Shown piece after piece: positions 1 to 61,522 of a stretch of 61,522 bases of DNA. Below the pieces are notes generated by a model, which was given only the letters and a program-made list of their open reading frames with translations, did not search any database and was not told the origin of the DNA. The stretch is from Gammaproteobacteria bacterium. Lineage in GTDB: Bacteria; Pseudomonadota; Gammaproteobacteria; GCA-001735895. Both the position numbers and the translations under genes were made by a program. The DNA lies in contig JAIBDO010000001.1 in assembly GCA_024686195.1 (NCBI GenBank), positions 1-61,522 on the forward strand, in the 5' to 3' direction. How positions within the stretch are numbered: position 1 is the stretch's first letter; each line of letters starts with the position of its first letter.

Positions 1-504
1 ACTGTCTGTGGCGATTCGGGTATGCGCATCCACCAGGCCAGGCCCGCCACCCCAGGCTTCCAGCGTCAAACCGCCCCAGAACTTGAAACGGCCATCCACC
101 TTGAAAGCCTGTCTGCCATAAATCGGCATGAAACGGATGCCCTTGTCGCGCATCCAGTGCAGGGTATCGCGCGAGGACATCACAAGGCGTTCACAGAGAT
201 CGGGATCAGTCCGATACGACGTCACCCGGAACATATCGTCGTAAAACTGATCCGTGGTGTAACTGCCGAAATCGGTAATGGCGATTTGCTCTTCCGGTAA
301 ATCGGGGCAGAGTGCACGTATGTCGTCCACACCCTCGTAGGCAAAACGAATGGCACCGGCGGTGAAGCGGCTATTGCCGCCATTTTCACTTTGTGGAGCG
401 CGCTCCAGCATCAACACGCTGGCAGCTTTTTCCTGGGCCGCGTGTGCAGCGCAAAAAGCCGCGTTACCGGCACCTACAATAATGACATCTGGGTTATCGC
501 TCAT
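1..504 (-). CDS. FAD-dependent oxidoreductase (fumarate reductase/TcuA-like flavoprotein), 5' part only; the gene continues past the left window edge
   Basis: Absent from the ORF track because no stop lies inside the window. My reverse-strand translation from ATG 504-502 reads MSDNPDVIIVGAGNAAFCAAHAAQEKAASVLMLERAPQSENGGNSRFTAG... It has a GxGxxA dinucleotide-binding motif followed by GGNS, as in FAD_binding_2-type flavoproteins. The start is 4 nt after the stop of the upstream ThDP-enzyme gene. Confidence 0.7.
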   Translation of the reverse strand, partial: MSDNPDVIIVGAGNAAFCAAHAAQEKAASVLMLERAPQSENGGNSRFTAGAIRFAYEGVDDIRALCPDLPEEQIAITDFGSYTTDQFYDDMFRVTSYRTDPDLCERLVMSSRDTLHWMRDKGIRFMPIYGRQAFKVDGRFKFWGGLTLEAWGGGPGLVDAHTRIATDS

Positions 505-507
505 AAT

Positions 508-2181
508 CTATTTCTTGAAAAGGTCCTTGCGCAAAGCACTCAAAGCCTCGGTGTCGACCTTGACATGAATGACCGCGGGTTTGCCGGCTGCCAGTGCTGA
601 CTTCAGGGCGGCCGCGGTTTCTCCAGCCCGGCTTACGCGGTACCCGCGCGCGCCACAGAGTTCAGCGAAGTCGGCGTAGTCGGGGCTGATGATATCAGCA
701 CCCAGCAAGCGGCCACCGAAAAACTCTTTCTGGTAGGCTTTTTCAGCACCCCAGGCGCCATTGTCGATAACGACGACAATAACTGGTAGATCATAGGTAA
801 CCGCGGTGGATAGTTCAGCCATGGTAAAACCAAAACCGCCATCGCCCATGACGGCGATAACGGGGCGGTTTCTGGCCGCAGCCTGTGCGCCGATAGCGGC
901 CGCATAAGCAAATCCGACGAGACCGAAATCGAGTGGCGTGATCAGCCCCGGTGCCTGGTAGTGAGCGAGTCTGTCTGCGGCCTGCAAACAGGCATTACCG
1001 GTATCGATGGTGACGATGGCATCTTGCGGCATAGCTTCGCGGATCTCGCCTAATACTCGCTTCGGCAGCAATGGCATTGATTCATCGAGGGCCTCCTGAC
1101 GTCGTTGGCGGGTCAGCTCGGCCTTGTCGAGCTGAAATTGTTCGAGCCATTCCTGCCAGTTCATCGTTGGCGGGGAAAGGATTATGGCGTCGGTTATGGC
1201 CTCGGTGCTGGCTCTTGCATCTGCCTGGATACCCAGTTCTACCGGAAAATAACGGCCGATGGCGCGGGCTTCAACATCGATCTGAACGATGCGGGCGTTC
1301 GCTGAAATGTACTCGTTGCTGTGAAAGGTGGAGTTGAAGGCGAGCCGATTGCCGATGGCCAGTATCAGATCCGCATTTGCGGTCAATCCACTGGCAACCG
1401 AATTGCCTCTTGGCCCTGCCTGCCCTGCAAACAACGGGTGATCATGCGGCATCACATCGGCGTGACCGGTCGAGGCGACGACCGGAATCTGCAGGGCTTG
1501 CGCCAGCGTTTGCAGCGCCTTACTGCCTTTGGACCATTTCAATCCGCCACCGGCAAAGATAAGCGGAGCGCGACTTTGCGCCAGCAGCTGAAGTATCTGC
1601 AGGATCTGTTGTTGCGTTGCTGCGGCGCCTTCGACAGGCGAGGGTGGCGCAATTGCGTCCATCGCAAAACGATCTGCAAACAAATCGCGGGGCACATGCA
1701 GGACGACGGGTCCCTTGCGTCCGGAATTGGCCAGGCGAACGGCATCATTGAACATTTCCGGCAAGCGCTCGACCTGCGGGACCACGATTGACTGTTTGCT
1801 GATCGACTTGAACAGGCTGACCTGATCAAATTCCTGAAAGGTGTCGCGACCCTGATGCTCGCGCGTGGTCATGCCGGCGATTGCGATCAGCGGCGAATAG
1901 GCGAGATGAGCTTCAACCACGCCTGTGGTCAGGTTGGCTACTCCAGGACCGGATTGCGCGCCGAGCACAACACCGGTCGTGCCGGTAACCCGGGCATAAG
2001 CATCGGCCATGTGCGCTGCGGCGCGTTCGTCCCGGGCACCGATGTAATTCACCGCATCATCCTGGTAAATGGCATCGTATAGTTCGAGCATCGAACCACC
2101 CAGCAAACCAAACACGGTATTGATACCATTGGCTTTCAAGCTGTGCAGAATTGCCTCACCACCGTTTATTAGCTGTTTCAT
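508..2181 (-). CDS. Thiamine-diphosphate-dependent enzyme (acetolactate synthase large subunit-like family)
   Basis: 557-aa ORF. The N-terminal pyrimidine-binding domain reads GARDERAAAHMADAYARVTG...GPGVANL. The C-terminal ThDP/Mg motif reads GDGGFGFTMAELSTAV...VIDNGAWG. Substrate cannot be assigned from sequence. Confidence 0.9.
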   Translation of the reverse strand: MKQLINGGEAILHSLKANGINTVFGLLGGSMLELYDAIYQDDAVNYIGARDERAAAHMADAYARVTGTTGVVLGAQSGPGVANLTTGVVEAHLAYSPLIAIAGMTTREHQGRDTFQEFDQVSLFKSISKQSIVVPQVERLPEMFNDAVRLANSGRKGPVVLHVPRDLFADRFAMDAIAPPSPVEGAAATQQQILQILQLLAQSRAPLIFAGGGLKWSKGSKALQTLAQALQIPVVASTGHADVMPHDHPLFAGQAGPRGNSVASGLTANADLILAIGNRLAFNSTFHSNEYISANARIVQIDVEARAIGRYFPVELGIQADARASTEAITDAIILSPPTMNWQEWLEQFQLDKAELTRQRRQEALDESMPLLPKRVLGEIREAMPQDAIVTIDTGNACLQAADRLAHYQAPGLITPLDFGLVGFAYAAAIGAQAAARNRPVIAVMGDGGFGFTMAELSTAVTYDLPVIVVVIDNGAWGAEKAYQKEFFGGRLLGADIISPDYADFAELCGARGYRVSRAGETAAALKSALAAGKPAVIHVKVDTEALSALRKDLFKK

Positions 2182-2196
2182 TTATTACTTGCTGTC

Positions 2197-4146
2197 CTAA
2201 AGATTCATTGCGGTTTGCATGCCTTCGAAAATGGCTTCTTCCGCGGTGCGTGGTACCACGCAATCGCCTATCGCCAGCGGATCTATGCCCGCTGCGCGCA
2301 ATTCGATTTCAAGCTGTCCGTCTGCCTGCTGACCCATGGCGAGTACCAGCGTGTCGATAGTGTCGAATATAATCGCTTCGTCAGTCAGTGTATTCTGAAA
2401 ATATACGCAATCCCCGTCGCTGCCGTAAAGCCGTGCATGGGTAACCACCTCGACCCCCAGTTTGTAAAGTCGCCCAAGATAATAATTGCGCGTGTAGATT
2501 TGCAACGCCTCGCCGGCCAGTGCCGCATTTACCACCAGTTTTACCCGGCAACCGTCGCTGGCCAGGCGTTCGGCGAGACCGATCCCGGTCCAGTCGCCGC
2601 GCCAGTCGGCCACCACCACGTTGGTACCGATTGAGCAACGCTTAAGCAAAACATCTTCGTAGTCGATGGTGCGCTCTGGATCGAAGCTGCCCGCGGCGGG
2701 GAAGTAAGCTTGCGCGCCGGTGGCAAGAACGATGCTATCTGCCTGCAGGGTCTGCAGCATATCGCTATCAACAGCGCAGTTGGTAACCAGCTGTATGTCA
2801 GCTGCTTCGAGCTCATGCATGAGGTTGGTTACGAGTCCACCGAATTCTTCACGACCGGGAAGCAGCTGTGCCAGCAACGCCTGACCACCGGGTTGGGGTG
2901 CCTTATCGTAAAGCGTTACGGCGTGTCCTCTGCTGGCGGCAACGACCGCACATTTCAGGCCGGCGGGGCCGGCACCGACCACCACAATCCTGCGGCTTGA
3001 TGCGGCTGTTTGCAGACCGTTGAACTTCAGCTCGCGGCCCGACTGCGGATTCTGAATGCAGGAAATTGGCAGGCCTTTATGCGCCCGCCCGATGCAGGAC
3101 TGATTACACCCGATACAGGCACGAATATCGTCATAGCGGCCAGCCTGGGCTTTGTTCGGCATCTCAGGGTCACAGATCATGGCGCGGGTCATGCCGCAGA
3201 GATCCGCCTGACCACGTGAAATCATCTGTTCGGCGACCTGTGGCTGGTTGATGCGTCCGGTGACGATGACCGGAATATCAAGTTTCCCTCGTATCTGTTC
3301 CGAAATGGGGCCGAGATAACCAGCGCTGAAGCCCATTGACGGCGAAATATGCACCGATGCACCCAGGGTAGCGGAGGAACCGGCGACCAGGCTGACATAG
3401 TCGAGTTGCGCCTGCAGCGCCAGGCATATGTCGGTTACCAGGGGTTCTTCCACGCCTTCCGGTTCGTAATCGTTTGCCGACAGGCGCAGACCCAGGGTAA
3501 GCCCAGGGGCCTGCTGGTGAATCGCGGTGATGACATCGCGAGTGAATTTCAGCCGTGAGTCAAAGTCGCCGCCGTAGTCATCGTTGCGTTGATTGACCGC
3601 AGGGCTCAGAAACTGCGCGGGCAGATAGCCATGGCTGCCGACAATCTCGACACCATCGAAGCCCGCTTGTTGCAGGTTTTTCGCGCAGTTTGCATAACCG
3701 TCGATGATTGACTCGATCAACGCTATGTCCATCGCTTTCGGCATGATATGAAAGCGTTCGTTGGGCAGTGCTGATGGTGCATAAGCGATTGCCCCAAAAC
3801 CGTCGGCGGTCGACATAACTTCTCGGCCGGGATGGAACAACTGGGCGAAGATGCGGCAGTCGTGACGATGACAGGCCTCCGCCAGCTGACGGTATGCCTG
3901 TATCGACGAATCGTCAAAAAATGACAGCAGCTTGCTGGAAAAGCCGGCGCTCGGGTGCACGGCAATAATTTCGGAGATGATCAGGCCGGCACCGCCGCGG
4001 GCGCGGGATTCGTGATAGGCAATCAGCTCCGGACCCGGTTCGCGGTCCGCCAGGTAGGTGTGATGTCCAGTCGAAACAATGCGGTTCTTCAGCGTTGTAC
4101 TGCCCAGCTTTATTTGAGAAAACAGCTGAGGAAAATGATTGCTCAT
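2197..4146 (-). CDS. FMN/4Fe-4S/FAD(NAD) flavoprotein of the trimethylamine dehydrogenase / 2,4-dienoyl-CoA reductase / N-methylproline demethylase family
   Basis: 649-aa ORF. OYE-type barrel motif HGYLPAQFLSPAVNQRNDDYGG. Cys cluster RYDDIRACIGCNQSCIGRAHKGLPISCIQNP. Second dinucleotide fold VVVGAGPAGLKCA. The ATG overlaps the stop of the MttB-family gene (ATGA). Confidence 0.9.
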   Translation of the reverse strand: MSNHFPQLFSQIKLGSTTLKNRIVSTGHHTYLADREPGPELIAYHESRARGGAGLIISEIIAVHPSAGFSSKLLSFFDDSSIQAYRQLAEACHRHDCRIFAQLFHPGREVMSTADGFGAIAYAPSALPNERFHIMPKAMDIALIESIIDGYANCAKNLQQAGFDGVEIVGSHGYLPAQFLSPAVNQRNDDYGGDFDSRLKFTRDVITAIHQQAPGLTLGLRLSANDYEPEGVEEPLVTDICLALQAQLDYVSLVAGSSATLGASVHISPSMGFSAGYLGPISEQIRGKLDIPVIVTGRINQPQVAEQMISRGQADLCGMTRAMICDPEMPNKAQAGRYDDIRACIGCNQSCIGRAHKGLPISCIQNPQSGRELKFNGLQTAASSRRIVVVGAGPAGLKCAVVAASRGHAVTLYDKAPQPGGQALLAQLLPGREEFGGLVTNLMHELEAADIQLVTNCAVDSDMLQTLQADSIVLATGAQAYFPAAGSFDPERTIDYEDVLLKRCSIGTNVVVADWRGDWTGIGLAERLASDGCRVKLVVNAALAGEALQIYTRNYYLGRLYKLGVEVVTHARLYGSDGDCVYFQNTLTDEAIIFDTIDTLVLAMGQQADGQLEIELRAAGIDPLAIGDCVVPRTAEEAIFEGMQTAMNL

Positions 4147-5693
4147 GCTGGCTGCATCAGCTTTTCATCGAGCAGGATCCGGTAGCGATCGCGGATCCAG
4201 CGATCCTGTTCAGGGGTGATCAACTCGGGATAGTGGGCTTTCAGAACGTCCCTGGCTGTCATTTTGGCGCGCTGGTATATATCAAGTGAGCCAGCCTGTT
4301 TCCAGTCATCGGGTGATTGACGATTGGCGACCTGTGGGTAGAGGTAATCGCTTTTCATGCGCTGCAGGGTTTGTGGCGCGCCGAGGTAGTGTCCTTCACC
4401 GTTAACCACGTCCTCGATCACGTCCAGTGCCAGCGTCTCTTCGCTGACTTCAATTCCGCGCACACCGCGCAATACTGAACCGATCATGTCGTTGTCGATG
4501 ACATAGCTCTCGAACGATGCTCCGAGCAGGCTGGCCTGCAGGCCGCAACCCTGGGTAATGATATTGGCGCCGGCATGGGCCGCCAGCGTCAAGCCGTGGC
4601 ATTTTTCGTATCCGTGCTGGGCATCGGGTGTCTTGGCATCGGTCATCCCTGCCATTGAGCTGGTGACGAAGCCGTAGTAGCGACCCATCTGCGCCGTAGC
4701 CGCCATCAGTACTCCCTGTTCGCCGCTGCCACCCGACATCGACCCGGTGCGCAGATCCGAGACCAGCGCCTTGGGCGCAAAAATCGCCTTCACCTGCGGG
4801 TCGATCAGGTAACAGAACACCATTCCGGCCAGCGATTCTGCAACTGATTGCACGACCGAGCCGGCGAGGGTGGCGGGGCTGGTAGCCCCGGCCTGTCCTG
4901 CGGAGATCAATTGCACCGGGTAGCCCAGACGGACACCGGCCTCTAATACCTTGCAGGATTCTTCGGCAAAGCGCATCGGTGGCACGACATGGCAACACAG
5001 CAGCGTACAAAACGGTTTTTTACGAAACTCGCCCGCGCCACCGGCAAGCAGATCGAAGTACTCGTTTATTTTTTCCACATGTTCGGCTTCAAAGAAGCTC
5101 ATGCCGATGTGTTTACTGGTGCCGGCGGTAGACACATAGGCCGTGTTCAAATCCAGTGACCAGGCATCCGGGCAATCACGAGCGACCAGTGATCGATTGA
5201 AAAAGTGGATGTTATCCAGCGAGTCGACCAGTCGAGCCGCATCGTAGAGATCTTGTAATAAAGCGTCCCGGTATAGTCCTGTTTCCAGATCGACCATATT
5301 GGGTGAGGCACCACCGGTGCCAACATGAACGCGATCCCCGGATACCTGCAGATCCCGGCCCTCGGCGCGACCGTGTAAGGTGAATGACTTGCAGGTGTTT
5401 GCAATGACGTCGTCCACCAGTGCACGCGGGAAAAGAAGCCGCCCCTGCTCAGTCAGGCGTCCACCTTTGGCGCTCACCAGCTCGATCATTGAGGGAATTG
5501 CCTGGCTCAGCCCGACTCTTTCCAGCAGGTCGAGTACGGCAGTGTGAATGCGCTCCTCTTCTATTATGGACAGGGGCTTGTAGTGGCCGCCCTCAACGCC
5601 TGGCCAAACCGGCGGCTGAGCCATCTCGGCCTGATCCAGTGACTCTTCGAGCCGCCGTTGGCGGCGAGGGTTTTTTCGACTTCGCTTTTCCAT
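4143..5693 (-). CDS. Trimethylamine methyltransferase (MttB) superfamily protein, non-pyrrolysine type
   Basis: Uninterrupted ORF of the length and pattern expected for the MttB family (Arg-rich N-terminus, ...YKPLSIIEEERIHTAVLDLLERVGL..., GTGGASPNMVDLETG). The track starts it at TTG 5750; I prefer the first ATG at 5693 (MEKRSRKNPRR...). The start is uncertain. Confidence 0.85.
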   Translation of the reverse strand: MEKRSRKNPRRQRRLEESLDQAEMAQPPVWPGVEGGHYKPLSIIEEERIHTAVLDLLERVGLSQAIPSMIELVSAKGGRLTEQGRLLFPRALVDDVIANTCKSFTLHGRAEGRDLQVSGDRVHVGTGGASPNMVDLETGLYRDALLQDLYDAARLVDSLDNIHFFNRSLVARDCPDAWSLDLNTAYVSTAGTSKHIGMSFFEAEHVEKINEYFDLLAGGAGEFRKKPFCTLLCCHVVPPMRFAEESCKVLEAGVRLGYPVQLISAGQAGATSPATLAGSVVQSVAESLAGMVFCYLIDPQVKAIFAPKALVSDLRTGSMSGGSGEQGVLMAATAQMGRYYGFVTSSMAGMTDAKTPDAQHGYEKCHGLTLAAHAGANIITQGCGLQASLLGASFESYVIDNDMIGSVLRGVRGIEVSEETLALDVIEDVVNGEGHYLGAPQTLQRMKSDYLYPQVANRQSPDDWKQAGSLDIYQRAKMTARDVLKAHYPELITPEQDRWIRDRYRILLDEKLMQPA

Positions 5694-5797
5694 AGCCGCA
5701 ACAAATGAACCTGAAAGCTCAAATATATTCACTTTACAGGCTTGCGACAAACGAGAATAATCAGCCCGATACCTGAATACAATTCATCTATAGGCGA

Positions 5798-6688
5798 ATG
5801 CGACAGATACGTTCAGTACAGGCGTTAAAAACTTTTGAAGCGGCTGCGAGACACCTGAGTTTCAAGTATGCGGCGCAGGAACTGTGCGTTACTGCCACCG
5901 CGATCAGTCACCAGATCAAAACTCTCGAGGCTCAGCTGGGTTTCGTGCTGTTCAAACGCAAGGTGCGACGGATTGAGCTGACGGACCAGGGGTATGAATT
6001 GTTTAATACCCTGCGCAAAGCTTTCGACGACATAGACGACACCATCAACCAGATTGAAACGCGCAGTAAACGTGATGTCGTGACCCTGGGCCTCGGACCA
6101 ATTATCGGAGCACGTTGGTTGGCACCTCGGCTCGGAGACCTCTGGGAAAGCCATCCCGACATTGACTTGCGCCTGCACCACATCACCTTTCCGCTACAGA
6201 AAAGTGCCGATTTGTTCGACCTCGCGATCGCCTGGGGAGATGGTCACTGGCCACAAATGGAAGTCACGCCGTTCATCGATATCAAGTTGACCCCGGTGAT
6301 GTCACCGCAACTGCCACAACCTGGCCAGGCGGCGGATCTGTTGCAGCAGGTGTTAATTCACGAGCGTAACCGTAAGGGATGGCAACAGTGGTTTGCGCAA
6401 GCCGGAGTCGAATACGATGGAACCGCCGGGACCACCATCGATGATGCCAATCTGGTGCTGCAGGCCACGCTCAATGCACAGGGTGTTTCGCTTGGAATTT
6501 TGCCATTTGTTAGCGAAGATCTGCGCAATGGCAAGTTAGTTCGACCGTTTGACCTTGCCGTCGACCCCGAGTTTTCCTACTACCTGATTTATCGCAAGAA
6601 GAGCCTTAACAAGCCCGCAGTTGAGGCGGTGAGGGACTGGTTGCTCTCCAATATTCAGCAATCGGAGCCGCCTGCACGGGCCCGGTGA
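5798..6688 (+). CDS. LysR-family transcriptional regulator (GcvA-like)
   Basis: 296 aa with an N-terminal wHTH (FKYAAQELCVTATAISHQIKTLE) and a LysR substrate-binding domain. Divergent from the MttB-family operon. Confidence 0.9.
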   Translation: MRQIRSVQALKTFEAAARHLSFKYAAQELCVTATAISHQIKTLEAQLGFVLFKRKVRRIELTDQGYELFNTLRKAFDDIDDTINQIETRSKRDVVTLGLGPIIGARWLAPRLGDLWESHPDIDLRLHHITFPLQKSADLFDLAIAWGDGHWPQMEVTPFIDIKLTPVMSPQLPQPGQAADLLQQVLIHERNRKGWQQWFAQAGVEYDGTAGTTIDDANLVLQATLNAQGVSLGILPFVSEDLRNGKLVRPFDLAVDPEFSYYLIYRKKSLNKPAVEAVRDWLLSNIQQSEPPARAR

Positions 6689-7167
6689 TCTTGAAATGAT
6701 GGTAGTCAGGGACTGTGGACCACAGCGCTTATGGAGCGGTGTAAAGATGTTCTGCATGACTTCATGCCAAGCGTGATTGCTCGACATTTTCCAGTCGTCG
6801 TTAGTCCAGAGGGCTGCAGCGGAACTGTCGACAGAATTTGCAAATGGACGCTGAGGACAGGTGTCGAAGAGTACAAAAATGCCGCCAAAGCGGCACAACT
6901 GGTAAGCTCGCGGCCTTGATAAGCTGGCGGTATATGGCTATACATAGTGGTTCAGGAATGATAGGCAGACAACAGTCTGTAGAGTTTGAGCCTTAATCAA
7001 TGGTTTTCGCTAATTGATCGAAATGAGGCAGGGAACATTTATCGAGAATGCGATACACGATTGATCACCCGAAGACTAGTGATGAACCCGGTCATGGGTT
7101 GAATTGCTCGCCAACGGATTGTTGAGTTTCTCACATTTAACATCTTACAGATGAAAGGAAAAGTTTC

Positions 7168-7908
7168 ATGCGGATTTTAAGATCTCTGGTGGCAACCGTG
7201 ACGTTACTGATTGCAGTGGGCGGACCTGCGCAGGCTCGCGATGTCTCGATGTTAACCGTCGAGTGGGCCCCCCATTATGGTTCAACTCTTCCTGAAAACG
7301 GACTAACGACGGCGTTGGTAAAAGCCGCCTTCAGGGCTGGTGGGCATTCTTCCCAGGTCGACTTTATACCCTGGGCGCGTGCGTTGAAGGAAGTCGAAGA
7401 AGGCAAGGCAGATGTTGTCATGGGGGCATACTATAACGAGGACAGGGCGCAGAAGTATTATTATAGTGATCGCATTTATTCGCTTGATCTGGGTTTGATC
7501 GCGCGCCCCGGGCTCGATGTTCTAAAGTATGAATCCCTGCGCGAATTGTCCGCCTACAAGATTGGTGTATCGCGCGGATTTGCTAACAGTGAAGAGTTTG
7601 ACGCCGCTGATTACCTGAATAAGGATGTGGCGACTTTCCCCAATCTGAATATTCGCAAACTGTTTCGTGGACGCATTGATATGGCAGTGATGAATTTCGA
7701 CCTGTTCAGGTACGAAGCCAAAAAGGAAGGCTTTTGTATCTCCAATGTTACCTTTATGGATCCGCCGCTGAGTACCGAGGGTCTCTACATGATGGCATCG
7801 CGTAATATTCGTGATGGTAAAAAGATCATTGAGGATTTTAACCGTGGCCTGTTGGCGATTCGTCAGAATGGTGAGTTTGACCGCATCGTCAATCGTTTCC
7901 GCAAATAG
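7168..7908 (+). CDS. Periplasmic substrate-binding protein, family 3 (orphan, no adjacent permease)
   Basis: 246 aa with a signal peptide (MRILRSLVATVTLLIAVGGPAQA) and an SBP_bac_3-like layout. A GAAAGGAAAA purine-rich stretch precedes the ATG. Confidence 0.8.
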   Translation: MRILRSLVATVTLLIAVGGPAQARDVSMLTVEWAPHYGSTLPENGLTTALVKAAFRAGGHSSQVDFIPWARALKEVEEGKADVVMGAYYNEDRAQKYYYSDRIYSLDLGLIARPGLDVLKYESLRELSAYKIGVSRGFANSEEFDAADYLNKDVATFPNLNIRKLFRGRIDMAVMNFDLFRYEAKKEGFCISNVTFMDPPLSTEGLYMMASRNIRDGKKIIEDFNRGLLAIRQNGEFDRIVNRFRK

Positions 7909-7943
7909 CATTTGAGTAACCATAAACGCTAGAGAGCAGCTTA

Positions 7944-8672
7944 ATGAGTAGTGTAAATATCCGATGGTATAGAACGATCCGCATGAAGGTGGTAACGGCA
8001 GTTATCGTCTCCTGTACGGTGGTTTTTGGCGGGCTTAGTGCCTTCAACACCGTGACCGAGCAGGATCAGCTGTCAGCCGACCTGCTTAAATTGACCCAGG
8101 TGACGTCGAAACGCTTGTCGAAACACTTGATCGGTCCGATGTGGGATCTGGACAGAGATCTGGTCGACTCGGCACTGGAAGCGGAGATGCTGGAAGAGAA
8201 TGTCGCGGCCATCGTAGTCTGGGATGAGGGTGGGAACATCGTTTTTTCTGCACGTGAGCGCAGTGCTGATGGAAGTCTGCTGGTGTCCAATGGCGCCATT
8301 GCGGGCGACCTGATCAAGGCCAGTGACGAAATCAGCAATGGCGAAAAATCGATCGGTGAAGTTTCAGTGTTTGTCTCCAAGCAACAGTTGAACCAGCAGC
8401 TCGCGGCTTCGACGTTCTCTAATCTGACAACACTGACTGCGTTGATCATTGTTATGGCTATTGTCATGACGATCGTTATGAATCAGGTTATCATCGGCCC
8501 CATCACCCGGCTGGCCAAACATGCCGACGATATCAGCCACGGTGACCTGAAACAGAACATCGTGCCAGAGTCGCATGACGAAATCGGACTTCTGGCGGAA
8601 GCCTTCCACCGCATGCAAAACAGCATGAGGGTGGCCTTTAAGCGACTTTATGCGAAGACGAAATCTGCATGA
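7944..8672 (+). CDS. Membrane sensor with a periplasmic Cache/PDC-like domain and a HAMP domain but no output domain
   Basis: 242 aa: TM1 (VVTAVIVSCTVVFGGLSAF), about 130 aa periplasmic, TM2 (LTTLTALIIVMAIVMTIVM), then HAMP (IIGPITRLAKHADDISHGDL...DEIGLLAEAFHRMQ). The protein ends about 20 aa after HAMP. Confidence 0.75.
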   Translation: MSSVNIRWYRTIRMKVVTAVIVSCTVVFGGLSAFNTVTEQDQLSADLLKLTQVTSKRLSKHLIGPMWDLDRDLVDSALEAEMLEENVAAIVVWDEGGNIVFSARERSADGSLLVSNGAIAGDLIKASDEISNGEKSIGEVSVFVSKQQLNQQLAASTFSNLTTLTALIIVMAIVMTIVMNQVIIGPITRLAKHADDISHGDLKQNIVPESHDEIGLLAEAFHRMQNSMRVAFKRLYAKTKSA

Positions 8673-8720
8673 TACGACTGAGAATTCGATCGTGACATTT
8701 ACGGATCACCCGGAGTCGAG

Positions 8721-9293
8721 ATGAGCGATTGGCTTGTTTACGACGATATCGTTGATCTTGTGCGCAGTCGGCATCATGACGGGTACAGCGGTCTGTTGAC
8801 CGGAGTCACCGAGCGCCAGCATTCGTTCCAGGTCGGTTTCGATAACGGCAATATCGTGTTGTTGTCCTATCGCATCAGGAAGGGCCTGGCAGCGTTGCAG
8901 CTGATCTCACAGATCGAACGCGCGAAAATCTCCGAGTATCCGGTTGCGGCTCCGGTAGAGCTATCAGGTGACGTGCCTGATACCAGCACCATTCTGTCGA
9001 GTTTAACCTCGAATACGCGCGACGACACGACCTCGATTACTGAAATCAGTGACGTCCCCAGTCCGCAGAGTATGAGTAACTCCGGGCAATCAAGCACGGT
9101 GGATGCGAAAATGAAAGCGATTATAGAAGCTGCTGCAATCCATCATTTTGGCCCCATCGGTGCAATGGTTTGTGCAGAACATCTGCATGAGTCGCGTGCA
9201 GATGTGCGTCAGCTTATGCTTGAAATCGTGAATGAGATTGGTGCTAGCGAAGCTGATTCCAGAGCATTTTTTGAATCGATATCCAACGCTTGA
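8721..9293 (+). CDS. Hypothetical protein (two small domains joined by a Ser/Thr-rich linker)
   Basis: 190-aa ORF, 48 nt after the HAMP gene, with no competing ORF. I recognise no family. The C-terminal segment IIEAAAIHHFGPIGAMVCAEHL looks like a conserved helical module. Confidence 0.55.
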   Translation: MSDWLVYDDIVDLVRSRHHDGYSGLLTGVTERQHSFQVGFDNGNIVLLSYRIRKGLAALQLISQIERAKISEYPVAAPVELSGDVPDTSTILSSLTSNTRDDTTSITEISDVPSPQSMSNSGQSSTVDAKMKAIIEAAAIHHFGPIGAMVCAEHLHESRADVRQLMLEIVNEIGASEADSRAFFESISNA

Positions 9294-9446
9294 TCGCGGG
9301 TCCTGAGGGTATTTACCAGAAAGCGGAACTTCAGCACGCACGGGAAAATCAGCTCGCCAACAGCAATACTTTATCTGGCCTATGCGTTTGTGATGCCGAT
9401 AGTTAATGCAGCTGCCTGGGGCCGGTAGCGTTATCGGAAAGCGGCC

Positions 9447-9956
9447 CTAGGCCTTGTCTCTGCGCTTTACTTCGAGTTCAACCTTCAGCGGTTTTCGCAG
9501 ATCGTCGAGCACCGGGCAATGGCGATTGACGGTTTGCCGCAGTCGCTCGATGTCGTCATCGCTGGCATTGCTGACGATGTTGATATCCCCGAAGACTTCT
9601 GAAAAACCGGCATCAACCCCATCATCCACATTGAAAAAGCCCCTGGCGTCAGATACCCCGGTCACGCTCACCGCCACGTCCTGAAGATCAATGTCCATCG
9701 CGTCAGCGTAGAGTCGATAGGTCACTTCATGGCAGGCCGCGAGCGCTGCCAGCAGCAATTCACTTGGGCGAGGGCCGCGATCCGAGCTACCCATATTTTC
9801 CGGTTGATCCAGAACCACCTCGAAACCACGGGTTTTAACATGGCTGCGGAAATCTTCCACCAGGTGGCTGTCGGCTTTGGTTTCGACGCGGCATTTATCC
9901 GGTCGATTACGCAGAAGATCCTGCTTGTGTAGAAATATTTCTTTATATTTGCTCAT
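9447..9956 (-). CDS. OsmC/Ohr-family protein
   Basis: 169 aa with a typical OsmC core (GPRPSELLLAALAACHEVTY... NRHCPVLDDL). Confidence 0.8.
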   Translation of the reverse strand: MSKYKEIFLHKQDLLRNRPDKCRVETKADSHLVEDFRSHVKTRGFEVVLDQPENMGSSDRGPRPSELLLAALAACHEVTYRLYADAMDIDLQDVAVSVTGVSDARGFFNVDDGVDAGFSEVFGDINIVSNASDDDIERLRQTVNRHCPVLDDLRKPLKVELEVKRRDKA

Positions 9957-10149
9957 CGTGTTGTGCCATCGATTTTGTGCTGAAGGAGCGCATAATACTG
10001 CCTCATTGGCAGGTGATCTACTCGGCAGTCAAAAGGCGACGAGTCCTGGCAAGATAATCTGGATGTCCCGCCACTGCGGGGATATCGGCAAGGCTGCTGC
10101 GGGTGGTTGACTAATGATGCGTATTGTTTACGCGAGCTGATGGCAGACT

Positions 10150-11037
10150 CTAATCGAAGAGGTCATCGTCCAGGGCCTGCGACAACAGTTCTATTAGCGC
10201 CCTGGCCATGGGTAGTATGGGATTGCCGGATACCCATGCCAGTCCGAGCTGCTGGGTAACGGTCGGATTGACTAATTGTTTGGCGCGTGTGCCCGGCAAT
10301 TCATTGAAGCGTTTTGGAACAATGGTTGCCAGATCTCCAGCCATGACATGAAAGGCCAGTTGGAAAATCGAATTCGATTCGAGTTGTGGTCTTGGTTTGC
10401 ACTCCACGGTGGCAAAGGCCGCGTCTATCATCTGACGTTCGCGCATCGCTGGTGACAGCAGGCAAAGCGGCAGGTTGGCTGCTTCGGCCCAGGTTACCGT
10501 CGGTTGATCGTCCAGCCAGTCGTTATCGGGCAGCAACAGGTGCAAGGGTTCTTCATACAGGGCAAGAGTTTCAAGCCGGGAGTCGGTGAGCTGTTCAAGG
10601 TCGGTGAAACCAACATCCAGCTCGAAGTTTTTCAGCGCAAGTGTCAGCTGATCGATGCCCATAAATTGAATGTCGACCTGCACGACTGGGTATTCCTTCT
10701 GGAACAGACGCGCCACAATCGGCAGCATCGGCGAACTGGTAGGCATTGCGCCGATTCTCAGGCGGCCGTGCAGATTCTTCTTCATGATCGCCAGCTCTTC
10801 GAGCATCGCCGAGCGATCAGATAGCAGTCGCTTCGCCCATTCTACGACACGCAAACCTTCGTTGGTGAATCCCTGGAATTTCTGGTCACGCAGGATGATC
10901 GGAACGCCGAGCTCCTCTTCCAGCTTTTTGATCGCACTGGACAGGCTTGGTTGAGACACGAAGCAACGTTCAGCGGCACGGCTGAAGTGTCCTTCCTGCT
11001 CGAGTGCGATTAAATACTGGAATTGGCGCAGAAACAT
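10150..11037 (-). CDS. LysR-family transcriptional regulator
   Basis: 295 aa with wHTH LRQFQYLIALEQEGHFSRAAERCFVSQPSLSSAIKKLEEELG. Divergent from the TauE/GcvT-like/PanB-like genes. Confidence 0.9.
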   Translation of the reverse strand: MFLRQFQYLIALEQEGHFSRAAERCFVSQPSLSSAIKKLEEELGVPIILRDQKFQGFTNEGLRVVEWAKRLLSDRSAMLEELAIMKKNLHGRLRIGAMPTSSPMLPIVARLFQKEYPVVQVDIQFMGIDQLTLALKNFELDVGFTDLEQLTDSRLETLALYEEPLHLLLPDNDWLDDQPTVTWAEAANLPLCLLSPAMRERQMIDAAFATVECKPRPQLESNSIFQLAFHVMAGDLATIVPKRFNELPGTRAKQLVNPTVTQQLGLAWVSGNPILPMARALIELLSQALDDDLFD

Positions 11038-11143
11038 GATTGCCCTGAGTAATCAGCTAGGTGCCTATGTTACATTAGTTTGTTGCCGGAATGCTGCTGC
11101 TTAGGTGCCGGTTTTTCGAATTTTTTGTCGCGGATGACTGTTG

Positions 11144-11893
11144 ATGTCGATAACCCTGATTTTAATCTGCCTTATTGTCGGTGTGCTGATCGGTGCAGTG
11201 GGTATTGGTGGCGTGCTGCTGGTGCCCTCACTCAACCTGATTGCCGGCATCGATGTGCATGAGGCCGTGCCCGCCTGCACACTCAGTTACCTGGCAACTG
11301 GGGTCATTGGTGTCATCGTCTATGCGCGCCACGGTTCGATACAATGGCCAAAGGTCTTCTGGCTTTGCCTGGGGGCCATACCGGCGGCATTTCTGGGTTC
11401 GATCTCACTGCTCAGTATCCCTTCGATCGTCGTGATGTCCCTGATTGCCTTGCTGATGATCGTTAGCGGTATTGACGCTCTGATCAAAGCTTATCGAAAA
11501 TCCTCTGACGAGCAGCCGAAGCGCCAGTTAAGCCCGTTGCAGTTTATCGTAATCGGTTTTATCACCGGATTCGGCTCGGCCATAACGGGCACGGGTGGCC
11601 CACTAATTCTCGTCCCGCTCATCATCTTTCTCGGCTTGCCTGTTCTCACCGCGATCGGCCTCAGTCAGGCCATTCAGCTGCCGATCGCGGCGTTTGCCAG
11701 TACCGGTAACTGGATGTCCGGAAACCTGAATTTTGAACTGGCCCTGGTGATTGCGGCGGTGTTAGTGGTCGGTTCGTTCGCTGGTGCGCTACTCATACAT
11801 CGGTTGCCGGCCGAACCGATCCGCAAGATGATTGCCTTCCTGCTGGTTTTTGTCGGTGCCGGTATCGGTATCCAGCAGCTATTCCAGCTGTAG
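11144..11893 (+). CDS. TauE/SafE-family (DUF81) membrane exporter, sulfite-exporter type
   Basis: About 249 aa, multi-TM and Gly-rich, with the internal duplication typical of TauE/SafE. The track starts at TTG 11141; ATG is at 11144. Confidence 0.85.
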   Translation: MSITLILICLIVGVLIGAVGIGGVLLVPSLNLIAGIDVHEAVPACTLSYLATGVIGVIVYARHGSIQWPKVFWLCLGAIPAAFLGSISLLSIPSIVVMSLIALLMIVSGIDALIKAYRKSSDEQPKRQLSPLQFIVIGFITGFGSAITGTGGPLILVPLIIFLGLPVLTAIGLSQAIQLPIAAFASTGNWMSGNLNFELALVIAAVLVVGSFAGALLIHRLPAEPIRKMIAFLLVFVGAGIGIQQLFQL

Positions 11894-11904
11894 GTCCTGT
11901 CGCA

Positions 11905-12918
11905 GTGTTATCGCTGGCGGATCTGGTTCGAGACTATGGCGACCCCCATGCAGAGGCAATGTGCTGTCGGCAGGATTGCGCGCTGTTTGATTTTTCCTTC
12001 GTTTACCGGATACGGGTCTCGGGCCGGAATGCGATCGCAAGGATCGAACAGTTCCAGCCACGAACCGTCAGCGATATGTCGATCGGGCAGATACGTTACA
12101 GTGTCAAACGCAACGCACAGGGCAGGGTGCGATCTGATTTGACGCTATGGCGCTACGCTGAGGACGTCTTCGAGATCATGAGCGGCTGTGCCGAAGATGT
12201 AAGCGATCTGCAGGCTCAGGCGGGCGAGGAGTTCATTCTGCAGAACCTGAGTGAGAGTACCGCTATTCTCTCATTGCAGGGGCCGAACACATTGGCACAG
12301 CTAGCCTGCTTCATGGATGTTACCGAGATCAGTACTCTGCCTTATTTTCACTTTGTCAGGGCACAAATTGGCGAACTACCCTGTCTGATCGGGCGCCTGG
12401 GTTACTCTGGTGAAGCAGGATTTGAGATATTGGTAGATCAGTCTGCTAGAGACTGGTTGTGGGATTTGTTGTCCACCAGGTTTCCACCGGCCGGTTTTGC
12501 CGCGATCGATATCCTGCGAATCGAAGCAGGTTTCTTCCTGTTTACCAATGAATGTCGAATTTCTCCGTCGATTGGCGAGCTCGGTTTGTCGGCTCTGCTT
12601 GGGGACAGGAAGGGAAGTCCGGAAATCAAACTGGTTGCCTTCGAAGGGAACTGTCATCACACACCGAATCCGGTCTTGTGGCAACCGACCAGTTCTGAGA
12701 TTCGACGCCCTGATTCCGGGGAGATAATGATCACTTCGGCCTGTTTCAGTCCACTGTTTAATCGCGTGATTGGACTGGGTTTTGTTAAGTTCGGCCAGGC
12801 AAGTGACGCCATTATCGATCCCAAACGCAAATTTTCCGACGTTAAAATTTGCTCGCTTCCACCCTACGACCCGCATAAAACAAGGCCTCGAAAGGCATGG
12901 AAGGCCGACACAAGGTGA
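11905..12918 (+). CDS. GcvT-family (aminomethyltransferase-like) folate-binding protein
   Basis: 337 aa with a GTG start 11 nt after the TauE stop. GcvT-like pattern: ...AEAMCCRQDCALFDFSFVYRIRVSGRNA..., LGYSGEAGFEI, DILRIEAGF. Confidence 0.75.
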   Translation: MLSLADLVRDYGDPHAEAMCCRQDCALFDFSFVYRIRVSGRNAIARIEQFQPRTVSDMSIGQIRYSVKRNAQGRVRSDLTLWRYAEDVFEIMSGCAEDVSDLQAQAGEEFILQNLSESTAILSLQGPNTLAQLACFMDVTEISTLPYFHFVRAQIGELPCLIGRLGYSGEAGFEILVDQSARDWLWDLLSTRFPPAGFAAIDILRIEAGFFLFTNECRISPSIGELGLSALLGDRKGSPEIKLVAFEGNCHHTPNPVLWQPTSSEIRRPDSGEIMITSACFSPLFNRVIGLGFVKFGQASDAIIDPKRKFSDVKICSLPPYDPHKTRPRKAWKADTR

Positions 12919-13033
12919 AAGCTATCACCCGATAAAGAGAAGCTCTTTGACAGTTTTTCACGGCCCGGCTTAGTATCTCCGGGCTGCAAAATTGACTTTT
13001 GCAATAATAAAATCAACCACCCACGAGGGAGTC

Positions 13034-13912
13034 ATGTCAGAAGAAACGCCTAGACGAAAGAAAGTAACGATACGTGAATTGCAGCGCAAGATGCGTGATG
13101 ACGAGCAGATTGTGCAGATGGCGATTTACGATTACAGAAGCGCAGTAATCGCAGATCGGCTGGGTATCGACATTCTATGTGTCTCCGATACGGGCGGAAT
13201 GATTTTATTCGGTCATCAGTCAACCGTCACCGTGAGCTTTGACGAAGTCATGATGATGTCGAAGGCTATTGATCGCGGCAGCAAGTACGGCCTTAGAATG
13301 GTCGATATGCCTTACTGGAGCTTTCATGTCTCGCCCGAGCAAGCGGTAGAAAACGCCGGCAAGTTCGTGCATCAGGCAAATGCTGAAGTGATGAAGTGCG
13401 AAGGCAATCAACACCACGCGAAGAATATTGAAGCCATCGTCAAGGCCGGCATTCCGGTGCAGGGGCATATCGGTATTACGCCCATGCGCATGCCGCAGCT
13501 GGGCGGGTTCATCGCCCAGGGTAAAACCTCAGATCGTGCCAAGGAACTCATTGATGACGCCTGGGCAATGGTAGATGCGGGATGTTTTTCTATCATGTGT
13601 GAAGTTACCACCGAGGAAGTTTGCGAATATCTGGCCGAAACATTGCCGGTGCCGGTGATCAGCCTTGGAGCAGGAAACAAGGCCCACGGTGTGCACATTA
13701 TAACTTCCGATTTATTGCATCTGTATGAAGAACATGTTCCACGGCACTCGAAAATTTATACCGACCTCATTCCAATCATGGAAGACGTTTTTATTCGCTA
13801 CCGCGACGAAGTAAGAGAGCGAGTGTATCCGGGACCCGAACACACGGTCTATATGCCACCTGAAGAGCTAAAGAAATTTGCAGAGGCGATGGACTGGAAG
13901 TCAAAACTGTAA
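13034..13912 (+). CDS. 3-methyl-2-oxobutanoate hydroxymethyltransferase (PanB) family paralog
   Basis: Colinear with my memory of E. coli PanB. Equivalents of the GDSLGM, VKIEGG and LECVP catalytic segments are present (SDTGGM, MKCEGN, MCEVT), with C-terminal VYPGPEH. ATG 13034 follows GAGGGAG; the track gives TTG 12992. Confidence 0.8.
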   Translation: MSEETPRRKKVTIRELQRKMRDDEQIVQMAIYDYRSAVIADRLGIDILCVSDTGGMILFGHQSTVTVSFDEVMMMSKAIDRGSKYGLRMVDMPYWSFHVSPEQAVENAGKFVHQANAEVMKCEGNQHHAKNIEAIVKAGIPVQGHIGITPMRMPQLGGFIAQGKTSDRAKELIDDAWAMVDAGCFSIMCEVTTEEVCEYLAETLPVPVISLGAGNKAHGVHIITSDLLHLYEEHVPRHSKIYTDLIPIMEDVFIRYRDEVRERVYPGPEHTVYMPPEELKKFAEAMDWKSKL

Positions 13913-13947
13913 GACCTGCAAACTGGATATTCCAGTCTTACCGGCAG

Positions 13948-13990
13948 TAGACCCGGCCATCACACTAGTAAGGCGGGTCTATTGTTTTTA
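13948..13990 (+). terminator. Rho-independent terminator candidate after the PanB paralog
   Basis: TAGACCCGGCC-(13 nt)-GGCGGGTCTA forms a 10-bp stem with one bulged G, followed by TTGTTTTT. Confidence 0.55.
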
Positions 13991-14040
13991 TATTAACGAG
14001 TTGTTTGCAGTTAGAAACGTACGCAGGAGTTTAAATTAAG

Positions 14041-15336
14041 ATGCCAGCCAGAAATCATAAGCAGTGGAGTGCCAAACCCGATCTAGAACTCGGGGAGTGG
14101 GTCGATAGTCGGATTTATTCTGACGAAGAGATATTCGAGGAAGAGCTGGACAAACTCTGGAAAAAATCCTGGATAGCACTTTGCCATGAATCGGAACTCC
14201 CGGAACCCTATGATTTCCGCACCGGGATTATCGCACGTGAGCCGGTTATCATGGTTCGCGGACCGGATAATAAAGTGCGCGCTTTTCTGAACGTTTGTCC
14301 ACACCGTGGAATGACGATTGAGCGCCGGCCCTCTGGCAGCTTCGCGCCGGCTCAGCCGTCAGGTAACCCGAAACACATGACCTGTTTATTCCATGCCTGG
14401 CAGTTTGACATGAAAGGCAACTGTGTTGACATACCGCGCCAGAAAGAGGGCTACCAGGATCGCCTCGACAAATCTTCCCAGGGTCTTCGGGCTTTGCGTT
14501 GTGAAGTCAAATACGGTGGTTTTGTCTGGGTCTGCCTTGATGATCACACGGAGTTTAACGTCGAAACCTGGGCCGCTGGTGCGATGGATTGCATCAAGGA
14601 TTCACTCGATGCCGAGCCGCTCGAACTGATTCACTACCACAAGGCGATCATCGATTGTAATTACAAACTGTGGCACGACACCAATAGTGAGTTCTATCAC
14701 GATTACATGCACTATCACAATCGCATCACCGGCTTCAACGACGACTATTTTCAGCGTGAGTGCTCGGCTTATGACAATGGCCACGTCAATGTTGGCACCT
14801 TCACCGTGAACTATGAAGAGTATGATGTTGCGGAAGATCGCGGCACCCTGTCATTCCCTAATCTACCCCCCGATAACTGGTACATGGTCGACATGTTTCC
14901 GGGATTGAACTTCAACCTGCGTGGTTCCGTGGTGCGCATGGACTTGATGACGCCGCTGAGCGCCAACCAGGTGATGATCGAATTCCGTGGTTTCGGGCTG
15001 AAAAGTGATTCGCCTGAAGATCGTGCGCATCGTATCCAGCATCACAATTCAATCTGGGGCCCACTGGGCCGTAACCTGCATGAAGACCTCATTGGTGTGG
15101 CCGGCCAGGGTACGACAATGACACCTAAATCAGAGCCGCGTCGTATTTTGCACGGTCGTCACGAGGGTGCTTACATACACGACGAAATCGGTATGCGTCA
15201 CTTTTACGAATCATGGGGTAAGAAGATGGACCGGTTGCCCAGTGATCCCGAGCAGAAATACAAAGCCGGCAAGGTAATGGGACCGGAAATGCCGCCCGCG
15301 AAGGGCTTGTCTACTTTCGCTGGCAAAGGTGCTTAA
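14041..15336 (+). CDS. msmA: Rieske non-heme-iron oxygenase alpha subunit, methanesulfonate monooxygenase hydroxylase large subunit-like
   Basis: 431 aa. Rieske ligands are C86-P-H88 and C115-L-F-H118, separated by 26 residues (nt 14296-14394). There is a mononuclear-iron His/Asp region (EFYHDYMHYH). AGGAG lies upstream of the ATG. The symbol rests on the X26 spacer and the operon context. Confidence 0.75.
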   Translation: MPARNHKQWSAKPDLELGEWVDSRIYSDEEIFEEELDKLWKKSWIALCHESELPEPYDFRTGIIAREPVIMVRGPDNKVRAFLNVCPHRGMTIERRPSGSFAPAQPSGNPKHMTCLFHAWQFDMKGNCVDIPRQKEGYQDRLDKSSQGLRALRCEVKYGGFVWVCLDDHTEFNVETWAAGAMDCIKDSLDAEPLELIHYHKAIIDCNYKLWHDTNSEFYHDYMHYHNRITGFNDDYFQRECSAYDNGHVNVGTFTVNYEEYDVAEDRGTLSFPNLPPDNWYMVDMFPGLNFNLRGSVVRMDLMTPLSANQVMIEFRGFGLKSDSPEDRAHRIQHHNSIWGPLGRNLHEDLIGVAGQGTTMTPKSEPRRILHGRHEGAYIHDEIGMRHFYESWGKKMDRLPSDPEQKYKAGKVMGPEMPPAKGLSTFAGKGA

Positions 15337-15485
15337 AGGCGGGTTTGCAGCGGAGAAACTGAACACGGACAACGGGGCAAGAGCTGATGGAGCAACGCCC
15401 TCGTCCAGTGTGATGCCTGCAGCATCGTAAGTTTGATTTAGCAACGCGCCTGCATGGCGTGAGAATATTATTGGAGAAGCTAGGA

Positions 15486-15983
15486 ATGAATGTAGAGGAA
15501 CAGCATATCAAATCGCTGGTCAGGGAAACGATATATGCGGCTGCCATGTTTCTGGACGATCAGAAATGGAATGACTGGATCGATCAGTGCGATGAAAGCT
15601 TCCACTATTCGGTGGTTACCTACAGCCATGAAGTGCGTAAGGATCTGACCTATCTGCTGATGAGCCACAAGGAAATGCATCCCTACTTTGATTTGCTACC
15701 AAAACACAATACGGATCATTCGCCGTTGCGGCGTCATGCCAGCATTTATACGGTAGATGTATCTGAAGACGGTAAAACGGCCGAGGCAGTGACGTCTTTC
15801 ATCATGACCCAGGAAATGATTGATGGCATCAGTGCGCCACTTTATTCAGGCGAAAATCGGTTATACCTGACCGGAAAATATTATGATAAGTTCAAAATTG
15901 ATGGTGAATCAGTGAAATTTACCGAACGGGTTGCACGGGTATACACCCGGCGGTTCGACAAAGGCACTCATTGGGTTTTCTGA
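15486..15983 (+). CDS. msmB: Oxygenase beta (small, NTF2-like) subunit
   Basis: About 165 aa directly after the alpha subunit, with the size and pattern of ring-hydroxylating-dioxygenase beta subunits. ATG 15486 follows GGAG; the track gives GTG 15459. Confidence 0.7.
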   Translation: MNVEEQHIKSLVRETIYAAAMFLDDQKWNDWIDQCDESFHYSVVTYSHEVRKDLTYLLMSHKEMHPYFDLLPKHNTDHSPLRRHASIYTVDVSEDGKTAEAVTSFIMTQEMIDGISAPLYSGENRLYLTGKYYDKFKIDGESVKFTERVARVYTRRFDKGTHWVF

Positions 15984-16093
15984 TTGGCATCTAACCGAAC
16001 TTTAGCCGTCATTGCAGGTTAGGTAAGCTCGAATGGTTGTCGGATGTTTCTCGGCTGCTAGACGAGTCAATAATAAATAACAGGAGTAGAGAG

Positions 16094-16474
16094 TTGAGTT
16101 GGGAAAAAATCTGCGGAGTTTCCGATGTTCCGGAAAACGCTCTGGAAAAGTTTGAAGTAAATGGCATTGAGCTAGTCGTCGCCAATTATGGCGGTGGTTT
16201 CCGTGCCTTTCCCCCGCGCTGTCCACACATGGAAGAAGCGCTTTGCGACTCTGCCGTGTTGTTCGACGGAATGCTGACCTGTACCAAGCACCTTTGGCAG
16301 TGGGATATGGGGTCAGGGGAAAAAACCGGAATAGCCGAAAAGGAGTTGCTGTTTTATGACGTTAAACAGGAAGGTGGCGATCTTTATGCGCAGGTCGACG
16401 AGGCGCTCGTCTATGAAGACGATGACGATGAAGACGAAGACGAAGACGACGAGGATTTTTTCAATGCCGACTAA
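16094..16474 (+). CDS. msmC: Rieske-type [2Fe-2S] ferredoxin with a poly-acidic C-terminal tail
   Basis: CPHMEEALC...(17 aa)...CTKHLWQWD, with the tail YEDDDDEDEDEDDEDFFNAD. I prefer TTG 16094, preceded by AGGAG at 7 nt spacing; the track gives TTG 16037. The start is uncertain. Confidence 0.7.
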   Translation: MSWEKICGVSDVPENALEKFEVNGIELVVANYGGGFRAFPPRCPHMEEALCDSAVLFDGMLTCTKHLWQWDMGSGEKTGIAEKELLFYDVKQEGGDLYAQVDEALVYEDDDDEDEDEDDEDFFNAD

Positions 16475-16628
16475 TGCCCGTGACGCTATCGAAAACGGAA
16501 GTCGGATAAGCATAGCGTCAGAGATGGCGGGTCAATAGAGCATATTATGCGAGTGACACTGGATTTTTTTAGCGGACGTCAAGGCGGGCTTCGGTGGGTC
16601 GCAAATCGACCCTGTGACCTGGATAATC

Positions 16629-17687
16629 ATGATGACCGGTAAAACGTTGAATATCCAGGTTAATGCCAGAAACCGCGCCTATACGCTTGATGGCACCAGT
16701 GATGATAAAATCCTCAACCTTGGCTTGAGTAACGCCATCGACCTCCCCTATGAGTGTGGTAGCGGTACCTGTGGTACCTGTAAAGCACGATTAATATCGG
16801 GAGAGATCTGTGATCGGTGGCCCGAAGCACCCGGGCGCAAGTTCTTGAAGCCTAAGAAAGGTGAGTTCCTGATGTGCCAGTGCGCTGCAAAAACGGATAG
16901 CGTGATCGAAGTAGAAAGTTTTGTGCACACCATGGAGGCCGGTGCCTGTGTACCCGGGTTAATTACTGGCCGAGTCAATAGTTCAAAACTTTTGACCCCG
17001 GATGTGATGTCACTGCAGATAACGATGGATCAGACATTCGATTTCGATGCGGGCCAGTTTATGCTGGTGCAGTTCCCCGAAGTAGTGGGTTTTCGTGGTT
17101 GGTCGATGGTGAATTATGAGCGTCATGCAAAAACCCTGGATTTTGTCATAAAGAAAAAACCTGACGGAGTACTGTCCGAATGGCTGTTTGGTAACAATTG
17201 TGAAGGTGTGGAAGTTGAACTCTACGGGCCATTGGGAAATGCCACCTTTTATTCGAGACTGGCCAAAAACATTCTTTGCATCGCCGGTGGTAGCGGCATT
17301 GCAGGCATCATGTCCATTCTTTCGAGGGCGGCACAGGACGGCTATTTCTCGCAGTATAGCGGGGATGTGTTTTTCGGTGTGCGCACCATGAAAGACGCAT
17401 TCTTTCTCGATGAACTAGCGGCTTTCCGCGCCGAGTGTGGTGAAAAACTGAATATCGTGATCGCTCTATCAGATGAAGACGTCCCCGCCTCTGCGCAGAT
17501 CGATTATCCGCAACTGGCGTTTGACAATGGGTTTGTTCACGAGGTGGCCGGTCGCCATATGGAAGATCGCTATCAGAATGTGAGAGCCTATCTTGCCGGC
17601 CCCCCACCTTTGGTGAATGGCTCGATAGGTATGCTACTGCGGGCGCGAGTGACTACCGATAATATCCGCTATGACAAGTTCAGTTAA
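16629..17687 (+). CDS. msmD: Oxygenase reductase: plant-type [2Fe-2S] ferredoxin domain fused to an FAD/NAD(P)H ferredoxin-reductase domain
   Basis: N-terminal CGSGTCGTCK...C cluster, followed by an FNR-like fold (RGWSMVNY, GGSGIAGIMS). ATG 16629; the track gives GTG 16614. Confidence 0.8.
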   Translation: MMTGKTLNIQVNARNRAYTLDGTSDDKILNLGLSNAIDLPYECGSGTCGTCKARLISGEICDRWPEAPGRKFLKPKKGEFLMCQCAAKTDSVIEVESFVHTMEAGACVPGLITGRVNSSKLLTPDVMSLQITMDQTFDFDAGQFMLVQFPEVVGFRGWSMVNYERHAKTLDFVIKKKPDGVLSEWLFGNNCEGVEVELYGPLGNATFYSRLAKNILCIAGGSGIAGIMSILSRAAQDGYFSQYSGDVFFGVRTMKDAFFLDELAAFRAECGEKLNIVIALSDEDVPASAQIDYPQLAFDNGFVHEVAGRHMEDRYQNVRAYLAGPPPLVNGSIGMLLRARVTTDNIRYDKFS

Positions 17688-17697
17688 GAGTGTCGTC

Positions 17698-18429
17698 ATG
17701 AGCAAGAATATACACATATGTAAGCTGAGTGATATTCCCGCCAACGGAATCAAGGATTTCGTGCTTGAGGGCGGCGAAAAAGTGCTTATCGCTAACTTCA
17801 GCGAGAATTATTATGCCTATAACGGAAATTGCCCTCATCAGGGTACATGCCTTGCCGAAGGTTTTTTCGACGGTGCGGTACTGACCTGTAACAAACATTT
17901 ATGGCAGTGGGATATCACCACCGGAAAGCCCATCGGCCTTGCCGAAGCCCCACTGGAAAGCTATCAGCTCGAGATTGAAGACGGCGAGATATATGTTCGC
18001 AAGGCCAATGCGTTGAAGATGGCCGAGTTATTCAGGGATATTTCAACTAGCACGCAGGACTTGCTGGTGAAACTCACCCGGCGAGAAGAATATGAAGTTG
18101 GTAGCGTTCTATACGATCTGGGTGATCTGACAGACGATCTCTACATTCTCGAATCGGGTCGGGTCGAGTTCGAACTTGGTCGAGACGAACGTACCAGTGC
18201 GGCCGGGTTTATCTTGCGTAAAGGCGAGGTTTTCGGATGGGCCGCACTACTTGAGCATCAACCGATACGTATCGCCCAGGCTGTTTGTGTGGAAAAATCG
18301 GTTCTGTTGCGTCTCAATGGCGAGGAAGTTGTTAAGGTATTAGCAACCGATCCGGCTTCTGGCTACCTGGTCATGCGCCAGTTAGCTACTTTGATCACCA
18401 GGCACTTCACCTCGTCGAGCGAGCAATGA
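17698..18429 (+). CDS. Rieske [2Fe-2S] ferredoxin (MsmC paralog) fused to a C-terminal cyclic-nucleotide-binding-like domain
   Basis: The N-terminal about 105 aa align with the preceding ferredoxin (CPHQGTCL...LTCNKHLWQWD). The C-terminal about 130 aa have the Crp/cNMP beta-roll pattern (VLYDLGDLTDDLYILESGRVEF...RKGEVFGWAALLEHQPIRIAQAVCVEKSVLLRL). ATG 17698 lies just after the reductase stop. Confidence 0.8.
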   Translation: MSKNIHICKLSDIPANGIKDFVLEGGEKVLIANFSENYYAYNGNCPHQGTCLAEGFFDGAVLTCNKHLWQWDITTGKPIGLAEAPLESYQLEIEDGEIYVRKANALKMAELFRDISTSTQDLLVKLTRREEYEVGSVLYDLGDLTDDLYILESGRVEFELGRDERTSAAGFILRKGEVFGWAALLEHQPIRIAQAVCVEKSVLLRLNGEEVVKVLATDPASGYLVMRQLATLITRHFTSSSEQ

Positions 18430-18600
18430 TGAGAGGAGAGCGGCGATTAATAACCGAGTATGAATAACTGAGGATGATTGCAACTCAATGTAAGGAGGTC
18501 ATGATTAAAAAGTAAGGCACCAATCTTTAACCATAAAAAGTTGTTTAGCGCGTTTAGACAATTGACAATTTTAATAATCGAAAATAGTGAGGAGTTATAA

Positions 18601-19755
18601 ATGTTATCTAAATTAAAAAGTATCCAACATCGGGTCACTACCGGTTTCGCTGCGTTGATTGTAGCGTTAGGCCTTACGGCGCCCGGATTAGTGTCCACCG
18701 CATCTGCCGCTGAAATTGATTTTGGCAAGGTCGGAGATCCGATCAATCTTGTTGTAGGTTATCAGCCATATTACACAGAAGCCTGGTCCGGTGTGGTCAT
18801 GAAGAGCCTGAAGCTGTACGAAAAGTACTTGCCGAAAGGGTCGACTGTTGAATTTCAGATTGGCCTGCAAGGCGGTATTATCGTTAACGCCATGCTCGCA
18901 GGAAAGCAACACATCGGCTACATGGGTGACATGCCGGCCATCGTCGCCACCACCAAGGATCGCGTAGCTGACATTCGTATCGTTGCGACCGCAGGTCTTG
19001 GTTTTGATCAGTGCAATAACATGCTGGTCAGAAATGATGCACCGCAGTTTGCCAATGCCGGCGAAGCCATCCAGTGGATGGATGGGAAGGTCGTAGCAGT
19101 ACCGAAAGGCGCCTGTACTGACCGCTTTGCACTGGCTGTTTTCGAGAAAGAAAACATCAAGCCGGCCAGCTACCTGAACCAGAACATCGAAGTAATCACC
19201 AGTGGCTTCCGCGCTGGCAAGCTCGATGCGGCTGCGATCTGGGAACCAACGGCATCACGTCTGGTTGAGGAAGGACTGGCACGTAAAGTTGCTTCTGGCG
19301 CCTCGGTTGATGAGAATGATGGTGGTTTTATCGACATGCGTGGTGACCTGATTGACCAACGTCCCGACGTTGTCAAAGCCTGGCTGAATGCCGAACTCGA
19401 CGCGCAATTGTTCATGGCTGATCCCAAAAACACCATGGCAATCGTGAAGATGGCTGAAGAGCAAACCACTGGCTTCGAATCCAAGGTGCTTTGGAAAGCT
19501 ATGGTTGGTACCACACCGGTACTCCAGGGCGGCACACCGGTTCGAAATGAACTGGCTTTTGCTATTACCCCGAAGGCCCAGGCGCTGATCGACAAAGCAA
19601 CTGTCTTTCTGCACTCCATCAAGACGATCAAAGTGGATACCCTGCGTGACAACGCGATCGAGCGTAGCTTCACCGAAGAAATCCTGAAGGAGCGTGGTCT
19701 GTCAGCACCCGTTGGCAAGATGTGGGCTCAGCCAGATTCTGCTTACGGTATGTAG
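18601..19755 (+). CDS. ABC transporter periplasmic substrate-binding protein, NitT/TauT (NMT1/SsuA-like) family; msmE-like
   Basis: 384 aa with a signal peptide ending ...STASA-AE. GAGGAG precedes the ATG. Sits beside cognate permease and ATPase genes. Confidence 0.85.
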   Translation: MLSKLKSIQHRVTTGFAALIVALGLTAPGLVSTASAAEIDFGKVGDPINLVVGYQPYYTEAWSGVVMKSLKLYEKYLPKGSTVEFQIGLQGGIIVNAMLAGKQHIGYMGDMPAIVATTKDRVADIRIVATAGLGFDQCNNMLVRNDAPQFANAGEAIQWMDGKVVAVPKGACTDRFALAVFEKENIKPASYLNQNIEVITSGFRAGKLDAAAIWEPTASRLVEEGLARKVASGASVDENDGGFIDMRGDLIDQRPDVVKAWLNAELDAQLFMADPKNTMAIVKMAEEQTTGFESKVLWKAMVGTTPVLQGGTPVRNELAFAITPKAQALIDKATVFLHSIKTIKVDTLRDNAIERSFTEEILKERGLSAPVGKMWAQPDSAYGM

Positions 19756-19788
19756 TGCCTGACATAACTTTGTTAGTTCTGTAGAGGA

Positions 19789-19820
19789 CCCCCCGACAGG
19801 AAAATGTCCCGGTCGGGGGG
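19789..19820 (+). promoter_or_regulatory. Strong intra-operon RNA hairpin after the binding-protein gene
   Basis: CCCCCCGAC-(14 nt)-GTCGGGGGG, a 9-bp G/C stem with no downstream T-tract. Confidence 0.5.
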
Positions 19821-19933
19821 CCATCTCTACGCATAGAGCAACAGTTAGTAAATAAATGTAGTTATACCTGGGTGTGCATTCGGCATGGTTGTGCGTGTGC
19901 AGGATACCCGGAACATAAATAGAGGAAGCAGGT

Positions 19934-21286
19934 ATGCCTGACCCGGCAAACAATTCGGAAATTCTAAGCGCCTTGAAAAGCGCGATGCCCTTTCAGATGG
20001 TACCCGGTAATCTGATGCAGGAGATTGCTGCAATCTGTACGCAGGAATCATATGAAGCAGGTGAGAAAATATATGACCTGGGCGCGGTAGCAGACGATGT
20101 TTTCATCGTCGCTTACGGAAGCGTGCGACATACCCTGTCGGCGGATACAGACGCGAGCAAGCATGAGAAAACCATGCGCAGCGGTGATGTTTTCGGCTGG
20201 GCCGCTGTTCTTGAAGGTCAGAGTGTACGTATGGCGGCGACTGCCAGCATCGAGCGTACCCTGGTGCTACGCATCAACGGCAAAAAACTGATCAAATTGT
20301 TTGAGAGCGATCCCGCGGTCGGTGACGTTGTCATGACGCGATTCGCGACCTTGATTAATAAAGAATTCTACGTGCCCAGATCGATTGCCGATCAGGTGCC
20401 GGGCTTCAAGCAAGCCCTCAATGCAAGCAATCTTCAGGGCTCTGAAGTGACCACCATGGCGTTAACCGTCTATCGGATTTCGACCTGGCTGAAAAGCCCG
20501 CGACCGTACCTGATGTTGATCGGTTTTGCACTGTTCCTCAGCTTCTGGATGCTGTCGGTCGAGATTTGGAAATTACCGCGCTTTGTCGATATGCCTGGGC
20601 CGACCGAGGTGTTTACCGAGTGGTTCAGCGAAGATCCCTATTACGGTCTGTCGATCTACACCCCCGAGTATTACAAGCACATTGGCATAAGCCTGCAACG
20701 TATTGCCTTCGCCTTCTTTCTGGCGACTGGGCTGGGTGTGCCACTGGGGCTGTTCCTCGGTTGGTCGAAGAAATTCCGTGAATATATTTTCCCCCTGTTC
20801 GAGGTGTTTCGGCCAATTCCGGTTCTCGCCTGGGTACCACTGGCGATTATCATGTTCAGTGGCTCTGAAACTCCGGTTATTTTCCTGACTTTCCTGGCCT
20901 CATTCTTCGCTACAACGCTGAACACCATGCTGGGCGTAGAATCGATCGACGAGTCCTACAGTCGGGCTGCTCGATGTCTGGGTGCCAGTCGCTGGCAGAC
21001 ATTCGTTCATGTGGTGATCCCCGGCGCTATGCCCTACATTTTTACCGGCCTGCAAATATCCATCGGTGTCGCCTGGTTCTCGCTGGTGGCGGGAGAGATG
21101 GTGTCCGGTCAGTACGGCCTGGGATATGTCATTAACACCGCCTACATGATGATCGAATATCCGAAAATTATCATCGGCATGATCACCCTTGGCGTAGTCG
21201 GCTACATCACCAGCGCCATGGTGCGCATGATGGGTGATTACCTCATGCAGTGGCGGGTGCGTGAACTGGCCCTCGGAGATAACTAA
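19934..21286 (+). CDS. ABC transporter permease (NitT/TauT family) with an N-terminal cyclic-nucleotide-binding-like domain
   Basis: 450 aa. Residues about 12-145 have the cNMP/Crp-like beta-roll (EKIYDLGAVADDVFIVAYGSVRH...SGDVFGWAAVLEGQSVRMAATASIERTLVLRI). The remainder is a 6-TM BPD_transp_1-type permease. Confidence 0.85.
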   Translation: MPDPANNSEILSALKSAMPFQMVPGNLMQEIAAICTQESYEAGEKIYDLGAVADDVFIVAYGSVRHTLSADTDASKHEKTMRSGDVFGWAAVLEGQSVRMAATASIERTLVLRINGKKLIKLFESDPAVGDVVMTRFATLINKEFYVPRSIADQVPGFKQALNASNLQGSEVTTMALTVYRISTWLKSPRPYLMLIGFALFLSFWMLSVEIWKLPRFVDMPGPTEVFTEWFSEDPYYGLSIYTPEYYKHIGISLQRIAFAFFLATGLGVPLGLFLGWSKKFREYIFPLFEVFRPIPVLAWVPLAIIMFSGSETPVIFLTFLASFFATTLNTMLGVESIDESYSRAARCLGASRWQTFVHVVIPGAMPYIFTGLQISIGVAWFSLVAGEMVSGQYGLGYVINTAYMMIEYPKIIIGMITLGVVGYITSAMVRMMGDYLMQWRVRELALGDN

Positions 21287-22149
21287 TGAGTGCAGTAATA
21301 GATGAAAATTTAGGTTCGCTGGCGGACGTCACCGACGGCGCAATCAGCATTAAGGATGTGGTCAAAATATACGACCCGGATGGGGCCGCGGTGATGGCGG
21401 TCGACCATTGTTCGATCGAAATTCCAGCTGGGGAAATCTGTATGATCGTCGGCCCGTCGGGTTGCGGCAAGACAACCCTGCTGAATGCCATTGCCGGTTT
21501 CCACGGCATCACTTCCGGCAGTATCCACCTCGATGGCGAACTGTTGTGCGGCCCTGAAAAGCCACAGGCAGAGCCCGGTTCTGATCGCATTGTAGTGTTC
21601 CAGAACGGCGCACTATTCCCCTGGAAGACCAATCTCGACAACGTTGCTTTCGGGCCGATGATGGCTGGTAAGCTGAGCAAGGAGGAAATCTACGATAAGG
21701 CGCGCAGCATGATGGCAGACGCGGGCCTGAGCGGCAACGAGAACAACTATCCGGGCGAAATATCCTCGGGCTTGCGGCGTCGGGTCGAAATAGTCCGCGC
21801 ACTCATGAACGATCCCAAAGTATTGCTATTCGATGAGCCTTATCGCGCGCTTGATTCTCTCACCAAGTCGGTTATGCATGAAGCCTTGCTGGAAATCTAC
21901 TATCGCAACAAGGTCACGATTTTCTTTATAACTCACGATCTCGAAGAGGCGATCTTCCTTGGCCACCGGTTGATCATCATGTCTTCCCGACCCTGTAAGC
22001 CAAAGAAAATTGTAGAAGTGGATATACCCCATCCACGCGATTACAGCGTGCTGACTTCTCCCCGTTTTCGGGAGCTTATGAACGAAGCCAAAGACGTCGT
22101 GCATGAGGAGGCTACCAAAGCCTTCGAAGCCGGCGAAAAAGAAGGATAG
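21286..22149 (+). CDS. ABC transporter ATP-binding protein (NitT/TauT family)
   Basis: Walker A GPSGCGKTT, signature ISSGLRRR, Walker B LLFDEP. Its start shares 1 nt with the permease stop. Confidence 0.9.
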   Translation: MSAVIDENLGSLADVTDGAISIKDVVKIYDPDGAAVMAVDHCSIEIPAGEICMIVGPSGCGKTTLLNAIAGFHGITSGSIHLDGELLCGPEKPQAEPGSDRIVVFQNGALFPWKTNLDNVAFGPMMAGKLSKEEIYDKARSMMADAGLSGNENNYPGEISSGLRRRVEIVRALMNDPKVLLFDEPYRALDSLTKSVMHEALLEIYYRNKVTIFFITHDLEEAIFLGHRLIIMSSRPCKPKKIVEVDIPHPRDYSVLTSPRFRELMNEAKDVVHEEATKAFEAGEKEG

Positions 22150-22156
22150 AACAGAG

Positions 22157-22981
22157 ATGAGTGTAAGCAATTTTTCAGACAAGCTGTTCAGTAAGGCAGC
22201 GATGCGTGGCATCTTCGCGATCGTCGTTTTCGTGCTGATATGGGAAGTCGGTGCTCGTTCCGAGCAATGGTTTGGTTATCGTTTCCCGTTTATTGGATTG
22301 GTACCCCCGCCCACCGATGTATTCGTCAGCTGGGGAGGATTGATTGCGGATCCCAGTTACTGGCAAAGCTGGTACATGAGTTTCCTGCGTGTTTTCGGAG
22401 GATTCGCGGCGGCCATGGTCATCGGAATCCCGATGGGTTTGCTAATGGCGGTCAATAAAGCCAGTTACGGCATCATTTTTCCGTCTTTTGAAGTGCTGCG
22501 TCCTATTCCACCGCTAGCCTGGGTGCCGGCGTCGATCATCTTCTGGCCTACCCAGGAATTGTCGATTGCCTTCGTCACTTTCCTCGGCGCGTTTTACACC
22601 ATTGTTATCAATGTGCTGGGTGGCGCTAAATCGATCAACAAGCAGTTTTTGCAGGCCGCGCAATCTATGGGAGCGTCACAGTGGGACATCTTCCGTCGCA
22701 TCGTTCTCCCTGCAACATTGCCATCGATTGTGGTTGGTTCTGCAGTTGGTATGGGAATTACCTGGGAGGTTGTGGTCGCCGCAGAAATGATCTCGGGTGG
22801 TGGCAGCTCCGGTGGTGGTGCCGGTGGCGGGCTCGGATTTTTTATCTGGAGCTCTTATGTGGGTGGATCCTACGAACAGATCATTGTCGGCATGATCAGT
22901 ATCGGCATCGCCGGTTATATAAGCAGCGAGCTATTGCGGCAACTCGGTGGTTTGCTAACTCCCTGGCTGAAAACACGGTAA
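22157..22981 (+). CDS. ABC transporter permease (NitT/TauT family), second membrane subunit
   Basis: Permease fold with a Gly-rich insertion EMISGGGSSGGGAGGGLGFF. I use ATG 22157 (MSVSNFSDK...). The track start at 22103 would overlap the ATPase gene by 47 nt. Confidence 0.85.
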   Translation: MSVSNFSDKLFSKAAMRGIFAIVVFVLIWEVGARSEQWFGYRFPFIGLVPPPTDVFVSWGGLIADPSYWQSWYMSFLRVFGGFAAAMVIGIPMGLLMAVNKASYGIIFPSFEVLRPIPPLAWVPASIIFWPTQELSIAFVTFLGAFYTIVINVLGGAKSINKQFLQAAQSMGASQWDIFRRIVLPATLPSIVVGSAVGMGITWEVVVAAEMISGGGSSGGGAGGGLGFFIWSSYVGGSYEQIIVGMISIGIAGYISSELLRQLGGLLTPWLKTR

Positions 22982-22986
22982 CCCAG

Positions 22987-23874
22987 ATGAATACAACTAC
23001 TCAAGATTCGGTTAAGCCAAAAACGGCTTCCTTCGCACAAGCCAGCAGCGAAATTGTGGCGACGAATATTTCCAAGTCCTATGGCGCAGGTCCTTTTGCC
23101 AAGCAGGTTGTCGATAACTGTTCGTTTACCATCGAAAGCAATAAATTGACCGTGATGATCGGGCCATCGGGTTGCGGCAAAAGTACTCTCATCCAGCTGA
23201 TTGCGGGTTTTGAGAGTCCTGATAGCGGTACGATTACGATGAACGGCAATCCGATCACGGGTCCGGGAAAGGATCGTCTGGTACTGTTCCAGGAGTCTGC
23301 ACTTTTCCCGTGGATGACTACCTATGACAACATCATGTATGGTCCTCGAGCGCGCGGTGAAGATAACGCCGAATCGGTAGAGTTGGCCGAGTTTCTGCTG
23401 GCCAAGGTCGGTCTCGAGGCTTTCAGGGACAAGTACCCGCAACAGCTCTCGGGCGGCATGCAGCGTCGAGCAGAACTGGCACGGGCAATGATCAACAAGC
23501 CCGAAGTGATGATCCTTGATGAGCCGTTTCGCGGTCTGGATAACATGTCCAAGGAGTTGATGTGGGAATACTATGCAGCACTCTACGAAGAAGACAAAAA
23601 TACCAACTTTTTCGTGACCACGGACATTGACGAAGCCATCTTTCTCGCCGATCGCCTGTTGATTATGACTAATCTCCCAACCAACTGCCGTTCCGTTATC
23701 GAGATCGATATACCCCGCCCGCGTCGGATCGACGATATCGGTAACAACGCTCGTGCGAATGATATCAAGAAAGAGGTGATGACCTTGCTACACGAGGAAG
23801 CGATGAAATCCTTCTCGGGTGGCAGTAAGGCCGCGGCAGATTTCCTCGATGCTTATTCCAAGCGCGCCGGTTGA
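22987..23874 (+). CDS. ABC transporter ATP-binding protein (NitT/TauT family), second ATPase
   Basis: Walker A GPSGCGKST, signature LSGGMQRR, Walker B MILDEP. The true start is ATG 22987 (MNTTTQDS...). The track's extension back to 22681 is an out-of-frame read through the permease gene. Confidence 0.9.
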   Translation: MNTTTQDSVKPKTASFAQASSEIVATNISKSYGAGPFAKQVVDNCSFTIESNKLTVMIGPSGCGKSTLIQLIAGFESPDSGTITMNGNPITGPGKDRLVLFQESALFPWMTTYDNIMYGPRARGEDNAESVELAEFLLAKVGLEAFRDKYPQQLSGGMQRRAELARAMINKPEVMILDEPFRGLDNMSKELMWEYYAALYEEDKNTNFFVTTDIDEAIFLADRLLIMTNLPTNCRSVIEIDIPRPRRIDDIGNNARANDIKKEVMTLLHEEAMKSFSGGSKAAADFLDAYSKRAG

Positions 23875-23912
23875 GTCAACCTGCCACTGTTAAACAATTG
23901 GTTTAAATCGAA

Positions 23913-24116
23913 ATGCCTGATTGGTTACTCTATCGTCCCACCATTATTGGTCTAGCCGTAGTGGGGGGAATCCTGTCAATAGTGGCATCTTCCTGTCAAT
24001 CGCGGGAATTGCTTCCTGAGCCCGCGATCGGATGGTTGAACAAGGCCTCCTACGCATTCATGATGGTCAGCGTCACCTTGTTTATCTCTGCCGGATTGCT
24101 GGGTGTCGATCCATAA
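23913..24116 (+). CDS. Possible small two-TM membrane protein
   Basis: 67-aa ORF with two hydrophobic helices, 38 nt after the ATPase gene. No clear Shine-Dalgarno sequence. Confidence 0.3.
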   Translation: MPDWLLYRPTIIGLAVVGGILSIVASSCQSRELLPEPAIGWLNKASYAFMMVSVTLFISAGLLGVDP

Positions 24117-24525
24117 TTTGAAGTACGGCACTGTCATTATGTCTATTACCTGCCGCAGGCTACTTAATTAGTATCACGCACCAATGTTGCGCTTGAGCCG
24201 ACGCTGACGATCAAACCGTAAGGCAGCAGAACCCTGCCAGTGATTTACGCGCAGGGATTGTCGCAGGTTTAACAAATCCAACCAGTTCAGCTTATGTTTC
24301 AGACTGGACCTTGCACAAAACAAGGGACTGCTGGTCGATGGCGCAATCCCTGTCCAGTGCTCCGTAGCAATCTGGTCTGGCCAATGCAGGCATTACGCCG
24401 GGAGTCGGGCAGCTCTCTCTGTGTTGTAGTTTCGATAGCGCACACTATTGAGGTTAACGGGACGTTGTCCCTCAGCATCACTCGTCGGTGTCGGGTGAAT
24501 TGGTTTACAATCTCCGTTTCATAAC

Positions 24526-25626
24526 ATGGCTACCGTGGGCTCTGATATTCAAATTGCGCTGATTCAAGGGGATGGTATCGGTGTCGATGTCAGTGATGCG
24601 GCGCGGGCACTGCTGGATGCGGCCTTGCAAAAGACCGGGCAGGCGCCTGCCAGTTATCGTGAGATAGCCGCCGGTGCTGGCTATTTCCGCGAGACCGGAC
24701 GGGATATCGAACCTGGCGGTGAGCAAGCGGCCGGTAAAGCCGATGCCATTTTCCTCGGTGCAATTGGCTTGCCATCGATCCGCCATGCGGACGGCACCGA
24801 GATTTCTCCGCATTTGCGCCTACGCGATATTTATCAACTTTACGCCGGTGTGCGCCCGGTACGCGCCTATCCCAACGCCCCGCAACCTCTGGCCGATCCG
24901 CGCGCTGCGGATATTGATCTGGTGATATTGCGAGAATCGACTGAAGGGTTATTTTATTCGGCTGCAGTGCACGGACGCAGCGAGGTGATAGATAACCGCG
25001 AAGTGCGTGACGTTTTGCGCATCACGCGTGCAACGACAGAAAAACTGCATCGCTTTGGTTTTGAACTGGCACGCAAGCGTAAACAACGCGGCAGCCCGGG
25101 TAAGCTAACCTGTGTGGATAAAGCAAATGTGTTTACCTCGATGGCTTTTTTCCGTCAGATCTACGATGAGATTGCACCCGCCTATGATGATATTGCCACC
25201 GACTATAATTATGTCGATGCACAGGCACTGGATTTAATTCGCCGGCCCTGGGAGTTTGACGTGCTGGTCACCGAAAATATGTTCGGCGATATTCTTTCCG
25301 ATCTGGCCGGTGGTCTGGTTGGTGGCATGGGCATGGCTGCCTGTGCTGAAATCGGTGATGAAACGGGACTCTTCCAGCCAGCCCATGGCAGCGCTCCCGA
25401 TATCATGGGTGAGGACAAGGCAAACCCACTGGCTGCCATATTAAGTGGGGCACTGATGTTGGAGTACCTGGCACAGAAAACAGATTGCCCTGCCTTGCTG
25501 GATGCGGCGGAGCTTATCGACGGGGCGGTTTATAGAGGCTTCGAACAAAAAAGAATCCGCCCAATCGAGTTCGGGGGTGACATGGGCACAGTGGCAGTCA
25601 CTAGAGAGTTGCTGAGCCTGTTGTGA
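24526..25626 (+). CDS. Isocitrate/isopropylmalate dehydrogenase family protein (tartrate dehydrogenase-like)
   Basis: 366 aa with IALIQGDGIGVDV at the N-terminus and NMFGDILSDLAGGLVGGMG. Confidence 0.9.
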   Translation: MATVGSDIQIALIQGDGIGVDVSDAARALLDAALQKTGQAPASYREIAAGAGYFRETGRDIEPGGEQAAGKADAIFLGAIGLPSIRHADGTEISPHLRLRDIYQLYAGVRPVRAYPNAPQPLADPRAADIDLVILRESTEGLFYSAAVHGRSEVIDNREVRDVLRITRATTEKLHRFGFELARKRKQRGSPGKLTCVDKANVFTSMAFFRQIYDEIAPAYDDIATDYNYVDAQALDLIRRPWEFDVLVTENMFGDILSDLAGGLVGGMGMAACAEIGDETGLFQPAHGSAPDIMGEDKANPLAAILSGALMLEYLAQKTDCPALLDAAELIDGAVYRGFEQKRIRPIEFGGDMGTVAVTRELLSLL

Positions 25627-25725
25627 GTTGATTCCTATACGATGGTGAGCAATCCGTGGTTGCAGCTACCCTGGTGCTGGCGGGTAATAAAACTGTTGTT
25701 TTGACTGCGTCAGGCGAGGATTAAG

Positions 25726-26010
25726 ATGTATGTTGTGGTAGTAGAATTTGCGATCAAACCTGAGTTTTGCGCGCGTTTTCGTGAGCGGGTGCAGCAGCAG
25801 GCGAGGGATTCACTTGAGCTGGAGTCTGAATGTCATGTCTTTGATGTGTGCATCGATCCGGAACGCGAGAATTTCGTGTTGCTTTACGAGGTCTACAGCG
25901 ACCGTGCTGCTTTCGATACCCACCTGGCATCAGCGCATTTCATTGATTTTGACAAGATGGTTCGCGATTGGGTTAAGGGCAAGCAGGTAGGCTGTTACAC
26001 GCGAATTTGA
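25726..26010 (+). CDS. Antibiotic-biosynthesis-monooxygenase (ABM) domain protein
   Basis: 94 aa with a ferredoxin-like ABM pattern (VVVEFAIKPE...LYEVYSDRAAFDTHLASAHF). Confidence 0.75.
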   Translation: MYVVVVEFAIKPEFCARFRERVQQQARDSLELESECHVFDVCIDPERENFVLLYEVYSDRAAFDTHLASAHFIDFDKMVRDWVKGKQVGCYTRI

Positions 26011-26130
26011 TGATCGCAATTTGATTCTGCTGTCAAGGCGTGATTCGCGCTGATAACGCGATTGAGACCTGGGTCATAGTCCGTCATTTAGGGGCGGTAA
26101 GCCAAAATTTCTCTGCTAAGCTTTCTTCCC

Positions 26131-27033
26131 ATGTTAGCCAATGCAGAACGTGATTTTTTTGAGCCGGTGACGCTAGATCAACTGGTAGGTGAAGGGCAGC
26201 AACCGCCTAGCTTACCGGGGATCTTTACACGCGTTTGCCAACAGCTCGACGACCCCAATTGCAGTCTTCAACAGATTGCCATAACCATTCAGAACGATCC
26301 CGCGATTACCACGCGCATCCTGAAACTGGTGAACAGTAGTTATTACGGTTTGCCCGGGCAGGTGACAGCGGTGGACCATGCGGTGCGCCTGCTGGGCCGC
26401 GAACGCTGCAAACATACTTTGATTGGTTCCGTGGTCGGAAGCGTGTTCGACACTCACGAGAATCCTGCATTCTCGATACATGCTTTCTGGCAACACAGCA
26501 TCAAGACTGCGCTTATCGCACGCCAGCTGGCCGACTTCACCGATGGCATCGAAGAACCCGAAGCCATGTTTACCGCGGGTTTGTTGCATGATATCGGCAA
26601 GCTGATGTTGATCGAACGTTTCCCTTGCGAAATGTTGGCGGCTGAAGAAACCATGATCCGCCGCCGGGTCGATGAACTCAGCGCGGAGATCTCCCAGGTC
26701 GGCCTGACGCACACCGCGGTCGGTGAGGCGCTGATGAAACATTGGGGTTTGCCCGAAATTTTGATTGATTGTACCCGTTGTCATCATGAAACCGTGCACG
26801 ATGGCCCTAACCGTCGTGCGACACACCTGGTATACCTGGCCAATCGCCTCAGCGAATATGTGCCTCCGCTCGATGAAACTGAAACGCTGGCCATTCTGGA
26901 CGATATTGAAAACTGGGATATGGGTCAGGTGACGGTCGATCAGATTGCAGGTGCCTGTCAAAATGCTGACGACCTGGTTTTCGAGGTCATGGAGTCGCTC
27001 GCCATGATCCCTGCCGAAGTCGACGACGAGTAA
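26131..27033 (+). CDS. HDOD domain signalling protein
   Basis: 300 aa with an HDOD pattern (LPGIFTRVCQQLDDPNCSLQQIAITIQNDPAITTRILKLVNSSYYG...LLHDIGKL). Confidence 0.85.
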   Translation: MLANAERDFFEPVTLDQLVGEGQQPPSLPGIFTRVCQQLDDPNCSLQQIAITIQNDPAITTRILKLVNSSYYGLPGQVTAVDHAVRLLGRERCKHTLIGSVVGSVFDTHENPAFSIHAFWQHSIKTALIARQLADFTDGIEEPEAMFTAGLLHDIGKLMLIERFPCEMLAAEETMIRRRVDELSAEISQVGLTHTAVGEALMKHWGLPEILIDCTRCHHETVHDGPNRRATHLVYLANRLSEYVPPLDETETLAILDDIENWDMGQVTVDQIAGACQNADDLVFEVMESLAMIPAEVDDE

Positions 27034-27284
27034 AACAGCCGCGCCTCATTGCGGGGTCTTGATAAGGACCTGCTGACGCTGCGGATATTTACTCCTGGCT
27101 TTCATCCTTGCCCATTTACCTGCAGTTCCCCGCCGATTGCTGTGGTTTTTGCAGTGATTTGATTCTGTTATGCTGATTTCGGCCATGCTGGTTTCGTTGC
27201 ATACATGATATTTCTTGAAGCCTGTTTGCCAACAACAGAGCCATAACCTGCATTCAACCAAATCCCGTCGAGAGGAGACTATTG

Positions 27285-27764
27285 ATGATCGGTGAACAAA
27301 CACCTGAAGTCGAGGCATTCTGGCAACGCGTCTGCGACCAGCATGCGATTGTTGCCAGTAATTACCATACGCGTACCTTTGGAGATCCACGCTATGCCGA
27401 ATATGGTGATCATGTGACGCAACTGGCCATCGATCAGGTGAAACGCGCCACGGCCCATCTGGCAATGGACTTTGAACTCAACCAGGTGCCGCGACGCGAA
27501 ACCGGGGATTACTGGGTGATTTTGTGGGAAAGTTTCAAACCTGCCTGTGTGCTTGAAATTGTGAATGTCGAGCTGCGCCCCTTTCGCGATGTCGATGATG
27601 CCTTTGCAGCGCGCGAAGGTGAGGGTGATGGCAGTCTGGCATTCTGGAAGCAATGCCATGAGGATTATTTCAAATTGCAGTTGGCTGATTGGGGTAAGCC
27701 CTGGTCAGAGGACTTGCCGGTAGTATTGGAGTCCTTTGAACTGGTCGCGGTAAACGACGCTTAA
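27285..27764 (+). CDS. ASCH domain protein
   Basis: About 159 aa with an ASCH-like pattern (KRATAHLAMDFE...REGEGDGSLAFWKQCHEDYF). ATG 27285 lies 6 nt after GAGAGGAG. Confidence 0.7.
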   Translation: MIGEQTPEVEAFWQRVCDQHAIVASNYHTRTFGDPRYAEYGDHVTQLAIDQVKRATAHLAMDFELNQVPRRETGDYWVILWESFKPACVLEIVNVELRPFRDVDDAFAAREGEGDGSLAFWKQCHEDYFKLQLADWGKPWSEDLPVVLESFELVAVNDA

Positions 27765-27786
27765 TAGAGCGTAATGCCGCGAGGGA

Positions 27787-28185
27787 CTAAATGTCCCGAT
27801 ATCGTTTAGGTTGTTGCATCATTTCAAGGACCAGCTCCTCGGCACCAAAACCGCCACGATTCGGTGTCAAAGCTTCCTGTCCGCTATAGCCCAATGCTTT
27901 TTTGACGCTGCTATCCATCAGGTAAGCGGCGCAAATCAGGGTCATCAGCAGATTGAAATCGGTTTCAGACAAGTGCGCTAAAAAATCTTCCGCGTCACTG
28001 TCAAAGCGATCCAGGATGGTGCAGAAATTGCCGGCAAGTTCGGGCCGGGATTTCAGCGCTCGATCGATTCCGGCATACTCCAGATCAATTTCTGCTGCTG
28101 ACGGTTGGCCATGTGCACCTGGTAGAATGCAACGCGCGAGCAGCGCGATTTTGTTTCTCTGATCTTCTGACAGTTGCAAAATCAT
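27787..28185 (-). CDS. Gluconate 2-dehydrogenase subunit 3-like small protein (partner of the GMC oxidoreductase)
   Basis: 132 aa with the N-terminal pattern LSEDQRNKIALLARCILPGAHGQPSAAEI typical of that family. The ATGA overlap with the upstream GMC gene implies coupling. No Tat or signal sequence is seen. Confidence 0.6.
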   Translation of the reverse strand: MILQLSEDQRNKIALLARCILPGAHGQPSAAEIDLEYAGIDRALKSRPELAGNFCTILDRFDSDAEDFLAHLSETDFNLLMTLICAAYLMDSSVKKALGYSGQEALTPNRGGFGAEELVLEMMQQPKRYRDI

Positions 28186-29795
28186 TGACTGGCCACCCCT
28201 GTGTCATAGCGGGTTTTTATCAGTTGATTCGCGCAGCGCCGCGCCAGAGCCGCGATGGTGGCAGCCGGGTTCACTGATGACGAGGTAACGAAGACGCTAC
28301 CGTCGATAATGTAAAGGTTTTCCACGTCATGACTGCGCATCCATGGATCTACTACCGAGGTCTGTGGATCGCTACCCATACGACAGGTACCAAGGGCATG
28401 CCAACCATTGTCGGTAACCAACCGGCGTGCGCTGGTGTCGTAGGCGCCGGCTTCCTGGAAGGATTCGATGGCACGTGATGTCATAAAATCAAGCATACGC
28501 CGACTGTTTTCCGACACCTGATAGTGAATTCGAATCGTTGGGTCTCCATCAGCATCTACATGATCCCTGTCCACAACCAGGCGGTTGTGCGGGTCGGGTA
28601 GATCTTCCGCGGTTATTCCCCACACGGCTGATCGCCCCAACCACCTGTTGACTCGATGATGCAGGGCATTACCCCAGCTGCGTGCTTCGTCCATTGGATA
28701 TAATGCGGCACCCAATGGTCCACCGGATGGTCCCAGGTTCCACTTGGCGCCGCGTACGAAATCATGTTCCGCCCGGGTCTCGGAAAACTCCATCGAGTAA
28801 ATACTCTGGCCCCAGTGGCCTTGCCAGCTCATCATTGGCTCGTCAAAGAAGCCGACGATTCGACTCAGTGGATGCATCATCAGGTTGCGACCCACCTGGC
28901 CGGAACGGTTAGCGAGACCATCCGGGAACTGCGAATTCGCCGAATTGAGCAATAGCCGCGCACTGCCGATGGCATGGCAGGCCAATAGCACGAGGTTGGC
29001 ATCAACTCGCTGAGTGTTGCCCTCGGCGTCTCGATAAAGTGCTGCCGAGGCCTGACCTTTGTCGTTTAACAGGATGCGGAAAACGCGCGCACCGGTGACC
29101 AGCTTTACCCCATTGGCCAGGGCCTCGGGCCAGTGGCTACGGTCAACCGATGCCTTGGCACCTTCGTTACAGCCCGCTCGACAAGTCGAGCGCTGCACAC
29201 AGGGGCGTCGGTTTCGATAGGGTTGCGAGGCGATGGCATTGCTGCCCGGCCACCAGTGCCAGCCAAGTCGATGATGCGCCTTCGCGACCTTCTCGCCCCA
29301 GGTCTGAATCGGCAGGGGTGGTAATGGATACTCCGGGTGGTCGGGGTAGGCAGGGTCCCCGGCAATCCCCGATACGCCGAACTCCTGGTCGTTGAGGTCA
29401 TAATAAGGTGCCAGATCGCGGTAGCTGATCGGCCAGTCATCTGCGACTCCATCGAGGCTCCTGACGCAAAAATCACCCGGTTGAAACCTCATCCAGTGAG
29501 CACTGTAAAGGATCGTGCTGCCGCCTACAGCGTTGTACAGCATCGGCTTTATCTCGCTACTGTCGTCGAGAATCGGATAGTCAGCCGGTGCCTGGCGGAT
29601 GTTGGGATTGGCGTGCCATGGGCCCATGGCCTGCAATTCAAAATCTGTTTTGTCGCCGGGATAAGCGCCGGGATCGGGCCATTCACCCTGTTCCAGGCAG
29701 GTGATGGCGATGCCGGCGCGGGACAGTTCAAGCGCCGCTACCGCGCCCGATAACCCGGCACCGATAATCAGTACTTCTGTGGTAGTGGTAGACAT
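28182..29795 (-). CDS. GMC-family FAD oxidoreductase
   Basis: 537 aa with N-terminal VLIIGAGLSGAVAALEL and C-terminal GWHALGTCRMG...NLYIIDGSVF. Confidence 0.9.
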   Translation of the reverse strand: MSTTTTEVLIIGAGLSGAVAALELSRAGIAITCLEQGEWPDPGAYPGDKTDFELQAMGPWHANPNIRQAPADYPILDDSSEIKPMLYNAVGGSTILYSAHWMRFQPGDFCVRSLDGVADDWPISYRDLAPYYDLNDQEFGVSGIAGDPAYPDHPEYPLPPLPIQTWGEKVAKAHHRLGWHWWPGSNAIASQPYRNRRPCVQRSTCRAGCNEGAKASVDRSHWPEALANGVKLVTGARVFRILLNDKGQASAALYRDAEGNTQRVDANLVLLACHAIGSARLLLNSANSQFPDGLANRSGQVGRNLMMHPLSRIVGFFDEPMMSWQGHWGQSIYSMEFSETRAEHDFVRGAKWNLGPSGGPLGAALYPMDEARSWGNALHHRVNRWLGRSAVWGITAEDLPDPHNRLVVDRDHVDADGDPTIRIHYQVSENSRRMLDFMTSRAIESFQEAGAYDTSARRLVTDNGWHALGTCRMGSDPQTSVVDPWMRSHDVENLYIIDGSVFVTSSSVNPAATIAALARRCANQLIKTRYDTGVASQ

Positions 29796-29907
29796 CTGCA
29801 GGTAAACTTAGTGGATCGTGGCGTCAGGAACAAGTGCAACATTCTTCGCAATTACACTTTAGTGCTGACGCTGTAAACAATCTCGATGAAGCATCCGGAA
29901 CAAGATA

Positions 29908-30903
29908 ATGGCGCGGAAACGCTGGACAATCGGCATTACCCATTTGATTAAACCGCCGTTTGAGGCTGAACTGGAAGCCTTCAATCAGCAAGCTGATATC
30001 GTGTATTTCAGCGGGCACGATGCTCACGATTACGATGCTGCAGAAATGCAGCGGCTTGACGCAATGCTGGTATGGACCCCGGCTATAGATGAAACGATCG
30101 CCGCGAAACTGGCAAAATGCAAGATACTGGTGCGTTACGGTGTCGGTTACGACAAGATCGATGTTGCTGCTCTTGCACGACATGGCATTGCCTTCTCCAA
30201 TAATCCTGAATACGGCCCCGAAGACGTTGCAGATACTGCAATGGCCATGTTGCTCGCACTGCAAAGGCGCATTGTGGAACACGACTGCAAAGCCCGTGCA
30301 TACCGTGAGGGATGGCAGGAAAATCATCTAAGCCCGATGCGCCACTCGCGCCATTGCCGGGTAGGCATCGTCGGTTTGGGTCGAATCGGTAGCAGTTTGA
30401 GCCTGCGCCTCAAACCTTTCGGTTATAAGGTGATGGCTTATGATCCCTATGTGAGTAACGGCATGTACCGTGCGCTCGACGTGGAACGAGCTGCATCTCT
30501 CGCAGAACTTGTGTCGCAGGTCGATGTACTTTCGATGCATTGCCCACTGACCGCAGAGACGCGCGGCATGATCAATGCTCAGCTGCTCGCCGCGGCCAAA
30601 CCCGGACTGATTTTTGTTAATACCGCGCGCGGACCGCTGATCGATAATCTCGATATCATCGAAACAGGTTTGCGCAGCGGCCAGCTGGCAGCGGCTGGGC
30701 TCGATGTTCTGCCCGCAGAGCCCCCTTTGGATCATCCGCTAATTACGGCCTGGCGGGAAAATGCGGACTGGTTACAGGGACGCTTGTTGATTACACCGCA
30801 TAACGCGTTTCATTCTGATTATGCCTTTGCCGAGTGCCGCTCCAATGCCGCACAAACCGCGCGCCTGTTTCTAGAAGATAATGTGCATCGTAATGCCGTT
30901 TAA
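29908..30903 (+). CDS. D-isomer-specific 2-hydroxyacid dehydrogenase family protein
   Basis: 331 aa with NAD fold VGIVGLGRIGSSL and catalytic-region motifs (NTARG, ITPHNAFHS). Confidence 0.9.
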   Translation: MARKRWTIGITHLIKPPFEAELEAFNQQADIVYFSGHDAHDYDAAEMQRLDAMLVWTPAIDETIAAKLAKCKILVRYGVGYDKIDVAALARHGIAFSNNPEYGPEDVADTAMAMLLALQRRIVEHDCKARAYREGWQENHLSPMRHSRHCRVGIVGLGRIGSSLSLRLKPFGYKVMAYDPYVSNGMYRALDVERAASLAELVSQVDVLSMHCPLTAETRGMINAQLLAAAKPGLIFVNTARGPLIDNLDIIETGLRSGQLAAAGLDVLPAEPPLDHPLITAWRENADWLQGRLLITPHNAFHSDYAFAECRSNAAQTARLFLEDNVHRNAV

Positions 30904-30986
30904 CTTTCAGCGAGGTGTAATCCGGTGTTTGCCCATTGGTGGCAGCGTTAATTTAGCAGTCGTCAGATTCGCACAAGGACGGTGAC

Positions 30987-31301
30987 ATGAGCATAGCGAA
31001 GATCGGGCCTCACGACCTCGGCGGTGATGATGCCGGTAAGGTTTCACCTCTAAGTCGGGATCTGCAATGGTGGGAAAAACGCATCGATGCGCTGTATCGT
31101 TTGCTGGCGGATGATCGACGTATGATTCTGCAAGTGGACGAGTTGCGCGCGGCAATCGAAGCCCTCGGTGACGATGTTTATGCGCGCCATGACTACTATG
31201 AGCGCTGGACCCTGGCGCTGCGTAACCTGCTGATCGCCAAGCAGGTGCTTGATGAAGCGGAAATCGAAACGCGCATATCCCAATTGAAACAAAACCGCTA
31301 A
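30987..31301 (+). CDS. Nitrile hydratase family, N-terminal half of the beta subunit as a separate polypeptide
   Basis: 104 aa: ...GPHDLGG...WWEKRIDALYRLL...YYERWTLALRNLLIAKQVL, which matches the NHase beta N-domain pattern. It ends TAATG, sharing 1 nt with the next start. Confidence 0.85.
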   Translation: MSIAKIGPHDLGGDDAGKVSPLSRDLQWWEKRIDALYRLLADDRRMILQVDELRAAIEALGDDVYARHDYYERWTLALRNLLIAKQVLDEAEIETRISQLKQNR

Positions 31302-31606
31302 TGACGCTGGCGCCGAAATTCAAGCAAGGTGACCCGGTGCAGGTATGCGCACGCGATGTCGCGCATCACCGTCGCACGCCATCCTATGTGCAGGGACGAC
31401 GTGGATACATCGAACGTTTTTGCGGTGCTTTCGCAAATCCCGAACTACTCGCACAGGGCCGGGACGGGTTGCCGCTGATCAATCTGTATCGTGTTCGCTT
31501 CGAGCAGGCTGAGCTGTGGACAACAGCAGAGGTAGATGCCGGCGATGATAGCGTCGATGTTGAAATTTATGAACACTGGTTGAGGCAATGCGATGAACCA
31601 TTCTGA
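31301..31606 (+). CDS. Nitrile hydratase family, C-terminal (SH3-like) half of the beta subunit as a separate polypeptide
   Basis: 101 aa: FKQGDPVQV...HHRRTPSYVQGRRGYIERF...NLYRVRFEQAELW...VDVEIYEHWL, which matches the NHase beta C-domain pattern. Confidence 0.85.
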   Translation: MTLAPKFKQGDPVQVCARDVAHHRRTPSYVQGRRGYIERFCGAFANPELLAQGRDGLPLINLYRVRFEQAELWTTAEVDAGDDSVDVEIYEHWLRQCDEPF

Positions 31607-32261
31607 TCACCCGCCACACGATCACTCATCACATGATCATCAACCCCCACCCGATGAAGGCCGACAGCTCAGTGATGTTCAATACCTGGAAATCGCACTG
31701 CGCGAGTTATTGATTGAAAAGGGCGTTATCAATGCCGATGAAATTCGCGCGGGTGTTGAAGCACTGGATGCGGTAACTCCCGCACAGGGAGCCCGGGTTG
31801 TTGCCAGGGCCTGGTGCGATGATCAGTTTCGTCAACGTCTGTTGGCTGACGGCAGCAAGGCCTGTATTGAGCTTGGGATCGATATCCGCCCGACCCGGTT
31901 GGTGGTCGTCGAAAATACGGATAACTGGCACAACGTGATCGTCTGTACCCTGTGTTCCTGTTATCCGCGCCTGTTACTGGGTTTGCCCCCGGACTGGTAC
32001 AAGTCGCGCGAATACCGCTCCAGAGTGGTGAGGGAACCGCGCAAGGTGCTTGCTGAATTTGGCACTCAATTGCCTGCGGGTGTCAGTTTGCGCGTGCATG
32101 ACAGCACGGCCGACATGCGCTACCTGGTGTTACCGCGGCGGCCGGCGAATAGCGAACACCTTGATGAGGAACAACTGGCAGCGCTGGTGACGCGCGATAG
32201 CATGATCGGGGTAACCCTGGTGCAGACCTCTTTAGTTCGAACCCAGGCAATCCCAGATTGA
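31593..32261 (+). CDS. Nitrile hydratase alpha subunit, cobalt-type active-site motif, with a His-rich N-terminal extension
   Basis: 222 aa. Metal site VCTLCSCYP at nt 31944-31961, followed by LGLPPDWYKSREYRSRVVREPRKVL. The N-terminus reads MNHSDHPPHDHSSHDHQ. Overlaps the previous gene by 14 nt. Confidence 0.9.
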   Translation: MNHSDHPPHDHSSHDHQPPPDEGRQLSDVQYLEIALRELLIEKGVINADEIRAGVEALDAVTPAQGARVVARAWCDDQFRQRLLADGSKACIELGIDIRPTRLVVVENTDNWHNVIVCTLCSCYPRLLLGLPPDWYKSREYRSRVVREPRKVLAEFGTQLPAGVSLRVHDSTADMRYLVLPRRPANSEHLDEEQLAALVTRDSMIGVTLVQTSLVRTQAIPD

Positions 32262-32271
32262 GTCGAACTGG

Positions 32272-33678
32272 TTAGTCGGAACCTGGATAACGCAGTGCGG
32301 GGCACAAGGATTCGAAATGTGCAGCAGTCGATAGTAGAAGTGATTCTTCGAAGGGGCGAGCCACCAGTTGAATGGCGGTTGGCAGACCGTTGCTGTCACA
32401 GCCGCTCGGAATCGAAATTGCCGGCAGGCCGAGATAATTGGCAAATCGGGTCATGGTTGCTACCTGCGAAAAGGCATGGTCAACTTCTCTGGCCTGCAGT
32501 GCATCGGTCGAAAGGAAAGCGGGTGCGACAGGCAGCGATACCGGCATTATCAGTAAATCTGCTTCTCCCATTACCTCTTCAATGAATGATTGCAGCAGCT
32601 GTGGCCGCAATGACAAAGCTTCGATGTAACGCACTGCCGGGATTTCGAGCCCTCCCTCGATAACGCTGCGCACCGCATGAGACATGCACGGGTCGTTATT
32701 GCGCAGGGCCTGTTCATGCATCGCCGCACCTTCGCTCTTAACCAATACCTGTTGCAAGCTGGTATAGAGGTCGAGATCCGGAATCCGGGCAGGTTCAAGC
32801 CCATAACCAGCCCCGCCAAGCAGGTCGAGCGCCTGGCCAAAGTTAGGGTCAGTCTGGCGATGGAGCCGGGTAGCCGCGTCGTCGACAAGACCGATACTGG
32901 GTAGATCAGCCGGTTGGCTGGTCGGCAGATTACAGCTCACAGCAGCGCTGGCCACCGAACTGGCGTCTAGCGGATCCTGCCCGAGTATGGCATTGAACAC
33001 GATGCTGGCGTCGCGGCAACTGCGAGTCAGTGGACCGATACAATCCATCGACCAGGTGCGAGCCATTGCACCATGTCGGCTTACTCTCCCATAGCTGGGC
33101 TTGAGCCCGACAACGCCGCAAAATGCAGCCGGAAGGCGAATCGAACCTCCGGCATCTGAACCCAGTGCCGCATAGGCAAGACCTGCGGCGACAGCGGCGG
33201 CGCTGCCACCCGATGAACCACCGGTATTATGTGCCGTGTTCCAGGGGTTCCGACAGCGACCGAAATGTGCATTGTCACCCGTACCGCCGGCGGCCAGTTC
33301 ATCGAGATTAAGCGTGCCGAGAATAACGGCACCGGCGTCCTCAAGTTTCTGTAGAACGGTGGCATGCTGATTGCTGGTGCTGCGTGTCAGGCTGCTACCC
33401 CCACTTGCGCAATAACCCGGGAAGTCGAAGATATCTTTGATCGCAAGCGGTACCCCGTGCAGCGGCCCACGCCAGTTGCCTGCCTCCAGTTCACGGTCGA
33501 GTTGTTGTGCTCGTAGCAGGGCAGAGTCGTCAAAAATTTTAATGAAACAATTTAGCTTGGGATTTTGTTGGTGGATTCGCTCCAGCATCAATGAAGTCAA
33601 CGCTTTACTGCTGACGTCGCGAGCCTGCAGCATGGCGCTGACCTCACCGAGCGAGCGATAAGCCAGGGCCCTGGTCAT
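32272..33678 (-). CDS. Amidase (amidase-signature family)
   Basis: 468 aa with KDIFD...GGSSGGSAAAVAAGL (Ser-cisSer-Lys signature region). Convergent with the nitrile hydratase genes. Confidence 0.9.
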   Translation of the reverse strand: MTRALAYRSLGEVSAMLQARDVSSKALTSLMLERIHQQNPKLNCFIKIFDDSALLRAQQLDRELEAGNWRGPLHGVPLAIKDIFDFPGYCASGGSSLTRSTSNQHATVLQKLEDAGAVILGTLNLDELAAGGTGDNAHFGRCRNPWNTAHNTGGSSGGSAAAVAAGLAYAALGSDAGGSIRLPAAFCGVVGLKPSYGRVSRHGAMARTWSMDCIGPLTRSCRDASIVFNAILGQDPLDASSVASAAVSCNLPTSQPADLPSIGLVDDAATRLHRQTDPNFGQALDLLGGAGYGLEPARIPDLDLYTSLQQVLVKSEGAAMHEQALRNNDPCMSHAVRSVIEGGLEIPAVRYIEALSLRPQLLQSFIEEVMGEADLLIMPVSLPVAPAFLSTDALQAREVDHAFSQVATMTRFANYLGLPAISIPSGCDSNGLPTAIQLVARPFEESLLLSTAAHFESLCPALRYPGSD

Positions 33679-33890
33679 TTCAATCTGCCGAAGTCGGCGA
33701 GTTGTGCAAGGTACACGGTAAATTGAAACGGATCAGGAAGAGGGGCCGGTTTCGCCGTCGGTAACTGGATATCGAGATATGTAGCAAGACTCACTGGCGT
33801 TGATTTTTCGTCCTGTGGGGCGAATGCCTGAGTTGGATCCGCTTTGTCGCTTTGTGCTGTAAGCGGCGAAGTTTGGTGTTCGTCTCTCAT
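33675..33890 (-). CDS. Small hypothetical protein translationally coupled to the amidase
   Basis: 71-aa ORF whose TGA overlaps the amidase ATG (ATGA). The amidase has no obvious SD of its own, and neither does this ORF. Confidence 0.4.
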   Translation of the reverse strand: MRDEHQTSPLTAQSDKADPTQAFAPQDEKSTPVSLATYLDIQLPTAKPAPLPDPFQFTVYLAQLADFGRLK

Positions 33891-33950
33891 TGAGGTAAAT
33901 TATCCTGCGATTATCGACAATAACGTTATAGGCATCTCCGATCCATCATC

Positions 33951-36005
33951 ATGACCAGTGAAACTAACTCCGTCGATCGGCAAACGGCAACCCAATTGCG
34001 TTCCGATCGCGATGAATTGTACCAGTTGCGGCGAACCCGTGAACAGCTGGTGCAGATCATGGATTCCCTGCCGGGCCTGGTGGGCTACGTCGATCTGGAT
34101 CTTAAAATAGTCTATGCCAACCAACTGATCGAGACCTGGTATCAAATGTCGCGCACTGAACTGGTTGGCATGGAGTTGAAAACTCTTTTTACCGAAGAGC
34201 ATTACAAAACCGTCGAAGCTCTGCTGCAACGGGTCTTGTCCGGCGAGGAGATCAACGACGAACGTGATATCAGCTATCCCGATGGTGTAACCCGGCGGGT
34301 GCATTTGAACTACATTCCTGATCGCGATGAGGCAGGGATAAATGGCTACTTTTTCCTGGTGCGTGATGTGTCGGAGCGTTATGCCGCAGAGCTCGCGCTA
34401 AAGCAGGCCAATGAATTTCTCGACGGTAAAGTGCGTGCAGCTACCTTTGAGCTTGAACAACGCAACGCCGATCTGCAGCGCGAAAATGCGGCGCGGCGAC
34501 AAAGTGAAGAGCGCTATCGGATCGTTTCCGAATTGATGTCTGATCTCATTTACGTTTACCAGATCGATGCCGATGGAGCGATGAAGACGGTGTGGCAGAC
34601 CGGGCGTCTCAGCGAAGAGTTTTCGCCGCGGCATACAGATGATGGACATCACCGGTTATGGCGCCCGATTGTCCATCCGGATGACGAAACGATTCTGGAT
34701 CAGCGTATTAAACGGCTGTTGCAAAATAACAGTTCCATCGATGAGTTTCGGGTTATTGACAGGCAGGGAGTGACGCGTTGGTTGCGTGCCTTTGGCCGGC
34801 CGATCTGGGATGACGATGAGCAGAGAGTCACCCAGATCATGGTGGCCACACAGGACATCACCGAGACCAAGGTCGCCGAACAATTGCTGGAACGTAACCG
34901 GCAGATGCTCAGTGCCGCGCTCGATTCCATGTCTGAAGGGTTCATGCTCTTCGACGAAGATGGCAAGCTGCTCGAGTTCAATGAAAAATTGAAGGAGTTG
35001 TTCCCAAAGACGGCTCACAGTTTTGCCAGGGGTGTCAGTTTTGAGGAATTGCTGCGTATCAGCGCGACTTCGGGTGAAGTCAAAGCCGCGCAGCAGGACC
35101 CGCTGAAATGGGTGGCCGAACGCCTGGAAAAATACCCCAGCGACAGCGGATCGGTCGAGGTGGAACTGAGCGATGGTCGCTGGATGTTGTCGACCGATCG
35201 GCGTACGCGTTTTAACGGTGTCGTTGGCATCCGTACCGACATTACCGAGCGCAAGCGTGCCGAGGAATTACGGCGCCAGCAGGAGGCGGAGCTGGCACAG
35301 GTATTGCGGCGCGCATCGATGGGTGAAATGGCGTCGGCACTGGCGCACGAACTGAGCCAGCCGCTGGCGGTTGTGGTGAATTATGCTAATGGGCTGCTGC
35401 GCCGACTGGATGAATCTCCGGTAAACGTCGATAGCGCCAGTGAAGCGCTCGGCAATATCAGCGAGGCGGGGCAGCGTGCCAAGGACATCATCAATCATGT
35501 AGGTGATTTCGTGCGCCTGGGAACACCGGAGGTCGCTGACGAAAGTTTTCCCAGCCTGGTGAACGATGTGCACGAAATGTTGCGTGATCGGTTACAGCGT
35601 AATCATGTGGAACTAACCAGTAACCTGGACGCTCGCGACATTCGGGTTGAAGTCAATAAGATCGAGATCCGCCAGGTTTTATTTAACCTGATCAACAACA
35701 GCATCGAGGCTCTACAACAGGTGGAGTCTGCAAGACGGGAGATTGATATCGAGTGTTCTATCGCGAACGGCGAGTTTTTGCTGGTTGCGGTCAGTGACAA
35801 TGGTCCCGGGATCGAGTCGCAGGTTGCCGAATCCCTGTTCGAACCTTATGTCACAACCAAGAGCAAGGGGCTGGGTATGGGATTATCGATCAGTCGCACC
35901 ATTCTCGAAGCCCATGGCAGTCGGCTGTGGTATGACCGCGAAGCGGGAAGCGGGGCCTGTCTGCGCTTTCGCCTGCCGTTGGTGGAGGCTGGCGATGACA
36001 GCTGA
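33951..36005 (+). CDS. Cytoplasmic multi-PAS sensor histidine kinase
   Basis: 684 aa with no TM segments and repeated PAS-like segments. H-box MASALAHELSQPL, N-box LFNLINNSIEA, G-boxes DNGPGI and GLGMGLSI. Confidence 0.9.
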   Translation: MTSETNSVDRQTATQLRSDRDELYQLRRTREQLVQIMDSLPGLVGYVDLDLKIVYANQLIETWYQMSRTELVGMELKTLFTEEHYKTVEALLQRVLSGEEINDERDISYPDGVTRRVHLNYIPDRDEAGINGYFFLVRDVSERYAAELALKQANEFLDGKVRAATFELEQRNADLQRENAARRQSEERYRIVSELMSDLIYVYQIDADGAMKTVWQTGRLSEEFSPRHTDDGHHRLWRPIVHPDDETILDQRIKRLLQNNSSIDEFRVIDRQGVTRWLRAFGRPIWDDDEQRVTQIMVATQDITETKVAEQLLERNRQMLSAALDSMSEGFMLFDEDGKLLEFNEKLKELFPKTAHSFARGVSFEELLRISATSGEVKAAQQDPLKWVAERLEKYPSDSGSVEVELSDGRWMLSTDRRTRFNGVVGIRTDITERKRAEELRRQQEAELAQVLRRASMGEMASALAHELSQPLAVVVNYANGLLRRLDESPVNVDSASEALGNISEAGQRAKDIINHVGDFVRLGTPEVADESFPSLVNDVHEMLRDRLQRNHVELTSNLDARDIRVEVNKIEIRQVLFNLINNSIEALQQVESARREIDIECSIANGEFLLVAVSDNGPGIESQVAESLFEPYVTTKSKGLGMGLSISRTILEAHGSRLWYDREAGSGACLRFRLPLVEAGDDS

Positions 36006-36609
36006 TACTGCTGGAACGGTCCATATCGTCGATGACGATCAGACGGTGAGCCAGTCGATGAAATTCCTGGTCGAATCGATTGGCCTGCAGGCGCTGTGTT
36101 ATACCTCGGCTTCCGAGTTCTTTGATCGTTATCGAGACTATGGTGCGGGTTGCCTGATCCTCGATCTGCGCATGCCTGGAATCAGCGGACTGGAAGCGCT
36201 GGAGCTCATTCTTGAAAAACAGATTAATGAGCCGGTGATCGTGGTTACCGGACACGGTGATGTACCTGCTGCCGTGCGTGCCCTGAAGCTCGGTGCAATC
36301 GATTTTGTCGAAAAACCCTGCAACGATAACCTGTTGATCCAGAAAATAAATCATGCCATCGATCTAGACCAGCGAAATCGTGTCAACCGCGCGCGCCGTG
36401 AATCGATAAACCAGGCCTATCTCTCGCTCACCGTTCGTGAACGTGATGTTTTACAGTTACTGGTTAGCGGCAATTCCAACAAGGCCGTTGCGCGGGACCT
36501 GATCTTGAGCCCAAAAACGGTGGAACGGCATCGGGCCAATATTATGCGTAAACTCGATGTCGGTTCTTTTGCCGAACTGGTGCGTGACTTTTCCGAGCCA
36601 GAAAGTTAG
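35995..36609 (+). CDS. FixJ/NarL-type response regulator (REC + LuxR HTH)
   Basis: The true start is ATG 35995 (MTADTAGTVHIVDDDQTV...), overlapping the kinase stop. Receiver Asp in LILDLRMPG. LuxR HTH: ERDVLQLLVSGNSNKAVARDLILSPKTVERHRANIMRKL. The track's longer ORF (35743) reads through the kinase gene. Confidence 0.9.
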   Translation: MTADTAGTVHIVDDDQTVSQSMKFLVESIGLQALCYTSASEFFDRYRDYGAGCLILDLRMPGISGLEALELILEKQINEPVIVVTGHGDVPAAVRALKLGAIDFVEKPCNDNLLIQKINHAIDLDQRNRVNRARRESINQAYLSLTVRERDVLQLLVSGNSNKAVARDLILSPKTVERHRANIMRKLDVGSFAELVRDFSEPES

Positions 36610-36715
36610 ACGATATACGCCCGAAATTACTCAACCCTGCCTGCCGGACTGACGGGATCACTATTTAACCTGTAACAGGAGTTTTACCCTGAATCGCTAT
36701 TTCTCCATCGCTCTG

Positions 36716-37594
36716 ATGTTGTTACTACTGTTGGGTACATTGCGCGGTGGTGCCACCAGTATTTCCAAATACGTATCGATCCATGAAATTCCTCCGCTTG
36801 CCTATTCGATGTGGCAATCATTAATTGTTGCCTTGCTGATGCTACCTATTGCGTTTGCCAGGAGCCGGCAGCTACCCCCACTGGTGCGCCACCCTCGTTA
36901 CTTCATCTTTTGTGCGCTGGTCGGTATCGCAATTCCCAATGTAACCTTTTTTTATGTCGTGCAAACCGTGCCGGCAGGTGCCATGGCGGTGTTGTTGACA
37001 CTGGCACCGATTGTGACTTACACATTGGTGATCATGCTCGGCATGGAGCGCATCAGTCCGCTGCGGATGCTGGGCATTACGCTCGGCTTCGGCGGTGCAC
37101 TGATAATTGCCATGCCATCGGTATCAACGGACATCGCCATAAACTGGTGGATTGTAGTTGGTATGATCTGTCCCTTCGGCTACGCGAGTATGAGCGTTTT
37201 CATATCGCGTTATCCTCTCAAGGGCTACCATCTGTTTCTGCTGGTCGGTGGCTCGCACCTGGTTGCCTTTCTGTTTTTGTTGCCGATCACCCTGGCCAGT
37301 GGTCAGCTGATACTGTTGTGGGACGATCCCGGGCTGGTCGAGGCACTTATCGTCTGCCACGGTTTTATTGCGGCCGTGGCTTATTCGCTATTCTTTAAAA
37401 TCGTGGAGTTGGCCGGCCCGGTGTTCTATAGCTTCAGCACCTACATCATCGCGATAAACGGCATTCTCTGGGGATGGGTAATCTTCGATGAATCACATCC
37501 ATCACATTTCTGGGTCGCGGTAGCTGCGATTTTCCTCGGGCTCGCACTTATCAACTATCGGCGCGCGGCTAAACCCGTTGCCGAAAAAGTATGA
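36716..37594 (+). CDS. EamA/DMT-family transporter
   Basis: 292 aa, about 10 TM, with a duplicated EamA layout. The N-terminus may extend upstream via a non-ATG start. Confidence 0.8.
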   Translation: MLLLLLGTLRGGATSISKYVSIHEIPPLAYSMWQSLIVALLMLPIAFARSRQLPPLVRHPRYFIFCALVGIAIPNVTFFYVVQTVPAGAMAVLLTLAPIVTYTLVIMLGMERISPLRMLGITLGFGGALIIAMPSVSTDIAINWWIVVGMICPFGYASMSVFISRYPLKGYHLFLLVGGSHLVAFLFLLPITLASGQLILLWDDPGLVEALIVCHGFIAAVAYSLFFKIVELAGPVFYSFSTYIIAINGILWGWVIFDESHPSHFWVAVAAIFLGLALINYRRAAKPVAEKV

Positions 37595-37631
37595 GTGGAT
37601 TCAGGTCGGTTTTTTTTGATAAAAAAAGTCT

Positions 37632-38363
37632 CTAAAACAGGGCCGAACTGGCCAGGCTGGAGCCGCCGTCGACAAACAGTGTTTGCCCGGTTATATAACT
37701 GGCGTCATTGCTCAAAAAGAATGCCACCGATTTGGCGATATCGTTCGCATCGGCAAAGCGCCCCAGCGGGATTCTCTGCAGCTTGCGCGTTCGTTCGGAA
37801 CTGCCTTCTGGATTGTTTGAGCGAAAGAACTCTGTATCGACGGGGCCTGGTGCGATGGCGTTTGCGGTGATGGCCGATGGCGCCAGTTCCAGTGCCCAGG
37901 TGCGCGTCATGCTGATCAGTGCAGCCTTGGATCCGCCATAGGCGGTACGAGTTGGCAATCCCAATGCCAGTTCACTGGAAATGTTGACGATACTTCCACC
38001 CCGACGTTGTTTCATCGGCACTATGCAGCGTTTGACGCACTGGATAGCGGCGCCAAGGTTGATCTGGAACACGGCATCAACCGTATCGAGATCGATGTCC
38101 TCGATCAATTCCGGGCCGACAATGCCTGCATTATTCACCAGTCCACTGAATGCGTATTCAGCGCAGAGGGTGTTCAGTAAATCATCAAGTGCCTTACGGT
38201 CACCGAGATCGACGCAGTAGAAATCCCCGGGAAAGCTGTCTGGCTGTTGGCGCGCCAGCCCGACTACCTTATGTCCACGTTCCGTGAGAAGCTCTGCGCA
38301 GGCGCGTCCTATGCCTTTACTGGCACCCGTGATCAAGGTTACCGGTTGTTGAATATCAGTCAC
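37632..38363 (-). CDS. Short-chain dehydrogenase/reductase (SDR)
   Basis: TGASKGIG cofactor motif and YGGSKAA catalytic motif. I prefer GTG 38363, preceded by GGGAGA and forming a GTGA overlap with the upstream stop. The track gives ATG 38405. Confidence 0.9.
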   Translation of the reverse strand: MTDIQQPVTLITGASKGIGRACAELLTERGHKVVGLARQQPDSFPGDFYCVDLGDRKALDDLLNTLCAEYAFSGLVNNAGIVGPELIEDIDLDTVDAVFQINLGAAIQCVKRCIVPMKQRRGGSIVNISSELALGLPTRTAYGGSKAALISMTRTWALELAPSAITANAIAPGPVDTEFFRSNNPEGSSERTRKLQRIPLGRFADANDIAKSVAFFLSNDASYITGQTLFVDGGSSLASSALF

Positions 38364-40450
38364 GGTGAGTCTCCCGTTGAAGTTGGTTCGATGGCATCGA
38401 TGCACACCCGATTGGATTGAAAGCTGCTTTGTCCGGCCACATCGGCGAGTCTGTCCGATGTCGTCCAGTTAATCGTATCCGGTGCATCGGCGCCTGCCCA
38501 GTAACCGTTTATGGCTACCGCAACCCCGCAGCGTATCGCATCACTGATTCTGGCAATGCGATAGCAATGGCCCCGTGCATTGTGCAAGCGCACGCGCTGT
38601 TTGTCCTGAATGCCGCGTGTTGCGGCGTCTGTGGGGTGGAGCAGCACATGCGGTGCTTTCTCGCGATGTTGCAGGCTGGCAAGATTGGCCATGCTCGAAT
38701 TGACGAAATGGTGCGCGGCCGGCGATACCAGTCGCAACATCGAATCGCTGCTGTTTTCGCTGTCGCAGGCATCAGCGCGCCACTCGGGAACAGGCGACAG
38801 ACCGAGTTCCTGGTAGATTTTGCTGTGCAGTTCGACCTTGCCACTAGCCGTGGCATAGTGGCCGTCATTAAAGGGCACTTCGTCCTTATCGGCAAACTCG
38901 AGCCAGGCGTTTGAGCGTAGCTTGTCCAGCGAGATTGCCGACAATCTGTCATTGTCTTTGCGGGTTTCGGTCAGCACACCATCGATCACTTCGTCGGCGG
39001 TTTCAAACAGCCATGGTTCGTTAAAGCCCATAGCCCGCGACAGCAACTGCATCACTTCCCAGTTGCTCTTTGACTCGCCCAGGGGTGCAATCGCGGCATG
39101 ATTGTACCCCAGCAGCGTGTGACCATAGCCCCGGTGCAGGTCGACCTGTTCAAGCTGCGATGTAGCTGGCAGGACGATATCGGCCTGTTTTGCGGTGTCC
39201 GTGAGGAACAGGTCATGCACCACGGTAAACAGGTCTTCACGCTGCAGGCCCTGCAGCACCCGGGAAGTGTTCGGTGCCGACACCATCGGGTTCGCACAGA
39301 AAACAAACAGGGATTGAATCGGCGGACCGTCCAGTTCACCACATAGCGCTGCACCGATACGGTTCATATTGATGCTGCGACCGGGGGCAGGGCAATCCTG
39401 CCAGTGATTGATGGCTTCATCGTTCCACTGGAAATAATCTCCGGTTGAGCAACTCATACCTCCGCCTCGAATACCGTACTGACCGGTGAGGGCGGGCAGT
39501 GAAGCGATGGCGCGAACCGTCTGACCACCCTGGCAATTGCGATTCACAGCGTCCCCCAATCTGATCATGGCCGGCTTGAGTTTGCCGTACAGATGGGCAA
39601 ATTCACGTATTTGCTCGGCGTCTACACCAGTAATAGCGGCCACGCGCTCGAGATCATACCGCATTGCCTGTTGGCGAAACTCCGCAAACCCGTGTGCATG
39701 CTGTTGCAGCCAGGCATCGTCGCACAGGCCCTTATCGATGAGTTCACGAGCAACCCCAAGTGCGAGTGCCGCATCGGTGCCGGGCAGTGGCTGCAGGTGC
39801 AGGTCAGCGCCACGTGTCGAACGCGACTGCAGGGGATCGATAACTACCAGCTTGCAGCCGCGCTGTTGGGCGCGTTTCACAAACGGCATCAGGTGCGGTG
39901 CGGTGCTGACCGGATTGTGACCCCAGAATATCAGCAACTTCGAATCCAGCACGTGATGATAAGGCGGACTTTTGCGCGCACCGAGGGTCGCACGCACGGC
40001 GTGCCGGGTGGCCGCCATGCAGATTGATCGTTCCAGCTGGCTGGCACCAAGGCGGTTCCATAAACGAGCACTGGCAACCGTCATTTGCACCAGTCCCAGG
40101 GTGCCGCTGTAACTGTAAGGCAGGATCGATTCTGCACCCTGTTGCCTTATTATGGTGCGCCAGCGCGCTGCGATTTCATCGATAGCCTCATTCCAGCTCA
40201 ATGCTTGCCACTGATTTGAGCCTTTTGCACCGATTCTTTTCAGTGGTGTCTGCAGGCGTTGCGGGTGATAGACCCGTTCCAGGTAGGGTGCCACCTTTGC
40301 ACATAGCCAGCCAGCAGTCAGTGGGTGCTCAGCCTGTCCGCTGATTCCAACCGCACGGCCAGCGCGTACGCGGGTTTGCATGCCGCAGGCATCGGGGCAG
40401 TCATGCGGGCAAGTGCCATTGATGACGAACTCCGTCTCATTCTTTTTCAT
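38360..40450 (-). CDS. Molybdopterin-dependent oxidoreductase (DMSO reductase superfamily) with an N-terminal 4Fe-4S motif
   Basis: 696 aa with the N-terminal motif CPHDCPDACGM...C. Length and pattern fit the bis-MGD catalytic subunits. No signal or Tat motif, so presumably cytoplasmic. Confidence 0.9.
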   Translation of the reverse strand: MKKNETEFVINGTCPHDCPDACGMQTRVRAGRAVGISGQAEHPLTAGWLCAKVAPYLERVYHPQRLQTPLKRIGAKGSNQWQALSWNEAIDEIAARWRTIIRQQGAESILPYSYSGTLGLVQMTVASARLWNRLGASQLERSICMAATRHAVRATLGARKSPPYHHVLDSKLLIFWGHNPVSTAPHLMPFVKRAQQRGCKLVVIDPLQSRSTRGADLHLQPLPGTDAALALGVARELIDKGLCDDAWLQQHAHGFAEFRQQAMRYDLERVAAITGVDAEQIREFAHLYGKLKPAMIRLGDAVNRNCQGGQTVRAIASLPALTGQYGIRGGGMSCSTGDYFQWNDEAINHWQDCPAPGRSINMNRIGAALCGELDGPPIQSLFVFCANPMVSAPNTSRVLQGLQREDLFTVVHDLFLTDTAKQADIVLPATSQLEQVDLHRGYGHTLLGYNHAAIAPLGESKSNWEVMQLLSRAMGFNEPWLFETADEVIDGVLTETRKDNDRLSAISLDKLRSNAWLEFADKDEVPFNDGHYATASGKVELHSKIYQELGLSPVPEWRADACDSENSSDSMLRLVSPAAHHFVNSSMANLASLQHREKAPHVLLHPTDAATRGIQDKQRVRLHNARGHCYRIARISDAIRCGVAVAINGYWAGADAPDTINWTTSDRLADVAGQSSFQSNRVCIDAIEPTSTGDSP

Positions 40451-40649
40451 GGGTGGCGCATACTGCTTTGAGGGTTGATGTCAGGCACGCGGCTATTATT
40501 GCAGAGCCTCGCGAGGCAAGGTAATGAGGGAAAGTACCCATGGAGCAGGGGGAAACCCCGTGGTTGCCTGAAGGTATTGCCCAGTAGGCAAGTGCGATGG
40601 GGAAGATTATCCTTACGCCTCGATAAGTATCTGTTGTTGGAGATAGTCC

Positions 40650-42032
40650 ATGTCGAGTGACACGACATTCAAGGCATACGCTGAACTGGCCAAACAGCGC
40701 AGAGGGTTACAGCAGGGTTCGTTTCGCGGCTATGAACGTGCGCAGCGGCCGCCCGAAGACACAGAGCTGACACATGTGGGCCCCGGCACTCCCTGTGGCG
40801 AGTATTTTAGACGCTTCTGGATCCCGGTGGTGATGACCCAGGAACTGACCGACGTGCCGAAGCGAATTCGCATTCTCGGCGAAGACCTGGTGGCCTACCG
40901 CGACAAGACAGGACATTTCGGTTTGCTGCATTTGCACTGCAGTCATCGCAACGCCTCACTCGAGTTCGGCGTTATCGAAGATCGCGGTTTGCGTTGTTGT
41001 TATCACGGCTGGTTGTATGACCACGACGGTACCATCCTGGAGATGCCTGCCCAGTCGATGGAGGGCAAATCCGATCTTTGTCACGGTGCTTATCCGGTGC
41101 AGGAGTATCATGGATTACTGTTCGCCTACATGGGGCCGCACGAAGAACAGCCGGATTTTCCGCGTTACGATACCACCCAGTTACCCGACGTCGAACTGGT
41201 GCCTTACTCAATCGATTACCCCTGTAACTGGTTACAGATCTGTGAAAATACCATGGACCCATGGCATACCGTGTTTCTGCATGCACGGGTTACCGACATT
41301 CACTTCGGCGATACCTGGGGCATCGCTCCGGTGACCAAATTTCACGAAATGGACCACAAGGTTTACGCGACTTTAACCTATCGTGTCGAAAACATGATCT
41401 GGGTGCGCTCGCAGGAAACACTGTCACCTTCCTTCAGTCAGGTGGGCGCCTGGTGGGAGACCGGTCGCGAGGAAAAGTATTTCAAACGCGCCAGTATCAC
41501 CAAGTGGACCATTCCACACGATGATGACCATTGCATGATTATCTCCTGGCGCAGTTTTGGTGATGGTATCGATCCTGAAGGGCATGGTAAACGCGAAGAA
41601 TGCCACAAGAACAGTGTCGATTTTCCCGGACAGACCGGCGTCGAGCCATATGAGTATCGACAGCGTCATCCCAATGACTACGAGGCTCAGGTATCGCAGG
41701 GGCACATCAATGCGCATGCTGCCGAAAACCTGGGTTCCACCGACAGGGGCGTGGCCATGCTCCGCCATAAGTTACGCCGGGGCATACGTCTGGTACAGGA
41801 AGGGAAACCGCTACCGCGTTCCGAAAGGGTTGGCGATGAGTGGTTGACGCATTGCCAGGACACCGTATTACCGATTCCCCCACATCCCGAGGATGACGAA
41901 AAGCTACTCGAAGAAGTGACCGACGCGGTGATGAAAATCGTTTTTTCGGGGGATCAGTATGCTGGCGACGAACGCGCTAGTTACATCGAATCAGAATTGA
42001 AAAAAATAAATCAGGATCCGCGTTTCAAGTGA
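40650..42032 (+). CDS. Rieske non-heme-iron oxygenase, alpha-only type (paralog 1)
   Basis: 460 aa. Rieske CSHRNASLEFG...CCYHGWLYD. Iron site NTMDPWHTVFLH. GGAG precedes the ATG. Confidence 0.9.
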   Translation: MSSDTTFKAYAELAKQRRGLQQGSFRGYERAQRPPEDTELTHVGPGTPCGEYFRRFWIPVVMTQELTDVPKRIRILGEDLVAYRDKTGHFGLLHLHCSHRNASLEFGVIEDRGLRCCYHGWLYDHDGTILEMPAQSMEGKSDLCHGAYPVQEYHGLLFAYMGPHEEQPDFPRYDTTQLPDVELVPYSIDYPCNWLQICENTMDPWHTVFLHARVTDIHFGDTWGIAPVTKFHEMDHKVYATLTYRVENMIWVRSQETLSPSFSQVGAWWETGREEKYFKRASITKWTIPHDDDHCMIISWRSFGDGIDPEGHGKREECHKNSVDFPGQTGVEPYEYRQRHPNDYEAQVSQGHINAHAAENLGSTDRGVAMLRHKLRRGIRLVQEGKPLPRSERVGDEWLTHCQDTVLPIPPHPEDDEKLLEEVTDAVMKIVFSGDQYAGDERASYIESELKKINQDPRFK

Positions 42033-42089
42033 GACGGGTGAGAGCCGGGGTTGTATTGATATTATGTATATTGAACATCAGGTGAAGCG

Positions 42090-42944
42090 ATGAATACGCG
42101 TTGGGATCTGATATTGCTGCCAAGCTTCGTCATTATCGGCATATTGATCGTGGCTTCGCAATTCATTTTTCTGGAAGGCAGTTTTTACAAGGACCTGGGT
42201 CTCGGGCGCACGGGCACGGACTTACAACTGACCAATTACATTCGATTCTTTACCGATTCGTTCTACCTCAACACCTTGTGGATTACCGTCAAGACGTCGG
42301 GACTTGCGACGATATTTACCCTGTTGCTGGGCTTCCCTGTGGCCTACCTGATCGCGCGCATGCGTTCGCGTTGGTCGATGCTTTTGCTGGCTGGCATCGT
42401 CGTGGCGACCTTCGTTACCATTGTTATCAAGGTGTTCGGCCTGATCATCATCTTTTCCGCTGATGGTTTGATTAACAAGGTTTTGATGGGTATCGGTATT
42501 GTCGAGACACCCTATACCATCATCGGTAACCAGACTGGTGTGGTCGTCGGTCTGATGCACTTCACGCTGGGTTTCGGCGTGCTGTTACTGTACAGCGTCA
42601 TTCAAACCATTCCACGTTCCTATGAAGAAGCCGCGCAAATACATGGTGCAAGCCGCTGGCGCATGCATTACCGCGTGCTGCTGCCACTCAGTTTGCCGGG
42701 GCTTACCGTCGGTGCGCTGATGATTTTCAACATGAGCATGGGCGCCTTTACCTCGGCCGCACTGCTTGGTGGGGGTAGAGTATTTACCCTGCCGGTCCTG
42801 ATCCAGCGCACGGTAATGATGGAGGTTAAATATTCGATGGCAGGCACCCTGTCAGCGGTGCTGCTGGTAACGGTTCTATTGATCAATCTTTTCTCGATTA
42901 TCCTGATACGGCGGTTACGTTCCGCAAGGCTGGTGATCGCATGA
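42090..42944 (+). CDS. ABC transporter permease (PotB/spermidine-putrescine type)
   Basis: 284 aa with a 6-TM BPD_transp_1 pattern (EEAAQIHGASRWRMHYRVLLPL). Confidence 0.9.
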   Translation: MNTRWDLILLPSFVIIGILIVASQFIFLEGSFYKDLGLGRTGTDLQLTNYIRFFTDSFYLNTLWITVKTSGLATIFTLLLGFPVAYLIARMRSRWSMLLLAGIVVATFVTIVIKVFGLIIIFSADGLINKVLMGIGIVETPYTIIGNQTGVVVGLMHFTLGFGVLLLYSVIQTIPRSYEEAAQIHGASRWRMHYRVLLPLSLPGLTVGALMIFNMSMGAFTSAALLGGGRVFTLPVLIQRTVMMEVKYSMAGTLSAVLLVTVLLINLFSIILIRRLRSARLVIA

Positions 42945-43852
42945 CTACGCCCGTGGATAAAGCAGCAGCGCGCCATGCCAACGAGGCAGCCATCATCGCG
43001 CTTCGACCGAAGGGGCCACCGCCAAGACGAGGACTGCCATGGGGCAGATTCCTTCATTTATTCTATTGCAGCCTGTCCTATATTTTCCTGCTGTCACCGA
43101 TGATTGTAGTGATCGGCGCGTCATTGCATGGCGGCGAATACTATACCGCAATCAAGTTTCCTCCAGACGAGCCGTCGTTCCAGTGGTACTGGAAGATACC
43201 GGGCGATCAGTTGCGAGCCCTGGGTCTAAGCTTCCTGTTGGCGGGTGCGACCGCGCTCGGTGCCTGTGTACTCGGTATCCCCGCGGCGCTTGGAATTGTG
43301 CGCGGTAAAATACCCGGGAAAACGTTTATATCGACGGTTTTTCGTGCACCTTTGCAGATTCCCGCGATCGTCACCGGCATTGCTTTCCTGCAAATGTTTT
43401 ACCTGGTTGGCGATGCCACCGGTTTTTATCTGCAGGGGACATTCTGGGGCTTGTACATGGGACATGTATTTGTCGCCACGCCCTACGTCGTCGGCACTGT
43501 AACCGCGATCCTGCAACGGTTCGATATGCGTCTCGAAGAGGCAGCCTTCAGCCTTGGTGCCAACCGTTGGAGTACCTTTCGTCGCGTTACCTTGCCGGTG
43601 ATCAAGCCTGGCGTCTATGCCGGCGCATTGTATGCGTTTATGGTGTCATTTGGTGATGTGCCCATTTCAATTTTCCTGACTGCACCCGGGTATGTTACTT
43701 ACCCAATCGAGTTGTTTTACGGTCTGGAAAACGATTTCGACCCGAGTATTCTGGCGTCGGCGTCACTGGTTATATTCTTTTGCTTGATCGCCTTGCTGGC
43801 GATGCAAAAACTTGTCGGACTTGATACGTTATTGCGATCCGGCAGCCGCTAG
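42941..43852 (+). CDS. ABC transporter permease (PotC type)
   Basis: 303 aa with an ATGA overlap with the previous permease gene and the motif EEAAFSLGANRWSTFRRVTLPV. Confidence 0.9.
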   Translation: MTTPVDKAAARHANEAAIIALRPKGPPPRRGLPWGRFLHLFYCSLSYIFLLSPMIVVIGASLHGGEYYTAIKFPPDEPSFQWYWKIPGDQLRALGLSFLLAGATALGACVLGIPAALGIVRGKIPGKTFISTVFRAPLQIPAIVTGIAFLQMFYLVGDATGFYLQGTFWGLYMGHVFVATPYVVGTVTAILQRFDMRLEEAAFSLGANRWSTFRRVTLPVIKPGVYAGALYAFMVSFGDVPISIFLTAPGYVTYPIELFYGLENDFDPSILASASLVIFFCLIALLAMQKLVGLDTLLRSGSR

Positions 43853-43884
43853 TTAATTCAATAATTCATAACGAGGAGAAGACA

Positions 43885-44961
43885 ATGAAACATCGATTAA
43901 AACTTAATCGCGGACTGCTGGGCGCAGCCGTGTTAACACTGGGTGTTGCCTTCGCGACATCATCCACCGCTGGCGAGTTTGACGGCGTCACCCTGAAGGT
44001 CGCTACCTGGGGAGGTTCCTGGAAGAAAAATATCGAGACGAAGATCGTCCCCAAGTTCGAAGCTATGGGTGGCCAGATAGAGTTCGTTACCGGCAGCCCA
44101 CAGTCCAACCTGGCCAAGCTTATCGCCGCACGTGGCAAGGCTCCTTTTGACGTCATGGAAGTGCTGGATGCTCAGCAAAAAGACTTTTTCGTGACCAACG
44201 ATTTTATTCAGAAAATCGATACCGCCAGTATGCCCAACAAGCAGTACCTGGAAGACTGGCAATACAACGACTGGCGTATCGCGTCCTGGCACACACAGGA
44301 ATCGATTTGCTACAACCGCGACAAGTTCAAGGAGCTTGGCTTGCCGGACCCGATAACCTACAACGATCTGTCGCATCCGAAGCTCGCGGGTCGCCTGTCG
44401 ATTCCTGATATAACTTCGGGTGGGGGACTGGCGAATGTTGGTGCGATGGCGCATGCGGCCGGTGGTAATGAAGCCAATATTGGTCCGGGGCTTGAAATGA
44501 TCAAAAGGCTCAATGCGCTCAAGTTCTGGTCGCGTGGTGGTGAAGTCGTCACCCAACTCCAGTCTGGTGACGTCTATGCCGCAGTTGTACATTCCGGCTG
44601 GTGCGTGCGAGCGCGTAATGCCGGCGCAAACGTGATGACCGCGCATCCAAAGATCGGCAGCAAGGTCGGTGTGCACAAGCATGGTTGGCTGGTGATCATG
44701 AAGAGCAGCGAAAATGTGAAGGCAGCCAACTGGTTTCTGAACGAATACAACGATGCGGATTTCCAGCTTGAATATGCTCGTAACAGTGGCGTCGTGCCGG
44801 TTAACTCGAAAGCGATTTCGATGCTGAAGAGCGATCCGGTGCTGGCCGAAATGCTGCAACTGGATCCGGAGTTGATTGCCAATGAGTTACGCGTCGACTA
44901 CTCGAAGGCGGATATCTCGGATTGGAACGATAAGTGGAATCGTTCGGTTTCCGGGCAGTAA
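43885..44961 (+). CDS. ABC transporter periplasmic substrate-binding protein (PotD/PotF-like, family 1)
   Basis: 358 aa with a signal peptide (...LTLGVAFATSSTA). AGGAGAAG precedes the ATG. Confidence 0.9.
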   Translation: MKHRLKLNRGLLGAAVLTLGVAFATSSTAGEFDGVTLKVATWGGSWKKNIETKIVPKFEAMGGQIEFVTGSPQSNLAKLIAARGKAPFDVMEVLDAQQKDFFVTNDFIQKIDTASMPNKQYLEDWQYNDWRIASWHTQESICYNRDKFKELGLPDPITYNDLSHPKLAGRLSIPDITSGGGLANVGAMAHAAGGNEANIGPGLEMIKRLNALKFWSRGGEVVTQLQSGDVYAAVVHSGWCVRARNAGANVMTAHPKIGSKVGVHKHGWLVIMKSSENVKAANWFLNEYNDADFQLEYARNSGVVPVNSKAISMLKSDPVLAEMLQLDPELIANELRVDYSKADISDWNDKWNRSVSGQ

Positions 44962-44991
44962 TCGTTCGCCTCTAATGCGATAACCTTTAAA

Positions 44992-45031
44992 GGACCACTC
45001 CACTCACCGAGGCTGGTGGGCGGAGTGGTCC
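44992..45031 (+). promoter_or_regulatory. Strong intra-operon RNA hairpin after the binding-protein gene
   Basis: GGACCACTCC...GGAGTGGTCC is a perfect 10-bp outer stem. It extends inward (CACTCACC/GGTGGGCG with 2 mismatches) to a 6-nt loop, followed by GACTTTAAAAATTT. Confidence 0.5.
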
Positions 45032-45062
45032 GACTTTAAAAATTTAATAACCCGGGATTAGC

Positions 45063-46130
45063 ATGTCTGGTGTCAAAATAAACAACGTGGTTAAGCGTTT
45101 CGGTGATTTCACCGCGCTGCACGAACTCAATCTGGAAATCCAGGAAGGTGAGTTTTTAAGCTTGTTGGGTCCTTCGGGATGCGGTAAGACGACTACCTTG
45201 CGTCTGATTGCGGGCTTCATTCAACCCACCCAGGGCAGCATTATTCTGGGTGATCAGGACGTTACCCAGGTGGCACCGCAGCATCGCGAAATCGGTATGG
45301 TGTTCCAGGATTACGCCCTGTTTCCGCACATGACGATTGCCGATAATATTGGTTTTGGGTTGCGCGAGCGTGGCTATCCTAAAGAGCAGATCAGAGCTCG
45401 TGTTGGCGATTTGCTGGATTTGATTCGCCTGGCGGAAGTTGGCGAGCGCTATCCCGCCGAAGTCAGCGGTGGCCAGCAACAGCGTATCGCAGTGGCGCGC
45501 GCGGTTGCCTATCCACCAAAGGTCCTGCTGATGGACGAACCACTGGGTGCGCTCGATCTCAAGTTGCGCGAGACCATGCAGGTCGAGCTGCGTCGAATCC
45601 AGCAAGAACTGAAAATTACTACTGTCTACGTTACTCACGATCAGACCGAGGCAATGAATATGTCCGATCGTATCGTGGTGATGAATACCGGTCGGATAGA
45701 ACAAATCGGCAGCGCTGAGGGTATCTATGATGACCCGCGCACGCGCTTTGTTGCTGATTTCGTGGGCCAGATCAATTTGCTCGATGCGGAAGTTACGGGC
45801 GCCGATGGAGACTTCCTGATCGCTGAGACCCTGGGTAGCCAGGTACGAGTGCCAAAAGGCGAGGGTGAATGCAGCGGAAAAGTATCGATTGCGGTACGAC
45901 CCGAACACCTGCAATTAGTAGACACGAGCTCGAGTGATAACGCTTTAAACGTTATCAGTGGCAAGCTGTCGGGGCGAACGTTTGCTGGTAATCTGACGCG
46001 CTTGTTTGTTGATGTCGGTGCGGAATCGCCAATAGTTGTCGAAGCCCGGCCACAGGATGCTCCCAGTGAAATCGGTGTGAGCATCAACATCGGCTGGAAG
46101 GTGGAGAATTCGCGAGTTTTGACCGAGTGA
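45063..46130 (+). CDS. ABC transporter ATP-binding protein (PotA type, with C-terminal TOBE-like domain)
   Basis: Walker A GPSGCGKTT, signature VSGGQQQR, Walker B LLMDEP. Confidence 0.9.
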   Translation: MSGVKINNVVKRFGDFTALHELNLEIQEGEFLSLLGPSGCGKTTTLRLIAGFIQPTQGSIILGDQDVTQVAPQHREIGMVFQDYALFPHMTIADNIGFGLRERGYPKEQIRARVGDLLDLIRLAEVGERYPAEVSGGQQQRIAVARAVAYPPKVLLMDEPLGALDLKLRETMQVELRRIQQELKITTVYVTHDQTEAMNMSDRIVVMNTGRIEQIGSAEGIYDDPRTRFVADFVGQINLLDAEVTGADGDFLIAETLGSQVRVPKGEGECSGKVSIAVRPEHLQLVDTSSSDNALNVISGKLSGRTFAGNLTRLFVDVGAESPIVVEARPQDAPSEIGVSINIGWKVENSRVLTE

Positions 46131-46422
46131 CCGACTGTTGTCAGCGCATTTCGCCTGTTTCGAGATACGTAGGATCGGGATAGTTTTTAGCAACGGCAAG
46201 CTGCTTTTCCAGAGGTAGTAAAACGGGCTTGATTCGATTACCCTATCACATTAATCGAGGTATTTTTCAAGCCGATTGCATTTATATTATGTATGATCTT
46301 ATCCTTTCACTGGCCATTGCTGGCAGCCGTTCGCTATTCGACGCTCTAACTGGAAAGATCCTTTTTACCTCAGACATAGCTGCTTCGTTGATGAGTACCA
46401 GGACTGAAAACCGGGAATCCTG

Positions 46423-47904
46423 TTGAAAAAATATGATCACTTCATCGACGGCGACTGGTGTGTTCCCGATTCAGGGGATTACCTGGAGTCGATTGATCCC
46501 GCCCATGCAACGCCATGGGCAAGTTTCGCACGCGGCAATGCCAGTGATGCGCAAGCTGCTGTCAATGCCGCTGATCGCGCCTTTAACGAAGGACCCTGGT
46601 CTCGCTACTCGATGCCGCAACGCTGCGAATGCCTGATCGAAATTGCTGATCTGCTCGAACAACGCTGGCCCGACCTGGTTGAAGCGGAAATACGGGACAA
46701 TGGCAAGCGTATCAGCGAAGTGAATGGTCAGTTTGCCGGTCTGCACAGTTGGTATCGGTATTTCGCGAAACTGGGTTTGGAGATCGAATCACAGCGTCTG
46801 GATAACCAGGTGCCCGGTGTGATCAATCACGCGCATTACCAGCCTTATGGTGTGGTGGTGGCGATTACACCGTGGAATTCACCCTTGATGATCGCGGCAT
46901 GGAAACTGGGGCCGGCGCTGGCAGCTGGCAACACGGTGGTGATCAAGCCTTCTGAATTTGCCTCCGCTTCTACGCTGGAGTTCGCCCGCTTGTTATCAGA
47001 AACATCCCTGCCGGCAGGTGTAGTCAATGTTGTGACAGGTCTTGGACAGGAAGTTGGTGAGCCACTGGTCACGCACCCACAGACGCGCAAGATCACCTTT
47101 ACCGGATCGGATTTCGGTGGTACCAAAGTGGCCGAGGCCGCCGCCAGAGGCATCAAGCCGGTGACGCTCGAGTTGGGCGGAAAGTCACCCCAGTTACTGT
47201 TTGCCGACGCTGATCTCGACAATGCGTTGAATGGCATTATCTCCGGAATTTTTCTCTCCAATGGCCAGACCTGTGTGGCCGGATCTCGGTTAATTGTTGA
47301 AAGTAGTATTCACGATGAAGTGGTGGCGCGCATTGTTGAGCGGGCCAGTCGTTTGCATGCTGGCGACCCGCTTAGCCTTCGGACCGAAATTGCTCCTCTT
47401 GCCAATAAGGCGCATCTAGACAAGGTGCTGTCGATGATCGCCGAGGCCAGATCGCAAGGAGCGCTTTGCGTGCACGGTGGTGAACGGCAGTATCCGGCCG
47501 AGTGCCCCGAGGGTTTTTATGTTCAACCGACAATTTTTACCGAGGTGACGGCGCAGATGACCATCTGGCATGAAGAGGTTTTCGGTCCGGTGCTGGCAGT
47601 GATTCGTGCCGCAGACGAAGATCATGCGATCGCCCTGGCCAATGATTCCAAATATGGGCTCGCTGCCGGCATCTGGACTACGGACAGCGAACGAGCCGAG
47701 CGTCTGGCGGCGAAGCTTGTGGCCGGTACCGTCTACATCAATCACTATCGCAGTGTTGATCCGGGCTCGCCCATCGGCGGTTTCAAGTCTTCAGGTTACG
47801 GTCGTGAACTCGGGCCGGATGCGGTGCGGGATTTTATGCAGATCAAATCGGTTTGGGTTGGCAGCGCACCCTGTGCGGACCCGTTTCCGGCGCAGTCAGC
47901 TTAG
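46423..47904 (+). CDS. NAD(P)-dependent aldehyde dehydrogenase
   Basis: 493 aa with VTLELGGKSP, catalytic Cys in NGQTCVAGSR, and EEVFGPVL. TTG start as given by the track. Confidence 0.9.
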   Translation: MKKYDHFIDGDWCVPDSGDYLESIDPAHATPWASFARGNASDAQAAVNAADRAFNEGPWSRYSMPQRCECLIEIADLLEQRWPDLVEAEIRDNGKRISEVNGQFAGLHSWYRYFAKLGLEIESQRLDNQVPGVINHAHYQPYGVVVAITPWNSPLMIAAWKLGPALAAGNTVVIKPSEFASASTLEFARLLSETSLPAGVVNVVTGLGQEVGEPLVTHPQTRKITFTGSDFGGTKVAEAAARGIKPVTLELGGKSPQLLFADADLDNALNGIISGIFLSNGQTCVAGSRLIVESSIHDEVVARIVERASRLHAGDPLSLRTEIAPLANKAHLDKVLSMIAEARSQGALCVHGGERQYPAECPEGFYVQPTIFTEVTAQMTIWHEEVFGPVLAVIRAADEDHAIALANDSKYGLAAGIWTTDSERAERLAAKLVAGTVYINHYRSVDPGSPIGGFKSSGYGRELGPDAVRDFMQIKSVWVGSAPCADPFPAQSA

Positions 47905-47952
47905 TGTGAATCAGTTTATTGTTTATACTTTATAACTTATGGGAAAGCGGCC

Positions 47953-49311
47953 ATGACAGCAGATATTAATGTTCCACGGGGCAATTTTCAGGGCCATGAG
48001 CGGCAGTTTATCTGGAATGCCGAGCCCGATACAGAACTGACTGAGGTTGGTCCGGGCACGGCCTGTGGCGAATACCTGCGGCGCCACTGGTTGCCGGTGG
48101 CGATGACCGATCAGGTAGGGGATTTGCCCTATCGTATTCGTATCATGGGTGAAGACCTGGTGCTGTTTCGTGAGACCGGCGGTCAACTTGGACTGGTACA
48201 CCTGCATTGTGCGCATCGCAACATGTCGCTCGAATTCGGTATCATCGAAGCCGGTGGCATTCGCTGCAGCTATCACGGCTGGAAATACGGTATCGATGGT
48301 CAGATACTTGAGCGACCCTGTGAACCCGAGGGCAGCCGTCTCAAGGAAGGCACCTGTGTCGGTGCTTACCCGGTCGTCGAATATAAGGGATTGGCATTTG
48401 CCTACATGGGGCCGGCAGAACATAAACCGCCGTTTCCGGTGTTCGATACGATGGCGGAGGAGGGTGACGAAATGATTCCATTTCTGATCGAGTCCCCCTG
48501 TAACTGGCTGCAGATCATGGAAAACGCCTGGGATCCCTTCCACACGGTATATCTGCACACCAAGGCGGTGCGCTCGCAATTTACTGATGCCTTTGCCGAG
48601 ATGCCGAAGATCGAATACTTCGAACGCGACTACGGCGACTTTTATACCAATACGCGCCGTGTTGACGATATTATCTGGCTAAGAATCCACGATCAGATGC
48701 TTCCCAGTTTCACGCAGAATGGCGGGCACTTTCCATTGCCGGAAAAATCACTTTATTTCGGTCGCTGCGGCCTGTCGCGCTGGATAACGCCGATCGACGA
48801 CACTCACGCCATGGTCGTCGCCTGGCGTCACTTTCGTGATGCCGATGAAGACCCTCGCGGGCTTACCGACCGCAATGAAGTCGGTTTCGGCAAAACCGAT
48901 TTCTACGGCCAGACAGCCGACCGACCTTATGAACAGCGCCAGCGTGACCCCGGTGATTACGATGCCTGGGTATCGCAGGGGCCCACAAACGTCCATAAAC
49001 GCGAGCACACCGGATTTTCTGATCGCGGTGTATCGCTTGTGCGACGCCGGTTGCGTAAGTTGATCCGCAAGGTAATGGATGGTGGGGCGGTGACCCACTC
49101 GACCGATGGCTTTAAAGGCCTGATTCCAACCTATGGCGGTGATACCATGCTGCGTATTCCACCGCAGCCAGGTCGTGATGATGACGATTTGATCAAGGAA
49201 GTGGCGCATAAGGTGGCCGCGATTTACATGGCACACGATGACCTGCAGGGCCAGCAACGAGTCGACAGCCTGCGCCAGGCACTACGCGAATACGAGGCCA
49301 GTTGGGCATGA
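47953..49311 (+). CDS. Rieske non-heme-iron oxygenase, alpha-only type (paralog 2)
   Basis: 452 aa. Rieske CAHRNMSLEFG...CSYHGWKYG. Iron site NAWDPFHTVYLH. Colinear with the 40650-42032 product. Confidence 0.9.
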   Translation: MTADINVPRGNFQGHERQFIWNAEPDTELTEVGPGTACGEYLRRHWLPVAMTDQVGDLPYRIRIMGEDLVLFRETGGQLGLVHLHCAHRNMSLEFGIIEAGGIRCSYHGWKYGIDGQILERPCEPEGSRLKEGTCVGAYPVVEYKGLAFAYMGPAEHKPPFPVFDTMAEEGDEMIPFLIESPCNWLQIMENAWDPFHTVYLHTKAVRSQFTDAFAEMPKIEYFERDYGDFYTNTRRVDDIIWLRIHDQMLPSFTQNGGHFPLPEKSLYFGRCGLSRWITPIDDTHAMVVAWRHFRDADEDPRGLTDRNEVGFGKTDFYGQTADRPYEQRQRDPGDYDAWVSQGPTNVHKREHTGFSDRGVSLVRRRLRKLIRKVMDGGAVTHSTDGFKGLIPTYGGDTMLRIPPQPGRDDDDLIKEVAHKVAAIYMAHDDLQGQQRVDSLRQALREYEASWA

Positions 49312-49940
49312 CACGACAATCGATTAACCCCGGCCGGGTAGACTGGACCGGTGAAAATCCAGGGATTTATCTGAAGCACAGCGCAGACGATGAATCCTAT
49401 TGCCTGCTGTCGCTGTTCTTCCGTGTGGCCCTGTCACCTTATGGCAAGGGGCATGCCGCCATCGTTCTGGGCGCTCCGGATGAAGCTAAAGGCTGGCCGC
49501 AGGCAAGCAACTTTATCATGACCGATAATCAGCGCATGATGCGCTGGATCATCGATGGCTGGGTGACCCGTATGCCGACCTTTGTCGGGCGCGCGGGTTT
49601 GCAGCATATGAGCTGGCTGAATCTTGATTCAGTTCAACGCCAGCCCGGCGATCTGAAAACTGATTACCGGGAAATACTGCGTGGCTCAGGAGTAACGCTG
49701 GAAATGCTCTGGTCGAATATGGGCGATCCCATACCGGTCGAGGTCACGGTCGAGAACTCGGCCACCAAAGCCCATGAAATGTACTCGGTGTTCCTCGAGG
49801 CAAAATCGGCCGCGGTCAGCGTCAATGGCACACAGTTGCCAGGCAGCGTGCAGTCGCGCCAGTTCTTCGGGCGCACCATGAGCACCGCTTTCCTCGCCTT
49901 TTCCGAAACCTGGGTTACCCCCGTCAATCTGCAGGGTTAG
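49308..49940 (+). CDS. Hypothetical protein, tandem paralog A
   Basis: About 210 aa. ATG 49308 overlaps the oxygenase stop (ATGA). Shares VDWTGENPGI.LK, LFFRVA.SP and FSETW..P with the next gene. No recognisable family or cofactor motif. Confidence 0.65.
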   Translation: MTRQSINPGRVDWTGENPGIYLKHSADDESYCLLSLFFRVALSPYGKGHAAIVLGAPDEAKGWPQASNFIMTDNQRMMRWIIDGWVTRMPTFVGRAGLQHMSWLNLDSVQRQPGDLKTDYREILRGSGVTLEMLWSNMGDPIPVEVTVENSATKAHEMYSVFLEAKSAAVSVNGTQLPGSVQSRQFFGRTMSTAFLAFSETWVTPVNLQG

Positions 49941-49944
49941 AACT

Positions 49945-50571
49945 ATGCCACTATCCGAACCCATCACTCCCGGTGTTGTCGACTGGACTGGCGAAAACCC
50001 CGGAATCCTGCTGAAAAATGACGACGACAGTTTCGCGGCGATGGCTCTGTTTTTCCGCGTAGCCTGGTCGCCGGTAGGCCAGGGCCAGGTGCTGCTGCTG
50101 TATGCATCGCCCAATGAAGAGAATGGCAGTGCCGAAGCACCCAATATTATATTGAGTGATAACGAAGAATTGAGTCACTACCTGCTGGAAAATTTTATTG
50201 GCCGTTTAGCTGCTTTTCGCGATGCCCCGGCGTTTAAGAACCTGACCCATCTGGTCGCCCAATCGGTGCACAGCGACGGTGACCCGATGAGCCATCGATA
50301 CAGTGAAACGATTGCCGGTGAAGGCTATACGGTCGAGCTGGTCTGGGAACAATTGGAGGCCCCGCGCGCGCTCGAGCTGATGCCGAACCAGGTCGGCTCC
50401 GGCATACACACCATGTATACGGTGCTGGTGCCGGCGCAACAGGCACAGATCATCGTCAATGGAAAGTCTCTGCCGGGCAAACTCGGTACGCGCGTGCAGG
50501 CGGGTTTCGAGACCACCACGGCCTTTCTGTATTTTTCGGAGACCTGGATCATACCGCCCGGAGACGATTGA
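49945..50571 (+). CDS. Hypothetical protein, tandem paralog B
   Basis: 208 aa, starting 4 nt after paralog A and colinear with it. Confidence 0.65.
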   Translation: MPLSEPITPGVVDWTGENPGILLKNDDDSFAAMALFFRVAWSPVGQGQVLLLYASPNEENGSAEAPNIILSDNEELSHYLLENFIGRLAAFRDAPAFKNLTHLVAQSVHSDGDPMSHRYSETIAGEGYTVELVWEQLEAPRALELMPNQVGSGIHTMYTVLVPAQQAQIIVNGKSLPGKLGTRVQAGFETTTAFLYFSETWIIPPGDD

Positions 50572-50572
50572 T

Positions 50573-51787
50573 ATGAGCGACTCGAGTATGCATCACGCCG
50601 ACAAAGCAGCTTTTGCTGCGGCACTCGAAGCGCAACCGGTATGGGACCGGATTGAAACCGGCGTGGATGCTTTCGGCCTTCCTGAAAATATGTTACTGCA
50701 CGCAGGCCCGGCGTTCGCCTCGGTGAACATGATTGCAAAGCCAATTCTGAACTCGGCCTGCGTGGCGGCCGTATACGAGGGTGTTGCCACCGATTTCGAA
50801 CAGGCTGAAGCGATGATTCGTGCAGGTGAAATCAAACTTGAGCCGGCACAGGATCACGCCACCGTCACGCCGCTGGCGGCTGTGGTGAGTGCATCTATGC
50901 CACTGCATCGTGTGGTCGATGCGAATAATTCCCAGAACGTCATCTATTCACCGATTAATGGCGGCGGACGCCCGGCGATGCGCCTCGGGTTGCGCTCGCA
51001 GGCAGTGCTTGATCACATTCGCTGGCTCAATAGTGATTTCCGTGACTTATTGGAATCGGCTTTGACGACGCCAGTAGATCTGTTGTCGATAGCCTGCGAG
51101 AGTTTGCGGCATGGCGATGATTGTCATGGGCGTACCCCGCATGCAACACGCGTGCTGATGGCTGCGTTGGAGCAGGGGATAAACGGTGGTATCCGCGATA
51201 CCAATATGCGCGACTTTATTGAATCGTCTCCAAGCCTGTTCCTCAACCTGTGGATGGCGGCCAGCAAGTGCATCATGATGAGCGCCTCTGCTATACCCGG
51301 GTCCAGTTTTGTCACGGCCGCCGGCGGCAATGGTGTAGAGACCGGCATTCAAATCTCGGCCCTGCCGGGACGCTGGTTCAGCGCCGCAGCAAGGCCCCCT
51401 GATGGGCGTATCGACGTCGATCTGCCACCAGAGCGGGCATTGCCTGCAATCGGTGACAGTGCCGTGGTCGAAGGCCTGGGCCTCGGAGCGATGGCGATCA
51501 ATCTGGCGCCTGAGCAGTTAAAAGGCCTGGGTGAGTTCCTACCTGCTGATTATGCCGAGCGCAGTGCGCGTTTGCTGGCGGGGTCGCATCCGCAACTGGC
51601 TGGTCTCGATTGTCGTGTTGGACTGCTCGCGCGCGCGGCACGCGAACATCAGCAGGGGCCGATTATTGGCCTTGGCATGCTCGACATCGAAGGCGACAAG
51701 GGCAGACTGGGTGGAGGTATCTATGATATGCCGGCAACCGTGTTCAACGACGCCATGACCGCTCTTGAGGCAGCCGGGGAAAACTAG
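50573..51787 (+). CDS. DUF1116 (YlbE/AllG-like) protein
   Basis: The true start is ATG 50573 (MSDSSMHHADK...), 1 nt after the previous stop. Segments NMLLHAGPAF, LFLNLWMAASKC and IGDSAVVEGLGLGAMAI match my recollection of E. coli YlbE (LLHAGPP, FFLNLAMA, MGDSAITETFGIGGAAM). This assignment is from memory only. Confidence 0.7.
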   Translation: MSDSSMHHADKAAFAAALEAQPVWDRIETGVDAFGLPENMLLHAGPAFASVNMIAKPILNSACVAAVYEGVATDFEQAEAMIRAGEIKLEPAQDHATVTPLAAVVSASMPLHRVVDANNSQNVIYSPINGGGRPAMRLGLRSQAVLDHIRWLNSDFRDLLESALTTPVDLLSIACESLRHGDDCHGRTPHATRVLMAALEQGINGGIRDTNMRDFIESSPSLFLNLWMAASKCIMMSASAIPGSSFVTAAGGNGVETGIQISALPGRWFSAAARPPDGRIDVDLPPERALPAIGDSAVVEGLGLGAMAINLAPEQLKGLGEFLPADYAERSARLLAGSHPQLAGLDCRVGLLARAAREHQQGPIIGLGMLDIEGDKGRLGGGIYDMPATVFNDAMTALEAAGEN

Positions 51788-51811
51788 CGACATGCCTGCG
51801 ACATTCTGTCT

Positions 51812-53113
51812 GTGACTGTTAAACCCAATCAACTGGGTATGGCCGAACTGGCGCACCGAATTCGCGCTGGGCAGTTGACAGCCGAAGAGGCCATGCACAG
51901 CTGCCTGCAAAGGATTGCCCTGCGCGAAAATGAAGTGGGTGCCTTTGTCAGCATAGATGAAGCGGCCGCGTTGCAGGCGGCACGCACAGCAGATAGCGCA
52001 GGGTTGGGCGGTCCCCTTCATGGTGTGCCGATCGGGGTTAAGGACATCATCGACACCCGGCAGTTCGCCACCGCATGGGGCACCAGTTTCTACCAGGGTC
52101 ATCAGCCGGGGCGTAACGCGAGCTGCGTCGAACTCTTTCTGCAGGCAGGTGCCATTATTGTCGGTAAGACGGTCACCACCGAGTTTGCCTATTTCAAGCC
52201 CGGTAAAACCGCAAATCCACATAATCTTGCGCATACTCCCGGTGGGTCATCGAGTGGATCGGCAGCAGCGGTCGCCGATTGCATGTTGCCATTTGCTTTT
52301 GGTTCACAAACGGCCGCCTCGTTGATTCGTCCGGCAGCTTACTGCGGCATTCCGGGTTACAAGGCCAGCCACGGCAGTTTTGACCTGCAAGGTGTCATGG
52401 GCCTTGCACCCAGTATGGATACGCTTGGATTCCTGGCGCGTGACATTGAAGATTTCGAACTGGCACGTACAGTACTTTGCGGCAGTAAGCCCGCTATTGC
52501 CGACTTTGACGATACTCCTTTACGGGTCTCGTTGTTGCGCGGAGCGCACTGGTCCGAGGGCTCTCTGGAAATGCGCGATGTCTGTCAGCGAGCCCTGGCG
52601 GCACTGGCTGAGGCCGGTGCACAAACCGGTGAGCTCGCCTGTCCGGAGGTATTCAAGGTGCTGACCGAATGCCAGAAAACGGTTATGGCCTACGAGGTTG
52701 CGCGTGCGCGGATATTTGAATACAGCCACTATCGCGAGCAGATTAGTTCCGCTTTTGTCGATCTCGTGGAAAGCGGTTTGCAGATCACGCGCGCGGCTTA
52801 CGAAGACGCCTGCAGTACCCGTGACCGGGCCATGCGTGTGTTGCAGAGCCTGTTTGTCGATACCGATATCATTTTGGCGCCCGCGGCTTCCGGGGAGGCG
52901 CCCGCGGGACTGGATGCGACAGGTGACCCTTTGTACAGCCGCAGCTGGAACCTGCTGCAGGTGCCCTGTATATCCATACCCTTCGGCCATGGCCCGCAGG
53001 GTTTACCACTATCGGTGCAGATGGTGGGGCCGATGAATGCTGATGACTCGTTGCTGGCAGCGGCTAAATGGGTCCACAGTCAGTTCAAACGCCAGCTGGA
53101 GGCTGGCGCTTGA
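51812..53113 (+). CDS. Amidase (amidase-signature family), second copy
   Basis: 433 aa with VKDIID...GGSSSGSAAAVA. GTG start from the track; an alternative ATG is at 51839. Confidence 0.9.
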   Translation: MTVKPNQLGMAELAHRIRAGQLTAEEAMHSCLQRIALRENEVGAFVSIDEAAALQAARTADSAGLGGPLHGVPIGVKDIIDTRQFATAWGTSFYQGHQPGRNASCVELFLQAGAIIVGKTVTTEFAYFKPGKTANPHNLAHTPGGSSSGSAAAVADCMLPFAFGSQTAASLIRPAAYCGIPGYKASHGSFDLQGVMGLAPSMDTLGFLARDIEDFELARTVLCGSKPAIADFDDTPLRVSLLRGAHWSEGSLEMRDVCQRALAALAEAGAQTGELACPEVFKVLTECQKTVMAYEVARARIFEYSHYREQISSAFVDLVESGLQITRAAYEDACSTRDRAMRVLQSLFVDTDIILAPAASGEAPAGLDATGDPLYSRSWNLLQVPCISIPFGHGPQGLPLSVQMVGPMNADDSLLAAAKWVHSQFKRQLEAGA

Positions 53114-53144
53114 ATCGCTGCAGTCATCAGCAATCTCGCTGCGT

Positions 53145-54497
53145 CTAAAAGAACTTCAGGTAGCGGTCGCGCTCCCAGTCGGACACGTGGTTGAGATAAC
53201 TAAGCCATTCCGCGCGCTTGAATTCAACCCAGGCATCGAACATCACATCACCGAAGACTTCCCGGCTGAGCGGATCTTCTGCAAATGCCGTTACCGCTTC
53301 TTCCAGCGTGCGCGGTAACCAGTTAACGCCTGCCGCGAGCCTTTCTTCGTCCGACTTGTAGTAGAGATTCTCACGATGCGGTTCACCCGGATCGAGCTTG
53401 TCCCGAATCCCTTCAAGTCCGGCCGCGATCATCATTGCCATGCCGAGGTAGGGGTTGCAGGCACTGTCTGCCGAGCGCAATTCAACGCGCCCGCCACCGC
53501 CCGGAATGCGAACCGTGTTGGTGCGATTGTTGTTACCATAAGACACGAAGCAGGGCGCCCAGGTGTAGCCAGAGGTACTGCCCTTGACGATAAGGCGTTT
53601 GTAACTGTTGACGGTCGGAGCCGATACCGCCTGTATTGCCGGTAAATGCTTTAGCACGCCGGCGATAAACTGATAGCCGATCTCGGACAGTCCACAGCCG
53701 CGCGGATCCTCCTTGTCAGCCACGAACAGATTGCTGCCGTCGACACCAGCCAAAGACATGTTGTAATGGGCGCCGTTACCGGCCTTGTCACCGTAGGGTT
53801 TGGGCATGAAGCTGGCGTAGGCGCCGTGCTTACGCGCCATTTCATGGGTTAACACGCGCAGGAACACGAAGCGGTCAGCCATGGTCAGGGCTTCAGCATA
53901 GTCGAAGTCAATTTCGAACTGACCGATACCATCCTCGTGATCGAATGAATAAACATCCCAGCCAAGTTCATTCATTGCGTCGACGGTTTCACTGAGCCAG
54001 ACGTCGAGATTATCCATCAACCGCACCGAGTCGTAGGCGGGTTTCTCGAGATGCGGTAAGTCGCTTAACGGATCAACCTTGTTTTCATTGTCGTCGAAGA
54101 CGTAAAATTCGGCTTCGATGCCACAGTTGACCCGGTAACCCATGTCGGCAGCCTGTGCCAGCACCTTCTTCAGAATGCCGCGATTGCAGGGTTCGAAGGG
54201 TTTACCCTCGGTCCACAGGTCGCTGGAAAACCAAGCACAATCGTCGCGCCAGGGCACGACCATGCAGGAGTCCGGGTCTGGATGTGCCGCTACTTCTTCA
54301 TCTGATACGTCTTGCGGAACGCCATCCAGCGCAGCACCGGTGAACAGTTCGGAACCCCCCATCATTCTTTCCATATGGGCAATCGGCACCATTTTGGTTT
54401 TCGGGACTCCATGCATGTCGACATAGGTCGGCAGCAGGTACTTGATGTTGCGCGCCAGCAGCGACTGCTTCAGTTGGTCGAGATCGGTTGTGCTCAT
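53145..54497 (-). CDS. Glutamine synthetase family protein (GlnT/GmaS/PuuA-like gamma-glutamyl-amine ligase)
   Basis: 450 aa with the GS catalytic-domain pattern (CGIEAEFYVF, SFDHEDGIGQFEI, GNGAHYNMSL, PTVNSYKRL, RVELRSADSACNPYL). Confidence 0.9.
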   Translation of the reverse strand: MSTTDLDQLKQSLLARNIKYLLPTYVDMHGVPKTKMVPIAHMERMMGGSELFTGAALDGVPQDVSDEEVAAHPDPDSCMVVPWRDDCAWFSSDLWTEGKPFEPCNRGILKKVLAQAADMGYRVNCGIEAEFYVFDDNENKVDPLSDLPHLEKPAYDSVRLMDNLDVWLSETVDAMNELGWDVYSFDHEDGIGQFEIDFDYAEALTMADRFVFLRVLTHEMARKHGAYASFMPKPYGDKAGNGAHYNMSLAGVDGSNLFVADKEDPRGCGLSEIGYQFIAGVLKHLPAIQAVSAPTVNSYKRLIVKGSTSGYTWAPCFVSYGNNNRTNTVRIPGGGGRVELRSADSACNPYLGMAMMIAAGLEGIRDKLDPGEPHRENLYYKSDEERLAAGVNWLPRTLEEAVTAFAEDPLSREVFGDVMFDAWVEFKRAEWLSYLNHVSDWERDRYLKFF

Positions 54498-54514
54498 GTG
54501 CTTCCTCCTGGGAA

Positions 54515-55545
54515 TTAACGGTACTCGGATTTAAGGTGTTCAAGGGCCGGCAGTAACAGTTGCCGGTCTGGTGGTATTTGATAATCGGCGCAGTGTTGCA
54601 ACTGATGTTCGAGAGTATCCCATTGAATAGCGTCTAATTGTTGCTGATTGAACGCATTAAACACTTGAGGGTCACCCATTTGTGCGACCGGGTTACAGGT
54701 GCCGTCGGCAAAGGCGATGGCGATAGCAGTTTGCGGTTGCAGCATGAAACGTAAAAACGCCCCGGCATCAGAATGTGGCTGTCGAGGTTTGAGCAGCGAG
54801 GTTATTTCGCTGAATGCTATTCCACCCTTGCCGTTAATCGGACCGCTGGACGGAGTGACCGCAAGCAGGTTGCTGTGCCCTGCAAGTCGTGCCGGCGACA
54901 CCGTATAGATACCGCCGCTGATGTAAAAGTCGATATCACCTGCGAGCAGGGCGCGGTTCAGCCGACGATGATCGGCGTCGAGCATCTGTGCATTCTGTAA
55001 CCAGGCAGAAGCTTTGCGTTTGAAGTTTTCAATATCATCGACGGATAACGGTTCAAAGGGATTGATACCGGCACCGATACAAACATGGAACAGGTTGAAG
55101 TCGGGGTAGTCCAGGATGGCATAGCGATTCCGCAAAGCTGGATCATCCGCCAGCCCAAAACCCTGATCCTCGGCGCTCTCACGACTTATGGCGTCAGTGT
55201 TGATCACCAGGTTGAAAGGCCCGTAGCGCTGGCCGATGCCGATCAGTTCACCATCGGCATTGTAGCTCCAGGGCAGGAAGCGCTGATAAAGCGAATGAAT
55301 CCCGCCGCGATAAAGTTCGTTCAACTCACCATCGAGCGCGCGCACCAGACCAGCAGGTTCGAGACAGTCACGGATGTAGGCATTGTTGATGTTCAGAATG
55401 TCACAGTCTGGATGACGTCCGGCGAGTAGTTCGTCGGCGATGGTGGCATCGGACAGCAAAGTCTCAGCTTGCAATTGCAGACCAGAATCACGCTTGAACT
55501 GGCGGGTGATGGGATCGGCCTCGTAACCTTCCCAGCAAAGCATGT
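54515..55545 (-). CDS. PotD/family-1 binding-protein-like protein without a signal peptide
   Basis: I start it at ATG 55545 (MLCWEGYEADPI...). The track's 76-aa extension overlaps the ATPase gene out of frame. The SBP-like sequence has no hydrophobic leader. Confidence 0.65.
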
Positions 55546-55613
55546 TGATTGGTGTTGCGGCGGAACGGTTCAAGGTTGCATTTATCTTGATCAGTGATCG
55601 AAGCGGGTTGCTA

Positions 55614-56381
55614 TCAATGCCCCAGCAGCTGACTGAGAAACAGTTTCGCGCGCTCGGTCCGGGGTGAATTAAAGAAAGTTTCGGGCTCTGCGACCTCGAC
55701 GATTTCACCAAAGTCCATGAATACGATGCGATCGGCCACACGTCTGGCAAAGCCCATCTCATGGGTGACACAAATCATCGTCATACCGCCCTCGGCAAGC
55801 TCGATCATCACGTCGAGCACACCGGCAATCATTTCAGGATCGAGTGCTGAAGTGGGTTCATCGAAGAGCATGATCTTGGGTTGCAGGCATAAGGATCTTG
55901 CGATCGCCACACGCTGTTGCTGACCGCCGGAAAGTTGAGGCGGATACTTGTCGGCCTGTTCCGCGATGTGCACGCGTTCGAGGTAGTGCATGGCGCGTTC
56001 AGTAGCTTCGGTTTTCGAGACGAGTTTGTTACGGATCGGACCGATGGTTAGATTCTCAACCACGGTCAGATGCGGGAACAGGTTAAAGCTCTGAAACACC
56101 ATGCCCACATCGCGGCGCACTTCCTCGATCTGCTTCATGCCGGGCATAACTTCACGACCATCGACCTTGATGGTGCCAGCCTGGTGTTCTTCGAGTTGAT
56201 TGATGCAACGGATCATGGTCGATTTGCCGGACCCGGATGGACCGCAGACGACGACGCGCTCGCCTGAGTTGACCTGCAGATTGATGTCGTAAAGCGCGCT
56301 GAACTCGCCGAACCATTTGCACAGTCCCGAGATTTCGACCAGTGGCGGCGTATGGCTGGATTCATTCATTGCTGGATTCAT
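55614..56381 (-). CDS. Polar amino-acid ABC transporter ATP-binding protein
   Basis: Walker A GPSGSGKST, signature LSGGQQQRVAIAR, Walker B MLFDEPTSALD. Confidence 0.9.
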   Translation of the reverse strand: MNPAMNESSHTPPLVEISGLCKWFGEFSALYDINLQVNSGERVVVCGPSGSGKSTMIRCINQLEEHQAGTIKVDGREVMPGMKQIEEVRRDVGMVFQSFNLFPHLTVVENLTIGPIRNKLVSKTEATERAMHYLERVHIAEQADKYPPQLSGGQQQRVAIARSLCLQPKIMLFDEPTSALDPEMIAGVLDVMIELAEGGMTMICVTHEMGFARRVADRIVFMDFGEIVEVAEPETFFNSPRTERAKLFLSQLLGH

Positions 56382-56421
56382 TTTGGGGTGGGCTCATCAA
56401 TTAACTCATTATTTTTGGGGG

Positions 56422-57327
56422 TTAACGCTGGCTGCGCTTTGCGCGTCGTTCCAGGTGGGCGAACAGCAGCGCGAAGCTGTAACAGAGCACGAAATACATC
56501 GCACCTACCAGGATCCATGTTTCGAAAACCCGGGTCGTGGTAGCGGCCACTTCGTTGGCGACAAAGGTTAATTCCTGAATCGAAATTAACGAAATGATGG
56601 CCGAATCCTTGATCAGGGTGATGAACTGTCCCGCCAGCGGTGGCAATATCTTGCGCACGGCCTGGGGGAGGATGATATCGCGCAGTACATTGAAGGGAGA
56701 GAGTCCGATCGAGCGTGCGGCTTCCCACTGACCTTTTGGTGTCGATTGAATACCTGCGCGCACAATTTCGGTGATGTAGGCGCCTTCAAATAGCGACAGG
56801 CAGATCATGCCGGCAAGGAAATTATCGAGCAATGCCGGGTCACCGAACAGGAAGGCAAACACCTCGTTCGCGACCCAGGGATTATCCCGGTCAATATTAT
56901 AAATGCCGATGGCCGGGAACAACTGGCTGGAGACGAAGAAATAGAAAATAAAGATAAAAACGATCGGCGGAATATTGCGGATCAGTTCGACATAGCAGCG
57001 ACTGATGATGCGTAACGCCAAATTCTGGCAGGTCCGCCAGTAGCCCATAACAACCCCGACCAGGGTAGCGAAAACGGTTGCCCATATAGCCAGTCGCAGC
57101 GTGGTTGCCAAACCCTGCAATAACAAATTGGCAACCCAGGATTCTGACTCCTGGTCATACTTCACCAGAAATCCCAGCACTCTCGACCAGTTCCAGTGAT
57201 ATACCAGCACGTCATTGACGCGATAGCCTGCATAAAGAATCAGGGCCGCCAGGGCGCTGAACAACAGCAAATCAACGAGCGTAAATCGCTTCTTTCTTTG
57301 TTCGGGAGGAGGGCTGTTTCTATCCAT
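56422..57327 (-). CDS. Polar amino-acid ABC transporter permease
   Basis: 301 aa with the His/Glu/Gln/Arg/opine permease pattern (EAARSIGLSPFNVLRDIILPQA). Confidence 0.9.
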   Translation of the reverse strand: MDRNSPPPEQRKKRFTLVDLLLFSALAALILYAGYRVNDVLVYHWNWSRVLGFLVKYDQESESWVANLLLQGLATTLRLAIWATVFATLVGVVMGYWRTCQNLALRIISRCYVELIRNIPPIVFIFIFYFFVSSQLFPAIGIYNIDRDNPWVANEVFAFLFGDPALLDNFLAGMICLSLFEGAYITEIVRAGIQSTPKGQWEAARSIGLSPFNVLRDIILPQAVRKILPPLAGQFITLIKDSAIISLISIQELTFVANEVAATTTRVFETWILVGAMYFVLCYSFALLFAHLERRAKRSQR

Positions 57328-57384
57328 CAGGATGGGAGCGTAGCCGGGTTCCGAGAGGTTCGAACCCGGCTACTGATTGATGGT

Positions 57385-58212
57385 TTACTGAGGAGCAACC
57401 ATGTCTTTCCAGGCAGATTGATCCTGGAACCAGTAGTCATGGCGTTCCTGCAGCCAGCCGTTACTGGTTTTAACCACGATCCAGTTGCTGAAAAAGTTAA
57501 GCGCATCGGGATCACCCTTGCGTAATGCAAAAGCCTCGTCACCCTTGGTCAGGTTTTCGTCGCCGAACGGCAGGAAAACCTTGGTGGGGTGTGCATCTGA
57601 CCAGAAGCGCGGCTTGGGTGCGCTTGAGATCATTCCGTGTGCGTTACCGTTAACGACTTCCTGGAAAGCCTGGGCATCATCGTCGAAGCGACGTACCGTT
57701 GCTTTAGGGAAGAGTTTCTGTGCGGCTTTACAAGGAGTTGCACCGCGACGACAGGCAATGGTGACATCGGATGAATTAAAGTCTTCACGCTTTGTGAAGT
57801 CGCCCGCCAGTTGCATATTGGCCGCCATTTGCTGCCCTGAATGCGCGTAAGGCGTGGTGAAGTTAACCGTCAGATTGCGCTGCGGTGTAATCGACATACC
57901 ACCGATGATAATGTCGAACTTCTTGGCGATGAGGGCAGGAATAATTCCGCTCCAGGCCGTTGGAACGAACTCAACCTTGACGCCCATATCCTCGGCGACC
58001 TGGGTGGCCACGTCGATTTCAAAGCCGATCAGGTTGCCGTCTTTGTCGCGCATCGCCCAGGGCACGAAGGTCGCCATGCCGACGCGCAGTGTTCCGCGCT
58101 TCTGCACGTCTTCGAGCATTCCCGCTGTGGCAGTCGAGATGGTAAAGATATTACCCGCTACTACCAGCAATGCGGCCAGTAACAGGGGCTTGAGTTGTTT
58201 ACTAAAAGTCAT
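57385..58212 (-). CDS. Polar amino-acid ABC transporter substrate-binding protein (family 3)
   Basis: 275 aa with a signal peptide (...GNIFTISTATA) and an SBP_bac_3 pattern. Confidence 0.9.
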   Translation of the reverse strand: MTFSKQLKPLLLAALLVVAGNIFTISTATAGMLEDVQKRGTLRVGMATFVPWAMRDKDGNLIGFEIDVATQVAEDMGVKVEFVPTAWSGIIPALIAKKFDIIIGGMSITPQRNLTVNFTTPYAHSGQQMAANMQLAGDFTKREDFNSSDVTIACRRGATPCKAAQKLFPKATVRRFDDDAQAFQEVVNGNAHGMISSAPKPRFWSDAHPTKVFLPFGDENLTKGDEAFALRKGDPDALNFFSNWIVVKTSNGWLQERHDYWFQDQSAWKDMVAPQ

Positions 58213-58226
58213 GAGTAGTGATCTCC

Positions 58227-59093
58227 TTAGGTGTTATTACTTTTACGTGCAACGTTCATTTTCTTTTCCAACTGTCCCACTGCCATCGATAGTGAGATAG
58301 TCAGAACAAGATAGATTCCGGCTATGATAAACCAGATTTCAAACGCCATGAAGGTGTCTGAGATCAGGTTCAAGCCGGTGGTGGTCAGCTCGGATACGGC
58401 GATGACGCTGACGATGGCCGAGTGTTTGATCAATGAAATCAACAGTCCGGTTAGTGGTGGCAGGATAAGCGGCATGGCCTGCGGTACGATGATGTAGCGG
58501 TATTTGTTTTTAACCGTCAATCCGACAGAATCACTCGCTTCAAATTGCCCGCGATCGACACCCTGAATACCACCTCGGATAATTTCGGCTGCGAAAGAAC
58601 CTTCAAAAAAGGCCAGGCAAAGCACCCCGGACCAGAATCGATCTATGCCAAAAATGGGTGCCAGCACAAAATAGAACAGGAACAACTGCACCAGCAGCGG
58701 CGTATTGCGAATGGCTTCCAGATACCAGGTGGCGATAAGACCACCTCCCCGCGAATTCGACATGCGTGCAAATGCGGTGATGAAGCCGATCAGGATCGCC
58801 AGTATGCCACTTACAATGGCAAGCTTCAGGGTTTCCAGCAGACCCCAGTAGAGCGGTCCCCAGATGAACTCACCATCAACAATTCGATAGAAGAATGGGT
58901 GTACGCGATACCACTGCCAGTTGTACTCCATTGCCGCCGCACCGCGCCAGATGAGCCAGCCTATAACCATAAAGGTCAGCACAGCCGAACCAACCTGGCG
59001 GGCATTGCGCATGAAGTCTCCCCAATGGAAACCTTCGAGCGGACGCTGGCGTCGTTCAACCGGGTTGTTATCGCTTGTGGTATCGATAGACAA
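58227..59093 (-). CDS. Polar amino-acid ABC transporter permease
   Basis: 288 aa with the permease motif (EASDSVGLTVKNKYRYIIVPQA). Confidence 0.9.
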   Translation of the reverse strand: MSIDTTSDNNPVERRQRPLEGFHWGDFMRNARQVGSAVLTFMVIGWLIWRGAAAMEYNWQWYRVHPFFYRIVDGEFIWGPLYWGLLETLKLAIVSGILAILIGFITAFARMSNSRGGGLIATWYLEAIRNTPLLVQLFLFYFVLAPIFGIDRFWSGVLCLAFFEGSFAAEIIRGGIQGVDRGQFEASDSVGLTVKNKYRYIIVPQAMPLILPPLTGLLISLIKHSAIVSVIAVSELTTTGLNLISDTFMAFEIWFIIAGIYLVLTISLSMAVGQLEKKMNVARKSNNT

Positions 59094-59335
59094 GTGTGCT
59101 TCCTTAGTTTTTCTAGTAAGCGGAGGTGGTTAACCGCCGTGGACACTACACTAAATAATCGATTCAGTTTGCGCAACACATATAGCTTTGTCAACATTAT
59201 CGTCAGTGCAGGTTTATAAAATATTATATATAATTCCGGAGTTAGACTAAGGTTATTTGCCTGTTCCAGGTGGCTGGTAATCAAGTAGCAGCGGTTTGAA
59301 ATCGAGCCGCGCAAATTCACTTCAAAGAGGTATCA

Positions 59336-60400
59336 ATGGCCGGTTATTCGCGACAAAGCATCAACCAGGAATCGGAATTTCTCGAGAACGCGTGGTACGT
59401 GGCTGCCCAGAGTCATGAGCTATCTGGTCAGCTCGCCAGTTATCGCATTCTTGGTGACGACATCCTGTTGTATCGCGACAGTAACGATTTACCGGTCGCA
59501 CTCGAGGATGCCTGCCCGCATCGCAAGCTGCCTTTATCGATGGGGACCTTGATCGATGATGTCGTGCATTGCGGCTACCACGGTCTGCAATTCGACGGCA
59601 GTGGTAAATGCGTCGGCGCACCGACACAGTGCAAGATTCCGTCAAACGCCTGGGTACGCAGTTATCCGGTGGTTGAGCGCTATCGACTGATCTGGATCTG
59701 GATGGGCGATCCCGAACTCGCCGACGCGGCCGATATATTGCCGGTTGCCGATTATGACGATCCCGACTGGGGACTGACCGATGGCGGTGTGCTCGAGTGT
59801 TCCTGTCACTATCTGTATCTGCTGGATAATCTGCTGGATCCGTCGCACGTCGCCTGGGTTCATCAAAGCTCGTTTGCCTCTGCAGGAACCGTTGATGTGC
59901 CGCTTGAGTTACAGGAAACCGCTCAGGGCGTTCTGGTTTCACGCTGGATCAAGGATATCGATCCACCGCCTTATTATGCCGACATGTTGCCATTTTCGGG
60001 GAAGGTGGATCGTCTGCAATACTACGAAGCAGTCGCCCCGTCGATTGCCGTTAACATGAGTACTTATACCCGCGCTGGACTCGGCGGTAACGATGTCGAG
60101 TTGCCGGCGGATACCTATCGCATGCGCTCTTATCATTTAATTACCCCGGTCGATGAAAACACGACCCGCTATCACTGGTTCCAGCATTACAACTGCAATA
60201 CGGATGACGAAGTTATCCGCGAGCAACTCAATGAGGGTGCACGCGGTGCCTTTGAAGAAGACCGTCTGGTGCTCGAAGCGGTGCATCGGGGCATGGGTGA
60301 CAAGCGCAGCCCGAATCTCGACCTGCAGCTGGATATCGGGTCGCGTCTGTTTCGCCGCAAGCTGAGCGCTATGATCAAGGCTGAAAAGGCGCTCCCATGA
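59336..60400 (+). CDS. Rieske oxygenase, VanA/phthalate-family (class IA-type) monooxygenase/demethylase component
   Basis: 354 aa. Rieske CPHRKLPLSMG...CGYHGLQFD. Iron site DNLLDPSHVAWVH. AAGAGG precedes the ATG. Confidence 0.9.
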   Translation: MAGYSRQSINQESEFLENAWYVAAQSHELSGQLASYRILGDDILLYRDSNDLPVALEDACPHRKLPLSMGTLIDDVVHCGYHGLQFDGSGKCVGAPTQCKIPSNAWVRSYPVVERYRLIWIWMGDPELADAADILPVADYDDPDWGLTDGGVLECSCHYLYLLDNLLDPSHVAWVHQSSFASAGTVDVPLELQETAQGVLVSRWIKDIDPPPYYADMLPFSGKVDRLQYYEAVAPSIAVNMSTYTRAGLGGNDVELPADTYRMRSYHLITPVDENTTRYHWFQHYNCNTDDEVIREQLNEGARGAFEEDRLVLEAVHRGMGDKRSPNLDLQLDIGSRLFRRKLSAMIKAEKALP

Positions 60401-60473
60401 TGATTCCTGTAATCAGGGGCCTGCCATTTTATCAGTGTTACACTGCTGCGGCTTTTGACCACGAGGGTGCATT

Positions 60474-61358
60474 TTGAAAATTACCTTTCGCCAGATTGAT
60501 GCGTTCAAGACCGTCGTGCAGACCGGCACGGTTACCGAATCAGCGCGCATGCTCGGCATATCACAACCGGCGGTGAGTCGACTGATTTCTGACCTGGAGA
60601 GCGAAGTCGGATTTCAGCTGTTCGCGCGTTCGGGGCGCAATTTGAAAGCCACGCCGGAAGCCATGCTGTTGGTCGAGGAAGTGCGGCGCGCGCTCAGCGG
60701 TCTCGAACAGATCAAGCATACCGCCACCGCGATAAAGCACTTTCGCCATGCCCAGTTGCGCTTGATATCGACCCCGGCATTTTCCACCCTGATTGCGCCC
60801 GCACTGATCAGGAAGTTTGCCGAGCGTCAGCCCGAGGCGATGGTGTCGCTGGAGGTTCAGTCAACCGATGTCGCGGTCGAGTGGATGGTGTCGCAGAATA
60901 TTGATTTCGGTATTGCGCCCGCCACACTGGTCAACCCGACGATCAGCAGTCATCCGTTAACCGAGACTCACTCACGTTGTGTTTTTCCACGTGGTCACCG
61001 CCTGGAAGGGAAGGCCATGGTGACACCGCAGGATTTACAGGATGAGAGTTTTGTGTCCTATTTGCCCGATTCCCAGTTTCGCTTCGAGGTCGATCAGATT
61101 TTCAAGAAGGCAAAGATTGACCGCAAAATGCAATACGAGGCGCGCACCACTGATGCCATCAGTCGATTGGTGGAGCAGGGTCTGGGTGTGTCGATTATCG
61201 TTTCCATAGAAGGCATGCCGGGCGAGGCCAGGGATTACTCCAGCGCTCCGTTCAAGCCCGAAATCCCGTTTAACGGCGCGTTGATCTGGTCGCAGCAACG
61301 AACCATGTCGGCGGTCGCACGGGATTTTCTGAAGATGGTTGAAACCGAATTCAGCTAG
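60474..61358 (+). CDS. LysR-family transcriptional regulator
   Basis: 294 aa with a TTG start after GAGGG and wHTH FRQIDAFKTVVQTGTVTESARMLGISQPAVSRLISDLE. Confidence 0.9.
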   Translation: MKITFRQIDAFKTVVQTGTVTESARMLGISQPAVSRLISDLESEVGFQLFARSGRNLKATPEAMLLVEEVRRALSGLEQIKHTATAIKHFRHAQLRLISTPAFSTLIAPALIRKFAERQPEAMVSLEVQSTDVAVEWMVSQNIDFGIAPATLVNPTISSHPLTETHSRCVFPRGHRLEGKAMVTPQDLQDESFVSYLPDSQFRFEVDQIFKKAKIDRKMQYEARTTDAISRLVEQGLGVSIIVSIEGMPGEARDYSSAPFKPEIPFNGALIWSQQRTMSAVARDFLKMVETEFS

Positions 61359-61379
61359 AGATTCAGCTGGCACCTGGAT

Positions 61380-61522
61380 TCAGTCGGCAGCGAGTGCCCG
61401 CCTGAAGCTTTTGCGCGCCGCGGCGCTGTGAATATAAGCGTAATCGCGCGGATAGGCTTCACCCGCTTCGATGTGCATGACCGCCAGAGCCGGACCGGGC
61501 CGGGCGAGGAAATCGGCGACAC
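61380..61522 (-). CDS. 3' end of an unidentified gene entering from the right window edge
   Basis: My reverse-strand reading is open from the window edge to TGA at 61382-61380: ...VADFLARPGPALAVMHIEAGEAYPRDYAYIHSAAARKSFRRALAAD*. No family recognised. Confidence 0.3.
   Translation of the reverse strand, partial: VADFLARPGPALAVMHIEAGEAYPRDYAYIHSAAARKSFRRALAAD

What the first reader, a model, noticed from the sequence alone, without database searches (positions are those of the whole stretch)
17698..18429. Duplicated Rieske ferredoxin in which a cNMP-binding-like domain replaces the acidic tail
The first ~105 residues are a clear paralog of the preceding ferredoxin. Compare CPHQGTCLAEGFFDGAVLTCNKHLWQWDITTGKPIGLAE with CPHMEEALCDSAVLFDGMLTCTKHLWQWDMGSGEKTGIAE.

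The first copy ends in a poly-Asp/Glu tail. This copy continues into a ~130-aa Crp/cNMP-type beta-roll with a C-terminal helix (...LYILESGRVEF...GEVFGWAALLEHQPIRIAQAV...GYLVMRQLATLITRHF) and has no DNA-binding HTH. A soluble electron carrier fused to a ligand-binding regulatory domain could act as a switchable or alternative electron donor to the oxygenase, or as a redox-sensing regulator.
Basis: seen in the sequence. Interest (0 to 1): 0.8.

Follow-up and report, generated by a model that had tools for sequence, protein, structure and literature searches.

The report
Sensor-tagged ferredoxin in methanesulfonate operon
A small iron-sulfur electron carrier in a methanesulfonate-degrading gene cluster carries a built-in sensor domain, and a copy of that sensor sits on the cluster's import pump; relatives of the protein are encoded in 183 bacterial species genomes, no paper found describes it, and the pairing suggests that electron supply and uptake are switched by one small molecule.

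Summary
ORF 17698-18429 (+) encodes a 243-aa protein with an intact Rieske [2Fe-2S] ferredoxin domain (aa 1-103) and a CRP-like cyclic-nucleotide-binding-fold (CNB) domain (aa ~104-238). It has no HTH.

The surrounding cluster encodes methanesulfonate monooxygenase. MsmA has the diagnostic CXH-X26-CXXH motif.

The "recent duplicate" reading is wrong:
- The gene belongs to a family with relatives in 183 species genomes.
- It nearly always follows the reductase gene within -4 to +16 nt.
- In 75 of 82 loci read it is the only Rieske ferredoxin. These are the short-spacer MsmA-like clusters of Thiobacillus, Methyloversatilis and Methylibium.
- The window operon is a mosaic. MsmABC are of the classic lineage. 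The reductase and the fusion are of the other lineage.

The sensor is not canonical. The ribose-binding Glu of the phosphate-binding cassette is an invariant Trp, the Ser/Thr after the Arg is Ile/Leu/Met, and the Arg is kept.

The same Trp-type module also occurs:
- on the N-terminus of the cluster's ABC permease (19934-21286);
- as a solo protein after msmD or beside the sulfite exporter TauE in related loci.

Best reading: a ligand-gated ferredoxin that senses a pathway anion, not cAMP. No function has been described in the literature searched.

The parts
17698..18429 (+). Rieske-CNB fusion gene (243 aa plus stop). Rieske ferredoxin domain aa 1-103, helical linker aa 104-126, CNB beta-roll aa 127-218, C-helix aa 219-238.
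   Evidence: Translation. Pfam. AF2 model. Foldseek. Family alignment A1.
17830..17898 (+). Codons for the [2Fe-2S] ligands C45, H47, C64 and H67 (CPH-x16-CNKH).
   Evidence: Motif found. All four ligands are invariant in 80 of 80 aligned fusions.
18232..18276 (+). Non-canonical phosphate-binding-cassette equivalent, F179-G-W181-A-A-L-L-E-H-Q-P-I-R191-I-A193.
   Evidence: The register comes from a HMMER alignment to Plasmodium PKG. W181, R191 and A193 are invariant or nearly so in all three module classes (83 fusions, 56 permease modules, 21 solo). W181 and R191 are 80 of 80 in fusions. Canonical motif FGE[LIV]AL..[PV]R[ANQV] is from PMC2246266.
16614..17687 (+). Reductase (MsmD position; Fer2 + FAD_binding_6 + NAD_binding_1). 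It is of the short-spacer-cluster lineage. Its stop lies 10 nt before the fusion's ATG.
   Evidence: Pfam. 68-74% identity to type-2 reductases against 39-40% to classic MsmD. The reductase-stop to fusion-start gap is -4 to +16 nt in 73 of 74 loci.
16037..16474 (+). MsmC-type Rieske ferredoxin with a conserved acidic tail (...DFFNAD). The true start is probably about 16-20 codons downstream of the TTG.
   Evidence: Pfam. 48-52% identity to classic MsmC. Orthologues are 125-129 aa with the same tail.
14041..15336 (+). MsmA, the large hydroxylase subunit of methanesulfonate monooxygenase, with CXH-X26-CXXH.
   Evidence: The 26-residue spacer was counted. Its diagnostic value is stated in PMC4433239. 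Homologues at 65-97% identity are named 'methanesulfonate monooxygenase large subunit' by JGI.
15459..15983 (+). MsmB, the small hydroxylase subunit.
   Evidence: Weak Ring_hydroxyl_B match. 43-49% identity to classic MsmB.
18601..19755 (+). Periplasmic substrate-binding protein (MsmE position; SsuA / NMT1_2 family).
   Evidence: Pfam and NCBIfam. 83% identity to the SBP of the classic marine cluster L084.
19934..21286 (+). ABC permease with an N-terminal Trp-type CNB domain (aa about 10-150) that is a paralogue of the fusion's sensor.
   Evidence: Pfam cNMP_binding plus BPD_transp_1. 38% identity, E 1e-30, to the fusion's CNB domain. The membrane part is 83% identical to a plain 283-aa permease in L084.
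21286..22149 (+). ABC ATPase 1.
   Evidence: Pfam ABC_tran.
22157..22981 (+). Second ABC permease, with no CNB domain. The start is taken at the second Met, because homologues are 273-274 aa.
   Evidence: Pfam BPD_transp_1. Homologue lengths.
22990..23874 (+). ABC ATPase 2.
   Evidence: Pfam ABC_tran.
10150..13912 (.). Accessory genes shared with known msm regions: LysR regulator (10150-11037, -), TauE sulfite exporter (11141-11893, +), GcvT-like (11905-12918, +), PanB-like (12992-13912, +).
   Evidence: Pfam. The same set appears in the Filomicrobium msm region, Table 1 of PMC4433239.

Best explanation
The gene encodes a ligand-gated Rieske ferredoxin.

**Proposed mechanism**
- The N-terminal [2Fe-2S] domain carries electrons from the adjacent NADH reductase (Fer2-FAD-NAD type) to the MsmA-type Rieske oxygenase.
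- The C-terminal CNB-fold domain is an allosteric switch, probably dimerising through its C-helix as CRP does. It binds a small pathway-related anion, with sulfite or methanesulfonate as the leading candidates, not cAMP or cGMP.
- Ligand binding changes how well the Rieske domain can dock or transfer electrons.
- A paralogous sensor on the cytoplasmic N-terminus of the ABC importer permease responds to the same ligand. Uptake and oxidation of methanesulfonate are therefore tuned together after translation. This would limit sulfite and formaldehyde build-up, or uncoupled NADH oxidation.

**In this window**
- The operon is a mosaic. Classic msmABC brought its own ferredoxin, MsmC.
- The reductase, the fusion and the CNB-permease come from the lineage in which the fusion is the sole ferredoxin.
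- Here the fusion is therefore a second, regulated route beside MsmC.

**Shown:** architecture, fold, intact ligands, non-canonical cassette, synteny, mosaic origin, and co-occurrence of the modules.

**Inferred:** electron-carrier role, allostery, ligand identity.
For: **Carrier role**
- The Rieske ligands are invariant in 80 of 80 fusions.
- The closest solved relatives are true electron shuttles. T4moC scores E 9e-26. CarAc and NDO ferredoxin match by fold.
- In 75 of 82 fusion-bearing loci no other Rieske ferredoxin lies within +/-10 kb. This held under a family HMM at E <= 1 and under a motif scan.
- MSAMO needs all four components, including a ferredoxin (PMC4433239).
- The reductase stop is -4 to +16 nt from the fusion start in 73 of 74 loci.
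- The reductase and the fusion moved together into the window lineage. They are 68-74% and 66-69% identical to type-2 proteins. MsmA/B/C are 51/32/32% to type-2 and 67/43-49/48-52% to classic. Of the long-spacer MsmA loci in which a reductase could be scored (about 47 of the 80 sampled), only L089 and L090 share this reductase.

**Sensor role**
- The CNB domain is at least as conserved as the Rieske domain.
- The cassette F-G-W-A-A...R-[ILM]-A is invariant or nearly so across 160 modules in three architectures.
- Module on permease and fusion co-occur. 53 of 57 fusion loci have a CNB-permease. 0 of 26 fusion-less MsmA loci do.
- Rosetta-stone evidence: some classic msmABCD clusters carry a solo Trp-type CNB protein directly after msmD, in one case with a 4-nt overlap (L093, L130, L131, L141).

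**Not a cyclic nucleotide**
- The canonical ribose-binding Glu is replaced by Trp and the Ser/Thr after the Arg by Ile/Leu/Met, while the Arg is kept.
- None of the 30 CNB families in PMC2246266 has G-W in the cassette.

**Sulfur link**
- Solo modules lie next to the sulfite exporter TauE in most of the loci that have one.
- A divergent solo module lies near SBP56, TusA and DsrE genes.
Against: - There is no biochemical evidence of any kind. Cluster binding, electron transfer and ligand binding are all untested.
- The reductase has its own plant-type [2Fe-2S] domain. BenC-type reductases feed Rieske oxygenases directly, and BenC is the best NCBIfam match, though below cut-off. Short-spacer clusters could therefore be two-component systems in which the fusion only regulates.
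- In this window MsmC is present and conserved, so the fusion's carrier role may be redundant here.
- The Rieske domain diverges slightly faster relative to the CNB domain in MsmC-containing clusters (ratio 1.28 against 1.06, only 8 sequences).
- The co-occurrence counts are not phylogenetically independent, because the genes are inherited as a block.
- The ligand proposal rests only on cassette residues and on gene neighbourhood.
- The substrate of the short-spacer MsmA-like enzymes is itself unproven (PMC4433239).
Confidence: 0.45

Rival explanations
1. Redox-sensing regulator rather than carrier. The Rieske cluster reports the redox state of the electron chain. The CNB domain is the output and contacts the paralogous CNB domain of the permease (or the reductase) to adjust uptake or electron flow. 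The oxygenase is fed by MsmC, or directly by the reductase.
For: - The CNB module on the permease appears and disappears together with the fusion (53 of 57 against 0 of 26).
- CRP-type CNB domains dimerise through the C-helix, and such a helix is predicted here.
- The reductase carries its own Fer2 domain and resembles BenC-type reductases.
- MsmC is present in this window.
Against: - The ligand-pocket residues (W181, R191, A193, Y139, M226) are invariant in all architectures, including solo proteins. That argues for a bound ligand rather than a mere interface.
- Four loci have the fusion with a plain permease.
- The Rieske domain is closest to dedicated shuttles, not to sensors.
- MSAMO-type reductases need a ferredoxin (PMC4433239).
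Confidence: 0.2
2. Ligand-free scaffold. The Trp fills the pocket, as an intrinsic ligand does in KCNH-channel CNB-homology domains (from my own knowledge). The CNB domains then serve only to tether the ferredoxin to the importer, forming an uptake-oxidation metabolon.
For: - The ribose-binding Glu is replaced by a bulky invariant Trp.
- The two CNB-bearing proteins co-occur.
- A CRP-like dimerisation helix is predicted.
Against: - The phosphate-binding Arg is invariant in 160 of 160 modules. That is hard to explain without an anionic ligand.
- Solo modules next to TauE or after msmD occur in clusters with plain permeases.
Confidence: 0.15
3. Genuine cAMP- or cGMP-gated ferredoxin. A global second messenger would switch electron supply to the oxygenase.
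For: - Pfam cNMP_binding scores above its gathering threshold.
- The best fold matches are cAMP-binding GlxR and CRP.
- The cassette Arg is retained.
Against: - The cassette Glu that contacts the ribose 2'-OH is Trp, and the Ser/Thr/Ala after the Arg is Ile/Leu/Met, in every member.
- Every family with a canonical cassette in PMC2246266 Table 1 starts it with G-E or G-Q.
- The module is found only in C1-sulfur gene neighbourhoods.
Confidence: 0.08
4. Hitch-hiking remnant in this particular genome. The fusion is functional where it is the sole ferredoxin. In the window lineage it merely came along with the reductase-transporter block and is redundant with MsmC.
For: - The operon is a mosaic.
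- The Rieske part diverges slightly faster relative to the CNB part in MsmC-containing clusters (1.28 against 1.06).
- Most long-spacer MsmA clusters work without any fusion.
Against: - All eight MsmC-containing members keep the four ligands and the cassette.
- They remain 53-90% identical in the Rieske domain across Arenicellales, Ca. Thiodiazotropha and other gammaproteobacterial MAGs.
- The ORF is intact with conserved tight spacing to the reductase gene.
Confidence: 0.1

Closest known systems
MsmC, the Rieske-type ferredoxin of methanesulfonate monooxygenase (Methylosulfonomonas methylovora msmABCD)
   Same: - Same operon type and same Rieske ferredoxin fold and ligands.
- Sits beside an MsmD-type reductase.
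- Presumably has the same redox partners.
   Different: - Only about 38% identical.
- Lacks the conserved acidic tail (...DFFNAD).
- Carries a 140-aa CNB domain instead.
- Lies after the reductase gene, not before it.
- Belongs to a separate lineage that is the sole ferredoxin in short-spacer clusters.
T4moC, ferredoxin of toluene 4-monooxygenase (PDB 1vm9)
   Same: - Best-scoring solved relative of the Rieske domain (E 9e-26).
- A soluble shuttle between an [2Fe-2S]-flavin reductase and a hydroxylase.
   Different: T4moC is a single 111-aa domain with no regulatory appendage. It serves a diiron hydroxylase, not a Rieske oxygenase.
CRP / GlxR-type cAMP-binding domains (PF00027; PDB 4byy, 3h3u)
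   Same: - Beta-roll plus C-helix fold, rmsd about 2 A over 133-136 columns.
- The cassette Arg is retained.
   Different: - No HTH output domain.
- The cassette reads FGW...R-I-A instead of FGE...R-[ST]-A.
- The output is a redox domain or a transporter.
CNB families with non-canonical cassettes or non-nucleotide ligands (NtcA/2-oxoglutarate, CooA/heme, CprK, PDZ-GEF; Kannan et al. 2007, PMC2246266). That survey also lists 'Bact_Pyrredox', CNB domains fused to a pyridine-nucleotide-disulphide oxidoreductase.
   Same: - They are a precedent for the CNB fold sensing ligands other than cAMP or cGMP.
- They are also a precedent for fusion to redox enzymes.
   Different: None of the 30 families has a G-W cassette, a Rieske partner or a BPD-type permease partner.
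Trans-inhibited or regulated ABC importers (MetNI C2 domain, ModBC, OpuA CBS domains); from my own knowledge
   Same: A cytoplasmic ligand-binding domain attached to an ABC importer and gating uptake. This is the likely logic of the CNB-permease that partners the fusion.
   Different: In those systems the regulatory domain is on the ATPase C-terminus and has a different fold. Here it is a CNB domain on the permease N-terminus, and it is duplicated onto an electron carrier.

Membership tests
Rieske [2Fe-2S] ferredoxin of multicomponent oxygenases (PF00355) | CXH...CXXH cluster ligands with a spacer of about 15-17 residues | tested here: met
   CPH-x16-CNKH. Invariant in 80 of 80 family members.
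Rieske [2Fe-2S] ferredoxin of multicomponent oxygenases (PF00355) | Profile score above the curated threshold, and the ferredoxin-type fold | tested here: met
   46.4 bits against a 20.3 cut-off. T4moC E 9e-26. Foldseek TM 0.85-0.9 to CarAc and NDO ferredoxin.
Rieske [2Fe-2S] ferredoxin of multicomponent oxygenases (PF00355) | Encoded with a cognate reductase and a terminal oxygenase | tested here: met
   The reductase gene lies immediately upstream in 73 of 74 loci, with alpha and beta subunits upstream of that.
Rieske [2Fe-2S] ferredoxin of multicomponent oxygenases (PF00355) | Binds a cluster and transfers electrons between reductase and oxygenase | not testable with these tools
   Needs purified protein (EPR or UV-visible spectra, reconstitution).
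MsmC (MSAMO ferredoxin), orthology | Closest relatives are MsmC of long-spacer msmABCD clusters; conserved acidic C-terminal tail; gene lies between msmB and msmD | tested here: not met
   38% identity to MsmC against 54-72% to other fusions. No acidic tail. The gene lies after the reductase.
Cyclic-nucleotide-binding domain (PF00027) | Profile score above the gathering threshold, and the beta-roll plus helical fold | tested here: met
   53 bits against a 27.5 cut-off. Foldseek to GlxR and CRP, probability 1.00.
Cyclic-nucleotide-binding domain (PF00027) | Canonical phosphate-binding cassette FGE[LIV]AL..[PV]R[ANQV / ST]A (PMC2246266) | tested here: not met
   Glu is replaced by an invariant Trp181. 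The residue after the Arg is Ile (Leu or Met in the permease modules). Arg191 and Ala193 are kept.
Cyclic-nucleotide-binding domain (PF00027) | Binds cAMP or cGMP | not testable with these tools
   Needs ITC, DSF or crystallography.
Crp/Fnr transcription factors | C-terminal winged-helix / HTH DNA-binding domain | tested here: not met
   The protein ends 5 residues after the C-helix. There is no HTH Pfam hit.
Methanesulfonate monooxygenase gene cluster (msmABCD / msmEFGH) | MsmA with CXH-X26-CXXH (PMC4433239) | tested here: met
   26-residue spacer. 65-97% identity to proteins that JGI names MsmA.
Methanesulfonate monooxygenase gene cluster (msmABCD / msmEFGH) | Beta subunit, Rieske ferredoxin, Fer2-FAD-NAD reductase, an SsuA-like ABC importer, and accessory LysR / TauE / GcvT / PanB-like genes | tested here: met
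   The same set appears in the Filomicrobium region (PMC4433239).
Methanesulfonate monooxygenase gene cluster (msmABCD / msmEFGH) | Oxidises methanesulfonate to formaldehyde and sulfite | not testable with these tools
   Enzyme assay or growth test needed.

The most novel reading that the evidence does not exclude
The Trp-type CNB module is a previously unrecognised class of small-anion sensor, for sulfite or methanesulfonate. Bacteria would deploy it on three targets at once: a ferredoxin, an ABC importer permease, and a partner of the sulfite exporter TauE. One metabolite would then directly gate electron supply, substrate uptake and product export. The Rieske-CNB protein would be the first described ligand-gated ferredoxin.
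Probability: 0.3. Interest if true: 0.85.

Novelty: new variant of a known kind. Interest (0 to 1): 0.62.

Why it matters
- **Regulation of electron carriers.** Soluble ferredoxins of Rieske oxygenase systems are regarded as passive shuttles, with regulation placed at transcription. A conserved ferredoxin with a built-in ligand sensor, paired with the same sensor on the importer, would show that electron delivery itself can be gated allosterically and coordinated with transport.
- **Sulfur cycle.** Methanesulfonate is a major atmospheric oxidation product of dimethylsulfide (PMC4433239). The short-spacer "MsmA-like" clusters of Thiobacillus, Methylibium and Methyloversatilis have had unclear status. 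This work shows they have a complete electron chain only if the fusion is counted as the ferredoxin. That makes their function directly testable.
- **CNB sensors.** The Trp-for-Glu cassette is a clear sequence marker for a new sensor subfamily of the CNB fold.

Tried and rejected
- **Apparent reductase-Rieske-CNB fusion in L042 (587 aa).** The C-terminus of the reductase is read out of frame and a separate ORF carries the true end. This is a frameshift or assembly artefact, not a natural fusion.
- **PDB 8jng, "Methanesulfonate monooxygenase ferredoxin subunit".** It matches both the fusion and the window's MsmC only weakly (E 1e-5 and 4e-5). It could not be used to confirm MsmC identity.
- **Promoter and terminator scan of 13800-24400.** Fewer promoter-like sites than in shuffles, and terminator-like sites at the chance level. 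There is no evidence for or against a break between the fusion and the transporter genes.
- **Rfam scan of 9000-25000.** No RNA family, so no riboswitch.
- **My first PBC register (G176-E177 as the canonical Gly-Glu).** It implied a 4-residue insertion. The HMMER alignment to PKG showed that the canonical pair is G180-W181.
- **Literature searches.** Searches for Rieske plus cyclic-nucleotide-binding fusions, CNB-ABC permease plus sulfonate, Rieske plus cNMP, and msmABCD found no description of this protein. De Marco 1999 (PMC93639) is not held.
- **Contexts of divergent solo modules.** Most contigs were too short to be informative.
- **Stand-alone ferredoxins in short-spacer loci.** A family HMM at E <= 1 and a motif scan found none.
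Full report
**1.

- Window 17698-18429 (+) is an intact ORF of 243 codons plus a stop.
- Pfam places a Rieske domain at aa 5-82 (E 3.7e-12) and a cNMP_binding domain at aa 130-218 (E 3.4e-14). Both are above the curated thresholds, and there is no DNA-binding family.
- The N-terminal 102 residues are 39% identical (E 4e-24) to the ferredoxin encoded at 16037-16474.
- The cluster ligands are present as CPH-x16-CNKH.
- An AlphaFold2 model built on 38 homologues (mean pLDDT 82.7, pTM 0.69) shows a Rieske beta-sandwich (aa 1-102), a helical linker, a beta-roll and a long C-terminal helix (aa 219-238).
- Foldseek matches the C-terminal half to apo and cAMP-bound GlxR and M. tuberculosis CRP (rmsd about 2 A over 133-136 columns). 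It matches the N-terminal half to the ferredoxins of carbazole and naphthalene dioxygenases (rmsd 1.6-1.8 A).
- By sequence profile, the nearest solved relative of the Rieske part is T4moC, the toluene-4-monooxygenase ferredoxin (E 9e-26).

**2. The cluster is a methanesulfonate monooxygenase (MSAMO) locus**

- The alpha subunit (14041-15336) has CXH-X26-CXXH. Henriques and De Marco describe this long spacer as specific to MsmA; other oxygenases have 16-18 residues (PMC4433239).
- Its homologues at 65-97% identity are named "methanesulfonate monooxygenase large subunit" by JGI.
- The flanking LysR, TauE sulfite exporter, GcvT-like and PanB-like genes are the set listed around the Filomicrobium msm operons in that paper.
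- Gene order in the window:
  1. LysR (-)
  2. TauE
  3. GcvT-like
  4. PanB-like
  5. MsmA
  6. MsmB
  7. MsmC (ferredoxin with acidic tail)
  8. reductase
  9. Rieske-CNB fusion
  10. SsuA-like binding protein
  11. permease
  12. ATPase
  13. permease
  14. ATPase

**3. The fusion is a member of a large, conserved family, not a local duplicate**

- A search of 5.8 billion proteins returned 954 hits. The best 120 are nearly all 239-252 aa (a few are truncated), 62-98% identical, and nearly all carry both domains. Where named, they are called only "cyclic nucleotide-binding domain-containing protein" or, by JGI, "toluene monooxygenase system ferredoxin subunit".
- A scan of one genome per species found relatives in 183 genomes. 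These include Thiobacillus denitrificans DSM 12475, T. thioparus DSM 505, Methyloversatilis universalis FAM5, Methylibium sp. Root1272, Glaciimonas immobilis and Ca. Thiodiazotropha. Sulfuriferula plumbiphila was found separately by a protein look-up.
- I called ORFs in 82 loci and classified them with phmmer against the window's proteins. Two cluster types emerged.

| Type | Loci | MsmA spacer | Gene order |
|---|---|---|---|
| 1 | 7, plus the window (gammaproteobacterial MAGs, Arenicellales, Thiodiazotropha) | 26 residues | A-B-MsmC-D-fusion-SBP-permease... |
| 2 | 75 (mostly Betaproteobacteria) | 17 residues | A-B-D-fusion-SBP-permease... |

- Type 2 has no stand-alone ferredoxin. A family HMM at E <= 1 and a motif scan found no other Rieske ferredoxin within +/-10 kb in any type-2 locus.
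- The reductase stop codon lies -4 to +16 nt from the fusion start in 73 of 74 loci; the gap is 10 nt in the window.

**4. The window operon is a mosaic**

Percent identity of the window's proteins to each lineage:

| Window protein | Classic clusters (L084 marine gammaproteobacterium, L083 Methylocella) | Type-2 clusters |
|---|---|---|
| MsmA | 67% | 51% |
| MsmB | 43-49% | 32-36% |
| MsmC | 48-52% | 32-36% |
| Reductase | 39-40% | 68-74% |
| Fusion | 37-40% (aligns only to their MsmC) | 66-69% |

- In an MsmA-anchored sample of 80 metagenome loci, nearly all long-spacer clusters are classic A-B-MsmC-D with plain permeases and no fusion.
- Only L089 and L090, the window's close relatives, combine a type-2-like reductase (303 bits over a 163-aa fragment in L089 and 618 bits in L090 against the window's reductase, versus 98-115 and 271-290 bits against the two classic MsmD queries; every other reductase in the sample scores 218-359 bits against the window's) with MsmABC. 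The fusion itself is seen only in L090, because L089 ends inside the reductase gene.
- The "two ferredoxins" therefore arose by joining msmABC, which brings its own ferredoxin, to a block of reductase, fusion and transporter.
- Rieske domains of fusions are about 38% identical to MsmC and 54-72% identical to each other.
- The acidic tail of MsmC (...DFFNAD) is conserved in the seven related long-spacer loci, and the two classic MsmC read also end in an acidic run; it is not something the fusion lost recently.

**5. The sensor domain is non-canonical and is deployed repeatedly**

- The permease two genes downstream (19934-21286) carries an N-terminal CNB domain. It is 38% identical (E 1e-30) to the fusion's CNB domain.
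- Its membrane part is 83% identical to a plain 283-aa permease in a classic cluster, so the CNB domain is a pure N-terminal addition.
- In related loci a third form exists. Solo CNB proteins of 144-160 aa lie next to the sulfite exporter TauE in many type-2 loci. In some classic msmABCD clusters they lie directly after msmD, exactly where the fusion lies elsewhere. These are L093 (4-nt overlap with msmD), L130, L131 and L141.
- I aligned 160 modules: 83 fusion, 56 permease and 21 solo. Y139, G154, G176, F179, G180, W181, A182, R191 and A193 are conserved in at least 90% of members of every class; Y139, G154, F179, G180, W181 and R191 are strictly invariant.
- A HMMER alignment of the family profile to Plasmodium PKG sets the register. 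F-G-W181-A-A-L-L-...-R191-I-A aligns with the canonical F-G-E-R-A-L-L-...-R-S-A.
- Kannan et al. give the canonical cassette as FGE[LIV]AL..[PV]R[ANQV]. None of their 30 CNB families has G-W, a Rieske partner or a BPD-type permease partner (PMC2246266).
- The phosphate-contacting Arg is therefore kept. The Glu that contacts the ribose 2'-OH (my own knowledge of CNB structures) is an invariant Trp, and the Ser/Thr after the Arg is Ile/Leu/Met.
- A profile search of 1.84 billion representative proteins found Trp-type cassettes only in solo, Rieske-fused or permease-fused proteins. Canonical FGE hits ranked lower and were mostly long proteins with several CNB repeats; the top PDB matches of the wider module profile (A2) were apicomplexan PKGs.
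- One divergent solo module lies beside SBP56, TusA and DsrE sulfur genes. Another lies directly after a PanB-like gene.

**6. Co-occurrence of the modules**

- Among fusion-bearing loci with the first permease covered, 53 have the CNB-permease and 4 have a plain one (L007, L056, L066, L082).
- Among fusion-less MsmA loci, 26 have plain permeases and none has a CNB-permease.
- These counts are not phylogenetically independent, because the genes travel as a block.

**7. Mechanism: best explanation and its limits**

I read the protein as a ligand-gated ferredoxin.

*Carrier role (inferred)*
- The ligands are invariant (80 of 80).
- The Rieske domain is closest to dedicated shuttles.
- It is the only ferredoxin in 75 of 82 clusters.
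- It is tightly coupled to, and co-inherited with, the reductase gene.
- MSAMO requires a ferredoxin (PMC4433239).

*Gating by a small molecule (inferred)*
- The pocket residues are strongly conserved in three architectures.
- The solo-versus-fused Rosetta-stone pattern links the module to the electron chain.

*A pathway anion rather than cAMP (weakest step)*
- This rests on the cassette changes and the exclusively C1-sulfur neighbourhoods.

*Main counter-arguments*
- The reductase has its own plant-type [2Fe-2S] domain and resembles BenC-type reductases, which feed oxygenases directly. In type-2 clusters the fusion could therefore be a regulator only.
- In this window MsmC is present, and the Rieske part of type-1 fusions diverges slightly faster relative to the CNB part (1.28 against 1.06, small sample).

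*Rivals*
- A redox-sensing regulator that talks to the permease's CNB domain.
- A ligand-free tether.
- A true cAMP or cGMP switch.
- A hitch-hiking remnant.

**8. Novelty**

- The domain architecture is present in public databases, but only with generic names.
- Full-text searches found no paper that describes it or the CNB-permease.
- The msm literature that I read treats the cluster as msmABCD plus msmEFGH. It notes the short-spacer "MsmA" proteins of Methylibium and Methyloversatilis only as doubtful.
- I rate this a new variant of a known kind: an MSAMO-type oxygenase system with a sensor-bearing ferredoxin and a sensor-bearing importer.

Noticed in passing
window 19934-21286 (+): The first ABC permease of the msmEFGH-like transporter carries an N-terminal CNB domain of about 150 aa. 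It is a paralogue of the fusion's sensor (38% identity, E 1e-30). Plain orthologues of 283 aa exist in classic clusters.
   Followed up: yes
L012, L013, L023, L032, L044, L048, L058, L075, L076, L078, L082 (next to TauE); L093 3633-4091, L130, L131, L141 (after msmD): Stand-alone Trp-type CNB proteins of 144-160 aa. One subfamily, ending ...LITGTLTAFAGG, always lies beside the sulfite exporter TauE. Another, ending ...MIARNFM, lies directly after msmD in classic msmABCD clusters. The window has neither.
   Followed up: partly
window 16037-16474 (+) and orthologues in L003-L009, L083, L084: MsmC ferredoxins share a conserved poly-Asp/Glu tail. It ends in ...DFFNAD in L003-L009; L083 ends ...DDFFK and L084 ...DDDDD. 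The role of the tail is unknown; it may be a docking element. The window ORF probably starts about 16-20 codons downstream of the listed TTG.
   Followed up: partly
window 11905-13912 (+): GcvT-like aminomethyltransferase and PanB-like hydroxymethyltransferase genes accompany both long- and short-spacer clusters. This suggests a dedicated route that traps the formaldehyde from methanesulfonate on tetrahydrofolate.
   Followed up: no
window 14041-17687 compared with L015, L001, L083, L084: The operon is a mosaic. MsmABC are of the classic lineage. The reductase is 68-74% identical to short-spacer-cluster reductases and only 39-40% identical to classic MsmD.
   Followed up: yes
L086 1-9016: A divergent solo Trp-type CNB gene (P0284) lies after a sigma-54 two-component pair and near SBP56 (methanethiol-oxidase family), TusA, DsrE-like and Pyr_redox_2 genes. 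This is another C1-sulfur or sulfur-oxidation neighbourhood.
   Followed up: no
L042 8963-10726: Reductase and fusion appear as one 587-aa ORF. The junction is out of frame relative to the reductase C-terminus, so this is a frameshift or assembly error in the MAG.
   Followed up: yes
window 508-5750 (-): An MttB-family (trimethylamine methyltransferase-like) gene, an Oxidored_FMN plus Pyr_redox_2 fusion and a TPP enzyme lie next to a LysR gene. They look like a separate methylated-amine or quaternary-amine demethylation module.
   Followed up: no
window 18430-18600: A 170-nt AT-rich spacer lies between the fusion and the binding-protein gene. Related loci mostly have 16-147 nt here. No Rfam family and no convincing promoter or terminator were found.
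   Followed up: partly
window 40650-42032 (+) and 38360-40450 (-): A second Rieske oxygenase alpha subunit (LigXa-like C-terminus) and a molybdopterin oxidoreductase lie elsewhere in the window. They are unrelated to the msm cluster.
   Followed up: no

What the first reader, a model, noticed from the sequence alone, without database searches (positions are those of the whole stretch)
18232..18276. Both sensor domains share the same non-canonical phosphate-binding cassette
The segment corresponding to the cNMP phosphate-binding cassette reads:
- FGWAALLEHQPIRIA in the ferredoxin fusion (nt 18232-18276)
- FGWAAVLEGQSVRMA in the permease fusion (nt 20192-20236)

In canonical cAMP/cGMP binders the pattern is F-G-E-(L/I)-A-L...R-(S/T)-A. 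There the Glu contacts the ribose 2'-OH and the Arg plus Ser/Thr contact the phosphate. Here Glu is replaced by Trp and Ser/Thr by Ile/Met in both proteins, while the Arg is kept. The DNA is also visibly paralogous (ttttcggctgggccgc versus ttttcggatgggccgc).

A shared deviation implies a shared ligand, possibly not a cyclic nucleotide. The anionic substrate or sulfite are speculative candidates.
Basis: partly seen in the sequence, partly recalled or inferred. Interest (0 to 1): 0.6.

Follow-up and report, generated by a model that had tools for sequence, protein, structure and literature searches.

The report
Atypical sensor domains in methanesulfonate operon
Two proteins of a methanesulfonate-degradation gene cluster, an electron-carrying ferredoxin and an importer membrane subunit, carry copies of one unusual sensor-type domain in which a tryptophan replaces the glutamate that normally grips cyclic nucleotides, which suggests that one still-unknown small molecule controls uptake and oxidation directly at the protein level.

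Summary
FGWAALLEHQPIRIA (nt 18232-18276) and FGWAAVLEGQSVRMA (nt 20192-20236) lie in two paralogous PF00027 domains and align to the phosphate-binding cassette (PBC) of PKG, PKA and Crp. Trp sits at the ribose-contacting Glu, and the phosphate-binding Arg is kept.

The deviation is a family hallmark. FGW...R(I/L/M)A occurs in about 97% of listed homologs of both fusions and in a third, free-standing class that usually lies beside the TauE sulfite exporter. All three classes belong to one conserved oxygenase, ABC importer and sulfite-export module found in about 80 species. In 62 of 68 clusters the CNB-fused Rieske protein is the only ferredoxin.

The window's oxygenase has the CXH-X26-CXXH MsmA hallmark, so this is a methanesulfonate cluster.

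- The shared motif also reflects common ancestry.
- Residues other than Ser/Thr occur after the Arg in genuine binders.
- Glu-less Epac binds cAMP.
- 49 of 50 further carrier genomes encode class III cyclases.
- Against a cyclic nucleotide, Glaciimonas immobilis keeps four FGW domains with no class I/III cyclase found.

No paper describing this subfamily was found. The scan has noted the same domain trio on DNA of four other genomes.

The parts
17698..18429 (+). Rieske [2Fe-2S] ferredoxin fused to a C-terminal FGW-type CNB domain. It is 243 aa from the start used by homologs; the longest ORF starts at 17671.
   Evidence: Pfam gives Rieske at residues 14-91 and cNMP_binding at 139-227. There are 1251 homologs, most of them 241-243 aa. 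The cluster ligands C45, H47, C64 and H67 are invariant. The AF2 model has pLDDT 81, and Foldseek hits oxygenase ferredoxins and GlxR/CRP.
17998..18426 (+). CNB domain of the ferredoxin fusion: N-helix, beta-roll and C-helix, with no HTH after it.
   Evidence: The protein ends about 25 residues after the start of the C-helix.
18232..18276 (+). Phosphate-binding-cassette equivalent FGWAALLEHQPIRIA. Trp is at 18238-18240 and Arg at 18268-18270.
   Evidence: 116 of 120 listed homologs have FGW...RIA.
19934..21286 (+). MsmF-like ABC importer permease (NitT/TauT family) with an N-terminal FGW-type CNB domain.
   Evidence: Pfam gives cNMP_binding at 38-126 and BPD_transp_1 at 268-431. NCBIfam matches TauC-, SsuC- and NtrB-like permeases. 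There are 3737 homologs.
19934..20380 (+). CNB domain of the permease fusion. It is inferred to be cytoplasmic, because it has no signal peptide and precedes the first membrane helix.
   Evidence: The topology is an inference.
20192..20236 (+). Phosphate-binding-cassette equivalent FGWAAVLEGQSVRMA. Trp is at 20198-20200 and Arg at 20228-20230.
   Evidence: 117 of 119 homologs have FGW, and the residue after the Arg is L or M in nearly all.
14041..15336 (+). Oxygenase alpha subunit with the CPH-X26-CLFH Rieske spacer, the MsmA hallmark.
   Evidence: PMC4433239 describes the hallmark.
15459..15983 (+). Oxygenase beta subunit (MsmB-like).
   Evidence: Weak Ring_hydroxyl_B match, 25.9 bits against Pfam's cut-off of 27. 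Its position is conserved in related loci.
16037..16474 (+). Plain Rieske ferredoxin (MsmC-like) with a poly-acidic C-terminal tail.
   Evidence: It is present in only 6 of 68 related clusters.
16614..17687 (+). Fer2/FAD/NAD reductase (MsmD-like).
18601..19755 (+). Periplasmic substrate-binding protein (MsmE-like, SsuA/NMT1 family).
21286..23874 (+). ATPase (21286-22149), second permease without a CNB domain (22103-22981) and second ATPase (about 22990-23874) of the importer.
11141..13912 (+). TauE sulfite exporter, GcvT-like folate protein and PanB paralog, the product-disposal genes upstream. In this window there is no free-standing CNB gene here.
   Evidence: In relatives a free-standing FGW CNB gene sits between panB and tauE.

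Best explanation
**Proposal.** The two segments are the ligand-site loops of a distinct, pathway-dedicated subfamily of the cyclic-nucleotide-binding (CNB) fold.

**What the site keeps and what it changes.** It keeps the anion-binding half of the site: the PBC helix N-terminus and the invariant Arg. It replaces the ribose-contacting Glu by an invariant Trp, and the small residue after the Arg by Ile, Leu or Met.

**Inferred mechanism.**
- The domain binds a small anionic metabolite of the pathway rather than cAMP or cGMP. Sulfite, the toxic product, or methanesulfonate, the substrate, are the most likely candidates.
- It acts allosterically on the protein it is attached to.
- On the MsmF-like permease it would gate import from the cytoplasmic side, as in trans-inhibition.
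- On the Rieske ferredoxin it would gate electron delivery to the oxygenase.
- In relatives, a free-standing copy encoded next to tauE would act on sulfite export or on signalling.

**Shown here.**
- The fold and the position of the motif.
- Family-wide conservation of the motif.
- Linkage of the domain to this gene module.
- The fused ferredoxin is the sole ferredoxin in most clusters.

**Inferred, not shown.**
- That the domain binds a ligand at all.
- The identity of the ligand.
- The direction of control.
For: - **Fold and motif position:** the domains are PF00027 members, and the motif sits on the PBC.
- **Conservation of the motif:**
  - W and R are near-invariant in both fusion families.
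  - They are invariant across an 11-sequence alignment of both classes, together with G76, V78, F79, G80, A83, Q88 and A93.
  - The top single-domain hits among 1.8 billion representatives are all this FGW type.
- **Linkage to the pathway:**
  - The same module (alpha, beta, reductase, Rieske-CNB, SBP, CNB-permease, ATPase, permease, ATPase) is found in Thiobacillus, Thiodiazotropha and an Anaerolineales MAG, usually with TauE nearby.
  - It is also found in Methyloversatilis, Methylibium and Glaciimonas.
  - Nearly every one of 80 loci has both fusions.
- **The fusion is functional, not a relic:**
  - The fused protein is the only ferredoxin in 62 of 68 clusters.
  - The Rieske ligands are invariant.
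- **Third class:** a free-standing copy lies beside tauE in 8 of 9 loci. In at least four of these it is co-directional and immediately upstream, overlapping tauE in L080.
- **Co-inheritance:** the ferredoxin-type and permease-type subtrees are congruent, so the two were inherited as a unit.
- **Departures from canonical binders:**
  - The window's genome has canonical (F/I)GE...R CNBs elsewhere, and only these two are FGWAA.
  - The Gly169-equivalent column is T, A or S.
  - Glaciimonas immobilis has four FGW domains but no class I/III cyclase and no canonical CNB.
- **Precedent:** NtcA (PBC GV...R) binds 2-oxoglutarate in its regulatory domain, as cAMP does in CRP.
Against: - No binding data exist.
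- The AF2 confidence is lowest over the cassette (block mean pLDDT 50-76), and model coordinates could not be inspected.
- The Arg that binds the cyclic phosphate is retained.
- Epac binds cAMP with Gln or Lys at the Glu position (and general knowledge).
- The genome has 11 class III cyclase domains. In the wider sample, 49 of 50 further carrier genomes have them, as do 4 of 5 sampled separately (four isolates and a Methylibium MAG).
- The pocket residues do not differ between clusters with the X26 and X17 oxygenase. This gives no handle on substrate versus product as the ligand.
Confidence: 0.5

Rival explanations
1. The domains are genuine cAMP or cGMP receptors with an unusual cassette. A second messenger, for example a carbon- or energy-status signal, switches methanesulfonate import and oxidation on or off.
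For: - The PBC Arg and the flanking Gly and Ala are invariant.
- The best sequence and fold matches are all true cNMP binders: PKG, PKA, GlxR and CRP.
- Epac lacks the Glu and still binds cAMP.
- The genome encodes 11 class III cyclase domains, and 49 of 50 other carrier genomes have them.
Against: - Trp is bulky at the ribose-contact position, and none of the 30 CNB families of Kannan et al. has it.
- The Gly169 partner of the Arg is lost.
- Glaciimonas immobilis keeps four FGW domains with no class I/III cyclase and no canonical CNB found.
- A Herminiimonas MAG also lacks PF00211.
- The domain is confined to one metabolic module, which is unusual for a global messenger.
Confidence: 0.25
2. 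The domains bind no small molecule and serve as protein-protein docking modules. For example, the single CNB on the heterodimeric importer could pair with the CNB on the ferredoxin through their C-helices. This would tether the oxygenase electron chain to the importer as a metabolon.
For: - There is one CNB per importer, because the second permease lacks it.
- The two are strictly co-inherited.
- CNB domains of CRP-family proteins dimerise through the C-helix (general knowledge).
- The C-helix segment is highly conserved: FATLI/FATMI in permeases and L(A/S)(T/S)LITRH in ferredoxins.
Against: - The best-conserved block is the ligand-site cassette itself, including the anion-binding Arg, not only the helix.
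- Permeases with tandem CNBs still co-occur with the Rieske-CNB.
- Free-standing copies exist beside tauE and beside two-component regulators.
- No complex prediction could be run.
Confidence: 0.15
3. The shared motif is only an inherited quirk of a duplicated domain that has lost its function, a decaying appendage.
For: The two domains are paralogs, and the FGW classes cluster together in the tree.
Against: - Motif residues are near-invariant across more than 1000 homologs of each class, down to about 60% overall identity.
- Many other columns are invariant too.
- The domain was retained in three architectures across Gamma- and Betaproteobacteria and in MAGs labelled Chloroflexota and Actinomycetota.
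Confidence: 0.03

Closest known systems
Canonical CNB domains of CRP/GlxR, PKA-R and PKG (Pfam PF00027)
   Same: - The fold matches: beta-roll, short PBC helix and C-helix.
- The HMM matches are above cut-off.
- The PBC has the same length as in CAP (15 residues from F to A).
- The Gly before the Glu position, the Arg and the final Ala are kept.
   Different: - Trp replaces the ribose-contacting Glu.
- Ile, Leu or Met follows the Arg, instead of S/T/A/N/Q/V.
- The beta2-beta3 Gly169 equivalent is T, A or S.
- There is no HTH, kinase or channel partner. The domain is instead fused to a Rieske ferredoxin or to an ABC importer permease.
NtcA regulatory domain (2-oxoglutarate sensor, PBC consensus GVLSLLTGSDRFYHAVA)
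   Same: It is a CNB fold in which the Glu is replaced by a hydrophobic residue while the Arg is kept. It binds a small organic anion instead of a nucleotide. It shows up as a weak sequence match to these domains.
   Different: - NtcA is a dimeric transcription factor with an HTH.
- Its second ligand-contacting Arg128 on the long helix has no clear equivalent here.
- Sequence similarity is only marginal.
Epac CNB domains (PBC GQLALVNDAPRAA)
   Same: They lack the PBC Glu but keep the Arg.
   Different: Its replacement residue is polar (Gln or Lys), not Trp, and the residue after the Arg is Ala.
Classical msmABCD / msmEFGH of Methylosulfonomonas methylovora and Filomicrobium
   Same: The alpha subunit has CXH-X26-CXXH. 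The beta subunit, Rieske ferredoxin and reductase are present, with an adjacent SBP, permease and ATPase importer.
   Different: - Filomicrobium MsmF is about 295 aa and MsmC about 125 aa, with no CNB domain and no second ferredoxin (Table 1 of PMC4433239).
- In this window the permease carries a CNB domain, and an extra CNB-fused ferredoxin follows the reductase.
- Here all genes lie on one strand, whereas in Filomicrobium and Me. methylovora the msmABCD and msmEFGH operons are divergently transcribed.
Trans-inhibited ABC importers MetNI and ModBC (general knowledge, not tested here)
   Same: This is a functional analogy: a cytoplasmic ligand-binding domain on an importer senses an internal metabolite and shuts uptake.
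   Different: In those systems the regulatory domain is a C-terminal extension of the ATPase and has a different fold. Here it is an N-terminal CNB domain on one membrane subunit.

Membership tests
CNB domain superfamily (Pfam PF00027) | Profile match above the curated gathering score | tested here: met
   52.9 bits (ferredoxin fusion) and 39.0 bits (permease fusion) against a cut-off of 27.5.
CNB domain superfamily (Pfam PF00027) | Eight-stranded beta-roll with a short PBC helix between beta6 and beta7, followed by a C-helix | tested here: met
   The AF2 model of the ferredoxin fusion has strands at 128-207, a helix at 181-184 and helices at 208-238. Foldseek hits GlxR, CRP, CNG channels and PKG at probability 1.00. 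The CNB part of the permease model has block mean pLDDT mostly 60-86, and the rest is poor.
Canonical cAMP/cGMP-binding CNB domains | PBC Gly-Glu, where the Glu contacts the ribose 2'-OH | tested here: not met
   Trp is at this position in both proteins and in about 97% of homologs.
Canonical cAMP/cGMP-binding CNB domains | PBC Arg that binds the cyclic phosphate (Arg209 of PKA, Arg82 of CAP) | tested here: met
   The Arg is invariant and aligns with the Arg of PKG and Crp.
Canonical cAMP/cGMP-binding CNB domains | Small or polar residue after the Arg: S/T, or [ANQV] in Kannan et al. 2007 | tested here: not met
   Ile in ferredoxin fusions and Leu or Met in permease fusions. This is a mild departure, because the contact is through the backbone.
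Canonical cAMP/cGMP-binding CNB domains | Beta2-beta3 loop Gly (Gly169 of PKA) co-conserved with the Arg | tested here: not met
   The column aligned with the Gly of PfPKG (gdyGd) is T, A, S or V in all 11 aligned domains.
Canonical cAMP/cGMP-binding CNB domains | Measured binding of cAMP or cGMP | not testable with these tools
   This needs ITC or DSF on purified domains.
Canonical cAMP/cGMP-binding CNB domains | A nucleotide cyclase in every genome that carries the domain | tested here: inconclusive
   - The window's own genome has 11 PF00211 matches.
- 49 of 50 other carrier genomes have PF00211, and the exception is a Herminiimonas MAG.
- 4 of 5 genomes sampled separately (four isolates and a Methylibium MAG) have it.
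- Glaciimonas immobilis DSM 23240 has neither PF00211 nor PF01295, only one CYTH protein.
CRP/FNR transcription factors | C-terminal helix-turn-helix DNA-binding domain after the CNB domain | tested here: not met
   The ferredoxin fusion ends about 25 residues after the start of the C-helix. The permease fusion continues into membrane helices. There is no HTH family hit.
Methanesulfonate monooxygenase/importer cluster (msmABCD-msmEFGH) | Alpha subunit with the CXH-X26-CXXH Rieske motif | tested here: met
   CPH + 26 residues + CLFH at residue 86. The hallmark is described in PMC4433239.
Methanesulfonate monooxygenase/importer cluster (msmABCD-msmEFGH) | Beta subunit, Rieske ferredoxin, Fer2/FAD/NAD reductase and an adjacent NitT/TauT-type ABC importer | tested here: met
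Methanesulfonate monooxygenase/importer cluster (msmABCD-msmEFGH) | Methanesulfonate oxidation or growth on methanesulfonate | not testable with these tools
   The source is an uncultured-type draft genome (268 contigs, 91% complete).

The most novel reading that the evidence does not exclude
The FGW-type domain is a receptor for an inorganic or C1 sulfur oxyanion, either sulfite or methanesulfonate. That would make it the first CNB-fold sensor of that ligand class. The retained Arg and helix N-terminus would hold the SO3 group, and the Trp would close the emptied ribose site. By sitting on the importer and on the oxygenase's ferredoxin, and beside the sulfite exporter, it would coordinate uptake, oxidation and product export of a toxic-product pathway. 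This control would be purely post-translational.
Probability: 0.3. Interest if true: 0.75.

Novelty: new variant of a known kind. Interest (0 to 1): 0.55.

Why it matters
Methanesulfonate is a major atmospheric and marine sulfur intermediate, and its oxidation releases sulfite and formaldehyde, both toxic.

**A new level of control.** A dedicated sensor domain attached to the importer and the electron carrier, with a third copy beside the sulfite exporter in relatives, would mean that flux through the pathway is set directly at the protein level. Control of this kind is not described for the msm system. It has rarely been described for ABC importer membrane subunits or for oxygenase ferredoxins.

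**Relevance to the CNB field.** This is a large, sharply defined subfamily: thousands of sequences with an invariant Trp for Glu and the Arg retained. Its ligand is unknown and its context strongly narrows the candidates, so the question is directly testable.

**Practical consequence.** The 'cyclic nucleotide-binding' annotation on these proteins should not be read as evidence of cAMP control.

Tried and rejected
1. **Full-length AF2 model of the CNB-permease.** I wanted to see how the domain docks on the membrane part. Mean pLDDT was 55 and the membrane region was below 50, so it was unusable.
2. **Inspecting the pocket of the ferredoxin-fusion model.** Coordinates are not exposed, and the cassette has the lowest confidence.
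3. **Looking for a solved structure with an FGW cassette.** Profile and single-sequence searches of PDB returned only FGE-type or unrelated non-canonical domains.
4. **Third large homolog search with the domain profile.** It mostly re-found the ferredoxin fusions.
5. **Phyletic test 'carriers without cyclases'.** It did not discriminate in general, because 49 of 50 carriers have class III cyclases. Only Glaciimonas is informative.
6. **Comparing cassette residues between X26 and X17 oxygenase clusters.** The aim was to separate substrate from product as the ligand. There was no systematic difference.
7. **Family 2B encapsulin CNB insert.** This was a weak NCBIfam and PDB match. I considered it only generic CNB similarity and did not pursue it.
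8. **Literature searches for this domain on msm, Rieske or permease proteins.** They found nothing.
9. **Heme, Fe-S or other cofactor binding.** I rejected this because no Cys or His is conserved across the classes. The Cys after the cassette is Ser in the window's permease.
Full report
**1. The observation**

- ORF 17671-18429 reads ...GEVFGWAALLEHQPIRIAQAV..., with the 15-mer at nt 18232-18276.
- ORF 19934-21286 reads ...GDVFGWAAVLEGQSVRMAATA..., with the 15-mer at nt 20192-20236.

Pfam finds PF00027 above its cut-off in both proteins, next to a Rieske domain in the first and BPD_transp_1 in the second. The two CNB domains are 38% identical over 134 residues with no gap, E 1e-35. The similarity is therefore far beyond chance.

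**2. Is the segment really the phosphate-binding cassette?**

Three independent lines agree.
- phmmer against PDB aligns FGW with FGE of PfPKG, PKG-I CNB-B and T. thermophilus Crp. The Arg aligns with their PBC Arg. A profile of 11 such domains gives the same register.
- The Pfam match spans the whole beta-roll.
- The AlphaFold model of the ferredoxin fusion (pLDDT 81) has a four-residue helix at W181-L184 between two strands, with R191 immediately before the next strand. Foldseek matches the C-terminal half to GlxR, CRP, CNG channels and PKG, and the N-terminal half to oxygenase Rieske ferredoxins.

So Trp sits at the Glu position and Ile or Met at the position after the Arg.

One refinement concerns the motif. 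The canonical motif compiled by Kannan et al. (PMC2246266) is FGE[LIV]AL[LIMV]X[PV]R[ANQV]. Ser/Thr after the Arg is therefore not obligatory, and I/L/M is only a mild departure.

The beta2-beta3 Gly (Gly169 of PKA) is co-conserved with the Arg in cAMP binders according to that paper. In all aligned members of this subfamily it is T, A, S or V.

**3. How general is the deviation?**

*The permease fusion.*
- It has 3737 homologs at E<=0.001.
- Of the 119 listed homologs in which a cassette could be recognised, 117 read FGW.
- The residue after the Arg is Leu or Met.
- Some betaproteobacterial permeases carry two such domains in tandem.

*The ferredoxin fusion.*
- It has 1251 homologs, and 116 of the 120 listed read FGW...RIA.
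- Most are 241-243 aa, so the true start in the window is probably 17698.

*Across both classes.*
- G35, Y39, D47, G54, G76, V78, F79, G80, W81, A83, Q88, R91, A93, E99, R105, G108 and P119 are invariant.

*Wider searches.*
- A profile search of 1.84 billion representatives shows that the best single-domain matches are all of this FGW type.
- None of the 30 CNB families of Kannan et al. has a GW cassette.
- No PDB entry with one was found.
- In the window's own genome there are 14 CNB matches. Five have a canonical (F/I)GE...R cassette, including a clear CRP. Only the two in this cluster are FGWAA.

**4. Context**

*The window's cluster.*
- It encodes an oxygenase alpha subunit with CPH-X26-CLFH. 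PMC4433239 describes this spacer as specific to the methanesulfonate monooxygenase large subunit.
- It also encodes a beta subunit, a plain Rieske ferredoxin with an acidic tail, a reductase, the Rieske-CNB fusion and an SsuA-type binding protein.
- These are followed by the CNB-permease, an ATPase, a second permease without CNB and a second ATPase.
- Upstream lie TauE, a GcvT-like protein and a PanB paralog, with a divergent LysR regulator.
- Classical msm operons lack the CNB parts. In Filomicrobium, MsmF is about 295 aa, MsmC is about 125 aa, and no second ferredoxin follows the reductase.

*Related clusters.*
- The same module with both CNB fusions occurs in Thiobacillus, Thiodiazotropha, a Betaproteobacteria MAG and an Anaerolineales MAG.
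- It also occurs in T. denitrificans DSM 12475, T. thioparus DSM 505, Methyloversatilis universalis FAM5, Methylibium and Glaciimonas immobilis.
- Among 80 loci from GTDB species, nearly all that are long enough carry both fusions.
- The alpha subunit has the 17-residue spacer in most of them and the 26-residue spacer in only five.
- In 62 of 68 loci with a complete oxygenase part, the CNB-fused protein is the only Rieske ferredoxin. Only the window's gammaproteobacterial relatives also have a plain MsmC.
- The fusion must therefore be a working electron carrier. Its cluster ligands are invariant.

**5. A third class**

- Nine loci encode a free-standing FGW domain of about 155 aa ending in ...LTAFAGG.
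- In eight of them it lies next to tauE.
- In at least four loci (L056, L079, L080, L086) it is co-directional and immediately upstream of tauE. L085 has the same arrangement by Pfam. The order is panB-CNB-tauE, overlapping tauE by 14 nt in L080.
- In two loci the arrangement is convergent.
- In Glaciimonas one copy follows a histidine kinase / NtrC-type pair and precedes tauE. A second copy follows a paralogous kinase/regulator pair at another locus.

**6. Phylogeny**

A maximum-likelihood tree of the domains gives these clades:

| Class | Support (UFBoot/SH-aLRT) |
|---|---|
| Ferredoxin-type | 87/86 |
| Permease-type | 100/99 |
| Free-standing | 97/86 |

- Together the three classes separate from the canonical FGE domains of the same genome (96/91).
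- Two long-branch non-canonical CNBs of the genome fall inside that group, and their placement is unsure.
- The ferredoxin and permease subtrees are congruent: window+L007, L062+L058, L020+L022+L042 and L014+L015+L021+L023.
- So the domains duplicated once, early, and have since been inherited together.
- The shared cassette is thus partly explained by descent. Its invariance in three lineages shows purifying selection on the site.

**7. Cyclic nucleotide or not?**

*Arguments that keep cNMP alive.*
- The Arg is retained.
- Epac binds cAMP without the Glu.
- The genome has 11 class III cyclase domains.
- 49 of 50 further carrier genomes have such domains, as do 4 of 5 genomes sampled separately.

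*Arguments against.*
- A bulky Trp sits at the ribose contact.
- The Gly169 partner is lost.
- The domain is restricted to one metabolic module.
- Glaciimonas immobilis has four FGW domains. Its other two CNB matches are FNR-like or non-canonical. It has no PF00211 or PF01295 match and only one CYTH protein.

NtcA is a precedent for a Glu-less, Arg-retaining CNB domain that binds a small organic anion.

I conclude that a non-nucleotide, probably anionic pathway metabolite is the most likely ligand, at about 50%. An atypical cNMP site is the main rival, at about 25%.

**8. Mechanism proposed (inferred)**

- The domain is cytoplasmic. It lies N-terminal to the first membrane helix of the permease and is fused to a soluble ferredoxin.
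- Ligand binding at the Arg/Trp site would move the conserved C-helix, as in other CNB domains. This would alter importer gating, ferredoxin docking to the reductase or oxygenase, and, through the free-standing copy, sulfite export or signalling.
- Sulfite as the ligand would give coherent negative feedback on uptake and oxidation and activation of export.
- Methanesulfonate as the ligand would give trans-inhibition of uptake and feed-forward opening of electron flow, which would limit uncoupled NADH oxidation.
- The data do not choose between them.

**9. Novelty**

- No paper in the searchable library links a CNB domain to msm proteins, Rieske ferredoxins or NitT/TauT permeases.
- Earlier notes of this scan describe the same domain trio on four other genomes and on this window. 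This report reaches the same reading independently and adds five points:
  - the register check against PDB;
  - the Gly169 column;
  - the sole-ferredoxin count;
  - the congruent tree;
  - the cyclase census with the Glaciimonas exception.
- I class it as a new variant of a known kind: a new CNB subfamily in new fusions.

Noticed in passing
window 16412-16474: The plain MsmC-like ferredoxin ends in a poly-Asp/Glu tail (DDDDEDEDEDDEDFFNAD). The paralogous ferredoxin carries the CNB domain at the same end. Plain MsmC is present in only 6 of 68 related clusters.
   Followed up: partly
L001, L004, L006 and most of L014-L086 (alpha subunit genes): Most clusters that carry the two CNB fusions have an MsmA-like alpha subunit with a 17-residue Rieske spacer, not the 26-residue MsmA hallmark. 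The substrate of these enzymes (Thiobacillus, Methyloversatilis, Methylibium) is not established.
   Followed up: partly
L094 (Glaciimonas G004:C4:163000-179000) and L093 (G004:C12:881000-897000): Free-standing FGW CNB genes lie directly downstream of paralogous histidine kinase / sigma-54 NtrC-type regulator pairs. In L094 the CNB gene is followed by tauE and a DMSO-reductase-type DmsABC set, just upstream of the oxygenase cluster. This hints at a role of the free-standing domain in signalling, and at a link to dimethylsulfoxide or dimethylsulfone metabolism.
   Followed up: partly
L004 10001-11851 (P0044) and P0034, P0042, P0051: Some betaproteobacterial permeases carry two FGW-type CNB domains in tandem before the membrane part (616-625 aa).
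   Followed up: partly
own genome G000:C111:695-955: A further small CNB protein (166-aa ORF) has a different Trp-containing cassette (LGWSWLIPPYRWNFMARA). It groups with representative P0372 rather than with the FGWAA classes.
   Followed up: no
window 11141-13912 and 10150-11037: A TauE sulfite exporter, a GcvT-like folate protein and a PanB paralog precede the oxygenase genes, with a divergent LysR-type regulator. These are likely the product-disposal genes (sulfite, C1 unit) and the transcriptional control of the island.
   Followed up: partly
L001-L003 upstream region: In Thiobacillus the module is flanked by SBP56 (methanethiol-oxidase-type), SCO1, MauG and Fae genes and by a formate dehydrogenase. 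Together these look like a C1-sulfur metabolism island.
   Followed up: no
L038, L077, L014, L021: Copies of the module appear in MAGs labelled Streptomycetaceae, Anaerolineales and Rhizobium with near-identical betaproteobacterial-type sequences. For example, the L021 'Rhizobium' copy is nearly identical to that of Thiobacillus thioparus. This suggests mis-binning or recent transfer.
   Followed up: no

What the first reader, a model, noticed from the sequence alone, without database searches (positions are those of the whole stretch)
19934..21286. ABC importer permease with an N-terminal cytoplasmic cNMP-binding-like domain
Residues ~12-145 form a cNMP/Crp-type domain (MQEIAAICTQESYEAGEKIYDLGAVADDVFIVAYGSVRH...SGDVFGWAAVLEGQSVRMAATASIERTLVLRINGKKLIKLFESDPAVGDVVMTRFATLI). 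It is joined directly to a six-helix NitT/TauT-type permease.

Regulatory domains on ABC importers are normally C-terminal extensions of the ATPase. A sensor domain on the membrane subunit is unusual. This one is also a paralog of the domain on the neighbouring ferredoxin. That points to trans-inhibition or activation of import by an intracellular metabolite.
Basis: seen in the sequence. Interest (0 to 1): 0.75.

Follow-up and report, generated by a model that had tools for sequence, protein, structure and literature searches.

The report
Sensor domain on methanesulfonate importer permease
One membrane subunit of a bacterial methanesulfonate uptake pump carries an extra cytoplasmic sensor-like domain; close copies sit on the pathway's electron carrier and, in relatives, beside its sulfite exporter, which suggests an uncharacterised post-translational switch for the whole pathway.

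Summary
ORF 19934-21286 (450 aa) is one continuous, well-conserved gene. It has a cyclic-nucleotide-binding (CNB)-fold domain (res ~10-148), a ~25-residue linker, and a six-helix NitT/TauT-type ABC permease. The domain is cytoplasmic, under purifying selection, and 38% identical to the C-terminal domain of the neighbouring Rieske ferredoxin.

Context identifies the transporter as the MsmEFGH-type methanesulfonate (MSA) importer. It lies next to an MsmABCD-type monooxygenase whose alpha subunit has the diagnostic CxH-x26-CxxH motif. Plain orthologues (283-284 aa, 82-83% identical) lack the domain, so it is an accessory graft.

The fused form occurs in about 220 species-representative genomes, almost always with the Rieske-CNB ferredoxin. 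In most Betaproteobacteria that ferredoxin is the only one in the locus. A third, stand-alone paralogue sits beside the sulfite exporter TauE in many relatives.

All three paralogues share a non-canonical cassette, FGW...R-[LIM]-A instead of FGE...R-[ST]-A. cAMP or cGMP is therefore unlikely; a small pathway anion (MSA or sulfite) is my inference.

Allosteric gating of import is plausible, with a precedent in NrtBCD/CmpBCD, but it is untested. I found no literature on these fusions. Verdict: a new variant of a known kind, of moderate to high interest.

The parts
19934..21286 (+). cNMP-fold domain + MsmF-type ABC importer permease (450 aa), the finding itself
   Evidence: ORF; SD and ATG; PF00027 + PF00528; conserved as one ORF in >=119 clusters and ~220 genomes
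19961..20377 (+). CNB-like sensor domain, residues 10-148 (alphaA, eight-strand barrel, PBC helix, alphaB/alphaC)
   Evidence: Pfam 38-126; phmmer to PKG CNB-B 1.6e-9; AF2 pLDDT 70-86 with CNB secondary structure; Foldseek TM 0.77-0.83 to CNB domains; Ka/Ks 0.085
20192..20236 (+). Non-canonical phosphate-binding cassette, F87-G88-W89-A90 ... R99-M100-A101
   Evidence: W replaces the ribose-binding Glu and M replaces the Ser/Thr in the alignment to PKG; F87, G88, W89, R99 and A101 are invariant or nearly so in 80 permease-fused, 68 Rieske-fused and 22 stand-alone paralogues
20378..20449 (+). Flexible linker, residues 149-172
   Evidence: pLDDT 30-48; low conservation; the distance from the end of the C-helix motif to the juxtamembrane motif varies from 35 to 50 residues across the family; plain MsmF orthologues start at its end
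20450..21283 (+). MsmF permease core: juxtamembrane helix (173-192, LTxYRxSxWLKSPRPYLM), six TM helices, EAA loop 334-368
   Evidence: 82-83% identical to plain 283-284-aa permeases of canonical msm loci L088/L089; hydropathy; Foldseek to NrtB/CmpB
17671..18429 (+). Rieske [2Fe-2S] ferredoxin fused to a paralogous FGW-type CNB-like domain ('X'); the true start is probably ATG 17698 (243 aa, as in homologues)
   Evidence: PF00355 res 14-91 + PF00027 res 139-227; CxH-x16-CxxH; 38% identical to the permease's domain; present in 67 of 69 loci with a fused permease
18601..19755 (+). Periplasmic substrate-binding protein, MsmE-like (SsuA/NMT1 family)
   Evidence: PF13379, TIGR01728 SsuA_fam; 74-89% identical to the SBPs of x26 msm loci
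19789..19820 (+). G+C-rich intercistronic hairpin between the SBP and permease genes (no U-tract)
   Evidence: Sequence; RNA fold of the 178-nt spacer -66 kcal/mol, z -3.8; not called as a terminator
21286..22149 (+). ABC ATPase 1 (MsmG-like); start overlaps the permease stop
   Evidence: PF00005; 79-95% identical across all loci
22103..22981 (+). Second permease (MsmH-like), no sensor domain; likely true start ~22157 (274 aa)
   Evidence: PF00528; 36% identical to the core of the fused permease; homologues are 272-275 aa
22990..23874 (+). ABC ATPase 2
   Evidence: PF00005, 124.5 bits; conserved last gene of the cluster
14041..15336 (+). Methanesulfonate monooxygenase hydroxylase alpha subunit (MsmA-type) with CxH-x26-CxxH
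   Evidence: Spacer of 26; signature per PMC4433239; 97% identical to a protein JGI names 'methanesulfonate monooxygenase large subunit'
15459..17687 (+). MsmB-like beta subunit (15459-15983), stand-alone Rieske ferredoxin MsmC-like (16037-16474), NADH reductase MsmD-like (16614-17687)
   Evidence: Pfam; same order as in canonical msm loci
10150..13912 (.). Pathway accessory genes: LysR regulator (10150-11037, minus strand), TauE sulfite exporter (11141-11893), GCV_T folate-binding protein (11905-12918), PanB (12992-13912)
   Evidence: Pfam; the same genes accompany msm-like clusters elsewhere

Best explanation
The gene encodes the MsmF-type permease of a methanesulfonate (MSA) ABC importer: SBP, two different permeases and two different ATPases.

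A ~165-residue cytoplasmic module has been grafted onto its N-terminus. The module has the cyclic-nucleotide-binding fold, but its binding cassette is rewired to FGW...R-[LIM]-A. I propose that it binds a small anionic metabolite of this pathway rather than cAMP or cGMP. MSA itself or its product sulfite are the best candidates.

Ligand occupancy would change how the tethered domain docks on the cytoplasmic face of the transporter, probably on the ATPase pair. That would switch import on or off. This would resemble the single regulatory domain of NrtBCD/CmpBCD, which locks or releases the two ATPases.

Paralogous copies of the module sit on the ferredoxin that feeds electrons to the monooxygenase and, in relatives, next to the sulfite exporter TauE. 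Uptake, oxidation and product export could then all respond to the same intracellular signal, independently of transcription.

**Shown:** architecture, topology, orthology to plain MsmF, pathway assignment by signature and context, conservation of the cassette, and co-occurrence of the modules.

**Inferred:** that a ligand binds, which ligand it is, and how and in which direction transport is affected.
For: **1. Real, translated fusion.**
- One ORF with a good SD.
- Conserved in about 220 genomes.
- Domain Ka/Ks 0.085.

**2. Accessory graft on an ordinary permease.**
- Plain MsmF in x26 msm loci L088/L089 is 82-83% identical. It starts at window residue ~166-173, directly before the conserved juxtamembrane helix.
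- Filomicrobium MsmF is 888 bp (PMC4433239).

**3. Pathway assignment.**
- The alpha subunit has CxH-x26-CxxH, the accepted MsmA signature (PMC4433239; PMC7143210).
- It is 97% identical to a JGI-named MsmA.
- Gene order is msmABCD-EFGH-like, and TauE, GCV_T and PanB lie upstream.

**4. Cytoplasmic location.** Six TM helices with the EAA loop between TM4 and TM5.

**5. CNB fold.** Pfam, phmmer, AF2 and Foldseek agree.

**6. The pocket is conserved but non-canonical.**
- F87, G88, W89, A90, R99 and A101 are invariant or nearly so in the 80 permease-fused and 68 Rieske-fused sequences. All but A90 (77%) are also conserved in the 22 stand-alone sequences. The paralogue families are only 22-35% identical overall.
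- W replaces the ribose-binding Glu, and M/L/I replaces the Ser/Thr.
- The retained Arg is the anion-binding residue of the cassette.

**7. The subfamily is pathway-dedicated.**
- The best profile hits are Rieske fusions and stand-alone proteins.
- All 3 stand-alone members examined on long contigs lie in PanB-S-TauE-GCV_T next to the same transporter cluster.
- 20 loci show S-TauE adjacency.

**8. The modules occur independently.** There are fused permeases without X (L008, L009) and S with a plain permease (L092). This fits separate sensors of one signal.

**9. No DNA-binding domain.** None is attached to any of the three forms, so their action must be post-translational.

**10. Precedent in the same transporter family.** A single regulatory domain per asymmetric NrtBCD/CmpBCD complex senses intracellular nitrate and locks the ATPases.
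Against: - No ligand-binding or transport data exist, and none can be produced here.
- The full-length AF2 model is poor (mean pLDDT 61.6, pTM 0.40). Nothing can be said about where the domain docks.
- The invariant Arg and Trp could be structural rather than ligand-contacting.
- No solved structure carries an FGW cassette to guide ligand assignment.
- The beta5 region, which contacts the base in PKG, differs between the permease-fused form and the other two. The three paralogues might therefore not share one ligand.
- Most fused permeases accompany an x17-spacer oxygenase whose substrate is unproven.
- The window lacks the stand-alone paralogue. The three-point control model is drawn from relatives.
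Confidence: 0.5

Rival explanations
1. The two CNB-like domains are protein-protein docking modules. The permease's domain would pair with the ferredoxin's domain (CRP-like dimer through the C-helices). This would tether the electron carrier, and with it the monooxygenase, to the importer so that imported MSA is oxidised at the membrane.
For: - 67 of 69 loci with a fused permease also encode the Rieske-CNB ferredoxin.
- The transporter has only one such domain per heteromeric complex, since the second permease lacks it. That leaves the domain without a partner.
- The C-helix is strongly conserved: G130, D131, M134, R136, F137, A138, T139, I141.
- Variants with two tandem domains exist.
Against: - The fused permease occurs without the fused ferredoxin in L008 and L009.
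- The stand-alone paralogue occurs with a plain permease in L092.
- Tandem-domain permeases still keep the fused ferredoxin.
- A mirror-tree test gave no specific co-evolution. Fdom-Xdom r was 0.79, within the 0.42-0.87 range of all operon pairs, and the partial r of 0.20 equalled the control.
- A pure docking role does not explain the invariant Arg/Trp cassette shared by all three paralogues.
Confidence: 0.2
2. The domain is a genuine cAMP or cGMP receptor. It would place MSA import, and the ferredoxin, under second-messenger control, for example carbon-status signalling.
For: - Pfam cNMP_binding scores above threshold.
- The nearest solved relatives are cGMP- and cAMP-binding domains.
- The phosphate-binding Arg is retained.
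Against: - The Glu that binds the ribose 2'-OH is an invariant Trp. The Ser/Thr after the Arg is Met, Leu or Ile in all three paralogue families.
- Among the 150 nearest representatives, the FGW type (40) and the canonical xGE...R[ST]A type (38) form separate groups.
- In every context examined, the FGW subfamily is confined to this one pathway cluster. That is not expected for a global second-messenger receptor.
Confidence: 0.12
3. The domain no longer senses anything. It would be a structural or assembly appendage, for example one that stabilises the F/H heterodimer or aids membrane insertion, retained after an ancient fusion.
For: - Plain orthologues evidently work without it.
- The domain evolves about three times faster than the permease core (Ka/Ks 0.085 vs 0.032).
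- The cassette is non-canonical.
Against: - Purifying selection is still strong.
- Identical pocket residues are conserved across three architectures that diverged to 22-35% identity.
- The module has been recruited separately to a ferredoxin and to the exporter operon.
- It has been duplicated in tandem.
Confidence: 0.08

Closest known systems
MsmEFGH methanesulfonate ABC importer with MsmABCD monooxygenase (Methylosulfonomonas methylovora, Filomicrobium, Ca. Puniceispirillum; PMC4433239, PMC5068391)
   Same: - Same gene set and order: alpha, beta, Rieske ferredoxin, reductase; SBP, permease, ATPase, permease (plus a second ATPase, as in Filomicrobium).
- The alpha subunit carries the CxH-x26-CxxH signature.
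- TauE is nearby.
- The permease core is 82-83% identical to plain permeases of x26 msm loci.
   Different: - Described MsmF proteins are ~285-295 aa with no N-terminal domain. Here ~165 residues of CNB-like sensor plus linker are added.
- An extra Rieske ferredoxin carries the same kind of domain.
- None of the msm papers read mentions either.
NrtBCD / CmpBCD (cyanobacterial nitrate and bicarbonate importers, NitT/TauT family; PDB 8wm7, 8wm8, 9u9z; PMC10945777, PMC13287603)
   Same: - Same permease fold (Foldseek TM 0.64-0.72).
- Two different ATPases.
- One regulatory domain per complex, which senses an intracellular small anion and locks or releases the ATPase pair. This is the best mechanistic precedent.
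   Different: - Their regulatory domain is an SBP-like module fused to the C-terminus of one ATPase. Here it is a CNB-fold module at the N-terminus of one permease.
- The ATPases here have no extra domain.
Trans-inhibited type I ABC importers MetNI, ModBC and MalFGK2-EIIAGlc (my own knowledge of the field)
   Same: A cytoplasmic regulatory element responds to an intracellular signal and prevents closure of the ATPase dimer.
   Different: In all of these the element is a C-terminal domain of the ATPase and acts as a symmetric pair. It is neither a single domain on the membrane subunit nor a CNB fold.
Canonical CNB domains (PKG CNB-B, PKA R subunits, CRP/GlxR, HCN/CNG/MloK1 channels)
   Same: Same fold, including the PBC helix and alphaB/alphaC. 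MloK1 and HCN/CNG are examples of a CNB domain tethered to a membrane transport protein.
   Different: - The cassette is FGW...R-[LIM]-A instead of FGE...R-[ST]-A.
- There is no DNA-binding or kinase-inhibitory partner.
- The host is an ABC importer permease, and the domain is N-terminal.
CRP/FNR-family effector domains that bind non-nucleotide ligands (NtcA/2-oxoglutarate, CooA/haem, CprK/chlorophenolacetate, FNR/[4Fe-4S]; my own knowledge)
   Same: These show that the CNB/CRP effector fold has repeatedly been re-tuned to other small molecules, including anions.
   Different: Those are transcription factors with an HTH domain. The three forms here have none. No sulfonate- or sulfite-binding member is known to me.

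Membership tests
Cyclic nucleotide-binding domain (Pfam PF00027 / CNB fold) | Sequence match above the curated threshold | tested here: met
   39.0 bits vs gathering score 27.5, res 38-126. Tandem-domain relatives score 100-111 bits.
Cyclic nucleotide-binding domain (Pfam PF00027 / CNB fold) | Eight-strand beta-barrel with PBC helix, flanked by alphaA and alphaB/alphaC | tested here: met
   AF2 secondary structure with pLDDT 70-86 in the domain. Foldseek to PKG CNB-B, 3mdp, PfPKA-R and MloK1: target TM 0.73-0.83, rmsd 2.2-4.3 A.
Functional cAMP/cGMP receptors | Phosphate-binding cassette F-G-E-x(8-10)-R-[ST]-A (Glu to ribose 2'-OH, Arg and Ser/Thr to phosphate) | tested here: not met
   Glu is replaced by W89 and Thr by M100; only R99 is kept. 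The FGW...R-[LIM]-A form is conserved in 80 + 68 + 22 paralogues.
Functional cAMP/cGMP receptors | Measured binding of cAMP or cGMP | not testable with these tools
   Needs ITC or DSF on purified protein.
Type I ABC importer permease, NitT/TauT family | BPD_transp_1 domain with EAA loop, about six TM helices, N- and C-termini inside | tested here: met
   PF00528 at 99.4 bits. Six hydrophobic segments and the EAA loop at 334-368. Foldseek to NrtB/CmpB. Best NCBIfam hits are SaoP, NtrB, TauC and SsuC, all below their equivalog cut-offs.
Type I ABC importer permease, NitT/TauT family | Operon partners: periplasmic SBP and ABC ATPase(s) | tested here: met
   SsuA-family SBP at 18601-19755, ATPases at 21286-22149 and 22990-23874, second permease at 22103-22981.
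MsmF (methanesulfonate importer permease) | Encoded with msmE/G/H next to msmABCD whose alpha subunit has CxH-x26-CxxH | tested here: met
   Spacer of 26. The signature is described in PMC4433239 and PMC7143210. Alpha is 97% identical to a JGI-named MsmA. Gene order is as published.
MsmF (methanesulfonate importer permease) | Orthology to permeases of recognised msm loci | tested here: met
   82-83% identical over residues 166/173-450 to the plain permeases of x26 loci L088 and L089. Direct comparison with the M. methylovora protein was not possible, because the sequence is not held and PMC1352215 is unavailable.
MsmF (methanesulfonate importer permease) | Demonstrated MSA transport | not testable with these tools
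   Needs uptake assays.
Trans-inhibited ABC importers (MetNI/ModBC/MalK type; NrtC/CmpC CRD type) | Regulatory domain fused to the C-terminus of the ATPase | tested here: not met
   Both ATPases (287 and 294 aa) show only the ABC_tran domain. The extra domain is on the permease.
CRP/FNR transcription factors | C-terminal helix-turn-helix DNA-binding domain | tested here: not met
   No HTH domain in the permease fusion, the Rieske fusion or the stand-alone paralogues. FtrB/FixK/CRP NCBIfam hits cover only the effector domain and lie far below cut-off.

The most novel reading that the evidence does not exclude
The FGW-type CNB-like domain is a new ligand class of the cyclic-nucleotide-binding fold: a sensor of methanesulfonate or sulfite. 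Evolution has attached it to three successive steps of one pathway: the importer permease, the ferredoxin that feeds the monooxygenase, and a partner of the sulfite exporter TauE. This would give transcription-independent, three-point control of a pathway whose products, sulfite and formaldehyde, are toxic. It would also be the first ABC importer gated through a sensor carried by its membrane subunit, and the first ferredoxin whose electron delivery is gated by a metabolite-sensing domain.
Probability: 0.3. Interest if true: 0.8.

Novelty: new variant of a known kind. Interest (0 to 1): 0.6.

Why it matters
**Pathway.** MSA is a major atmospheric oxidation product of dimethylsulfide. Its bacterial breakdown returns sulfur and C1 carbon to the cycle. 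How cells protect themselves from the sulfite and formaldehyde this releases is unknown.

**ABC transporters.** A dedicated sensor module wired to uptake, electron supply and product export would be a compact example of post-translational pathway control. Known regulatory domains of ABC importers sit on the ATPase. A sensor on the permease would add a new regulatory layout.

**Cyclic-nucleotide signalling.** A conserved Trp-for-Glu cassette confined to one metabolic pathway offers a clean case of re-tuning the CNB fold to a non-nucleotide ligand.

**Testability.** Cultured carriers make this directly testable: Thiobacillus thioparus DSM 505, T. denitrificans DSM 12475 and Glaciimonas immobilis. 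Natural controls exist in plain orthologues at 82-83% identity.

Tried and rejected
1. **Wrong start or separate frame: rejected.**
   - The ORF is continuous with a good SD.
   - The domain is under purifying selection.
   - The fusion is conserved in about 220 genomes.
   - An internal Met175 aligns with the start of plain MsmF, but no convincing SD precedes it. I do not propose a short isoform.
2. **Full-length AF2 with a 70-sequence family alignment.** Mean pLDDT was 61.6 and the TM region was poor. It was usable only for fold assignment of the domain and a coarse match of the permease. The tool returns no coordinates or PAE, so it gives no information on domain docking.
3. **Mirror-tree and partial-correlation test for co-evolution of the permease's and ferredoxin's domains.** No signal above the operon background: inconclusive.
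4. **Search for a solved structure with an FGW cassette, to infer the ligand.** None appeared among the aligned best PDB matches; all were FGE.
5. **Literature searches.**
   - 'methanesulfonate monooxygenase' plus 'cyclic nucleotide' returned nothing.
   - 'cyclic nucleotide-binding domain' plus Rieske, ferredoxin and fusion returned nothing.
   - cNMP-binding, ABC permease and sulfonate returned nothing relevant.
   - The original msmEFGH paper (PMC1352215) is not held.
6. **Other FGW-type domains in the window.** Only the two are present.
7. **Terminator between the SBP and permease genes.** There is a hairpin but no U-tract, and it was not called as a terminator.
Full report

- The window has a 450-aa ORF at 19934-21286 (+). 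AGAGGAAG lies 5 nt before the ATG. The stop overlaps the start of the next ATPase gene by one base.
- Pfam finds cNMP_binding at residues 38-126 (39.0 bits, cutoff 27.5) and BPD_transp_1 at 268-431 (99.4 bits).
- Hydropathy gives six membrane segments: 193-211, 257-275, 291-309, 315-333, 369-387 and 412-430. The EAA loop (334-368) contacts the ATPase in this class of importer, and it lies between TM4 and TM5. The first 192 residues are therefore cytoplasmic.
- The domain is 38% identical over 134 residues (E 1e-33) to the C-terminal half of the Rieske ferredoxin ORF 17671-18429. That ORF has PF00355 plus PF00027.
- An AF2 model built from 70 family members is poor overall (mean pLDDT 61.6). 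The N-terminal domain scores 70-86, with the expected alphaA / beta-barrel / PBC helix / alphaB-alphaC order.
- Foldseek matches the N-terminal part to PKG CNB-B, a Geobacter CNB protein and related domains (target TM 0.77-0.83). It matches the C-terminal part to the NitT/TauT permeases NrtB and CmpB (TM 0.64-0.72).
One correction: the join is not direct. It runs through a variable ~25-residue linker and a conserved juxtamembrane helix.

**2. Is it a gene-calling artefact?** No.

- The 120 best database relatives (61-94% identity) all carry both Pfam domains, except one 317-aa fragment.
- A scan of one genome per species found 220 genomes encoding the fused protein. Cultured carriers include Thiobacillus denitrificans DSM 12475, T. 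thioparus DSM 505, Glaciimonas immobilis and Imbroritus primus.
- Against the closest relative (L007), Ka/Ks is 0.085 for the domain and 0.032 for the permease core.

**3. What system is this?**

- The ten genes from 14041 to 23874 are: Rieske oxygenase alpha and beta, a Rieske ferredoxin, an NADH reductase, the Rieske-CNB ferredoxin, an SsuA-family binding protein, the fused permease, an ATPase, a second permease and a second ATPase.
- The alpha subunit has CxH-x26-CxxH, while the two ferredoxins have x17 and x16. The 26-residue spacer is the published signature of the MSA monooxygenase hydroxylase MsmA. msmABCD plus msmEFGH is the published gene set (PMC4433239; PMC7143210; PMC5068391).
- The alpha subunit is 97% identical to a protein JGI names 'methanesulfonate monooxygenase large subunit'. 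It is 63-72% identical to a large family that includes methylotroph sequences.
- A LysR regulator, the sulfite exporter TauE, a folate-binding GCV_T protein and PanB lie directly upstream. This fits MSA being converted to sulfite plus formaldehyde.

**4. The domain is an accessory graft.**

- Two loci with x26 alpha subunits have the same gene order but a plain permease of 283-284 aa and no Rieske-CNB gene. They are a Ca. Njordibacter-type contig (L088) and Cocleimonas (L089), whose alpha is 80% identical to the window's.
- These permeases are 82-83% identical to window residues 166/173-450. They begin just before the conserved helix LTxYRxSxWLKSP[KR]PYLM.
- The published Filomicrobium MsmF is likewise only 888 bp.
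- The window protein is therefore an ordinary MsmF plus about 165 N-terminal residues.

**5. Co-occurrence.** I annotated all fetched loci. Among 72 non-redundant loci that cover the reductase-to-permease stretch:

| Permease | Rieske-CNB ferredoxin (X) | Stand-alone ferredoxin | Loci |
|---|---|---|---|
| fused | present | absent | 64 |
| fused | present | present | 3, plus the window |
| fused | absent | present | 2 (L008, L009; verified by tblastn) |
| plain | absent | present | 2 (L088, L089) |
| split into two ORFs | present | absent | 1 (L091) |

- In most carriers, mainly Burkholderiales and other Betaproteobacteria, the CNB-fused ferredoxin is the only ferredoxin in the locus. It therefore probably serves the oxygenase.
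- In those loci the alpha subunit is only ~50% identical to the window's and has an x17 spacer. PMC4433239 notes that such x17 'MsmA' proteins are not from proven MSA utilisers. Even so, the transporter proteins remain 58-88% identical to the window's.

**6. A third paralogue.**

- Many betaproteobacterial loci hold a stand-alone 142-167-aa protein of the same subfamily.
- A profile of the three forms retrieved mostly such proteins plus Rieske fusions.
- All three that I examined on long contigs lie in the arrangement PanB - S - TauE - GCV_T beside the same transporter cluster.
- 20 loci show S directly adjacent to and co-directional with TauE.
- The window has no S.
- L092 has S with a plain permease. 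Some permeases carry two tandem copies, both FGW-type.

**7. The binding cassette.**

- In the alignment to PKG CNB-B, the Glu that binds the ribose 2'-OH is W89. The Thr after the phosphate-binding Arg is M100. The Arg itself (R99) is kept.
- Across 80 permease-fused, 68 Rieske-fused and 22 stand-alone sequences, F20, Y47, G50, G62, G84, F87, G88, W89, R99, A101, G130, M134 and I141 are conserved in all three groups. These groups are only 22-35% identical overall.
- H66 is specific to the permease form, and the beta5 residues differ between forms.
- Among the 150 nearest cluster representatives in a 1.8-billion-protein library, 40 carry FGW...R-x-A and 38 carry the canonical xGE...R[ST]A.
- The best PDB matches shown residue by residue all have FGE.
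- The domain keeps a pocket under selection, but not one suited to a cyclic nucleotide.

**8. Most likely mechanism.**

- Shown: a cytoplasmic, selected, accessory CNB-fold domain with a conserved but rewired anion-binding cassette. It is tethered by a flexible linker to one of two different permeases of an MSA importer. Paralogues sit on the pathway's ferredoxin and beside its sulfite exporter. No DNA-binding domain is attached anywhere.
- Inferred: the domain binds a small anionic pathway metabolite. MSA or sulfite would be well suited to an Arg plus the helix N-terminus plus aromatic residues. Ligand state would alter docking on the ATPase pair and so gate import.
- The same transporter family supplies a proven precedent. 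NrtBCD and CmpBCD have two different ATPases and a single regulatory domain. That domain locks the ATPases and is released by intracellular nitrate or stabilised by PII (PMC10945777, PMC13287603). There the domain is SBP-like and sits on the ATPase.
- Whether ligand inhibits or activates cannot be decided here.

**9. Rivals.**

- *Docking between the permease's and the ferredoxin's domains.* The 67/69 co-occurrence and the conserved C-helix favour it. Counter-evidence: the exceptions (L008, L009, L092), tandem variants that still keep the fused ferredoxin, the absence of specific co-evolution, and the shared pocket.
- *A true cNMP receptor.* The cassette and the pathway-restricted distribution disfavour it.
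- *A vestigial appendage.* Selection and repeated recruitment disfavour it.

**10. Novelty and interest.**

- Sequence databases label these proteins automatically as 'ABC transporter permease subunit', 'cyclic nucleotide-binding domain-containing protein' or 'CRP-like cAMP-binding'.
- I found no paper that describes the fusion, the fused ferredoxin or the FGW subfamily.
- It is a new variant of known kinds, namely a regulated ABC importer and a re-tuned CNB domain. It is not a new category.
- The pathway-wide deployment of one sensor module is the most interesting aspect, and it is directly testable in cultured strains.

Noticed in passing
L090 10001-10501, L091 10001-10465, L092 10001-10474; also L032 17850-18314, L048 17957-18421, L073 17831-18295 (not in the window): A stand-alone 142-167-aa FGW-type CNB-like protein is encoded immediately upstream of the sulfite exporter gene TauE and a GCV_T folate-binding gene (PanB-S-TauE-GCV_T), next to the msm-like cluster. 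This suggests a third regulated step, product export.
   Followed up: partly
window 14041-15336 versus alpha subunits in L002-L086: The window, L001, L007-L009 and L011 have the MsmA-type CxH-x26-CxxH motif. About 60 other loci with the fused permease have an x17 spacer and an alpha subunit only ~50% identical. The substrate of that much commoner oxygenase is unproven, although its transporter is 58-88% identical to the window's.
   Followed up: partly
window 16037-16474 and 17671-18429: The window keeps two Rieske ferredoxins. One is a stand-alone MsmC-like protein with a strongly acidic C-terminal tail (DDDDEDEDEDDEDFFNAD). The other is the CNB-fused one. Most relatives have only the fused one. 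Which ferredoxin serves the oxygenase here, and when, is open.
   Followed up: no
P0044 (= L002/L034 10001-11851), P0034, P0042, P0051: Permease variants of 616-625 aa carry two tandem FGW-type domains. The membrane-proximal copy is closer to the window's single domain.
   Followed up: partly
window 19789-19820 (within spacer 19756-19933): A strong G+C-rich hairpin (CCCCCCGAC...GTCGGGGGG) lies between the binding-protein and permease genes, with no U-tract. The spacer folds at -66 kcal/mol (z -3.8). It may be an intercistronic stabiliser that sets the SBP-to-membrane-component expression ratio.
   Followed up: partly
window 17671/17698, 22103/22157, 22681/22990: The longest-ORF starts are probably too far upstream for three genes. 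Homologue lengths suggest that the Rieske-CNB ferredoxin starts at ATG 17698 (243 aa), the second permease near 22157 (274 aa), and the second ATPase at ATG 22990 (294 aa).
   Followed up: partly
window 21286-22149 and homologues in all loci: The first ATPase is unusually conserved: 79-95% identical between Gamma- and Betaproteobacteria. The binding protein is 58-94% identical and the oxygenase alpha subunit 50-96%.
   Followed up: no
L091 16144-17486: The permease is split into a 74-aa ORF and a 373-aa ORF, with only a weak CNB hit. This is probably a frameshift or assembly error in an otherwise fused gene.
   Followed up: no
L003/L004 623-3979 (Thiobacillus sp. 63-78): An SBP56 (methanethiol-oxidase-type) gene with SCO1/SenC and MauG-like genes, plus Fae, lies directly upstream of the msm-like cluster. 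This looks like a C1-organosulfur catabolic island.
   Followed up: no
window 31593-33678: A nitrile hydratase alpha-like gene (PF02979, 267 bits) lies next to a convergently oriented amidase gene (PF01425). It is unrelated to the finding, and I did not look for a beta subunit.
   Followed up: no
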